Positions 1 to 32,000 of a DNA stretch of 32,000 nucleotides are shown here, one piece after another (the first letter of the stretch is position 1; each line of letters begins with the position of its first letter). Origin of the DNA: Candidatus Iainarchaeum sp. GTDB taxonomy: Archaea > Iainarchaeota > Iainarchaeia > Iainarchaeales > CSSED10-239. The position numbers were made by a program, and so were the translations under genes. The DNA lies in contig PWLL01000077.1 of NCBI GenBank assembly GCA_003559395.1, forward strand, positions 1-32,000. The letters run 5' to 3'. A model generated the notes under the pieces. The model was given only the letters and a program-made list of their open reading frames with translations, made no database searches and was not told the DNA's origin.

Positions 1-991
1 CATTTTTATAACTAAAAATTGTACCGTCTTCTAACAAACCTTTTCTTTTATAACTCATTCTCAAGAAATACCATTTTCTTAAAAGCTTGCCCATCAATCC
101 CAATTCTTCATTATTATAATATGCTTCAACTTGAAACAACTTGCCGCCGTGCCACCCAGTATTGTCTTTGTTTCTACTATGTAAGTTTGCTTGAATCATT
201 ATGTGTGGGTACAAGCTGCTGTAATCATTTGCTATTATTAAGTCATAAAAAGATATTTTTTTATCTGTTATGTTTTGTTTTGCGTGAAATTCTTTGTCCG
301 CAGGATAACTAACATAACCTCCTTCTATTTTCACTCTCTCGTTGTTATCTTTATTATAAATAGGTTCTAAATCTAACGCATAACAATCTGCTTTATAACC
401 AAACTTAGCCATAGTATCAGTTAAATATTTTTTCTTTTTAACATCATCTTCAGAAACAAAATCTTTAAACGCTTCAAAATATTTCTCTAACCACTCGTAT
501 AATTTTTTGGTTATTTCTATATCTCGTTTAGTATATTTTATTATTTTTTTTCTTTCTTCTGGAGTCCAAGTGTTTTTATTAAATATATTATAATCTATTT
601 TATCTTTTGCTTCTTCGTCTGTTACTAAATCTAAAAATCTTGTAATGTAATCAAGACTATAACTCATTAATTCTAATCCAAGCATTCCTTTTTTTGTCGT
701 CATAGAACCTGCTCTTTTTTTTATTATGTCGTAACAATCAACAAATAATTTATAGTCTAATTTTACTCCAAACTTTTCTATTATGGGGTTGTCAAACTCT
801 ATATTATTAAACCCAACCAATATTCTGTGTTCGTCGACAAGTTTTTGTATAAATTCTTTATCTGTATAAGGTATAATATAATGTTTATTTGTTTTATAAG
901 AATATGCACCAAATACTTTTAATTCATTATCATTAACATCTCCTGTCTTATTGCTAGTTTCTATATCATATATTAAAACATCTTCTTCCAT
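1..991 (-). CDS. polB: Family B DNA polymerase, N-terminal ~330 codons (partial; continues past the left edge)
   Basis: Absent from the ORF track because it has no stop in the window. The minus-strand frame from ATG at 991-989 reads MEEDVLIYDIETS (ExoI DxE), GFNNIEFDNPII (ExoII), YTKRDIEITKKLY (ExoIII YxxxD) and DYSSLYPHIM (motif A, DxxSLYP). The frame stays open to position 2. Confidence 0.85.
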   Translation of the reverse strand, partial: MEEDVLIYDIETSNKTGDVNDNELKVFGAYSYKTNKHYIIPYTDKEFIQKLVDEHRILVGFNNIEFDNPIIEKFGVKLDYKLFVDCYDIIKKRAGSMTTKKGMLGLELMSYSLDYITRFLDLVTDEEAKDKIDYNIFNKNTWTPEERKKIIKYTKRDIEITKKLYEWLEKYFEAFKDFVSEDDVKKKKYLTDTMAKFGYKADCYALDLEPIYNKDNNERVKIEGGYVSYPADKEFHAKQNITDKKISFYDLIIANDYSSLYPHIMIQANLHSRNKDNTGWHGGKLFQVEAYYNNEELGLMGKLLRKWYFLRMSYKRKGLLEDGTIFSYKN

Positions 992-993
992 TA

Positions 994-1227
994 TCAAATG
1001 TCTCCGTTTGATTTCATTATTGATAACATTCCACCAACTAATATAGTTATTATTCCTGTAGTATACATGACGCCGCTAATCCAATTAAACATATTAATAC
1101 CTATTAATGGTAACACAATTGGGGTACAAGTTATTATTATTCCTATTATTAATACTGGGTGAACCCCAGAAAAACTTGGTCGTTCATAATATTGTCCTTT
1201 TTTATTCAAAAAATTGTTGTTTGACAT
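994..1227 (-). CDS. Small membrane protein (two hydrophobic helices)
   Basis: ORF track. Hydrophobic runs VLIIGIIITCTPIVLPLIGI and GIITILVGGMLSI. The stop lies 3 nt from the polB ATG. Confidence 0.5.
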   Translation of the reverse strand: MSNNNFLNKKGQYYERPSFSGVHPVLIIGIIITCTPIVLPLIGINMFNWISGVMYTTGIITILVGGMLSIMKSNGDI

Positions 1228-1772
1228 TTTTCACCTAATTTGTATTTTTCTTTAATCCACTTGTATTGTTTGTATTTTTTTAACTTATTATTTTTTATTC
1301 CATTAATTAGTTTTCTCAAATGTTCTCTTAATCGTTCTTCTTTCATTCCCGGTTTCCAATCAAGAACTATTTTTAAAACTTTTTCCTCACTATCTATTAG
1401 TGGGTGCAACAAAGCTTTTATTAATAATGATGTGTAACTTTCAACGTTTTTTTCGTTGGTTATTTTGACTTTTGGAACTTCAACCGTTTTTGTTTTTTCT
1501 TTTGGTTTTTTTGTTGAAACTTTTTTTTCTTCTTTAATAACTTCTTGTATTAGTTGTTCGTTTGTTTTAGATTCTAATTGTTTTTCAAGTGTTTGATTCA
1601 TCAATCTTATTTTTTCTGTGTTTAATTCTTTATATTTTTCTTCTAATTCTTCCATCTGTTTATTAAAATCATTAGAACTTATACTGTCTTCTTTGTGATT
1701 TAAATCTATTTTTTCTTTTATTATTTGTTTAATTTTTTCATTAATTTCTTCAATCATACCAGTCACCCTCAA
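1206..1772 (-). CDS. Lys/Glu-rich coiled-coil protein, function unknown
   Basis: ORF track. Long charged heptad-like stretches. Overlaps both neighbours in operon fashion. Confidence 0.5.
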   Translation of the reverse strand: MRVTGMIEEINEKIKQIIKEKIDLNHKEDSISSNDFNKQMEELEEKYKELNTEKIRLMNQTLEKQLESKTNEQLIQEVIKEEKKVSTKKPKEKTKTVEVPKVKITNEKNVESYTSLLIKALLHPLIDSEEKVLKIVLDWKPGMKEERLREHLRKLINGIKNNKLKKYKQYKWIKEKYKLGEKCQTTIF

Positions 1773-2307
1773 ACGTTATATAAACATTAAAACCTTTAAG
1801 TTTTATTTTAAAAACATTTTCTTTAAAATTGTCATTAACTATGATATTTATTTTATCTTTTTTTATTGTTTGAACTATTGCAAAATTTTCTATTAAATCT
1901 AAATCATCTTCATCGTGCATTTCAAAAACATATTCAACATTTAATTTGTTTAATCGTTTCAAAACAGTATCTTCTAAACAATGTAAATTATGAGTTTGTA
2001 ATTTTACTATAAATTCTATGTTGTTTGCTGTTGTGAGAGGTTTTGTTTTACCATTAATAAATACTAACACTCTTGCCAAAGGATTGATTTTTTGTATCTT
2101 TTTACACAAGCCATTTACTTCTTTTTGTTGTGTTAATAATTCATCTCCTTTAATGGTTATTATTTGGTGTGGAGAAACATTTTTAATAATTGTTTCTATT
2201 GATTCTTGATAACCTTTTTGACTTAATTCTATTATATAAGATTGTTTACCTATCAAATGTTCTTTTAAAAAATTAACTTCTTCTCTACTTATTTTTAGCA
2301 TTATCAA
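1750..2307 (-). CDS. Hypothetical protein
   Basis: ORF track. 185 codons open in a very AT-rich background and co-oriented with overlapping neighbours. Confidence 0.5.
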   Translation of the reverse strand: MIMLKISREEVNFLKEHLIGKQSYIIELSQKGYQESIETIIKNVSPHQIITIKGDELLTQQKEVNGLCKKIQKINPLARVLVFINGKTKPLTTANNIEFIVKLQTHNLHCLEDTVLKRLNKLNVEYVFEMHDEDDLDLIENFAIVQTIKKDKINIIVNDNFKENVFKIKLKGFNVYITFEGDWYD

Positions 2308-2662
2308 AATCCTCTACTTCTTTTTTTAATTTTTCCAAATCAACTTTTTCTCTTTTTTTTATTTTACTTTTTTTCAAAAAATGTTTAATGTCTTCATCAG
2401 TTATATTTAATAATGTTAATAATTTATTAACAATTTTTAATGTTTTTTTTCCTTCATCTGTTAAATATATGTTATGTCTTGCACCAACTTTTTTTAATGT
2501 TATCCATTTTAATTTAATAAAAGATTTTTTTATGTCATGTAAATGTTTATAAGTTATTTTACTATCTAAAAAAATATCATATAAGCACCTACCATCTTTT
2601 TCTAAAAATTTTAAAAAAATCATATAGTCTGGAATAATTATTTGTTTGTGTTGTGTGTTCAT
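2285..2662 (-). CDS. Putative winged-helix DNA-binding protein
   Basis: ORF track. The ITYKHLHDIKKSFIKLKWITLKKVGARHNIYLTDEGKK segment has a helix-turn-helix plus beta-wing pattern. Motif-level guess only. Confidence 0.4.
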   Translation of the reverse strand: MNTQHKQIIIPDYMIFLKFLEKDGRCLYDIFLDSKITYKHLHDIKKSFIKLKWITLKKVGARHNIYLTDEGKKTLKIVNKLLTLLNITDEDIKHFLKKSKIKKREKVDLEKLKKEVEDFDNAKNK

Positions 2663-2732
2663 TTTTTAAAACCCCATTAATCCTTGTTTTGGTTTAGTTG
2701 TTGGTCATTCTTTATCACCTTGTTCGAGAAGA

Positions 2733-2752
2733 CTCTGCCCTTCAGGGCGGAG
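2733..2752 (+). repeat. Hairpin at the right end of the IscB insertion: CTCTGCCC-TTCA-GGGCGGAG
   Basis: 8-bp stem (one G:T pair) with a TTCA loop, read directly. Same core and orientation as the hairpin at 4186-4205. Confidence 0.6.
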
Positions 2753-2774
2753 ATGAATCGAACCTCGTTCTCGT

Positions 2775-4139
2775 TCATATTTGTAATCCTTTTCCATATT
2801 TTGTTACCTCTACACATTTAATATTTTTGTTAATTGTATTTCCTAAATCATCTGTTAATTTAACCCAAGTTCCTTTGTTAAACACACCTTTAGATGTATA
2901 AATTTTGTTGTCAAATTTAACTAAATCATTTGATTGTATTTTGTATCTCTGCCTTCTAATACTTGGTTTAAACCCTTTCCTGTTAAGTTGCAGGCAACGA
3001 TTGTTTCTTCTTATTTGCTTCAAATTACTGATTATACATCTTGTTTGATTACTTCCACCAGCTATGATGAATGCGTCGTTTACGTGTGATTTTTCTAATT
3101 CAAGTTTTTGTCTGTTTTCTTTTGTTATGTAACCAAACGTGTGTTCGTAATTGTTTTTATCAACTAATCTTGTCCAAACATTGTTCATAACGCTTGTGTC
3201 TTTGAAACTTTTTGGTTTAGTAAATTTGTGTTTGATTTTTCCTGAGTGAAAATCTTTGTGGCACTTTAAATGTAATGTAACTAAGTTATCGGGTCTATTA
3301 CTACCACCATCTTTTCTCTGAATAATATGGTGTGTTTCAAGTATTCCTCCTTGCTCTTTGCATATTTGACAAGTGTATTTATCTCTTGTAAATATGAATG
3401 CTCTAAGGTTATTATAACCGCTCATTTGACCTTGTTGATACTCGGCTCCTTCTATGTCTGCATTTTGTAGTTTCTGTGTGTCAAACTTTGCAACTTCCAC
3501 GACTATGTTGTTAATAGGTAACAACTTTGTTATTTTGTTAATTAATGTTTGGTGTGTGTCAAGTTTATGTTGTATACTTGGTGCTAGCCAACCTTCTTCT
3601 CGTTTTCGGTTGTTGAATCTTGGTTCTCGATACCATAACTTGTTACGTCTTCCTCTTCTATACATTGCTCGCTCTATTAGTTTTTCACTCACATTTTGTC
3701 TTAGTTCTAATTCACCACTCACCAATTCTTGTGTCTCAGTTATCGCTGAGAAACCAATCACTTTACTTCCTGCATCTATGCCGAGAGTGATTGGTTGCGT
3801 GGTTTCTCCTGTTGCAATAGTTAGTTGTATAGTGAATGGTTTTCTTTTGATAACTATTGCTTTTCCTTGTTTTAGTAATTTGTTTGCTTTTTGTTGTTTG
3901 CAAGGCATCAAAGGTTGCCCCTTGATGTTTTGCACATACACAATATCAGATACTCTCAAGTTCTGATTCCCTGTATGTTGGGAATGGTTCTCTTCGGAGT
4001 TGTTAGAAAAGGTTTTTAAGTCTTGCTCACTAAGAATTTCCTCTCTGTTTAAAGACAAGACCATAGAGCTACCGACTAGAGAAGTATCAGTAGGTATGTA
4101 TGTATTTCTCTTTCCTAACTTCTGCATTTTTGTTTCCAT
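2775..4139 (-). CDS. iscB: IscB, an OMEGA-family RNA-guided RuvC/HNH nuclease
   Basis: Motifs in order: PLMP domain VYVQNIKGQPLMPCKQQKANKLLKQGKAIVIKRKPFTIQL; RuvC-I LGIDAGSKVIGFSAI; Arg-rich bridge helix RAMYRRGRRNKLWYREPRFNNRKR; RuvC-II IVVEVAKFD; HNH CQICKEQGGILETHHIIQRKDGGSNRPDNLVTLHLKCHKDFH; RuvC-III HVNDAFIIAGG; beta-rich C-terminal tail. The conserved core starts near residue 61 (TTG at 3959 or GTG at 3941). The ATG at 4139 has an AGGAGG 5 nt upstream, so the true start is uncertain. Confidence 0.85.
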   Translation of the reverse strand: METKMQKLGKRNTYIPTDTSLVGSSMVLSLNREEILSEQDLKTFSNNSEENHSQHTGNQNLRVSDIVYVQNIKGQPLMPCKQQKANKLLKQGKAIVIKRKPFTIQLTIATGETTQPITLGIDAGSKVIGFSAITETQELVSGELELRQNVSEKLIERAMYRRGRRNKLWYREPRFNNRKREEGWLAPSIQHKLDTHQTLINKITKLLPINNIVVEVAKFDTQKLQNADIEGAEYQQGQMSGYNNLRAFIFTRDKYTCQICKEQGGILETHHIIQRKDGGSNRPDNLVTLHLKCHKDFHSGKIKHKFTKPKSFKDTSVMNNVWTRLVDKNNYEHTFGYITKENRQKLELEKSHVNDAFIIAGGSNQTRCIISNLKQIRRNNRCLQLNRKGFKPSIRRQRYKIQSNDLVKFDNKIYTSKGVFNKGTWVKLTDDLGNTINKNIKCVEVTKYGKGLQI

Positions 4140-4191
4140 CTTTGCCTCCTAATCAACCAATTGCTCTCAAACCTCACGGCTCAAGCCCCTT
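3960..4191 (-). ncRNA. Candidate omega-RNA scaffold for IscB (guide predicted from the flank at 4192 to about 4211)
   Basis: In known loci, IscB omega RNAs lie directly 5' of, or overlapping, the iscB start. My hand count gives about 41% G+C over 3961-4200, against about 20% for 4321-4380. Several stems are visible on the minus strand, e.g. ATTCCC-N8-GGGAAT and GTCTTG-N31-CAAGAC. No covariance model was run. Confidence 0.4.
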
Positions 4192-4673
4192 CCTTCAGGG
4201 AGGGGTGATTGACATGTTCGTAATTGGTCTATGTTCATATAATTTCTAGTCCAGTATTGTTTATCTATTCCATAAAAACTGAACCAATTAACTTTGTCTT
4301 TATCGATTTCTTTTAACAATGTTTGTTTCATTAAATTTATTTGTGTATCAGATAAGTTAAAATGTTTTTGTATTTTTTCGTATAAAAAAAAGTATCTATC
4401 TTGTTTGTCATCTTTTTTTGGATATTTAATAAAAGGTGTTTTGTTCAATTTTTTTCCATCAAAAAACAACAACGACCATGCAGCACTTAAATACACTTTA
4501 GGGGATGTGTAGAACACGAATTTGTTTAATACTCTTGCTTGCCGCACGGTTATGTTGTTCAAAGAAAGAAATCTTTGAATTACTACTGGTTGAATACAAC
4601 TATCGTCTAATTCAATAATCCATTTACTTGATGGATTAGTATACAAGTTTTTCAATATATCAAACACGTTCAT
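4167..4673 (-). CDS. Hypothetical protein, possibly a clamp-loader accessory subunit (T4 gp62-like); its 3' end is altered by the IscB insertion
   Basis: ORF track. It overlaps the stop of the RFC-like gene and follows the T4-like order clamp, loader, gp62. PVVIQRFLSLNNITVRQARVLNKF loosely resembles the gp62-family pattern as I remember it. The last 7 codons (RGLSREV) are read from inside the insertion. Confidence 0.4.
   Translation of the reverse strand: MNVFDILKNLYTNPSSKWIIELDDSCIQPVVIQRFLSLNNITVRQARVLNKFVFYTSPKVYLSAAWSLLFFDGKKLNKTPFIKYPKKDDKQDRYFFLYEKIQKHFNLSDTQINLMKQTLLKEIDKDKVNWFSFYGIDKQYWTRNYMNIDQLRTCQSPLPEGRGLSREV
4186..4205 (+). repeat. Hairpin at the left end of the IscB insertion: CCCCTTCC-TTCA-GGGAGGGG
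   Basis: 8-bp stem (one G:T pair) with a TTCA loop, read directly. It straddles the insertion boundary at 4191/4192. Confidence 0.6.
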
Positions 4674-5572
4674 TTTACCATTTCTATTAATGAAGTTGTG
4701 AAAATTATTATTGGTTCTCCTTCATTAAATTTTAAATCATTTGCACAAGTTACTTGAATCATTTTAACATTGTCTTCCAAACAAGATTTTAACCAAAAAA
4801 ATTTGTTCAAATTTCTAAAATCTATCTCGTGAGTAAAAACATATTCTTGCACAAATCGTCTATCTTTTTCTTTTATTTTGTCCCACAACATCTGATATTC
4901 GTCGTCAGAACTTTTTGCGTTTGTTTTTGTTACAGGTTTGTTATCTATTTTTAAATCTTGTAACACTTGCACACAATTTCTAATACTTGGATAATTTATA
5001 TCAACAATGTTTTGTAGTCCTTCTAAGTCATATTCTAAGTTTTCGTTAACACATATTTTCATTAAGTATTCTACTATTTCTTCTTTTTTTGGTTGATTGA
5101 ATTTTATTGTTGCACAACGACTTTTTAGTGCGTCACTTATTTTGTGGTAATAGTTACAAGAAATTATAAACAAAGCATTCTCGTGGTATATTTCCATCAA
5201 ACTTCTTAAAGCGTCTTGTGCGTCATTGGTTAATTTGTCTCCTTCATCAAAGAACACTATTCTTCTAACACCTTTTTTTGTGGATTGTGTTTTTACAAAT
5301 CCATTAACTTTATCTCTAATTGTTTCTATTTTTCTATCGTCAGAACCATTCAACATAAGTGCATCTGCACCTAATGTTTTAATAATAATTCGGGCAATTG
5401 ACGTTTTGCCCGTACCCGCCGTATCAGAATGAAGTATTAAATGTTGCATTGATTGTGGTTCTTGTAATCTATTAGCAATTTTATTTTTTACTTCTAATCC
5501 AACAAAGCTTTCTAATGTTTTTGGTCTATATTTTTCAATCCACATACTATTAATAGGGTCAAATTCTTTCAT
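4670..5572 (-). CDS. Clamp-loader AAA+ ATPase (RFC small subunit / gp44-like)
   Basis: WIEKYRPKTLESFVG (RFC box II), Walker A GTGKTS, Walker B FFDEGD, QDALRSLME, and the SRC motif in LKSRCATIKF. Confidence 0.85.
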   Translation of the reverse strand: MKEFDPINSMWIEKYRPKTLESFVGLEVKNKIANRLQEPQSMQHLILHSDTAGTGKTSIARIIIKTLGADALMLNGSDDRKIETIRDKVNGFVKTQSTKKGVRRIVFFDEGDKLTNDAQDALRSLMEIYHENALFIISCNYYHKISDALKSRCATIKFNQPKKEEIVEYLMKICVNENLEYDLEGLQNIVDINYPSIRNCVQVLQDLKIDNKPVTKTNAKSSDDEYQMLWDKIKEKDRRFVQEYVFTHEIDFRNLNKFFWLKSCLEDNVKMIQVTCANDLKFNEGEPIIIFTTSLIEMVK

Positions 5573-5592
5573 CTTATTTACCTAAAAAAATT

Positions 5593-5805
5593 TTAATCTT
5601 CGTCAGAAAAATTTATTTCTTGCACTACTAAAGTATATAATACAACATCTAAATTATGTTCGTCTTTATACACTGTTGTTGTTAGTTGAACTTTTGTTGG
5701 TTCTTTACCAAAAGATTCTCTATATTCTTGTTGTAATCTTTCGTAATCAGTATCTTCTAGTATATATAAATTGTTTGTGTAATTCATTTTTTTAGTCCTC
5801 CGCAT
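5593..5805 (-). CDS. Hypothetical small protein
   Basis: ORF track. Lies between the clamp and clamp-loader genes and overlaps the clamp stop. Confidence 0.45.
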   Translation of the reverse strand: MRRTKKMNYTNNLYILEDTDYERLQQEYRESFGKEPTKVQLTTTVYKDEHNLDVVLYTLVVQEINFSDED

Positions 5806-6490
5806 CTATTCTTGGTGCTAATAAAAATTGTATTTTATATTTGTCGTTTTCAATAACTGCTTTTATTAAATAATCTGGTTTTGCTTCAAACGCTATTGTG
5901 TCGTCAATACTTTTAAACATTTTAACAAATGGTTCTCCAAACTTTAATTTTACTCCACCTTTAGTTCCTTCGCTTTTAATATTTCTTGTAAATTTGTATT
6001 TTCCATCGTTAGATAATATTAATCCATTTTCAACAGTTTCTATTCTTACCAAAATATCTTTGTTAAGTTGTGTGTCTTGAATAAAGTCTATTAATTCTTT
6101 TCCGTTTACATTAAAACTTGTTGTAAATTCTTGTAGTTTTGGAACATCTGGCATTGGTGTGATAAATCTTTCGTCGACCAATTCAAGTTTTAGTTCTTTG
6201 GAATTTGTTTTTGCTGTTAGTAAATTTCCTTCAACATTAAATTCTATTTCTTTTTCTAATCTGTTAAACACTTGTACTAAAACAGATAATTCGTCCACAC
6301 CCACTTTTCCCAATGCAACATAATCAACAAAATTTTCTTTTTTTAATGTTGCATGAACCATACTGGTTGCATCTGCTGTTACTGCTTCAACATATAAACC
6401 TTTATCTGTAAAGTCTAAAAGACATTGGTCTACTTGTTCCATTCTTATTTTTTTCAAAAAATCTATTAACACATTTTTTTCTATTTTCAT
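5792..6490 (-). CDS. PCNA-like sliding clamp
   Basis: 232 aa, the typical clamp size. The C-terminal YKIQFLLAPRIDAED resembles the PCNA C-terminus (YYLAPKIEDEE type). Sits next to the clamp loader. Confidence 0.7.
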   Translation of the reverse strand: MKIEKNVLIDFLKKIRMEQVDQCLLDFTDKGLYVEAVTADATSMVHATLKKENFVDYVALGKVGVDELSVLVQVFNRLEKEIEFNVEGNLLTAKTNSKELKLELVDERFITPMPDVPKLQEFTTSFNVNGKELIDFIQDTQLNKDILVRIETVENGLILSNDGKYKFTRNIKSEGTKGGVKLKFGEPFVKMFKSIDDTIAFEAKPDYLIKAVIENDKYKIQFLLAPRIDAED

Positions 6491-6648
6491 TTTTTACCTC
6501 GTTGTTTTTTTGTTGTTATGACTTCTTTTATATCTAATTCTTTCTTCATTATAGTTCTCATTTTTTCCAATATTTGTTTTTTGTTTGGCAAAAATTTTGT
6601 TGTATAATCTTCATCATTTAGATACATTGTTACTTGTATGTTTGGCAT
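6487..6648 (-). CDS. Small protein (53 aa), possibly ribbon-helix-helix
   Basis: Below the ORF-track size cut-off. ATG at 6648 has GGAGG about 8 nt upstream. Reads MPNIQVTMYLNDEDYTTKFLPNKKQILEKMRTIMKKELDIKEV... The TGA stop overlaps the clamp ATG (ATGA). It is the first gene after the promoter box at 6691-6698. Confidence 0.4.
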   Translation of the reverse strand: MPNIQVTMYLNDEDYTTKFLPNKKQILEKMRTIMKKELDIKEVITTKKQRGKK

Positions 6649-6674
6649 TTTTTGTTCCTCCGTATTCTTTAATT

Positions 6675-6705
6675 AACTAAACATAACTACTATATAAATG
6701 TTTTG
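6675..6705 (-). promoter_or_regulatory. BRE/TATA-like promoter box (minus strand CAAAACATTTATATAGTAGTTATG)
   Basis: Member of the conserved motif family found at 10054-10107, 14083-14136, 19590-19610 and 20641-20665. The TATA element (6698 to 6691) overlaps the stop codon of the upstream helicase gene. Confidence 0.55.
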
Positions 6706-8933
6706 TTTTTTGTTACCTCGTGACCCTCTTTTTTAAAACCTCTAATTCTTCCAATACTTGAAAGTTTGAAAAAAACAATATTATCAAAAAAATCATAATA
6801 TATTGCATTGTCTTTGCTGTCATGTGTTCTTAATGCTCTTCCCAGTGTTTGAATGCTAGTTCTTTCAAGTTTATGAGCACTTGCATTAATTACTATGTTT
6901 AATCTAGGTATATCAATTCCTTCCTCAAAAATACTTATAGTGGATATTAATATTTTTTGTGAACCATCAGTAAAGTCTTCAAACATTTGTTCTCTTTTTT
7001 TATCACTAATTTTTCCGTGCAAATACTTACTATTAGGAATTAGTTGTTCCAATAACTCGCCGTGTTTAACATATTTAACTAATATTAATATTGTTTTATT
7101 AGAATGATTTTCACATAATTGTTTTATTGTTTCGTTTCTTTTAGTATTATTTATTATACATTCGTCAAAAAAAATTCTGTATTTAATGCCGTCTTTTAAG
7201 TTATCAACTAAGTCACCATAAGCTTTAAGTGTTTTATCGACAAATTTGTTTTGTTCAGATAATTTTTTATCAATTTCTTCTAATATTAACTCATTACATT
7301 TATTCTCCATTAACTCTAATTCTTCTTTGGTGTTTACGTCTGTTAAAAATATTATTTCTGGTTTAACTAAAAACCCTTTAGTTATTAATTCTTGTCCTTT
7401 TAAAGAATAAATAACTTCCCCTAATATTGATGTTACTCTCAAATCACAACCTTGATTATTTTTTGCAGTTGCACTAACACCTAATCTGTACTCTATGTTT
7501 TTTAATAATTTGGATAAAGTGATAAATCTTGGGCTGTGAGTTTTATGACATTCATCTACTATAAACACTCTAATTGTTTTAAAATAATCTTCTAATTCAT
7601 CTTTATATTTTATTAACGATTGTATAGTGGCAATAGTAATATTTTCTATTTGTTTGTTGCCCATTCCTATTATGCCAATAGGTGTTCCTAGTTCTGTTTC
7701 AAACTCTTTTTTTGTTTGTGTTAATAATCTTTTTTTATCTACTACGAATAATGTTTTTAATCCTAATCTTCTAACAATTTCTATTGTTATTAATGTTTTG
7801 CCTGCACCTGTTGATAATTCTAAAATGCCGTTGTTTAAACCTTTTTTATTAATGTATGTGTCTACCGCTTGTATTTGATAATCTCTTAATTCTTTACCAC
7901 TTAATAGTTTTTGTGGCATGTCTATTTTTGTTTCATCAAAACATCTATTATCTTGTAATTTTATAATAGGTGTTTTATTAATACTTCTTGCATAATTATG
8001 AATGGTTTCTACTAATGAATCAACTAAACCTATACTAATGTTTTTAAATTTTTTATTCCACAAACATTTTTTTGTGTTCATATTAGGATATCTTTTTTTT
8101 AAAAAAATTGCACTTTGATTTTCATAAGTATATTTATTAAATAATAATTCATTTAATTCTTCTGAAAAATCTCCTTTAACAAAAACTTCTCCACCATATA
8201 TATTTAATAAAAAATTCATTGTTGTTTCAGGATTTTGTTCTTCAACATCCCATAAATGTTTGTAAGGACAAAAAAAATATCCTTTATTAAATGGTGGCAA
8301 TTTGTCTGGGTTGTTTAAATAATAATGAATTTTTTCCAAAGTTTTTTTGTGGTATTGTTCTGCGTTTTTTATATCTTGTATTGTTGGAATAATTATCATA
8401 ACACTATTTTCGTAACGCAAATAACACACTTTTATTTCTTTAAGTAATATATTGTATTTTCTATAATATTGCCAAACATAATATTTCATTTGAACGGTGT
8501 ATTCTAACTTATTATGTTCATTCATTTGAGAAGTTTTCCAATCACACATAAAATGTGTTTCAGTATTAACACCATCTAAATATGATACGCAATCAGGAAA
8601 AAATATTTTTAGTTCTGTGTGAGTTAAATCAAAGTTTAATTTTATTCCGTTAAGAATCATTTCCCAAGTTAACTCTTTTTCATGTGCTAATTTTGTTTCA
8701 TCTAATTTAAACTTAGTCCATAATTGTTCAAACTGCTCTGCTATTATTGATTGTTCTGTTTGTTTATTTTTATAAAATGTTTCCAAACACTCGTGAACAA
8801 CTGTTCCTCTGTTGGCATAACACATATCGCTTACACCAGGAATTTTTTGTATGTATTGCATATACCAAGTTCTCGGACATTGCCAAAACAAATTCATTTG
8901 TGAAAATGACAATGGTCTATTGTATGTTTTCAT
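6690..8933 (-). CDS. Fusion of a Cas4-like PD-(D/E)xK nuclease and an SF2 (DExH) helicase
   Basis: N-terminal part: QCPRTWYMQY, GTVVHECLE, FMCDWKTS, QMKYYVWQY, FFCPYKHLW (Cas4/RecB-nuclease pattern with Cys ligands). C-terminal part: helicase motifs LSTGAGKTL (I), VDECHK (II), SATAKN (III), QTLGRALRT (VI). Confidence 0.8.
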   Translation of the reverse strand: MKTYNRPLSFSQMNLFWQCPRTWYMQYIQKIPGVSDMCYANRGTVVHECLETFYKNKQTEQSIIAEQFEQLWTKFKLDETKLAHEKELTWEMILNGIKLNFDLTHTELKIFFPDCVSYLDGVNTETHFMCDWKTSQMNEHNKLEYTVQMKYYVWQYYRKYNILLKEIKVCYLRYENSVMIIIPTIQDIKNAEQYHKKTLEKIHYYLNNPDKLPPFNKGYFFCPYKHLWDVEEQNPETTMNFLLNIYGGEVFVKGDFSEELNELLFNKYTYENQSAIFLKKRYPNMNTKKCLWNKKFKNISIGLVDSLVETIHNYARSINKTPIIKLQDNRCFDETKIDMPQKLLSGKELRDYQIQAVDTYINKKGLNNGILELSTGAGKTLITIEIVRRLGLKTLFVVDKKRLLTQTKKEFETELGTPIGIIGMGNKQIENITIATIQSLIKYKDELEDYFKTIRVFIVDECHKTHSPRFITLSKLLKNIEYRLGVSATAKNNQGCDLRVTSILGEVIYSLKGQELITKGFLVKPEIIFLTDVNTKEELELMENKCNELILEEIDKKLSEQNKFVDKTLKAYGDLVDNLKDGIKYRIFFDECIINNTKRNETIKQLCENHSNKTILILVKYVKHGELLEQLIPNSKYLHGKISDKKREQMFEDFTDGSQKILISTISIFEEGIDIPRLNIVINASAHKLERTSIQTLGRALRTHDSKDNAIYYDFFDNIVFFKLSSIGRIRGFKKEGHEVTKNKTFI

Positions 8934-8943
8934 TAAAGATTAA

Positions 8944-9135
8944 TCACCCCAGCAAAACCTCTCGTAAATCTTCGATAAATATTGTTTTATGTGTGTTTTT
9001 TAAAGTGTTAATTTTCTTTTTTAAGTCACTAATTTTAATTACTTCTTCTGGTGCAAACACCACACCATTTATAATGGTGTTTTTTCTTTTACTTTCAAGT
9101 TTTCTAAAATCAACAAACCATTTATTCATTTTCAT
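8944..9135 (-). CDS. Hypothetical small protein
   Basis: ORF track. GAGGA lies upstream of the second ATG. Confidence 0.45.
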   Translation of the reverse strand: MKMNKWFVDFRKLESKRKNTIINGVVFAPEEVIKISDLKKKINTLKNTHKTIFIEDLREVLLG

Positions 9136-9296
9136 TCCTCGTTTTTTGGTTTATATATACTTTCAATAACTAAATCTGCAACATGAAAAATAATAACAAG
9201 TTTTAGAAAATATTCTAAATTGCTTACAACCATTGACAAAAATTCTTCTTCATTAATACCATATTTTTTCATAAAATATTTAGTGATATTTTCCAT
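9132..9296 (-). CDS. Hypothetical small protein (54 aa)
   Basis: Below the ORF-track cut-off. Reads MENITKYFMKKYGINEEEFLSM... The stop is coupled to the next gene by ATGA. No clear Shine-Dalgarno sequence. Confidence 0.3.
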   Translation of the reverse strand: MENITKYFMKKYGINEEEFLSMVVSNLEYFLKLVIIFHVADLVIESIYKPKNEE

Positions 9297-9411
9297 TTTT
9301 ATGATAATTGATATCTCTATCCATTCTCCTCAACTCTTTTATTAAATTCTTTTTTAACTCTTCCAAATCTTCTGATTGAGCAATATCTAAATATTTGTTT
9401 TCTTGTCTCAT
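9280..9411 (-). CDS. Hypothetical small protein (43 aa)
   Basis: Below the ORF-track cut-off. ATG at 9411 has GGTG 7 nt upstream. Reads MRQENKYLDIAQSEDLEELKKNL... Confidence 0.3.
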   Translation of the reverse strand: MRQENKYLDIAQSEDLEELKKNLIKELRRMDRDINYHKNGKYH

Positions 9412-9437
9412 TTTATTCACCTAAAAAAATAAAAAAA

Positions 9438-10025
9438 TTAAAGTACTTCTACTTTATATAATCCGCCTTCACTTTTTGCTTTTGCAACTTTTTTCTTGTG
9501 TTGCTCTGCTTCTTCTGTTGTTTTAAAGTCTCTTATTTTCATTAAATCTTTTATTGGAAGTGTTGCATCTTTGCCGTTGTATATGTGTGTTATTCGTATA
9601 GTTATGCCGTTAAACGTTTTATTCTCTTTAACCTTTGCCATCAACACACTACCTTTTCCAAACAACGCACCATATAAATCCCAAGACTGAATTGTAAATC
9701 TTTCTCCACCGTCTGTTTCAAGAATATATTCAACTCTTTTAGAATCTGGTTCATCTCTTTTTTTTATTCCAGTCCAAAACTTATCCCCTGTTTTTGTTGT
9801 GATTTCTCTACCTGGTTTGTTTACAACTTTTGAAATAGTGAAACTTAAACTCTCGCCCACTTCAGGTGTTTTCAAAAAAGTATAACTCATAAAATCATCT
9901 GGTGTCATCTCTACTTCTTTAGATTTTTCTTTAACTTCTTCATTGTTTAAAACAATGGATTCTTCATCTGCTGTATTAAATTCTTCTGAATCAAACAGTT
10001 CTTCAAATTCATTTTTTTCACTCAT
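9438..10025 (-). CDS. Hypothetical protein with an acidic N-terminus (a ssDNA-binding role is only a guess)
   Basis: ORF track. GGAGG lies 8 nt upstream of the ATG. It is the first long gene after the promoter at 10079-10086. Confidence 0.5.
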   Translation of the reverse strand: MSEKNEFEELFDSEEFNTADEESIVLNNEEVKEKSKEVEMTPDDFMSYTFLKTPEVGESLSFTISKVVNKPGREITTKTGDKFWTGIKKRDEPDSKRVEYILETDGGERFTIQSWDLYGALFGKGSVLMAKVKENKTFNGITIRITHIYNGKDATLPIKDLMKIRDFKTTEEAEQHKKKVAKAKSEGGLYKVEVL

Positions 10026-10053
10026 TTTTTTCCTCCAAACAAATAATTGTTTT

Positions 10054-10107
10054 CATATGATTAACCAAACATAACTAATATATAAATGTTTTGAAAGTTT
10101 ATAAGTA
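10054..10107 (-). promoter_or_regulatory. 54-nt promoter cassette, copy A (TATA 10086 to 10079)
   Basis: 52/54 identical to 14083-14136 by eye. The minus strand reads ...CAAAACATTTATATATTAGTTATGTTTGGTTAATCATATG. Confidence 0.6.
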
Positions 10108-10172
10108 AGTTATTTTTTTAGCTATTTTGTTTAAACACAATTCTTCCTCCATTTCCTGTAAACAGTGAACTA

Positions 10173-10202
10173 CCTCTCCCTGAAGGAAGGATACTTCTCA
10201 GA
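10173..10202 (+). repeat. Third member of the CCCTGAAGG hairpin family
   Basis: CCTCTCCCTGAAGGAAGG matches the minus-strand left junction of the IscB insertion (CCCCTCCCTGAAGGAAGG) at 17/18 positions. It then forms CTGA(AG)GAAG-GATA-CTTCTCAG. Lies 3' of the glycosyltransferase operon. Confidence 0.45.
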
Positions 10203-10227
10203 CCTTAGTTAAAAATTTGAATTAGTT

Positions 10228-11415
10228 TCATAATACATCCTCCCATTCTTTTATTATTTTATGTTTATCAAAGTCTTTTGCTCTTTTTAATCCTTTTGAA
10301 TATTTCTTTTGTAAATCTTTGTTTTTCATCATCTCGAACATTGTTTCTGTAAGTTTTTTTTCTTCTTTTGTTGGTGGTTTTTCTTTTAAATCACTAAAAT
10401 TATTCGGTTCGTCAAATGTTTTTAATAAAACCCCATATTTTCCTCGATGTGGATATTTTATTTTTTCTTCTATATTTAATTCTGGACAAAGTATTTCTCT
10501 AGGTCCTGAATCACAATCTGTTGATATTATTGGTTTGTTTTGCGATAGAACTTCTGTTAATACATTTCCAAACCCCTCATAATCTGATGTAAACACAAAA
10601 CAATCTGATTTTTTAATATAGGGGAATACATTTTTTACAACTCCTAAAAAGAAAACTTTGTCTTCTAATCCTAATTTCTTAGTTAGGTTTCTTAAATCCT
10701 TTTCTAATTCTCCTTTTCCAAGAATTATTAATTTTACTTTATTATTTTTTTTAACTACTTCTTTAAAACTTCTAATAAGATTCCAATGAGCTTTTTGTTC
10801 GGTTAAACGCCCTATTGTTATAAAATTGTAATCTTTGCCCATTATTATTCTGTGTTCTTTGTTTGTTATTTTTTCTTTGCTTAAATCTAGAAAACGATTT
10901 ATGTCTTGAATATTGTAGATTGTTTTTGTATTTTTTAGATTAAACTGAGTTTTTAATATATTTTTAACACCTCTAGATAATGCAACCACTAAATCTGCTT
11001 TTGGATAAATGATTTTTGTTAATATTTGAAATAATTTTGGGTGTTTTAGAGGATTATTTCTAACTGAAACTATTGTTTTTGATTTGTTTCTAAAAAGTGT
11101 TTTACTTAAAACTGAGGAAAAATTAGAATCTTCAAGGAAAGATATTGTTGTATTTATTTTGTTTTTTTTGCATATATTAGATATCTTTATTGTTCTTGAG
11201 AATAATTTATAAGTTTTAGTAAATACGTCTTCTGTTAATTTTTCATTTAAACAGATAAGTTTTCCTTCAAATTCATATTTTGGTTTAAAATCGTAGAATA
11301 TTAAAAAAGTTACATCATGTCCTAATCTTTTAAGATTTGTTCCTACTTGAGATGCAATCTTTTCTGCTCCACCTCCTATTCTAAGATGATGTACTATTAT
11401 TAAAATTTTTTTCAT
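10228..11415 (-). CDS. GT4-family (GT-B fold) glycosyltransferase
   Basis: N-terminal HHLRIGGGAEK and C-terminal SDYEGFGNVLTEVLSQNKPIISTDCDSGPREIL (EX7E-type motif). Confidence 0.75.
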   Translation of the reverse strand: MKKILIIVHHLRIGGGAEKIASQVGTNLKRLGHDVTFLIFYDFKPKYEFEGKLICLNEKLTEDVFTKTYKLFSRTIKISNICKKNKINTTISFLEDSNFSSVLSKTLFRNKSKTIVSVRNNPLKHPKLFQILTKIIYPKADLVVALSRGVKNILKTQFNLKNTKTIYNIQDINRFLDLSKEKITNKEHRIIMGKDYNFITIGRLTEQKAHWNLIRSFKEVVKKNNKVKLIILGKGELEKDLRNLTKKLGLEDKVFFLGVVKNVFPYIKKSDCFVFTSDYEGFGNVLTEVLSQNKPIISTDCDSGPREILCPELNIEEKIKYPHRGKYGVLLKTFDEPNNFSDLKEKPPTKEEKKLTETMFEMMKNKDLQKKYSKGLKRAKDFDKHKIIKEWEDVL

Positions 11416-12236
11416 TTTATGATTATTCCAACATATTTTTTGTTCTTTTTTATTATTATTGGTTCTTTTTTAATTTTATTACAAAATTCTATAAATGCTA
11501 TATTGTCAGATATATCATCTGATATTAATAGTCCTTTATTTTTTAGATTTTTCCAAATTATCGGATATGCCCACATTCTTCCTTTATAAGATTTATCAGA
11601 ATCATAATGACATAAATCTATTGAGGTATTTAGTTGTCTAATTGATTTTTTTAATGCTTGTCTATCTGGAAGTCTTATTAATGACCACTTTTTTTTAAAA
11701 AATTTGGGTATAACACATCCGACATAACTATCATTATTTCTAAATAAATAAGGCATATCTATACTTATAAGATTAGACTTATTTCTTGAATTAATAGATA
11801 GTAATATTGCAAGAGATGACCACCCATAAGCCACACCCGTTTCTAATGTTTTTTTTACCTTAAATTTTTCGCATAAATTATATATTAAATCTATATATCC
11901 TTCACCACCCATTTTTACAGGGCAATTTTTTTCTATTTGTCTAGATTCTTTTAATAATTTTGAAAATTTTTTATTAAAATTAATTTCTTTTATGTTTAAC
12001 TGTTCATATGCTTTTTTTAAGAATACGCTTTTTTTATCACATATTTCGATTGCTTCTTTTTTTGTAAGTTCTTTTTTAGACGGAAAATATTCGTTTTTAA
12101 ATATATAATATATTTGGGGTATTAATCTAGGTCTTTTAAAAAACCAAAATAATCCTTTTATTATTTTTTTAAAATGCAAAAATGTTGTTTTAATTTTGTT
12201 CAATTTGTTTCGCCTTTTTTTATTTCTCGAATCCAT
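11412..12236 (-). CDS. Putative class I SAM-dependent methyltransferase
   Basis: LETGVAYGWSSLAILLS (motif I-like), ISIDMP, HYDSDKSY. Embedded in the glycosyltransferase operon. Confidence 0.45.
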   Translation of the reverse strand: MDSRNKKRRNKLNKIKTTFLHFKKIIKGLFWFFKRPRLIPQIYYIFKNEYFPSKKELTKKEAIEICDKKSVFLKKAYEQLNIKEINFNKKFSKLLKESRQIEKNCPVKMGGEGYIDLIYNLCEKFKVKKTLETGVAYGWSSLAILLSINSRNKSNLISIDMPYLFRNNDSYVGCVIPKFFKKKWSLIRLPDRQALKKSIRQLNTSIDLCHYDSDKSYKGRMWAYPIIWKNLKNKGLLISDDISDNIAFIEFCNKIKKEPIIIKKNKKYVGIIIK

Positions 12237-13288
12237 TTTTCTATTATATTATTAAGTTCAAATCGTGTGTCTGATTTTATCTTCTTTCCTTTTTTTAATG
12301 CGTCATCAAGTGCTTTTTTAAACTCGTCTTTATTGTTGAATGGTACTATATATCCATACTTAGTTTTATTGTATGTTTTTAATTCTTTGTTTAATTCTAC
12401 ACCAAGTAGTTCTCGTGGTCCTGTCTGGCAATCGTTTGCAACACACACACATCCGCTTGCCAGTGCTTCCATTAATGCTCGTGGCATTCCTTCAAAAAGT
12501 GATGGTAAAACGAACACATCTGCTTTATTTAAGTATTTGTATACGTTATTCTTTGTACCTAAGAAATGTATGTTTTTTTGATTTTTTGTTTTTTCTTTAA
12601 GTTCTTGCTCGAGTGGTCCGTTTCCTATTACGAGTAAATTAACATCTTCTTCTATATCTTTGAACATGTCAAAAAACCATGCATAATTCTTCTGTGAAAC
12701 AAGTCGACCTACCATAACTATTGTTTTCTTTTCAAACAATTTCTTTTCTTTTCCTGTTATGGCCTCTTTTTTTTTCTTGTTTATTTCATCTAATTCTATG
12801 GCATTCCCGATTGCGACTGTGTCGAACTTCACTCTCTTTTGCATGGCTTTTGTAAGTACTATTGTTTTATCTGCTGTATTATGCAGATTTTTAAACCTAT
12901 AATATGCATTACCTTTACTTAAAATATTGTTTCGTATAAATGTCCACAATTTAAATTTTAACATTTTTTTACAAATTAATGCTACCATGTTTGCGTCTTC
13001 TGCATTGGACACAACTAAATCATATTTATTATTTTTAAGAAATTGTCTTAATTTTAGAGGAAAATAAACCAAAATTCTAAAACTTTTAATAATAATATTA
13101 TTGGCATAATTATAATTAAAATTGTGTCTTTTAACAAAATATTCATATTCATTTTTAAAATTATAAAAAGTCAAAATTTCTACAACATAATATTTGGCTA
13201 AACCTTTTGTAAGAATTGCCACAGAGTTCTCTGCACCACCTCCAACTTTTAAATTACTCACTATAAACAATATTTTTTTCTTTTTCAT
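12200..13288 (-). CDS. GT4-family (GT-B fold) glycosyltransferase
   Basis: SNLKVGGGAENS and PSLFEGMPRALMEALASGCVCVANDCQTGPRELL. Confidence 0.75.
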   Translation of the reverse strand: MKKKKILFIVSNLKVGGGAENSVAILTKGLAKYYVVEILTFYNFKNEYEYFVKRHNFNYNYANNIIIKSFRILVYFPLKLRQFLKNNKYDLVVSNAEDANMVALICKKMLKFKLWTFIRNNILSKGNAYYRFKNLHNTADKTIVLTKAMQKRVKFDTVAIGNAIELDEINKKKKEAITGKEKKLFEKKTIVMVGRLVSQKNYAWFFDMFKDIEEDVNLLVIGNGPLEQELKEKTKNQKNIHFLGTKNNVYKYLNKADVFVLPSLFEGMPRALMEALASGCVCVANDCQTGPRELLGVELNKELKTYNKTKYGYIVPFNNKDEFKKALDDALKKGKKIKSDTRFELNNIIEKWIREIKKGETN

Positions 13289-14085
13289 TTTTTCTTAATC
13301 ATGTAAAACAATTTTAAAACAAACCAATTAGGTAACAACAATAAAACATTTTCTAAAAATAATCTAATCGTACCTTTTAATCCAAGTTTCAAACCATTTT
13401 TAACTGCTATTTTTTTAACATAAATTGTATCTTTAATAACTCTTTTCATGTTAGTGTTTTTTATTTGATTTTTATGTAATCTATAATTTAAAACAAATGA
13501 ATTTAAATTATATATTTTGCAACCTTTTAAAAAAAATCTAAACCATAAATCATAATCTTGACTAGATTTTAAATAAGGAGAATAACACCCATATTTTTCA
13601 ACCAATATTCTTTTAAACATAACGGTGGGATGTGCTAATGGGTTCTCGATTTTTATTGTGTTAGCAATATCATGACTATAAATTCGTTTGCCAAAAAGTT
13701 TTCCTTTAGAGTCAATCAAGGTAATGTTTCCTCCAACGACATCAAATTTAGGAAACAATTTTAATTGTGTTTCAAACCTATCGTTGAAACAAACATCATC
13801 GGCATCCATTCTTGCAATATATTCGCCAGAACATTTTTTCAAACCAACATTCAAAGAACCAGTGCAACCTAAATTTTTATCATTCTTAAAACCTTTAATT
13901 CGTTTATCTTTCTTAGCATATTTTTGAATGATTTTCCAAGTATTATCTGTAGAACAATCGTCGATGATAATAAACTCAAAATCTTTAAATGTTTGTTTTA
14001 AAACACTTTCGATTGCTTCACCAATAAACTTTTCTGCATTATACGCCGGCATCAATACTGAAATTTTATTAATTTTTTTTACCAT
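13285..14085 (-). CDS. GT2-family glycosyltransferase
   Basis: ISVLMPAYNAEKFIGEAIESVLKQTFKDFEFIIIDDCSTDNT and RMDADD (DxD). The ORF track starts it at TTG 14097. I prefer ATG 14085 (MVKKINK...), which lies 22 nt downstream of the TATA box and suggests a leaderless mRNA. Confidence 0.8.
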   Translation of the reverse strand: MVKKINKISVLMPAYNAEKFIGEAIESVLKQTFKDFEFIIIDDCSTDNTWKIIQKYAKKDKRIKGFKNDKNLGCTGSLNVGLKKCSGEYIARMDADDVCFNDRFETQLKLFPKFDVVGGNITLIDSKGKLFGKRIYSHDIANTIKIENPLAHPTVMFKRILVEKYGCYSPYLKSSQDYDLWFRFFLKGCKIYNLNSFVLNYRLHKNQIKNTNMKRVIKDTIYVKKIAVKNGLKLGLKGTIRLFLENVLLLLPNWFVLKLFYMIKKK

Positions 14086-14136
14086 ATGATTAACCAAACA
14101 TAACTAGTATATAAATGTTTTGAAAGTTTATAAATA
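14083..14136 (-). promoter_or_regulatory. 54-nt promoter cassette, copy B (TATA 14115 to 14108)
   Basis: 52/54 identical to 10054-10107. Lies immediately upstream of the glycosyltransferase operon. Confidence 0.6.
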
Positions 14137-14142
14137 GTTTTT

Positions 14143-15411
14143 TTATAATTGTAATTTTTCCCCTGATTTTAAAATAATTTCTTTAAAATCTATTGCCAAA
14201 TCTTTAAATAATTTGGCTCTAACTAAAGAACTTTTTTCTTCAATGGTATCAACACAATATAATTGATATAATGAACTATAACCATCTTTTTTCTTTCTCA
14301 AAACTCTACCCATTCTTTGAATTGTTTGTTTATCGGTTGAATCTCCTGCCATTATTATTGCAACATCTAATTTTGGCAAATTATAACCTTCATCTAAAAC
14401 TTTACTAACTAATAATACACTAAATTTATCATTACGATAATCTATTAATGTTCGTTCCCTTGTTTTTTTATCTATACCACTATGAAGTACTCTACACTCT
14501 ATATTTGTGTCTAATAAGTGCCAATATATTTTAGAAGTTTGTTTGTTGTATTGATTAAAAACCAATATTTTGTTTTCCTTATGATTGTTTATTATTGTTT
14601 GAGTTATATCTATTTTATCAACATAATTGTTTACTAATTCTTTTTGTTCATTAATTAATGCCAGCATTTTCATTTTTAGTGGTGTGTTTGTTTTCATTAT
14701 TTTTTCAAACCCACCACCTGTGTTGTAAACTACATATAATTGTTGTTTTATATCATCATATTTGTCTCTTGTGTCTTGGTCTAATACAACACCTATATTA
14801 TAAAACACAAAAGGGTTTAATACTCCGTCTTCTAATGCTTCTGAAGGATTATATTTATAAATATTAAAATCAAACAATTCCAACAATTTTCTATGATTTT
14901 TATCTGCTCTTGCAAGTGTGGCTGTTAAACCTATTTTGTATTTAAAAGGTGTTTCCAAAATCTTTAATATTCTGTCTGTGCCTAAATTGTGTAATTCATC
15001 ACCTATAAACATATCAAACATTGTTAAAGGTATTCTATCAAGATTTTGTATGTTTGTAATAGTGATTCTACTATACTCTTTTATTGAACCATAATACACA
15101 CCTATTGATTGTATTGGAATACCATAATCAACTAATTCTTTATACCAACCTTCTTCCAATATAACATTTTTTGGCACGACTATTAACACTTTTAATTTTG
15201 GTTCTTTTAACAATAATTCTTGTAATATGTCAATTGTTATAAAAGTTTTACCAGCACCAGTACTAACTTCAAAAATAACATTTTTGTTGTTTTCATAAAA
15301 GAATTTTTTGGCTTTTATTTGCCAACTTCTCAAATCTGTTATATTTGTTTGTTTTTCTAAATTTGCTTCTATATTAAATAATTCATCAACATATTCATCC
15401 ATTTTATTCAT
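14143..15411 (-). CDS. SF2 DExH-box helicase (ResIII/UvsW/XPB-like)
   Basis: VSTGAGKTF (I), GDELHN (II), TATLARAD (III), QRMGRVLRK (VI). ATGA-coupled to the upstream methyltransferase. Confidence 0.8.
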   Translation of the reverse strand: MNKMDEYVDELFNIEANLEKQTNITDLRSWQIKAKKFFYENNKNVIFEVSTGAGKTFITIDILQELLLKEPKLKVLIVVPKNVILEEGWYKELVDYGIPIQSIGVYYGSIKEYSRITITNIQNLDRIPLTMFDMFIGDELHNLGTDRILKILETPFKYKIGLTATLARADKNHRKLLELFDFNIYKYNPSEALEDGVLNPFVFYNIGVVLDQDTRDKYDDIKQQLYVVYNTGGGFEKIMKTNTPLKMKMLALINEQKELVNNYVDKIDITQTIINNHKENKILVFNQYNKQTSKIYWHLLDTNIECRVLHSGIDKKTRERTLIDYRNDKFSVLLVSKVLDEGYNLPKLDVAIIMAGDSTDKQTIQRMGRVLRKKKDGYSSLYQLYCVDTIEEKSSLVRAKLFKDLAIDFKEIILKSGEKLQL

Positions 15412-16157
15412 AATTCAAAAATTGTTTTTTGTGCTAAACGTTTATTTGCTATATCACAATATTCTTTGCTTATCTCAAACCCTATGAATTTTCTGTTAAG
15501 TTGTTTACAAGCAACGGCAGTAGTTCCACTACCCATAAAAGGGTCGAGAACTATATCTTGTGGGTTTGAATGAATTTCTATTAACTCTTTAATTAAACTA
15601 AGTGGTTTTTCTGTGGGGTGTTTTGTTTCCCCATAATAAGATTTGTTTGGAGTTTCAAAAAAATTGTGCATTTCTTTTTGTTGTTTAAAATTAAATGTCC
15701 AAGATTTGTCTCCCTTACTTCCAACCCACAGAAATTCACAGGCAGATAGATAATTCACCTTTCTAAAAGATGGAACGGGATTGGTTTTGTGCCAAGAGAG
15801 TATTGTTCTCGTTCTTATTCCGAACTCTTTTGATGTCCAACCTAAAAAACTGATATCTTCTTTATTAAAGAAACTAATTATTGTTCCTCCGTCTTTTAGA
15901 ACCCTACAACATTCAGATAACCACAATTGAGTAAATTCTAAAAACTCTTCCCTTGTTTTGTTATCCCAATCTCCAAAGTCATATATAAGAGGAGATTCTC
16001 TACGCATAATGGGAGAATTTAATTTGCTCTTATCTCTATTATCATTCAACTTTGAAATATTATATGGTGGGTCGGTTAAAACCAAATCAACACTCTCGTC
16101 AGGTAATTGTTTTAATCCTTCTAAACAATCCATACAATATATTTTATTCGTTTCCAT
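15408..16157 (-). CDS. DNA methyltransferase, beta-class, DPPY motif (probably N6-adenine)
   Basis: DLVLTDPPYN (motif IV) and VLDPFMGSGTTAVA (motif I). Confidence 0.85.
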   Translation of the reverse strand: METNKIYCMDCLEGLKQLPDESVDLVLTDPPYNISKLNDNRDKSKLNSPIMRRESPLIYDFGDWDNKTREEFLEFTQLWLSECCRVLKDGGTIISFFNKEDISFLGWTSKEFGIRTRTILSWHKTNPVPSFRKVNYLSACEFLWVGSKGDKSWTFNFKQQKEMHNFFETPNKSYYGETKHPTEKPLSLIKELIEIHSNPQDIVLDPFMGSGTTAVACKQLNRKFIGFEISKEYCDIANKRLAQKTIFEL

Positions 16158-16162
16158 TTTAT

Positions 16163-16879
16163 TTACAATTCAAAAATTGTTTTTTGTGCCAACCGTTTAT
16201 TTGCTATGTCACAATATTCTTTGCTTAACTCAAACCCTATGAATTTTCTGTTAAGTTGTTTAGATGCGACAGCGGTGGTCCCACTACCCATAAAAGGGTC
16301 GAGAACCAATTGTTCAGATTTACTACTACTTTCTATAATTCTTCTAATTAATTTTAAAGGATATTGTGCAGGGTGGTTCGTTCTTTCTTTTGAATTTGCC
16401 ATCACTTGGGGAATCTCCCAAACATCCCCATATTTTGCGTAATCTTCATTAAAGTAGTAATCATTTGATTTTATGAACACAAAAACATATTCGTGTCTTG
16501 GATACCATTTTATTTTTGCTACATCTGGAGATGAAGCAAATTTCCATATTATCATATTCAATAATTTAAAAGGAGATTTCTCAACAATCCAAAAAGGAAT
16601 TTTACATCGATAATCCTGAAATCTATATTTTATATTAAAATAAAACATACCTGTTGGTTTTAGAACTCTATATAATTCTTTAAAATAACATTCTGTCCAT
16701 TCTTGGTATTCTTCATCGGTCATATTATCATCATAGCAATCATAACTGCTCTGTTTACCGTCTCTGCTAAATCCACCAAAATTATATGGTGGGCTTGTAA
16801 CAATTAAATCCACACTTCCATCAGGTATTTGCTTCATTCCTTCTAAACAATCCATACAATATATTTTATTTGTTTCCAT
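16163..16879 (-). CDS. DNA methyltransferase, beta-class, SPPY motif (N4-cytosine or N6-adenine)
   Basis: DLIVTSPPYN (motif IV) and VLDPFMGSGTTAVA (motif I). Its termini are near-identical to the neighbouring methyltransferase. Confidence 0.85.
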   Translation of the reverse strand: METNKIYCMDCLEGMKQIPDGSVDLIVTSPPYNFGGFSRDGKQSSYDCYDDNMTDEEYQEWTECYFKELYRVLKPTGMFYFNIKYRFQDYRCKIPFWIVEKSPFKLLNMIIWKFASSPDVAKIKWYPRHEYVFVFIKSNDYYFNEDYAKYGDVWEIPQVMANSKERTNHPAQYPLKLIRRIIESSSKSEQLVLDPFMGSGTTAVASKQLNRKFIGFELSKEYCDIANKRLAQKTIFEL

Positions 16880-17019
16880 TTTTTAATGAACCAACCTGTC
16901 TTCTTTCTGCAATTTGTTTCTCATAAAAAAATGTTTAATACACAAACCATCCATCATTGGCGACAGTTTGCATTGTAGTCCATTAGAATTAATTGCTCTA
17001 CATCGTTTTGTGTTTTTTT

Positions 17020-17769
17020 CTAAATCCATTTTGTATCAACTTTTTTTTTCTTTAACCCAATATATTCTGTCAATTCGTCGTTTGTTTTACCACGATTTTC
17101 ATTGTTGTCTAAAATTTTTTTAGTATCAAACATATTATTAAAATTGTTGTTGCCTAAACCAATTGTATCAACAAGTTCTTTGTTTGATTTCATTTTTTGT
17201 TGAGACAAATTTGGTGTGTTTTTTTGGGTAAATTGTTTATTGGTGTTGTTGCCAAAACCCATATAATCTCCTATTTTATCATTACTCAAACCAGAACTTT
17301 GTTTGTGGTTATTTAACCCTATACAATCTTTCATTTTATTGTTATCAATTCCTGGTTGTTGGTTGTTGTTTTTTTTCAACCCTATATAATCTCCTATTTT
17401 ATCGTTGCTCAAACCAGAATTTTGTGATGAACCCATTAATTTGTTTACATCAAACATTCCACCAGAATTGTTTTCGCCACTATTCATTTTGAAAGCGTTG
17501 GCAAATTTTTCTAGTTTTTCTTTTCTTGCAACACCGGTCATTTTTTTTAATTCTTCTTCTTTATATTTTTTCACTAATTTTGGTTGTAATTCTGTTAACG
17601 CTTGTAATCTTGCTTCTCGTTTTAATTCACTAATTGCTTTTTGTTCGGCTTTTTTTTCAGCTATTTTTTCTTTTAAAGGATTAATTAAAAAAGTTTTGTC
17701 TTTAAGTATTTTGTATAAAAACAAAAACACTCCAATTAATATTATTCCTATTCCTATGTATATTATCAT
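17020..17769 (-). CDS. Membrane-anchored protein with a coiled coil and repeated D-x-IG-L motifs
   Basis: N-terminal TM helix IIYIGIGIILIGVFLFLY. Repeats SGLSNDKIGDYIGLKK / SGLSNDKIGDYMGFG / ELVDTIGLG / ELTEYIGLKK. Confidence 0.6.
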   Translation of the reverse strand: MIIYIGIGIILIGVFLFLYKILKDKTFLINPLKEKIAEKKAEQKAISELKREARLQALTELQPKLVKKYKEEELKKMTGVARKEKLEKFANAFKMNSGENNSGGMFDVNKLMGSSQNSGLSNDKIGDYIGLKKNNNQQPGIDNNKMKDCIGLNNHKQSSGLSNDKIGDYMGFGNNTNKQFTQKNTPNLSQQKMKSNKELVDTIGLGNNNFNNMFDTKKILDNNENRGKTNDELTEYIGLKKKKVDTKWI

Positions 17770-17960
17770 TTTATTTCCTCGTTGTTGTTCATATAAACAC
17801 CCAATAATACTGCGTCTATTATTATGGTAATAAATATTATTGTTAATAAAGTTGTGGTTGTAAATTCACTAATTATGTTTAATACATTAAGTGCCCCCAC
17901 CAACAAATATGTTATTACTTTTAACAATATATATGTTGTCCAATATATTTTAATGTTCAT
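17766..17960 (-). CDS. Small membrane protein
   Basis: ORF track. Two hydrophobic helices. Overlaps its neighbours. Confidence 0.45.
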   Translation of the reverse strand: MNIKIYWTTYILLKVITYLLVGALNVLNIISEFTTTTLLTIIFITIIIDAVLLGVYMNNNEEIK

Positions 17961-18075
17961 TTTGTTCCTCCACTTCTTTCATCCTATTACAACTCATACA
18001 ATGTTGTTTCATAGAGTGGTTGTTGTAATATTCTTTTGTGCAACCACACCACTTACATTCTTTTTTTTCTATCAT
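17950..18075 (-). CDS. Small zinc-ribbon protein (41 aa)
   Basis: Below the ORF-track cut-off. MIEKKECKWCGCTKEYYNNHSMKQHCMSCNRMKEVEEQNEH has CxxC...CxxC. Confidence 0.35.
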   Translation of the reverse strand: MIEKKECKWCGCTKEYYNNHSMKQHCMSCNRMKEVEEQNEH

Positions 18076-18307
18076 TTTCTGGTTCCAAGAATTTATCGAA
18101 AATTTTTTTAAACTCTTCTTTTTCTAATTGTCTACTAATATTAATGCTTTGCAAAAACAAAAACAAACTCATTCCTATTAATACAAAAACTATTAATAGA
18201 ATAAAAGGGTTGTAACAAACCAAAAACATATTATAATACATTCCTGCACTGAAATACCCCACAAACAAAAATATACTTAATAATGTTAATAATATTTTTT
18301 TATCCAT
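18053..18307 (-). CDS. Small membrane protein
   Basis: ORF track. Two hydrophobic helices. Confidence 0.45.
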   Translation of the reverse strand: MDKKILLTLLSIFLFVGYFSAGMYYNMFLVCYNPFILLIVFVLIGMSLFLFLQSINISRQLEKEEFKKIFDKFLEPENDRKKRM

Positions 18308-18450
18308 TCTTTTGCCTCCTTATAATTGCTTATTATTTCGATATGTTCTTCTATGTGATTAATATCGAAATGATTTTGAATATCGTTTTGTAAGTCTTTT
18401 TGTGTGCAAACAAACTCGTTGCCACATAATTTACATCTCCACTTAATCAT
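18286..18450 (-). CDS. Small C2H2-like zinc-finger protein (54 aa)
   Basis: Below the ORF-track cut-off. MIKWRCKLCGNEFVCTQKDLQNDIQNHFDINH has CxxC-x15-H-x5-H. Confidence 0.35.
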   Translation of the reverse strand: MIKWRCKLCGNEFVCTQKDLQNDIQNHFDINHIEEHIEIISNYKEAKEWIKKYY

Positions 18451-18646
18451 TTTTGCCTTTTATGATATAATCCTCAAATTTTCTTTTACATTTGCTACAA
18501 AACGTTTTGCCACCATGATAATGTTCTTTGTGATTACAATAAGGGCAGATTCTTCGTAAAAGATTTTTATATTCTCCTTTTTTTTCTTTTCTTTGTTGTT
18601 CTCTTGATTCAAGGTATTCTTCAACACCACTTTCATATTCATTCAT
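18443..18646 (-). CDS. Small zinc-ribbon protein
   Basis: CPYCNHKEHYHGGKTFCSKCKRKF. The overlapping ORF 18460..18642 in another frame is taken as spurious. Confidence 0.5.
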   Translation of the reverse strand: MNEYESGVEEYLESREQQRKEKKGEYKNLLRRICPYCNHKEHYHGGKTFCSKCKRKFEDYIIKGKND

Positions 18647-18849
18647 TGTAAATCCTCTGGTTTGATTTTTGTGTCAACCAATTCTTTTTTTGTTATTATA
18701 CACAAAGTATAATATATGAAAAAGAACATAAACAAAAACCATAACAATGGTTTAACAAAAAGTTTCTTTATTTTATTATATTGTTTTAAAATAGTAACTA
18801 TATTTATTGCATCATCTTCTGCCATTCTTGCCAACATTTTTAGTTTCAT
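18643..18849 (-). CDS. Small membrane protein
   Basis: ORF track. Hydrophobic LLWFLFMFFFIYYTLCII. Confidence 0.45.
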   Translation of the reverse strand: MKLKMLARMAEDDAINIVTILKQYNKIKKLFVKPLLWFLFMFFFIYYTLCIITKKELVDTKIKPEDLQ

Positions 18850-19151
18850 TCGTTTTCCTCTAATTTTTTTAAAATTTTTTCGGTGTCTTTTTTTATATCG
18901 TTTCTGCTATTAAGGTGTTGATATTCGTGTTTTAATATGAACAAATAGTCAAACAGCCCTATAGATAGTGTGAGCGCCACCAATATTGTTAACAACAAAA
19001 AAATATTTATATTAATATTATTAACTGCAAAAAATGTATTTATTATGAAAAAACTATTAACAAAAACCAAATAGCTTGCAGTTCTGTTACCAAAATTCTT
19101 AATTTTGGCGATGTTTTTAAACAATTTGTTTAATTTTTGTTTTAGTTTCAT
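18846..19151 (-). CDS. Small membrane protein
   Basis: ORF track. Two hydrophobic helices. Confidence 0.45.
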   Translation of the reverse strand: MKLKQKLNKLFKNIAKIKNFGNRTASYLVFVNSFFIINTFFAVNNININIFLLLTILVALTLSIGLFDYLFILKHEYQHLNSRNDIKKDTEKILKKLEENE

Positions 19152-19369
19152 TTATCTTCCTCTATTTTGATAATAAGGTTTTTTTTATTGTGTTTTGAAT
19201 AAAACACTCCAAAGTAAGTTTGAATGTGTCTTAAAAGTGTTTCCATACACTCTAATTCGCCATCTTCAATATCATATGATTCAAAAACAACTGTCGTTTT
19301 TTTTTCTCCTTCAAATGATTCAACAACAAAACCGTTCTCTACTCTTTCTATTGTTGTTTTCCAAACCAT
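19148..19369 (-). CDS. Hypothetical small protein
   Basis: ORF track. Operon-coupled to its neighbours. Confidence 0.45.
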   Translation of the reverse strand: MVWKTTIERVENGFVVESFEGEKKTTVVFESYDIEDGELECMETLLRHIQTYFGVFYSKHNKKNLIIKIEEDK

Positions 19370-19578
19370 TACTCTGACCTCATTTTTGGGGGTCTTAGTA
19401 AAAAGTATTCATTTAATATATTTTCTATAGCTTCTGTTTTTGTTTTTACATCATTATATATCATATATAACTTTAAATTTTTATCAACAAATTCATCAAT
19501 ATCCATTTGTATTTTAACCATTTTATGTAACCTCTGTGATTGTGACATTTTGTTATGTCTTAATACACCATATATCAA
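19369..19578 (-). CDS. Ribbon-helix-helix-like small protein; true start probably the ATG at 19521
   Basis: MVKIQMDIDEFVDKNLKLYMIYNDVKTKTEAIENILNEYF fits a strand-helix-helix pattern. GAGG lies 8 nt upstream of that ATG. First gene after the promoter at 19596-19603. Confidence 0.5.
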   Translation of the reverse strand: MIYGVLRHNKMSQSQRLHKMVKIQMDIDEFVDKNLKLYMIYNDVKTKTEAIENILNEYFLLRPPKMRSE

Positions 19579-19589
19579 TTAGTAATCAT

Positions 19590-19610
19590 AACTAGTATAT
19601 AAATCTTTCG
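19590..19610 (-). promoter_or_regulatory. BRE/TATA-like promoter box driving the leftward block
   Basis: The minus strand reads GAAAGATTTATATACTAGTTATG, the same family as the other boxes. Confidence 0.5.
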
Positions 19611-19629
19611 GTTTTTGACGATTTTTGAT

Positions 19630-20400
19630 ATATGTTATATCAAATGTGACACTTTTTTGAAAAAGTGTCAAAAAAGCCATTTGTCACATTTTTTCGGCAC
19701 TTTTTTTCATTTTTTTAAAAAATCCTTATATCAAATGTGACACTTTTTTTTGGCACATTTGTGACATTTTGATTTTTTTAGAATTTTTTTTAATATACAG
19801 AAATGTATATTAATTCGTTATTTTGAAATATGGGTTTATAAATATATTGTTTTTTGGCATAAAAAATAGGTGTTTTTAGAAAAAAAATTTTTTTTATGTA
19901 AAAAATATTTTTTTTGTGTCACAATTGGTATAACAGGTATTGTGATGTATCATCTATATCATTATATATCGTAGTGTATTTTTGTGACAAAATTGGTGTT
20001 CCATAGGAAATGAAGGTTGGTTTTGTGACATTTGTGCCAGTTAACTTTAAATAGTGGAAATGCAAAATGTCACAAAATGTCACAAAATGTCACAAGATAT
20101 ATATAGTACAAAATATAAAACTATATAAATAAGTGAACCATCGTTTCATATGGAACCCTTTCAAGTATTAAAATTCTTTATTATTATCAATTATGAAAAA
20201 ACCATGTGACAGTTTTGAAAAAAAATTCCATATGCGTTTCTGGAACTTTTGCCGAAATATACTTGAGTATATAATATTTTAGAAAAAAAAATTGTTAAAA
20301 AAAATCCAATTATGAAATTTTTTGTGACATTTTTGTGCCAAAAAGCTGTCACATTTATATCAAATGTGACAAAAAAAATGTCACAAAATCATAAGCAAAA
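19630..20400. repeat. Iteron field, putative replication origin
   Basis: TGTGACA or TGTCACA at about 19645, 19682, 19736, 19760, 19917, 19983, 20024, 20068, 20078, 20088, 20205, 20323, 20347, 20365 and 20379, plus a partial GTGTCA at 19665. There is a triple tandem copy with a 10-nt period at 20068-20094, an inverted repeat TGACACTTTTT/AAAAAGTGTCA at 19647-19670, and a 24-mer TTATATCAAATGTGACACTTTTTT at 19635 and 19726. Long A and T tracts. Sits between the divergent gene blocks. Confidence 0.6.
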
Positions 20401-20640
20401 AAATTATTACACTACTAATATACATTTTATATACTTAATGTATATTTTTTTATTACTTATATTTTTTTTTGACAAACCACATCATATAAGGACAATTTTT
20501 TTTACCATATTGTATAGTTGTGTATATATAATTTGATAATTTAATAACATAAAATAAAAAATGATAAAAAACACAAAAAATCAAAAAAAATCTATTTTAT
20601 CTAAAAAACAATTTTTTTGCAAAAATACCAAAAAAATCAA

Positions 20641-20665
20641 AACATTTATATATTAGTTACATTTG
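20641..20665 (+). promoter_or_regulatory. BRE/TATA-like promoter box driving the rightward block
   Basis: AAAACATTTATATATTAGTTACATTTG, with TATA at 20645-20652 and the RHH ATG at 20700. Confidence 0.55.
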
Positions 20666-20699
20666 TTAGATTATACAAAAACAATTTTTTGGTAAAAAA

Positions 20700-20876
20700 A
20701 TGGAAACAGAAAAAAAGATATTTATTCTAAAAATGTCAGAAACACAACACACCAAACTAAAATTGATTTCTACAATAGTTAAAAAAGATATGCAGGATTT
20801 AATTTTAGAAGGTATAGATAACATATTAGAAACATATAAAGAAGAATATAATAAAACAATAGAAACTTTAAAATAA
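20700..20876 (+). CDS. Ribbon-helix-helix small protein (58 aa)
   Basis: Below the ORF-track cut-off. METEKKIFILKMSETQHTKLKLISTIVKKDMQDLILEGIDNILETY... Paralogous in pattern to the protein at 30059..30235. Confidence 0.55.
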   Translation: METEKKIFILKMSETQHTKLKLISTIVKKDMQDLILEGIDNILETYKEEYNKTIETLK

Positions 20877-20889
20877 GAGGTGTTGGATT

Positions 20890-23064
20890 TTGGAACAAAC
20901 AGACACAACACTCGTAACGGATTTGACACAAATAATAAATCACGAAGAAGTAATATCTTTAATAAAAAAAGAGTTCTTTAGAATAGATACAAATTCTGCA
21001 ATAACTCTTGCTGAACTCATTATAAACAACGAAACAAAAATAAATGTCAAACAATTTAAACAAAAACACAAATCTTTTGTAAGAAAAAACCTTGGGAAAT
21101 TTGAAAAACCAGAAGATGAAGAAAATGGCGATTATTATTTAAAAGAAGAGATTGTTGAATTTATAAAGAAAAAACTAATCATAATTGTTGAAAAAATCGG
21201 GTCCTCTATAAAAGATGTAGAAGACGATAGTGATAGGTGGTCTCTGAGTCAGGTTGATGGAATAGAAGCGTTTGAAACAACAAAATATACAACCTTTCAA
21301 GATATAAGAGAAAAAATTAACAGAGAAGGAAAAAATATAGAATTTAGGTATTCTTTTAAAAAATCAGATTTAAAAACTTCTTTTTATGAAAATAAATCAA
21401 CTTTACAAATGATAGATGTTCATATAAACAATAATGGTGAACATTTTGATTATCCTATAAAATATGTTTATGTTTGTCCTATGTGTGAAACAATTAGCAG
21501 TATGATGGAATATAAAGTTGCTTCAACAAACAATAAACACAAATGTCGTCAAATGGTTACAAAAGATGATAAATTGAAAACGTGCAACACACCTTTAAAT
21601 CCTGACACAAACAGAACAATAACCAAAGATGCATATATTTATGATATAACATTTAAAGATAAAGAAGGAAAGGAACAAAAGGCAGACGCAATGTCTTTTC
21701 AATATTTGCCCAAAGGTCATTTAAAAGTTGTTCTGCAAAAAATACCACAAGCATATGGTAGACTGTTTGTTCACATAGTAGATTTCCAACCGATAGATAA
21801 AGAATCTATGAAACTACCAGAAAAAACAGCGAAAGAACATTATGTATTCACATTAATAAAACACATAGATAAATATATTAAAGAAAAAACCGGTTATGTT
21901 CATTATGGTTATTTACCAGCAAAAATAAGTATGTTAGCACAAATGGGTTCAAGACACATTCCAGGATTTAAATACAATTTTCACATATCTTTGTCCGGAG
22001 ATATGTCTAGTGGTAAATCACAGTTTGCTCGTTATTGGGGGATAACACTTTATGCAGAAGATGTGTTTCTTAGCAATGCAACAAGTGTAAGCATTCCAAA
22101 ATTAAGAGGAACGATGGAAAGCTTTCACTTATTTGGAAAAGAACACAGATATCAATACAGAGGTTTATTAGGAGAAAAGAAATTAATAGTAATAGATGAA
22201 ATAAAAGAGAACCCAGAACTAAAAAACAGTTTGAAACAATATTCACTTGAACCGGTTTATGATTATTCTAAACAAGGCAGTAATAATCAAACTTACAAAA
22301 GAACTGCACAATTAGTAGTTACACAAAACATAGATACAAAACATTTAGATAAATATGCTAAAGACATAAAAACATTGTATCAATCAGACACATTAAAATT
22401 AACTAACGATGATGGAATAGAACCAAAACCTGCTTGGGACCAACATACAGATTTAACATTACCATTATATACTTATAAAAACAGATACTTAAAATATTGT
22501 ATAAAAAAAATAAGAGAAGAATATGAAAGAAACACAAACAATTGGATTGATGGTTCGGAAATTGCTTTAAAACAAAGATTTTATTTTTATTATTATTTAG
22601 GTTCAAGTAAAACAAATAAAAAATTAACTCATACAATTAAACAAAACAACATAACACCTATAATATCTAACAATTTAGAACTAGTAAGAATAATGTGTGC
22701 AAAAGAATTGGTAGAATATTTAGAAAATACTCATGGTTATACTTATGGTGAAAACGATTTAGAATATTTTGATAAAATAGATGAGTTATTATCAAAATAT
22801 GATAAAAGAGGAGATGCCAGAACAAAAGAAATGAGTTATACTTTAATAAAAATTTTGAGAATAATAGATAAAAGAAAATATTGCAACGAAGAAGATTTGA
22901 GAATATTACAATATATTTTAGAAAATGTTGATAACAAAGTAGAAGTAATAGATACAGACGAATTTAAAATAAACAACACTTATATAAAAAAAGACGATGT
23001 TGAGGAAACAAATATAGAAGAAGAAAATAAAGATTCTTGGGGTTATGATGATACTTTCAAATAA
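20890..23064 (+). CDS. MCM-like AAA+ replicative helicase
   Basis: Cys4 zinc finger CPMCET...HKCRQ...KTCNTP in the N-terminal half. Walker A ISLSGDMSSGKSQF (MCM GDPxxxKSQ type). Walker B LIVIDEI. LEPVYDYSKQG...RTAQLVVTQN parallels the MCM segment EQQTISIAKAG...R.SVLAAAN. TTG start with GAGGTG 7 nt upstream. Confidence 0.7.
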   Translation: MEQTDTTLVTDLTQIINHEEVISLIKKEFFRIDTNSAITLAELIINNETKINVKQFKQKHKSFVRKNLGKFEKPEDEENGDYYLKEEIVEFIKKKLIIIVEKIGSSIKDVEDDSDRWSLSQVDGIEAFETTKYTTFQDIREKINREGKNIEFRYSFKKSDLKTSFYENKSTLQMIDVHINNNGEHFDYPIKYVYVCPMCETISSMMEYKVASTNNKHKCRQMVTKDDKLKTCNTPLNPDTNRTITKDAYIYDITFKDKEGKEQKADAMSFQYLPKGHLKVVLQKIPQAYGRLFVHIVDFQPIDKESMKLPEKTAKEHYVFTLIKHIDKYIKEKTGYVHYGYLPAKISMLAQMGSRHIPGFKYNFHISLSGDMSSGKSQFARYWGITLYAEDVFLSNATSVSIPKLRGTMESFHLFGKEHRYQYRGLLGEKKLIVIDEIKENPELKNSLKQYSLEPVYDYSKQGSNNQTYKRTAQLVVTQNIDTKHLDKYAKDIKTLYQSDTLKLTNDDGIEPKPAWDQHTDLTLPLYTYKNRYLKYCIKKIREEYERNTNNWIDGSEIALKQRFYFYYYLGSSKTNKKLTHTIKQNNITPIISNNLELVRIMCAKELVEYLENTHGYTYGENDLEYFDKIDELLSKYDKRGDARTKEMSYTLIKILRIIDKRKYCNEEDLRILQYILENVDNKVEVIDTDEFKINNTYIKKDDVEETNIEEENKDSWGYDDTFK

Positions 23065-23075
23065 GGAGGCATAAA

Positions 23076-23318
23076 ATGAAACTAGAAGAAATAATGAATA
23101 ATATAAATAATTTGGATAAACTGAAAAAAGAAGAATTAATAGAATATGTTTATACTTTGGCAATGAATTTGAAACGAATACAAAACAAAACAATATCTTT
23201 AAACGGCGAAATAAGATTTTTAAAAAGACATATGACAAAAATAAGAGATATGATTGATAGAACACTTAAAACAAATATAGAAACAGAAAATGTTGGTTGG
23301 TATAACAATGGTGATTAA
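23076..23318 (+). CDS. Hypothetical coiled-coil protein
   Basis: ORF track. AAGGAGG lies 6 nt upstream of the ATG. Confidence 0.55.
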   Translation: MKLEEIMNNINNLDKLKKEELIEYVYTLAMNLKRIQNKTISLNGEIRFLKRHMTKIRDMIDRTLKTNIETENVGWYNNGD

Positions 23319-23787
23319 ATTAGAAGAAAAATACGGTTTTTCTAAACCCAATCAAAACAAATTGTTGGATTTTGAAGATATGTTAAATTATTGTAAAAAA
23401 TATAAAAAAGAAATTAATAGAACACTTATGTTTCAAAACAATTTTTCACATGCAGAAATAAATTGGTTTGCAGTGAATTATAAAGAAAAAATATTGGAGG
23501 TAAATAAAATGAACAAACCAAAAACAGGTGTTGGTGGGGTCATACTCGCAATGGAAATAGGAAACACTTTATTAAATGAAGTTAAAAAAAAATTAAACAT
23601 AGAAAGTTTTGATTATAACGGTGTTTATAAAACACACATAGACAAATATATCAAAAATATTAGGAAATCATTAGAAGAAGATAGAAAGGGATTAACACCA
23701 GAAGAATACGCTGAAATAAAAAAAGACTTGGAAAAAGAATTGGTTGATGAAAGACACTATATTGAATGTTTTTGTGGTTTTTTATAA
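23290..23787 (+). CDS. Hypothetical protein
   Basis: ORF track. An alternative start is the ATG at 23308 (MVIKLEEKY...). Confidence 0.5.
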   Translation: MLVGITMVIKLEEKYGFSKPNQNKLLDFEDMLNYCKKYKKEINRTLMFQNNFSHAEINWFAVNYKEKILEVNKMNKPKTGVGGVILAMEIGNTLLNEVKKKLNIESFDYNGVYKTHIDKYIKNIRKSLEEDRKGLTPEEYAEIKKDLEKELVDERHYIECFCGFL

Positions 23788-24189
23788 AAAGAATTAAGTA
23801 AAAAAGATTTAGAAGAAAGCGTAACAATAAAAAAAGTTGATAACGAATACATTATTATTCAAAACAAAAAAACCAAAAAATTCAACAAATCTTACAAAGA
23901 CATACATTATATTAAAGAAAAAGATGTTAAAGATTTGTGGAAAATATTAGTTATGTTAACTGATAAGAAAAAAAATAAAACAAATTATACAAGAATAATA
24001 TCTTCCATTATAATAAAAAATAATATAAAAATGAGAATAGAAAGTTTTAATGGAGGAAAAAATAGGACAAAGTATTATTTTCCATTATACTATTATCCTT
24101 TAAAAATATTACAACACAAAGAATATATAATTCACAATAAGAGAGGACAAGTTATTAGAACTAAATTTGATAAAGGTGTTAAATTATGA
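23788..24189 (+). CDS. Hypothetical protein with an uncertain start (frame open from 23788; ORF track starts at TTG 23935)
   Basis: 49 stop-free codons precede the track's start. They are in the same frame as, and directly abut, the TAA of the upstream ORF. Confidence 0.4.
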   Translation, partial: KELSKKDLEESVTIKKVDNEYIIIQNKKTKKFNKSYKDIHYIKEKDVKDLWKILVMLTDKKKNKTNYTRIISSIIIKNNIKMRIESFNGGKNRTKYYFPLYYYPLKILQHKEYIIHNKRGQVIRTKFDKGVKL

Positions 24190-24308
24190 GTTTTGGAAAA
24201 CTGCAAATGTTTGATGAAGACACTGTAATATATTGTGATAGATGTAAAGCAAACTTTACAGTAAGGGTCAAACCTTTTCTGTGTCCAAAATGTAACAATA
24301 AGTGGTAA
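24186..24308 (+). CDS. Small zinc-ribbon protein (40 aa)
   Basis: Below the ORF-track cut-off. MSFGKLQMFDEDTVIYCDRCKANFTVRVKPFLCPKCNNKW. ATGA coupling upstream and GGTG 8 nt upstream. Confidence 0.5.
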   Translation: MSFGKLQMFDEDTVIYCDRCKANFTVRVKPFLCPKCNNKW

Positions 24309-24311
24309 AAA

Positions 24312-25922
24312 ATGTGTGAGTGGTATGAATTTGAAGGATTGGACAGAATAAAGAATGTTTACAAAAAACATTCTTTGCAAGACTTTTTTAATTGGTGGAA
24401 TGACGAAAAAAATCAAGTAATGGAGATAAGGTTTCAGGAATGGAAGTATGCCGACGAATGTTCTAAATTGTTTTTTGTGCAAAAACACAAACAAAGTGTT
24501 TTTATAGATAACCACGAAAAATTAATAAAAATTGTTAAATATTTTAGTAAACACACAACAATGTGGTTTGGTGTTAATCCAAAAAAGAAAACACTAAACA
24601 AATATGGTAAAAACAAATATAACGATTTGGACATCGGTATAAGCAAAATAAAACATATTTTTATAGATATTGATAGAAAACAAAAAAATGGTCCTGCAAC
24701 AAAACAAGATTTGATGCAAGCAGATTTTTTAGCTAATAAAATATTAGAACAACTATCTTTGCAAAAGTTTGATAAAAATTATATGAAAATATGTTCTGGC
24801 AACGGTTTACAACTAATAATAAAATTAGATATTCCAATAGTTTTACCAAACGCAGAATTTGATGAAACTATAGAAAAATATATTGAAACATTGTTGTTTA
24901 AAGAAATAAAAAAAACAATAAAAGAGGGCATAGGAAAAGTATTAATTAATTATTCTGCAAAAATAGGCAAACAATATTTAGAAGATTGTGGAGAAGAGTT
25001 TAATGCAGAAGTTGATACAACATGTTTTAATATAGGGCGGGTTGGTGCTTTACCTTATAGTTTTAATTTTAAACACAATACAATGATTCCTAGAGGAATA
25101 GTAGAAATAAAAAATACAGGCAACAACGAAGGTTTAACTGATTACCTTAAACAACTTTTTGAAGAAAAAAAACAAAGAACCAAAACAATTAAACACAACA
25201 ACGAATCATTAATATGTTTATCAGAAGAATATAGATTAAAAGAAAATCAATTAAAAAAAAACACTTTAATACAATTAATGTTAGAACACGAGTTCCCAAA
25301 TGGTGGAATAAACAATACGTTGTGGTATAGTTTAAAAATATTATTACACCAATCGGGAATAACTCACAATAACCACGAGTATATTAAATTACACGAACGA
25401 TTAAAAAAAATTCATAATAGAACTTTCACCGATAATGGTTTAGAAGAAGAATATAAAAACAATTATAATGGTTCAATAAAAATTGATGATATAAACTTTG
25501 TTCCAACAACAGTTAATAAATATTTAAGATTAAATAAAATAAAAAAACTTGGCAGTGACGAATTGTTTTATCACAAACCGATATTTCCTGTTAGTATAAA
25601 AGGTAAAACAAAACTACAACACATAATTGATATTACTAAATTTTCATCACAACAACAGACAACACAAAAATATGATTTGTGTGCGTCAGACCCATTAGAT
25701 GATTTAAAACAACTATCAACACTTTTGTTTAACATAAGAAAAGGTTCAAAAATATCAGAAAATTTAATAGGAACGTCTTCCGGAAACATTTTAATAAATA
25801 TGCAATTACAAGAAATTTTTAGTGATTTTATGCAAAGTTTTTTAGAAAAATGGAAACAAGAAGTGTTTGATTATATGTTAAAATATTATATGGAAGATTA
25901 TCTTAATTATCAAAAATGGTGA
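24312..25922 (+). CDS. Archaeo-eukaryotic-type primase (AEP / prim-pol) with a C-terminal extension
   Basis: HIFIDIDRK (DxD), CSGNGLQLIIKLD (sGxGxH-like, with Q in place of H), RVGALPYSFNFKH (motif III-like). Confidence 0.65.
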   Translation: MCEWYEFEGLDRIKNVYKKHSLQDFFNWWNDEKNQVMEIRFQEWKYADECSKLFFVQKHKQSVFIDNHEKLIKIVKYFSKHTTMWFGVNPKKKTLNKYGKNKYNDLDIGISKIKHIFIDIDRKQKNGPATKQDLMQADFLANKILEQLSLQKFDKNYMKICSGNGLQLIIKLDIPIVLPNAEFDETIEKYIETLLFKEIKKTIKEGIGKVLINYSAKIGKQYLEDCGEEFNAEVDTTCFNIGRVGALPYSFNFKHNTMIPRGIVEIKNTGNNEGLTDYLKQLFEEKKQRTKTIKHNNESLICLSEEYRLKENQLKKNTLIQLMLEHEFPNGGINNTLWYSLKILLHQSGITHNNHEYIKLHERLKKIHNRTFTDNGLEEEYKNNYNGSIKIDDINFVPTTVNKYLRLNKIKKLGSDELFYHKPIFPVSIKGKTKLQHIIDITKFSSQQQTTQKYDLCASDPLDDLKQLSTLLFNIRKGSKISENLIGTSSGNILINMQLQEIFSDFMQSFLEKWKQEVFDYMLKYYMEDYLNYQKW

Positions 25923-25928
25923 GTTTGT

Positions 25929-26180
25929 TTGAGATTAAAAAAACATTTAAATCTATTTGTAAAAATTTTAATAAAAATATTAGAACAATCACTTGATAAA
26001 AGATATTCTATACAAGAATTAAATGAAAAGTTTAACGGTGTTTTAAAAGATAAAAGGTTATCAATTAACACCAAACAATTGAGTAGTGTTATAAAACAAC
26101 AAGACCAATTCAAGTATGAAAAAGATAAAACTTTTTACGAATTTACAAAAAACGAAACTTATATAAAGGAAAACTTTTAA
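25929..26180 (+). CDS. Hypothetical small protein
   Basis: ORF track. Confidence 0.4.
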   Translation: MRLKKHLNLFVKILIKILEQSLDKRYSIQELNEKFNGVLKDKRLSINTKQLSSVIKQQDQFKYEKDKTFYEFTKNETYIKENF

Positions 26181-26190
26181 TAATAATATT

Positions 26191-26541
26191 ATGATAATAA
26201 CAGTTTACATAATGTTGCAAGTTTTAGCCATTCTTGTGTTATTTTTGGCGTTTGTAGTAAAAATGCCATTAGTTTCTTTAATGGCAATGATACCTTCCGC
26301 TATTTTGATGACTGGTGCAAGAACACTAGAAATAGGTAGCCAATATGTTTTTAATCCTACAATAATGGCATATGTTCGAGAACCTATAGTTGTTTCTACA
26401 AGTTATTTGGCGACACTTAACATAATAATTTTTGGTTTAGGACTATTGTTGTTTGTATATGATTTATTTACAGTAATACAAGAGGAGTTAAAAGGCAAAG
26501 GAAATATTAGGGCGAGCAATTTGTTTAGAAAAAATGACTAA
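26191..26541 (+). CDS. Membrane protein (about 3 TM helices)
   Basis: ORF track. Hydrophobic helices. The TATA-like CTTATATAAA at 26158-26167 ends 23 nt before the ATG. Confidence 0.55.
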   Translation: MIITVYIMLQVLAILVLFLAFVVKMPLVSLMAMIPSAILMTGARTLEIGSQYVFNPTIMAYVREPIVVSTSYLATLNIIIFGLGLLLFVYDLFTVIQEELKGKGNIRASNLFRKND

Positions 26542-27181
26542 AAAAATATTTTTACTTTTATTGTTAAGTGTAGTTTTTATTAGTGGTTGCTATCAAGAAG
26601 GTGCAGTTCCACCAATTCATCAAACTTTTTATGATGTTGATTTAGGTAATATCACAGTAAAAAATTTAAAAACAGATTCGTTTGAATTAATGATTCCTGT
26701 AGAGGTAGATTTAAGATTTCCTGTAACTTTAATAAAACAAGGTCAAACCAACCCCCCTGAACAAACAGATTTTACTTTAGATTTTTCTCATAGTAGAGTA
26801 GAAAATGCTTATGTTGTTGCACAAATGTCTCATATTAGAGCAGAAAACACTAACATTACAGCACATTTTCATTGGCAAACCGCAAACAATAATGCAGGCG
26901 ATGTTGTATGGGGCATTAAATATTCTTGTGCTAGTATAGATTCAAGTTTTCCTGATTTTCAAACTAAAACGGTTGTTTCTTCTAGTGTTGAAAATTCAAC
27001 TATTCATATAATGAGTGATGAAATTTTGATAGAAGCAGAAGATTTAGGTGTTAGTGGAATTTGTAAAATAGAATTATTCAGAGATACAAACGATATTAGA
27101 GATACTTATGTTGGTGATGCAAAATTAATAGGGTTTGACATTCATTATTTAGTAAATAAATTGGGTGAAACCCTTAGTTAA
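26534..27181 (+). CDS. Putative lipoprotein
   Basis: Signal peptide MTKKIFLLLLLSVVFISGC with a lipobox-like ISGC. Confidence 0.6.
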   Translation: MTKKIFLLLLLSVVFISGCYQEGAVPPIHQTFYDVDLGNITVKNLKTDSFELMIPVEVDLRFPVTLIKQGQTNPPEQTDFTLDFSHSRVENAYVVAQMSHIRAENTNITAHFHWQTANNNAGDVVWGIKYSCASIDSSFPDFQTKTVVSSSVENSTIHIMSDEILIEAEDLGVSGICKIELFRDTNDIRDTYVGDAKLIGFDIHYLVNKLGETLS

Positions 27182-27221
27182 AAAAAATATATATATAAAG
27201 GAATAGTTATAAATACACTTT

Positions 27222-29429
27222 ATGTTACAAAATATGTTTAAAAAAATCAACAAAGGAGAATTTTCTAAAACTTTCAATAATATAAATAATAATATGTTTA
27301 ACAACTTTTCTAAACAAAACAATCCTAAAATAGATATGTTTAGCAAAAACCTTTTTACACCTAATCGTTCATATGAAGGTGCAGACGATTTAACAGCCGC
27401 ACAAAAGTTTGGTGGGCAAAACTTACAAGGATTACAAAAAATTGGTTCTGGTAGAGATAGAGACGTTTATGCACTAGATAAAGATAAGGTTTTAAAAGTT
27501 GCAAAAAATCCAGGTGGTTTAACACAAAACACCGGAGAAAGAGACCTCGTATACCTAGGAATGGGCGAACAATTAGAACATGGAAAAGATTATGTAGTAA
27601 TGAAAAGACAACAACCACTAAGCAAAGAAGGTAAACAAAAACTTGCTAAGGTTAGAAAAATAGCTTCTGAACATTCAACAATCTCGCCTAGTTATAGAAC
27701 AGATGTCGCATCAGATTTATCAAGAGATGATAGTGTTTTGGACCAAGTTGGTATCGGTAAAGACATATTAGACTTTCAACCAAACCCACAAGAAGCATTT
27801 GCTAATCGTCAATGGGGCGAAGATGAAGAAGGAAACTTAGTATTATTAGATGGTGGAGCATTACAAGACAATAAATCACTTTCACGTTACAGAGTAAAAG
27901 ATTATAAACCCGAAGATTGGCAATATCAAGACTGGCAAGAAGTCCAAAGACAAAGACAAGAGTTTAGAGACAAAGGAACCTACGATAAAGAAAAAAAGTT
28001 TAATAGAAAATATTATGTTGACCCCGCATATCCTTATAGAGAAACATTTAATGAATTAACAGAAGAACAAAGACAAGAAGAACGTAGTGAATTTTTACGA
28101 AAACAATATGAACAACAACCATTACAAGACGACGAAAGTAAGAATGATAAAATATTATTCCCTCAAACATTAAAAGAAAAAAATATACATTTTAAAGATG
28201 AAGTAATAAGTCCTAGACATAAAAGAATATTATTAAAACAATTAAGAAAAAACCCAGAAATGTTGAGTAAAAAAGAAACAGAAAGACCACTAATAATACA
28301 AACCGCCAGCAAAGAGTATATAAAAGGTTATGCTCAAGTTGAAGTTCCGAGTGGAAATGATTTTGAAAGCCCATATGTAATGTCTATAGCATATCCTACA
28401 ATAGGAAAAAAATATGACCCTGATTTTGATAAATATTTAGAAGAAAATCCAGAATTAGATAGAGAAACAGAAACACAAAAATATCTTAAATCACAACATA
28501 ATTTAACACGAACTCTTGGTCACGAGTTTCAACACGTGTCACAAATAGAAAGAAAACAACCAAATATATTTAGAGATACATATTATCAATTTCAAGATGA
28601 ATATGAAGAAGACGCCAACAAATATGGTAAAGAATTATCAGAGAAACCAAAACCGACCCCAAGACCAGATGTTTTACAAACATTAGAAGAACCGATAGAA
28701 GATGAAGAAAGTAAGAATTTTAATAAATATGACGAAGCTATAAAACGAACAAAATTGTGGGAAGTAGAAAATATAAAAGAATGTATGAAAGGAGAAGGCG
28801 GATATGTGTGTTTTGATTATCATGATATAGAACAACCAAATGAAGAATATTTAGATGAAAATAAACCCACAACAAAAAAAGAAAACAAGATATTAAACAT
28901 ATTAGATAAAGGGTTTCATATGAGTTTTGGCGAAGAAGAAAAAAACAAAAAACCAAAATTATATTTATATGATGCAGATGATAAAGAAGCAGAATTATTA
29001 AAAAAAGAACTTGGTGTTGAAAATGTTGTTCGTGGTCGGATGTCGTTAGACAATGAACCATTACAAGACGAAGAAAGTAAGAATTTAATACAATCGTTAT
29101 GGCACGCAGGAGATAAACCACCTTCAGAAACATTGAATGAACAAGGAAGAGTCTTTGGTTTTTCTAGTAAAGAATACGCTGATGGTTGGAGAGAAAAAAA
29201 AGGTAAACAAAACATATACCAATTTACAACAGACGAATACATCTTAGACGATAAAACATATATAAGAGACACGCCGACAGGAAAAAAATATAATGATAAT
29301 GAGTATATAGTGAAAAATGTGTTAAACGAGTCAATATTTGTAGACGACGAAAGTAAGGGTCAATCACTCCTCCCTGAAGGGCAGAGTCTTCTCGAACAAG
29401 GTGATAAACGAAAACGAATAATAAAATGA
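27222..29429 (+). CDS. 735-aa modular protein: weak kinase-like N-terminal region, HExxH region, four [EQ]P[LI][QE]D[DE]ESKN-type linkers
   Basis: KIGSGRDRDVYALDKDKVLKVAK (Gly-loop / VAxK-like, weak). TLGHEFQHVSQ (HExxH). Linker motifs at nt 28119-28145, 28689-28718, 29058-29084 and 29340-29359. Confidence 0.6.
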   Translation: MLQNMFKKINKGEFSKTFNNINNNMFNNFSKQNNPKIDMFSKNLFTPNRSYEGADDLTAAQKFGGQNLQGLQKIGSGRDRDVYALDKDKVLKVAKNPGGLTQNTGERDLVYLGMGEQLEHGKDYVVMKRQQPLSKEGKQKLAKVRKIASEHSTISPSYRTDVASDLSRDDSVLDQVGIGKDILDFQPNPQEAFANRQWGEDEEGNLVLLDGGALQDNKSLSRYRVKDYKPEDWQYQDWQEVQRQRQEFRDKGTYDKEKKFNRKYYVDPAYPYRETFNELTEEQRQEERSEFLRKQYEQQPLQDDESKNDKILFPQTLKEKNIHFKDEVISPRHKRILLKQLRKNPEMLSKKETERPLIIQTASKEYIKGYAQVEVPSGNDFESPYVMSIAYPTIGKKYDPDFDKYLEENPELDRETETQKYLKSQHNLTRTLGHEFQHVSQIERKQPNIFRDTYYQFQDEYEEDANKYGKELSEKPKPTPRPDVLQTLEEPIEDEESKNFNKYDEAIKRTKLWEVENIKECMKGEGGYVCFDYHDIEQPNEEYLDENKPTTKKENKILNILDKGFHMSFGEEEKNKKPKLYLYDADDKEAELLKKELGVENVVRGRMSLDNEPLQDEESKNLIQSLWHAGDKPPSETLNEQGRVFGFSSKEYADGWREKKGKQNIYQFTTDEYILDDKTYIRDTPTGKKYNDNEYIVKNVLNESIFVDDESKGQSLLPEGQSLLEQGDKRKRIIK
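29359..29408 (+). repeat. Unoccupied copy of the IscB insertion site (left and right flanks joined)
   Basis: 29359-29380 matches the reverse complement of 4192-4213 at 21/22 positions (T at 29368 against C). 29381-29408 matches the reverse complement of 2711-2738 at 28/28. An exact 37-nt run, 29372-29408, matches the reverse complement of 2711-2747. Confidence 0.75.
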
Positions 29430-30031
29430 ATACAAAAAATATTTTAAATAATTTTTTAGGTAATGTAAAAAAAGAACAAAATAGTTACAAACCTAAAAAA
29501 TTTAAACCTTTAAGAGAAATGACAATAGCAGATAAACCTGTGCAAATATTCAATAATCATCCAATACCAAAAAAATCAGTAATAGAAAAAGTTTACGATA
29601 AAATACCTGATGATACAAACATTCCTTTACAATTTATGACTAGGGAACAATACGTAAAAAAATATGTAAAAAATCAAGAACTTGCAAACGGACAAGGTTT
29701 TGATAAACAAATAAAACAAGAATTTTTTGATTACAAAAAAGACAAGTATGCAAATATTGTTGGTAGATACACAACTAAAAATAATTCTTTTTATGAACCA
29801 GCAGTTATAATATTCAACGACCCAGAAAATCAATCAAACATTAAAGGAAAAAAATTTAAAGAACTCGCTTGGCACGAATATGGTCATGAGTTAGTAGAAC
29901 AAAAACAAATAGAAATGTGTGAATTAACAGAAGAAGAGTTTGCAGATTATTTAGCAGAAGAAATGGTTCACAATAATCAAGATTGCCCAAAAAAAGTTTT
30001 AAAAACATTTCTCAAAAATAGAAACATTTAA
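29426..30031 (+). CDS. Putative small zinc metallopeptidase-like protein (HExxH)
   Basis: ELAWHEYGHELVEQ. ATGA-coupled to the upstream gene. Confidence 0.45.
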   Translation: MNTKNILNNFLGNVKKEQNSYKPKKFKPLREMTIADKPVQIFNNHPIPKKSVIEKVYDKIPDDTNIPLQFMTREQYVKKYVKNQELANGQGFDKQIKQEFFDYKKDKYANIVGRYTTKNNSFYEPAVIIFNDPENQSNIKGKKFKELAWHEYGHELVEQKQIEMCELTEEEFADYLAEEMVHNNQDCPKKVLKTFLKNRNI

Positions 30032-30034
30032 ATA
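30022..30034 (+). promoter_or_regulatory. BRE/TATA-like box AAACATTTAAATA
   Basis: The TATA element (30027-30034) ends 24 nt before the ATG at 30059, which suggests a leaderless mRNA. It overlaps the stop codon of the upstream gene. Confidence 0.45.
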
Positions 30035-30058
30035 CATAAACATATATATATACTTATT

Positions 30059-30235
30059 ATGGTATATATAGGATTTAATGTTGAAGAAAAAAAAGTAGAA
30101 CAATTAAAAATTATTTCTTTTATTACAAAAAAAACTAGAACAGATTTAATAATAGAAGGATTAAATCTCGTAATAGATAAACACAAAGATAGTTTTGAAA
30201 CTTTTTCACAACAAGTAAAACAATTAAAAAAATGA
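30059..30235 (+). CDS. Ribbon-helix-helix small protein (58 aa)
   Basis: Below the ORF-track cut-off. MVYIGFNVEEKKVEQLKIISFITKKTRTDLIIEGLNLVIDKH... The stop overlaps the ATPase ATG (ATGA). Confidence 0.55.
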   Translation: MVYIGFNVEEKKVEQLKIISFITKKTRTDLIIEGLNLVIDKHKDSFETFSQQVKQLKK

Positions 30236-32000
30236 GTAATGCACAATTAGGTTATGGAAAGCGTAGATTAGTAGCAGAAATAATAAAAAAAACTTGGGAT
30301 GTAGAAGACCCTTACCAAATAAAACTTGGTTTAAACGACATTTATTATATTGTGCAAGAAATGAATGCTGAAGAAGGAAAAGCATATTTAGAAAACAGAC
30401 CATTAAGTGCCAGAGGATTTAATGTTTTTAGATATTTTGCTCAACACTTACTTTATAGAAACTTGGCTAATTACGATAGTATGGTGTTGTTGACATCAGA
30501 CAAAGGTTGTTTAACAGATGATGCAAAAATTATGCTTCCTAGAGATTTATTAAAATATCCAGATGGCGTTCCTATAAAAGACTTAATTGACAAAGGAGAA
30601 ATTTATGTATATTCTTTTAATATTAATACTAAAAAATTAGAATTAAAAAAATCAGACGGTGTTGAATTTGTAAAAAATGACGATGTTTATGAAGTAGAAT
30701 TAACTACAGGACAAAAAATAAACGCAACCTCTGAACACCCATTTTTATTAATGGATGGTTCATATAAACAATTAAAAGATTTGGTGTGGTTGGGTGGTCG
30801 GAAAGACACAGACAGATTACGAATGATATTTCCAAAAGTATCAAAATATGGTGGCATAATAAAAAACATAAAACATTTGGGTAAGAAAAATGTTTATGAT
30901 ATCGTTAATGTTAGAGATAATCACAATTTTATAGCTAACGGGTTCGTCGTCTCTAATTCAGGGAAAAGCTCCGCGGCAATACTTCTTGCTAGAGCTTGGT
31001 GTAATATAATAGGAATAAAATTTAATCCTAGTAGACACATAGCTTATAGTAATAGAGATGTTATGAACAAAATAGAAATATTAAACAAATGGGAACCATT
31101 AATTGCCGACGAGTCAGTGAGGTTCTGTTGTGTTGAAGGCAATACTTTAATACAAACAAAAGAAGGAGAATTTAGAATTAAAGACCTTGTTGATAAAACA
31201 AATTTTGAAGTATTGTCATATGACGAAAAAACAAAACAGTTTGAATATAAAAAAGCCGAAAAATGTATTAAAACAAAAACAGATTATGTATATGAATTAG
31301 AAACTTTTTGCGGTAAAAAAATAAGATGTACAAAAGAACACAAATTTTTAACAAATGATGGTTGGAAAAAATTAAAAGAACTAATAGATAATGACATATT
31401 AATTAATGATTTAAAAATAAAATCAATTACAAAACTAACAAAAACACAAACATATGATATAATTAATGTTAAAGACAATAATAATTATATTGCAAACGGT
31501 TTTATTGTGCATAATAGTACAATGGATTGGGCTAAGAAAGAATCTAAAGAGTTGAGAAAAAAACTTGCAGAAGTAAGAACAAAACATTTGTTGTTTATTT
31601 TATGTTTTCCATTAAAAGTTACAAAAGTAGAAAAAACTTATTTAGATAGTTTTGTTAATTATTGGATAGCTTTGTTTGGTAGAGGAGTTGGTTCAATATT
31701 TGTTAAAGACCAAAATCCTGCCAACGACCCTTGGCGTATAAAAGAATTTAAAGATATTGGTTCATACACAGAGTTTACTTCTATTACAGACATTGAAAAA
31801 AAATTAAAAAAACACCCAAACTTTTGGCAAATAATAAAATTTCCTAAACCACCAGATTGGCTTTATCAAAAGTATTTAGAAATAAGAGAGAAAAACGTTT
31901 ACAATGAAGATAGTGTTAGAGAAAGTGTGACAGTAGAAGATGTTCATAGAGCATTAATGGTTTTGGCTTTACAAGACATTATGATGAATGACGTAACTTT
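30232..32000 (+). CDS. P-loop NTPase (possibly a packaging ATPase or terminase-like) interrupted by two mini-inteins; partial, runs off the right edge
   Basis: Absent from the ORF track because it has no stop in the window. I translated it in frame to 31998. After removing the inteins, Walker A reads LLTSDKG|SGKSSAAIL and Walker B reads PLIADE. The functional assignment is uncertain. Confidence 0.7.
   Translation, partial: MSNAQLGYGKRRLVAEIIKKTWDVEDPYQIKLGLNDIYYIVQEMNAEEGKAYLENRPLSARGFNVFRYFAQHLLYRNLANYDSMVLLTSDKGCLTDDAKIMLPRDLLKYPDGVPIKDLIDKGEIYVYSFNINTKKLELKKSDGVEFVKNDDVYEVELTTGQKINATSEHPFLLMDGSYKQLKDLVWLGGRKDTDRLRMIFPKVSKYGGIIKNIKHLGKKNVYDIVNVRDNHNFIANGFVVSNSGKSSAAILLARAWCNIIGIKFNPSRHIAYSNRDVMNKIEILNKWEPLIADESVRFCCVEGNTLIQTKEGEFRIKDLVDKTNFEVLSYDEKTKQFEYKKAEKCIKTKTDYVYELETFCGKKIRCTKEHKFLTNDGWKKLKELIDNDILINDLKIKSITKLTKTQTYDIINVKDNNNYIANGFIVHNSTMDWAKKESKELRKKLAEVRTKHLLFILCFPLKVTKVEKTYLDSFVNYWIALFGRGVGSIFVKDQNPANDPWRIKEFKDIGSYTEFTSITDIEKKLKKHPNFWQIIKFPKPPDWLYQKYLEIREKNVYNEDSVRESVTVEDVHRALMVLALQDIMMNDVT
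30508..30957 (+). mobile_element. Mini-intein 1 (150 aa) inserted in the P-loop
   Basis: Block A CLTDDAKIML, block B TSEHPFL, block F VYDIVNVRDNHNFIANG, block G FVVSN followed by +1 Ser. No homing-endonuclease domain. The penultimate residue is Ser rather than His. Confidence 0.75.
31129..31515 (+). mobile_element. Mini-intein 2 (129 aa) inserted just after Walker B
   Basis: Block A CVEGNTLIQT, block B TKEHKFL, block F TYDIINVKDNNNYIANG, block G FIVHN followed by +1 Ser. Its start could be the preceding Cys codon at 31126. Confidence 0.75.

Follow-up and report, generated by a model that had tools for sequence, protein, structure and literature searches.

Introduction

Homing by OMEGA nucleases is an established model in bacterial chromosomes, for both IscB and TnpB, and in plasmids, for TnpB. 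To our knowledge, homing by such nucleases in co-infecting phages has so far only been proposed in reviews. The closest described systems to the locus reported here are the ISC elements that encode IscB together with an omega RNA, exemplified by ISGst IscB of G. stearothermophilus and by OgeuIscB (PDB 7UTN, 7XHT, 8CSZ). Meers et al. (PMC10055086) report that transcription from outside the RE produces the IscB guide, that AT-rich TAMs, among them TTTAT and TTCAT, are common to TnpA and IscB, and that a tnpA lies close to only ~1.5% of iscB genes. The concept of intronless homing is treated in the review PMC13565253, which cites Mears et al. 2025 for a role of TnpB in driving the spread of IS605 in plasmids.

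Here we describe an IscB/omega RNA element in the genome of a virus with a T4-like replication module. The window, i.e. the whole stretch of DNA analysed, comprises 32,000 nucleotides. The locus resembles the ISGst and OgeuIscB elements in domain order and catalytic residues, in having a HEARO-type omega RNA directly upstream, and in drawing its guide from the flank outside the RE. With a probability of roughly 0.8, we consider it to be a non-autonomous insertion sequence of the IS200/IS605 family (ISC type) that encodes IscB and omega RNA and has a homing mechanism.

Results

Extent and ends of the element

A sibling virus contig (L006), 97% identical, carries the site in its empty form. It aligns to window positions 10091..4214 and then straight on to 2715..983, which leaves a clean insertion of 1,498 bp. 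A further copy of the element, on contig L005, has 90% identity in an unrelated context; its alignment is restricted to 4213..2711, the homology stopping exactly at the 5' end of the omega RNA and at the TAM. The element ends at 2716 and not at 2711, because the empty site shows ATAAA to be part of the target. The earlier note had recognized the element but placed its limits at 2739..4191; its presence stands, and these alignments move the limits outward.

2716..4213, minus-strand sense: whole IscB/omega RNA element, 1,498 bp (L006 and L005 alignments)
2733..2752, plus strand: LE subterminal hairpin CTCTGCCC-TTCA-GGGCGGAG, 17 nt inside the end (DNA fold)
4186..4205, plus strand: RE subterminal hairpin CCCCTTCC-TTCA-GGGAGGGG, 8 nt inside the end (DNA fold, HEARO alignment)
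2711..2715, minus strand: candidate TAM ATAAA (TTTAT on the top strand, 5' of the LE; empty allele)

The element is a non-autonomous IS200/IS605-type (ISC) transposon whose top strand, read from LE to RE, is the plus strand of the window. Comparison of the empty and occupied alleles places the insertion 3' of TTTAT, without target-site duplication and without terminal inverted repeats. The junctions read GAACAT|GTCAAT and AAGGTG|ATAAAG in the occupied allele and GAACAT|ATAAAG in the empty one. The LE and RE hairpins both fold with a TTCA loop, and the RE hairpin, read on the other strand, is the omega RNA's first stem in the HEARO alignment. The element has a G+C content of 35.4% and the remainder of the window 26.6%; segments of equal size elsewhere show a standard deviation of 2.2% and reach at most 31.8%. 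The excess over the neighbours noticed earlier is thus borne out. A scan of IMG/VR with the LE sequence gave no match. The sequence of the element is identical in independent assemblies of two runs.

No Y1 transposase (Y1_Tnp) was found in any window ORF of at least 90 aa, in agreement with the earlier observation that no tnpA is visible. Y1_Tnp is likewise absent from the precomputed Pfam lists of the adjoining contigs, with no tnpA in the next 10 kb. The element lacks TnpA and is therefore non-autonomous, a state that PMC10055086 gives for ~98% of iscB loci.

The IscB protein

The iscB reading frame, given in the ORF list as 2775..4139 on the minus strand (454 aa), contains the PLMP, RuvC-I, bridge helix, RuvC-II, HNH and RuvC-III segments followed by a C-terminal TAM-interaction domain; the earlier note had given the same order, with a beta-rich domain at the C-terminus. 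Pfam RRXRR (PF14239) matches ORF residues 67-237 over profile positions 1-174 of 174 (4.1e-66), covering PLMP, RuvC-I, the arginine-rich bridge helix and RuvC-II, and Pfam HNH (PF01844) matches residues 257-299 (1.8e-10), inserted between RuvC-II and RuvC-III. Phmmer searches against solved IscB structures gave E-values of 6e-44 to 8e-42 with the catalytic motifs aligned. In an AlphaFold model searched with Foldseek, the top eight hits are all IscB (E 6e-26 to 7e-18), IscB-omega RNA complexes ranking first with 8csz at 6e-26. The TM-scores are low (~0.37) because the domain arrangement differs in the model, which is RNA-free and has a mean pLDDT of 68.7. The profile, structure and catalytic-residue tests named in the earlier note thus all assign the protein to IscB rather than to an ordinary HNH or RuvC family. 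Judged from its sequence and predicted fold, the protein is an IscB, an RNA-guided nuclease related to Cas9.

All predicted catalytic residues are present (D122 in RuvC-I, E215 in RuvC-II, H270/H271/N285 in HNH and H352/D355 in RuvC-III; ORF numbering) and occupy invariant or nearly invariant columns among 24 homologues, as had been expected from the motifs. The zinc-binding cysteines C257, C260 and C293 of the HNH domain are conserved in the same homologues. Between this copy and that of L005 the dN/dS of iscB is 0.12; the gene is therefore under purifying selection. An exact look-up of the 454-aa product returned no record.

2775..3959, minus strand: iscB CDS, 394 aa from a probable TTG start (Pfam/PDB match starts, conserved start, dN/dS)
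3982..4213, minus strand: omega RNA scaffold, Rfam HEARO RF02033 (cmscan)
4214..4229, minus strand: guide segment GACCAATTACGAACAT, immediately 5' of HEARO model position 1

The ORF itself exists as listed, and its start appears to be over-extended by 60 codons of omega RNA. Pfam and PDB matches begin only at ORF residue 66-67, the phmmer alignment to OgeuIscB begins at OgeuIscB residue 3, and a TTG, GTG or ATG is conserved directly before the PLMP domain in related loci. Translation probably begins at the conserved TTG at 3959 and yields a protein of 394 aa; this codon has only a weak AGGGA Shine-Dalgarno-like motif. Residues 1-60 lie over the omega RNA and probably do not belong to the protein. 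A selected protein domain in this stretch was rejected: it shows no codon periodicity, a pLDDT below 50, a dN/dS of 1.2 with a dS of 0.029, and a conserved start codon further downstream.

Omega RNA, guide and TAM

The omega RNA, which the earlier note did not mention, lies directly upstream of iscB on the same strand. A cmscan search matched the full HEARO model (positions 1-211 of 211) at 111.8 bits and E 1.5e-22, the gathering score being 83, and the RNA probably extends to ~3960, up to the iscB start. In an alignment of 11 sequences, 28 of the 53 predicted pairs stay paired through two-sided changes. Divergence at synonymous sites is 0.029 in the omega RNA overlap versus 0.439 in the iscB core, i.e. 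the former is ~15 times more conserved. HEARO was found in all ten related IscB loci tested and is absent from the empty-site contig. Within this clade, roughly two-thirds of the relatives have an in-frame ORF in the omega RNA from a conserved AUG, without protein-level constraint. More speculatively, this open frame hints at a translation-coupled control of RNA versus protein output.

The guide is encoded by the flank, within the 3' end of the upstream gene, its length of 16 nt being assumed by analogy with OgeuIscB. It has no other match at up to two mismatches in the window. In L006, ATAAA comes immediately after the 16-nt guide sequence, and both viruses are identical over the 79 nt of flank adjoining the junction, guide included. 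Since the empty allele combines a guide match with a TAM, the nuclease would be programmed against the uninterrupted allele. The ATAAA motif also flanks the L005 copy and a 45-nt mini-element; the proposed TAM thus draws on three insertions and a single empty site.

Neighbourhood and interrupted gene

4167..4673, minus strand: interrupted host gene, 168 aa (ORF list, sibling comparison)
2666..2715, minus strand: orphaned 3' end of the interrupted gene, aligning to L006 7314..7363
<1..~990, minus strand: family-B-like polymerase N-terminus, four small genes downstream of iscB

The iscB ORF lies on the strand of the clamp-loader run, so that the element follows the orientation of the operon. Its position between the clamp-loader genes and polB on the same strand agrees with the earlier description, the polymerase being represented by an N-terminal fragment whose sole match is the 3'-5' exonuclease-type RNase_H_2 (1.1e-06; Pfam, PHROGs, PDB). 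A repeated promoter-like motif precedes the gene run, and no terminator-like site was found between the upstream genes and the element. The interrupted gene follows the clamp-loader ATPase gene and is translationally coupled to the clamp loader. The element entered the last 16 codons of what is in the sibling a 169-aa gene with a different and conserved tail, of pattern KxGLxAW[FM]; the conserved last 16 residues are replaced, the last 15 codons being now read from the omega RNA. The orphaned 3' end, 16 codons plus a stop in the sibling, lies downstream of the element. Neither the interrupted 168-aa gene nor the presumed sliding clamp, of 232 aa, received a function from Pfam, PHROGs or PDB.

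Relatives and other elements

The comparison with related contigs that the earlier note had suggested supports its view of an insertion into the replication module: the element is absent from the 97%-identical sibling and from two relatives that are more distant but share the gene order. A search for host or environment through run accessions in papers located only one distant relative, in a cold seep of the South China Sea. The empty allele is known from a single contig, L006, and the occupied and empty viruses come from different samples. Pattern scans for empty or occupied alleles in IMG/VR, JGI metagenomes and GTDB genomes yielded no further alleles, a megablast of positions 1200..9000 against 50,697 phage records gave no match, and a clamp-loader search of IMG/VR found no close relatives.

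29359..29403, plus strand: mini-element, 45 nt, followed by ATAAA at 29404..29408 (sequence, pattern matches)

In the mini-element, the RE tip and the LE tip, both from this family of elements, are fused through one hybrid hairpin; the pattern matches have 0-1 mismatch, where chance would give 0 matches. The mini-element lies in frame within a 735-aa ORF, close to its 3' end. A search for the sibling allele at this site via exact proteins recovered only contigs of the same virus. A second, different IscB element lies in the same viral genome just outside the window; at its site, the sibling shows two mismatches close to the TAM and a change of 5 nt at the TAM itself. At the first site, the sibling has a perfect target and TAM.

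Discussion

The match between guide and empty allele, as read from the aligned sequences, favours selfish homing. In the mechanism that we propose, read-through of the operon would yield an RNA with ~16 nt of flank (GACCAATTACGAACAT) at its 5' end, followed by the scaffold from 4213 to ~3960. IscB, translated from the TTG at 3959, would bind this RNA, and the complex would cut DNA in which the guide sequence is followed by ATAAA, i.e. the uninterrupted allele. In the occupied allele, target and TAM are split by the element, so that the carrier would be immune. A break in an element-free genome, either a co-infecting sibling or a copy left after excision by a trans-acting TnpA, would be repaired from the occupied copy, thereby copying the element in (homing or restoration). 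Movement to new sites would require TnpA from elsewhere. Co-infection of and recombination between the two virus lineages are assumptions of this model.

The earlier note had held that the sequence could not separate a selfish element from one co-opted by the virus. The comparative data narrow this choice in favour of the selfish element, which may still bring the virus a side benefit when it competes with siblings that lack the element. Co-option would make the nuclease mainly a viral weapon that destroys co-infecting competitors (marker exclusion, known from Seg and Mob of T-even phages) or cuts host DNA, and less a means for the element to spread. Such a role would fit a guide that matches the genome of a close competitor in an essential-looking replication operon, the presence of two different IscB elements in one genome and the purifying selection on iscB; the review PMC13565253 also names co-infecting phages as possible targets of such nucleases. 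However, the guide is the unmodified insertion flank, just as in every selfish copy, and shows no trace of having been retargeted, the window contains no other target, the host gene has lost a conserved C-terminal motif at a likely cost, and the presence of the element is polymorphic between 97%-identical viruses. A guide taken from the native flank combined with the loss of a host gene motif is the standard selfish arrangement. We therefore regard co-option as unlikely, although it largely overlaps homing, since one cut serves both.

It is less probable still that the element is an inactive relic, inserted once and now immobile, non-cutting and merely carried along. The lack of tnpA, the non-ATG start codon and the mini-element, which documents decay of the family by internal deletion, would be expected of a relic, but the catalytic residues and zinc-binding cysteines are all intact, the omega RNA exceeds the Rfam gathering threshold over the full model, the dN/dS of 0.12 between two copies indicates continued selection on the protein, and the same sequence occurs in independent assemblies from two runs. 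The label 'HNH endonuclease' given to homologues by PHROGs and GenBank, and the Cas9 structures lower down in the fold search, might suggest an ordinary free-standing HNH homing endonuclease or the remains of a type II CRISPR-Cas9 system in place of an OMEGA element. This reading is refuted by the Pfam domains, the HEARO omega RNA and the matches to solved IscBs, and we give it almost no weight: the HNH domain is embedded in a complete RuvC fold that has both PLMP and the bridge helix, the locus carries a HEARO omega RNA, the 394-aa protein has no REC lobe, the window holds no CRISPR-like repeat array, and neither cas1 nor cas2 is among the ORFs scanned.

Returning to selfish homing, we tentatively suggest, at somewhat less than even odds, that viral IscB/omega RNA elements spread as TnpA-free RNA-guided gene drives between co-infecting siblings. 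The alleles at the two IscB sites could be a snapshot of drive and resistance. The locus is a natural test case, offering 97%-identical viruses with and without the element, an exact guide-target match and an inferred TAM. The cost of insertion is measurable, as a conserved protein tail has been replaced. In addition, the locus supplies a compact IscB of 394 aa for which guide and scaffold are defined and ATAAA is the candidate TAM.

Viral IscB genes are under-annotated, either through the label 'HNH endonuclease' or through an ORF that reaches 60 codons into the guide RNA. Homologues already exist in 41 deposited phage records, with at least 118 matches in IMG/VR. Those of Clostridium phage c-st and of Staphylococcus Kayvirus-like, Ralstonia and Microcystis phages (PHROG 119, 2214) belong to the same protein family; the deposited homologues share at most 44% identity with the present protein and are usually annotated only as 'HNH endonuclease'.

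The TnpB/IS605 drive, as the review outlines it, is similar in the TnpA-free spread of a non-autonomous OMEGA element into homologous, element-free replicons through recombination induced by the nuclease ('non-restorative homing'). It differs in that TnpB is Cas12-like with its guide at the 3' end and was studied experimentally in plasmids, whereas the present case concerns an IscB in a virus and is deduced from sequence. With the free-standing homing endonucleases Seg and Mob of T-even phages, the locus shares a nuclease gene wedged between conserved replication genes, polymorphism between close relatives, predicted cutting of the relative without the gene, and copying-in by repair. Unlike Seg and Mob, recognition would depend on a guide RNA and a TAM instead of protein, self and non-self would be told apart by the presence or absence of the element and not by nucleotide substitutions, and transposon ends are present.

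Compared with ISGst and OgeuIscB, the locus is alike in its co-orientation with the upstream gene, in having no tnpA nearby and in the empty site serving as target. An AT-rich pentanucleotide TAM equals the insertion motif here (TTTAT) as in Geobacillus IscB (TTTAT/TTCAT). The protein is ~100 aa shorter than OgeuIscB and has only ~25% identity to solved IscBs in the fold-search alignment. Unlike in these systems, the empty allele comes from a sibling virus and is not an excision product in the same cell, and the element resides in a viral genome, within the clamp-loader/polymerase module.

IscB protein and omega RNA

The 454-aa ORF at 2775..4139, taken from the ORF list of the window, lies on the minus strand. 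In the Pfam search it matches the full RRXRR profile (PF14239, 4.1e-66, residues 67-237), a model spanning the PLMP motif, RuvC-I, the arginine-rich bridge helix and RuvC-II, and an HNH domain at residues 257-299 (1.8e-10). All PDB chains matched by phmmer are IscB, IsrB or small Cas9, with IscB at the top (6e-44 to 8e-42), and the motifs of the ORF align with those of solved IscB: GIDAG with GIDPG, VVEVAKF with VLELNRF, THHII with YHHVV and SHVNDAF with DHYLDAY. Residues D122, E215, H271 and D355 are invariant among 24 aligned homologues, and H270, N285 and H352 are nearly so. The AlphaFold2 model has a mean pLDDT of 68.7, about 80 in the core; its eight best PDB fold matches are IscB-omega RNA-DNA complexes (E 6e-26 to 7e-18), with IsrB and then compact Cas9s ranking below. 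The profile search and structure prediction that the earlier note had proposed thus bear out its reading of the domains and catalytic residues, and the raised G+C content it had observed is also real: 35.4% in the element vs 26.6% elsewhere, about 4 standard deviations higher than in equally sized windows. By every criterion testable from sequence, the element belongs to the IscB/ISC family. A plain HNH endonuclease is excluded by the RRXRR and HNH domains, the IscB matches in the PDB and the HEARO omega RNA; a Cas9 remnant is also excluded as a reading of the iscB locus.

HEARO, the omega RNA model (Rfam RF02033), hits the minus strand at 3982..4213 along its full length of 211 positions (111.8 bits, E 1.5e-22; Rfam gathering score 83), and the hit overlaps codons 1-53 of the ORF as reported. 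The structure is supported by covariation, since 28 of the 53 predicted pairs stay paired despite changes on both sides across 11 sequences, and HEARO lies 5' of iscB in 10/10 related loci tested. This RNA had gone unnoticed in the earlier note, which placed the ORF start too far upstream.

Every protein-profile and structure match of the ORF starts only at residue 66-67, and the model shows no secondary structure for residues 1-64, where pLDDT is below 50. In 41 distinct related loci, the three codon positions of the extension are about equally variable (0.88/1.01/0.89 bits), and the core has the usual third-position excess (0.96/0.77/1.44 bits). Compared with the 90%-identical copy on L005, a Logan contig, the extension gives dS 0.029 and dN/dS 1.2, and the core gives dS 0.439 and dN/dS 0.12, the latter reflecting purifying selection. 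These patterns indicate that the extension is constrained as nucleotide sequence and the core as protein. In most related loci inspected, the V-[YF]-V..PLMP start is immediately preceded by TTG, GTG or ATG; 17 of 20 loci in the 'N-L-R-V' subgroup use TTG as the Leu codon, often with GGAGG 7-8 nt 5' of it. Because the upstream codons are RNA and a conserved start directly precedes PLMP, the iscB product is likely to be 394 aa, beginning at TTG 3959. Matches, codon variability, dS, pLDDT and start codons together rule out the first ~60 codons as a selected protein segment.

The in-frame extension over the omega RNA (4139..3960, minus strand) nevertheless stays open in some two-thirds of the related loci: 48 of 73 distinct ones have at least 55 open codons 5' of the core. 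It mostly begins at a conserved ATG ('MQKL'), and the window has AGGAGG 5 nt 5' of ATG 4139; codon-level or protein-level constraint is absent across it. Since the frame is open with a conserved ATG, gene callers overstate the length of IscBs in this clade by about 60 aa. Translation of the frame, if it occurs, could for example be coupled to RNA folding or compete with it.

Boundaries, empty allele and guide

L005 encodes a 91%-identical IscB in surroundings unrelated to the window, and its DNA is alignable only with window 4213 to 2711, so that homology starts at the omega RNA scaffold's first base and stops just beyond the 3' hairpin. The comparison with related viral contigs suggested in the earlier note yielded an empty site in L006 (ENA ERZ27301260), a sibling virus contig from a different sample, 97% identical to the window across 9 kb. 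Its positions 1422..7313 align with window 10091..4214, and 7314..9046 with 2715..983. Since these blocks abut at 4214/2715, the element is 2716..4213 (1,498 bp), without target duplication.

The sequence of the empty allele, written in the direction of iscB, is …ATAGACCAATTACGAACAT|ATAAAGAACGACC…, and the 79 nt left of the junction do not differ between the two viruses. The guide (4229..4214, ~16 nt, directly 5' of the scaffold) matches this allele perfectly, and ATAAA, in the place of the target-adjacent motif (TAM), follows directly 3'. ATAAA also directly follows the L005 copy and a 45-nt mini-element; on the transposon top strand (window plus strand) it appears as TTTAT|LE, LE being the left end. 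Subterminal hairpins, each with a TTCA loop, lie 17 nt inside LE and 8 nt inside the right end (RE). No second guide match with ≤2 mismatches occurs anywhere in the window.

Gene neighbourhood and transcription

Genes around the element, from upstream to downstream
6690..8933, minus: PD-(D/E)XK/SF2 helicase
5792..6490, minus: 232-aa protein, sliding clamp by position only
between the 232-aa protein and the clamp-loader ATPase, minus: 70-aa ORF
4670..5572, minus: clamp-loader ATPase (PHROG 168, 2.6e-57)
4167..4673, minus: 168-aa protein, its start overlapping the clamp-loader ATPase stop; then the element
after the element, minus: 125-aa winged-helix-like protein and three small ORFs
<1..~990, minus: polymerase N-terminus with YDIET and SLYPH motifs

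The best phage relatives of the clamp-loader ATPase are T4-like Rhizobium and Agrobacterium phages (38%). More distant relatives (about 50% identity) have an identical gene order without any IscB; their 676-694-aa polymerase, which has a faint DNA_pol_B Pfam match, lies five small genes after the 170-aa gene. Because they keep this order with the polymerase downstream, the earlier description of the element as lying between clamp loader and polB is broadly right. The absence of tnpA is confirmed: neither the window nor the next 10 kb encodes a Y1 transposase. The element is non-autonomous, like almost all iscB loci.

Through the insertion, the 169-aa protein lost its last 16 residues (YKERPTTKPKQGLMGF), and a substitute tail of 15 residues (CQSPLPEGRGLSREV) is read from the omega RNA. 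Since the native tail ends in a K-x-G-L-x-A-W-[FM] motif conserved in 14 homologues, its replacement likely carries a cost to the virus. The family (homologues P0124-P0136) has no Pfam or PHROG match; in position it matches T4 gp62, and the tail might be a clamp- or polymerase-binding peptide.

A 34-nt motif, ATTAACyAAACATAACTAnTATATAAATGTTTTG, recurs between or ahead of several gene runs (6672..6705, 10060..10093, 14089..14122 and 19577..19610; inverted at 20632..20691). Near 20 kb, where the coding strand switches, it follows the direction of the genes on both sides, and it is probably a viral promoter. With one copy (6672..6705) ahead of the run that includes clamp, clamp loader and iscB, and no terminator-like site on the minus strand from the upstream genes to the omega RNA, the layout fits production of the guide by read-through transcription.

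The arrangement is the standard selfish one. The guide would be transcribed by read-through, IscB and omega RNA would form an RNP that cleaves the empty allele, and repair of the cut would copy the element into it. Selection mainly as a viral weapon against element-free siblings would use the same cut as homing, and we regard it as unlikely. That the element is a dead relic is less probable still, because iscB has a dN/dS of 0.12 and intact motifs. We favor the reading as a selfish homing element.

Further mobile elements in the same virus

The 45-nt mini-element, GTCAATCACTCCTCCCTGAAGGGCAGAGTCTTCTCGAACAAGGTG, lies at 29359..29403 (plus), with ATAAA next (to 29408). It consists of the RE tip and LE tip of the IscB element, joined by one hybrid hairpin, and sits in frame within a 735-aa ORF, nine codons ahead of the stop. 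It occupies an extra copy of the ORF's internal 42-nt repeat (28114, 28687, 29053).

The 44,224-bp parent contig (NCBI) encodes a second IscB (P0024; 471-aa ORF, 62% identical), with its own HEARO (126 bits), about 0.9-2.3 kb past the window end. On contig L003, of which 1..2622 equals window 29379..32000, this element is 3460..~4944. The sibling lineage (contig L093) lacks this element as well, but without showing a clean empty site: its allele is GAGAGA-AAC-ATGAAT vs the occupied GAGAGA-GCC-[element]-ATAAG-ATGAAT, so the guide has two mismatches close to the TAM, and a 5-nt indel separates the alleles at the TAM itself. The difference may be ancestral, or the sibling may have a resistance allele.

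At 30232..32000 (plus), running past the window, a P-loop ATPase gene is split by inteins (Pfam Intein_splicing, 1.1e-29, three matched stretches), one of which interrupts the Walker A motif (…TSDKG|C…N|SGKSS…); these are additional selfish elements of the same genome. Elsewhere on the minus strand, paralogous DNA methyltransferase genes stand side by side (15408..16157 and 16163..16879; PHROG 67, 4e-78 and 1e-75), their DNA repeats 80-84% identical. Two family 1/4 glycosyltransferases, a GtrB-like glycosyltransferase and a class I methyltransferase (10228..14097, minus) are flanked by two helicase genes.

Comparison with known systems

As a database fact, IscB in viruses is not new. PHROG 119 and 2214, both annotated 'HNH endonuclease', match the ORF at 3.6e-77 and 2.1e-45; a homologue occurs in 41 of 50,697 deposited phage records, including Clostridium phage c-st and Staphylococcus, Ralstonia and Microcystis phages, and two peptide patterns alone gave at least 118 confirmed IMG/VR matches. 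A study of IscB homing in phages was not found in the literature searched. Since viral IscBs are on record and such a study was not found there, the locus is valuable as a well-defined natural example. A 2026 review names co-infecting phages only as a theoretical target of 'non-restorative homing', for which experimental support so far comes from TnpB on plasmids (PMC13565253).

For Geobacillus IS605, Meers et al. describe AT-rich pentanucleotides (TTTAT, TTCAT) recognised by TnpA and nuclease alike, and report that the IscB scaffold comes from RE, whereas the guide is encoded beyond RE (PMC10055086). The TTTAT|LE found here is a pentanucleotide of the same type, and the orientation of the element agrees with the orientation bias reported in that study.

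Follow-up and report, generated by a model that had tools for sequence, protein, structure and literature searches.

How should one read the G+C-rich DNA that immediately precedes the conserved core of an IscB nuclease: as the scaffold of a guide RNA, as codons of an N-terminal extension, or as both? Omega RNAs are regarded as leaders that go untranslated, and IscB open reading frames are routinely trimmed to the PLMP domain by annotators and engineers. The question is raised by a locus on the minus strand of the window, a 32,000-nt stretch of contig PWLL01000077.1 from the archaeal genome of a Candidatus Iainarchaeum sp. (0.91-Mb assembly). An earlier note, made from the letters of this DNA, had singled out positions 3960–4191 and put their G+C content, counted by hand, at 41%, rising to 52% at 4141–4200; the computed values are 40.1% and 51.7%, as compared with 27.0% across the window as a whole and 33.2% within the IscB core. 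We regard it as secure that the block is the gene for an omega RNA of the HEARO family, belonging to an IscB transposon nuclease, and we assign a probability of roughly 0.6 to the reading that the same block may also be translated in frame into IscB from an internal ATG.

The coding sequence, and the codons at which its translation might begin, are as follows.

2775–4139, minus strand: annotated IscB open reading frame of 454 amino acids, with RRXRR and HNH domains; the core begins near residue 61, at the TTG.
4137–4139, minus strand: ATG in an omega-RNA hairpin loop after the pseudoknot strand; the annotated start, kept in 7 of 7 members of its own subclade.
4125–4127, minus strand: second in-frame ATG (ATGCAG) in the 3′ arm of a hairpin stem; a start position conserved in most other subclades.
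3957–3959, minus strand: TTG within the conserved motif cTTGAGAGTa, located where IscB proteins canonically start.

The frame is open from the ATG at 4139, as the earlier note had stated, and the core does lie about 60 codons farther on: the Pfam RRXRR family covers residues 67–237 (E = 4e-66), the HNH family covers residues 257–299 (E = 1.8e-10), and the PLMP motif occupies residues 76–79. The protein carries the IscB motifs GIDAGS, VEVAKFD, YRRGRRN, CxxC..HH and HVNDAF, and the motifs of the catalytic architecture (PLMP, a split RuvC with D/E/H/D, an Arg-rich bridge helix and an inserted HNH) were invariant in 58 relatives. It matches solved IscBs, among them OgeuIscB (7xht, E = 8e-42), in which PLMP corresponds to residues 14–17, so that the protein starts 13 residues before it (PMC9640706), within the 10–15 residues that the note had given as usual. 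That PLMP stands at 76–79 here and at 14–17 in OgeuIscB argues that the roughly 60 extra codons are real. The protein resembles canonical IscB (OgeuIscB, GstIscB) in its PLMP, RuvC, bridge-helix (RRXRR) and HNH architecture; it differs in having some 60 additional N-terminal residues without predicted structure, the canonical proteins starting 13 residues before PLMP. Indeed, an AF2 model built from a 58-sequence alignment had a confident core (pTM 0.73) and a pLDDT below 50 for residues 1–63. Both the TTG at 3959 and a GTG at 3941 are in the IscB frame, the former 15 codons ahead of PLMP and six ahead of the first β-strand (VYVQN).

The identity of the RNA is established by its match to a known family and by covariation. 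Its parts are these.

3982–4213, minus strand: omega-RNA scaffold, from a full-length RF02033 match and covariation.
3960–3985, minus strand: 3′ continuation of the omega RNA past the Rfam model, consisting of a terminal hairpin and a 6-nt linker to the TTG, from the MFE fold.
4145–4150, minus strand: AGGAGG, the 5′ strand of the HEARO pseudoknot and a Shine–Dalgarno (SD)-like box 5 nt before the ATG at 4139.
3996–3999, minus strand: CUCC, the 3′ strand of the pseudoknot, from the cmscan structure line (columns 317–320, which pair with 116–119).

With cmscan, positions 3982–4213 of the minus strand matched HEARO (Rfam RF02033) along the entire model (1–211 of 211) with a score of 111.8 bits (E = 1.2e-23), above the gathering score of 83, and in an alignment of 50 relatives compensatory double changes were found in 43 of the 52 consensus pairs, those of the pseudoknot included. 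The scaffold proposed in the earlier note is thereby upheld, as are the stems that it had made out by eye: the minus strand of 3960–4213 (254 nt) has a minimum free energy of −68.9 kcal/mol (z = −2.67), and 0 of 200 shuffled sequences folded as well. The terminal hairpin (ATTCCC-N8-GGGAAT, 3985–3966 on the minus strand) lies outside the Rfam model, and its counterpart in relatives covaries (alignment columns 334–336/359–361). A hairpin beyond the end of the model fits the statement of Meers et al. that RF02033 is without 3′ elements (PMC10055086). The scaffold sits directly 5′ of the IscB core on the same strand, the one ending at about 3960 and the other starting at 3959. HEARO is also present in all six IMG/VR relatives, at 96–134 bits. 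In position, strand, helices and pseudoknot the RNA is like the HEARO/IscB omega RNA known from OgeuIscB (RF02033; PDB 7xht/7utn), and its predicted role is that of a stable, IscB-binding guide for DNA cleavage.

The RNA and the enzyme together make up an IscB element, non-autonomous and about 1.5 kb long, that runs from 4213 to about 2716 and contains no tnpA. Outside the RNA and the coding sequence, its landmarks are the following.

4214–4229, minus strand: putative guide, GACCAATTACGAACAT, 16 nt, adjoining the 5′ end of the scaffold; its length is assumed.
2716–2774, minus strand: nested hairpins that make up the 3′ end of the element; the end at 2716 is predicted from copy comparison and an RWTAAR box.
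2711–2715, minus strand: ATAAA, candidate TAM or insertion-site motif, just outside the element.
4167–4673, minus strand: host (virus-like) gene of 168 amino acids with no Pfam family, whose last 15 codons and stop come from the omega RNA.

Similarity between the window and a sister copy of the element begins exactly at GTCAAT (4213), and this onset, together with the start of the HEARO model, sets the boundary at 4213/4214, which is 22 nt farther out than the boundary of 4191 drawn in the earlier note. At the opposite end we found the hairpins CGAGAA..TTCTCG (2773–2725) and CTCCGCCC-TGAA-GGGCAGAG (about 2753–2734); the loop motif CCCTGAAGG is common to the 3′ end hairpin and to the first hairpin of the omega RNA, at the two ends of the element. 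An RWTAAR box follows the end hairpin in the 10 elements compared, those of the window and the sister copy and eight other related ones. In a related element of which three copies were available (L012, L013 and L014), the copies diverge right after GTTAAA; this divergence point and the box place the end at 2716 and the candidate TAM, ATAAA, at 2715–2711. Searches of 60 relatives and of IMG/VR turned up neither a homologue of the flanking gene (4214–4673) nor an empty site, and with 0 mismatches allowed the guide sequence occurs just once in the genome, so that element ends and TAM are placed from copy comparison only. An empty site is predicted to let the host gene end in RTYKE and a stop.

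Omega-RNA guides lie past the transposon end (PMC10055086), and a guide 5′ of the scaffold and beyond the end of the element would be expected here as for the omega RNA of OgeuIscB. The omega RNA of the window would then take a guide of about 16 nt from the flanking host gene (4214–4229), the final codons of which are the guide sequence, and would direct IscB to its own insertion site without the element, namely the guide sequence with ATAAA after it. An exact repeat of 12 nt, TGTTCGTAATTG, occurs at 3142–3153 and at 4215–4226, placing 12 of the 16 putative guide bases inside iscB; we rejected 3142–3153 as a self-target because it has no adjacent TAM-like ATAAA and the match is at about chance level. 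Inside the host gene, about 30 nt upstream of the scaffold, lies an A/T box (AAATTATATGA, 4235–4245, minus strand) whose spacing could suit an archaeal TATA box that starts a transcript with a guide of about 12–16 nt, and which could also be due to chance in DNA of 27% G+C.

The assembly holds two IscB copies, both on the contig of the window. The sister element (32838–34262, plus strand; locus L008, 1501–2994) lies about 840 nt past the end of the window, with a core 62% identical, a HEARO score of 126 bits and a guide flank of its own. There, too, the open reading frame has its start within the omega RNA; at the other end it continues into the 3′ end hairpin. The sister element likewise occupies the last codons of the gene upstream. 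Elsewhere in the window, CCTCTCCCTGAAGGAAGG at 10173–10190 (plus strand) closely resembles both the first omega-RNA hairpin (4206–4187) and the hairpin of the other end; a solo end, a remnant and a hairpin motif shared with the host or a virus are the candidate explanations. Positions 1–9000 (minus strand) encode a family-B polymerase fragment, an RFC-like clamp loader, a PCNA-like clamp and a nuclease–helicase fusion, that is, a virus-like replication module. This module, and the absence of the flanking genes from 60 relatives, suggest that the contig may be a virus or other mobile element rather than chromosome. A search of the INPHARED phage collection returned only distant HNH/IscB-like matches, in Clostridium phages.

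That the block is an omega RNA leaves two ways to view the frame that runs through it. The first is that translation of IscB begins at an ATG inside the omega RNA, at 4139 or at 4127. The second, which had also been raised in the earlier note, is that the RNA is only an RNA, IscB starting at the TTG at 3959 (or the GTG at 3941), and that the long open reading frame is an annotation artefact, a stop-free frame passively inherited; we consider this rather unlikely, although the full HEARO match is just what it would lead one to expect, and so are the canonical IscB N-terminus 13 residues before PLMP and the location of the TTG within a conserved motif. We compared 160 related loci gathered from IMG/VR, JGI metagenomes and GTDB genomes, in which the omega RNA was located with an nhmmer profile. 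A full-length omega RNA was present in 101 distinct loci, and in 71 of these, the sister copy among them, the IscB frame was open from an in-frame ATG located 57–66 codons upstream of the first strand of the core; a further 2–4 loci were open with a TTG or GTG in place of that ATG. The other two frames of the same 195 nt contained on average 4.4 and 4.8 stops and were never open. Moreover, the distance from the ATG to the core took ten different values between 171 and 198 nt, all of them in phase, while the spacing between the ATG and the invariant GATTAG junction was unconstrained modulo 3 (32, 23 and 16 loci per class). Ten distinct lengths that all keep phase speak against a frame that is open by inheritance alone. 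(A gap-phase test on pairwise nucleotide alignments was uninformative, since even in the IscB core most gap lengths were not divisible by 3; because this gap pattern is an alignment artefact at 60–70% identity, the distinct ATG-to-core lengths were used instead.)

Conservation of the RNA might by itself keep a frame free of stops. We therefore resampled each alignment column among the 71 open sequences, a procedure that retains conservation at the RNA level. In frame 0 the resampled sequences carried a mean of 1.24 stops and 28% of them were open, as compared with 0 stops in the real sequences, whereas in frames 1 and 2 the real and resampled values were nearly the same (4.82 versus 4.94 and 4.45 versus 4.57); these statistics overstate independence, because the open group was defined by its openness and the loci are related by descent. 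Even so, columns drawn from stop-free sequences still give stops upon resampling, which an RNA-only account does not readily explain.

The start codon itself behaves in a manner that is difficult to attribute to RNA structure alone. In 45 of the 71 open-frame loci the ATG is part of a stem (GCAU..AUGC); where that stem reads instead GUUG..CAAC or GACC..GGUA, an in-frame ATG is found in the loop, so that the ATG moves from stem to loop upon a change of the stem. The window carries both the loop ATG at 4139 and the stem ATG at 4127. In open-frame loci, the median strength of the SD sequence is weak before the TTG (−4.0 kcal/mol) and stronger before the upstream ATG (−6.8 kcal/mol). The lack of a strong SD before the TTG in these loci likewise counts against exclusive use of the TTG.

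The peptide that would be made from the block shows no sign of selection on its sequence. In a substitution test on 34 phylogenetically independent pairs, changes in the extension fell at codon positions 1, 2 and 3 in the numbers 157/215/168, that is, with no codon-position bias, and the synonymous fraction was 0.24, as compared with 0.21 and 0.27 in the other frames. In the IscB core the corresponding counts were 402/249/1214 and the synonymous fraction was 0.64. The first 60 residues, whose conservation as protein the earlier note had set against an RNA role, thus lack any excess of synonymous changes. Without such an excess, the likeness among N-terminal peptides is a by-product of RNA conservation, and conserved peptide motifs such as IPTDTSLV read as a translated HEARO hairpin. 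The lack of synonymous excess, and the predicted disorder of the extension, are what an RNA-only account would predict; for our preferred reading they mean, together with the absence of codon-position bias, that selection appears to act on the openness of the frame and on the start codon, and not on the sequence of the peptide.

The AGGAGG 5 nt before the ATG at 4139, which the earlier note had taken for a strong SD sequence, does have that spacing, and the 16S rRNA of the host ends in GGATCACCTCCT and carries CCUCC. Its primary role, however, is that of a pseudoknot strand, and as an SD sequence the box is not conserved. In the cmscan structure GGAG (4146–4149) pairs with CUCC (3996–3999), and among relatives the strands occur as GGAGG/CUCC, GAGAG/UCUC (the sister copy), GGGAG/CUCCC, GGUGG/CCACC, GAUGG/CAUC, GGAAG/UUCC and a GCC/GGC type, so that the pseudoknot columns show GC, AU, CG and UA pairs. 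Because the two strands covary, we regard the AGGAGG as primarily structural, with its SD-likeness varying by member: the sister copy has AGAGAG in its place, and L010 has GAUGG. The pseudoknot thus accounts for the box on an RNA-only reading as well.

Since the SD-like box is itself the 5′ strand of the pseudoknot, the guide RNA, folded or bound by IscB, and the translatable mRNA leader are probably alternative states. A stronger version of this idea would be an autoregulatory switch, in which omega RNA and IscB mRNA leader are mutually exclusive and the nuclease shuts off its own synthesis. The folded scaffold, bound by IscB, would hide the SD-like box in the pseudoknot and the ATG in its hairpin; ribosomes initiating at the internal ATG would melt the guide RNA; and the frame would be kept open solely so that the internal start reaches the enzyme. 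Such an arrangement would provide built-in dosage control of an RNA-guided nuclease borne by a transposon or a virus. The hiding of box and ATG is suggested by the anatomy of the RNA, and we hold the switch to be unlikely. A leader of this kind is known from E. coli rpsO, in which a pseudoknot that sequesters the SD is bound by the gene product, S15 (PMC3985624). The resemblance is one of analogy only and consists in an SD-like strand within a pseudoknot to which the gene's own product would be expected to bind; the SD-like sequence here differs in not being conserved in all members, and binding and repression would be predicted from the analogy only.

In a tree of the IscB core, the open-frame state takes up a single clade (67 of 91 rows, SH-aLRT 90) within which core identity falls to about 45%, and the persistence of openness across a clade of this depth is a further point against an inherited artefact. 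The clade is largely archaeal and contains Asgard groups, Methanoperedens, Methanobacteriota, Thermoplasmata, one Nanoarchaeota MAG and some bacterial MAGs, many of the rows being unlabelled metagenome contigs. In all of the outgroups (Bacillota and others) a canonical ATG lies 1–4 codons ahead of the core, and the DNA farther upstream contains several stops. A derived Asgard subclade (Borrarchaeota type) has an unchanged omega-RNA geometry and an internal open reading frame shifted to +1. Its loci (L036, L101, L078, L096 and others, from Asgard MAGs) have a separate open reading frame of about 62 codons within the omega RNA. The shifted frame ends at a TGA that overlaps the TTG or ATG start of IscB (TTGA/ATGA; cTTGAgagt), and AAGGAGG lies 9 nt upstream of that start; from its sequence, the arrangement looks like translational coupling. 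In these out-of-frame loci the SD before the TTG has a strength of −10 kcal/mol, so that SD strength is complementary between the open-frame and the shifted arrangements.

The TTG is the only possible start in this subclade, and it is thus demonstrably used there, as the RNA-only reading would have it for the window. With the upstream frame out of phase, the tail must be dispensable for IscB function in these Asgard loci. The former frame of the subclade still holds only 1 stop, which indicates that RNA conservation alone slows decay and to that extent favors a passive origin of openness elsewhere. It is very unlikely, in our view, that the frame within the omega RNA is translated to unwind the scaffold, deliver ribosomes or sense folding, the tail being a by-product and the functional enzyme perhaps a short form made by re-initiation or processing: the Asgard upstream open reading frame with its TGA overlapping the TTG is a classical coupling arrangement and the peptide is free of amino-acid constraint, but the TTGA overlap arises automatically from a +1 shift of the conserved motif, and the upstream frame is broken midway in one subgroup (L077, L074, L110 and L113).

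Taken together, the patterns of open frames, start codons and phylogeny make ribosomes that start inside the omega RNA the most economical account, and bear out, as far as sequence comparison can, the suggestion of the earlier note that the region is both RNA and peptide: frame and in-frame ATG are conserved across a deep clade. On this dual-use reading, translation would begin at the ATG at 4139 or 4127, reading would continue in frame across the entire scaffold into the PLMP domain, and the product would gain a disordered N-terminal tail of about 60 residues whose sequence is set by the RNA. Use of the ATG, synthesis of the tail, the length of the guide, the TAM and any switch are what we infer from these comparisons.

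Omega RNAs have been described as lying in the 5′ UTR or the upstream intergenic region, and overlap between open reading frame and omega RNA has been mentioned only as an annotation tolerance (PMC9755519, PMC10055086 and PMC13565253). Unlike the omega RNAs so described, about 75% of the scaffold here lies inside a conserved IscB frame with an internal ATG that is kept (about 90 related loci). We found no description of a conserved frame through an omega RNA in the literature searched, which did not include the two founding papers; the locus is accordingly best seen as a variant, the RNA family being already known and the conserved overlap one that we did not find described in those papers. 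The nearest parallel is the omega RNA (reRNA) of TnpB, which overlaps the 3′ end of tnpB (PMC10055086). In both cases a scaffold and the coding sequence of a nuclease share DNA on the same strand, for TnpB in an element of the IS200/IS605 type, to which the IscB element of the window may also belong. The reRNA, however, shares C-terminal codons and has its guide 3′, whereas in the window the shared codons are N-terminal and the guide is 5′, and only here does the overlap include a start codon and an SD-like box.

If the frame is not translated, the locus is a well-behaved new member of the HEARO family on an archaeal virus-like contig. If the dual-use reading is true, automated trimming of IscB open reading frames cuts off a real start, and expression of the nuclease may be coupled to the folding of its own guide, a point of relevance to heterologous use. 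The tail would then be a natural case of a translated peptide that is fully dictated by the constraints of RNA structure.
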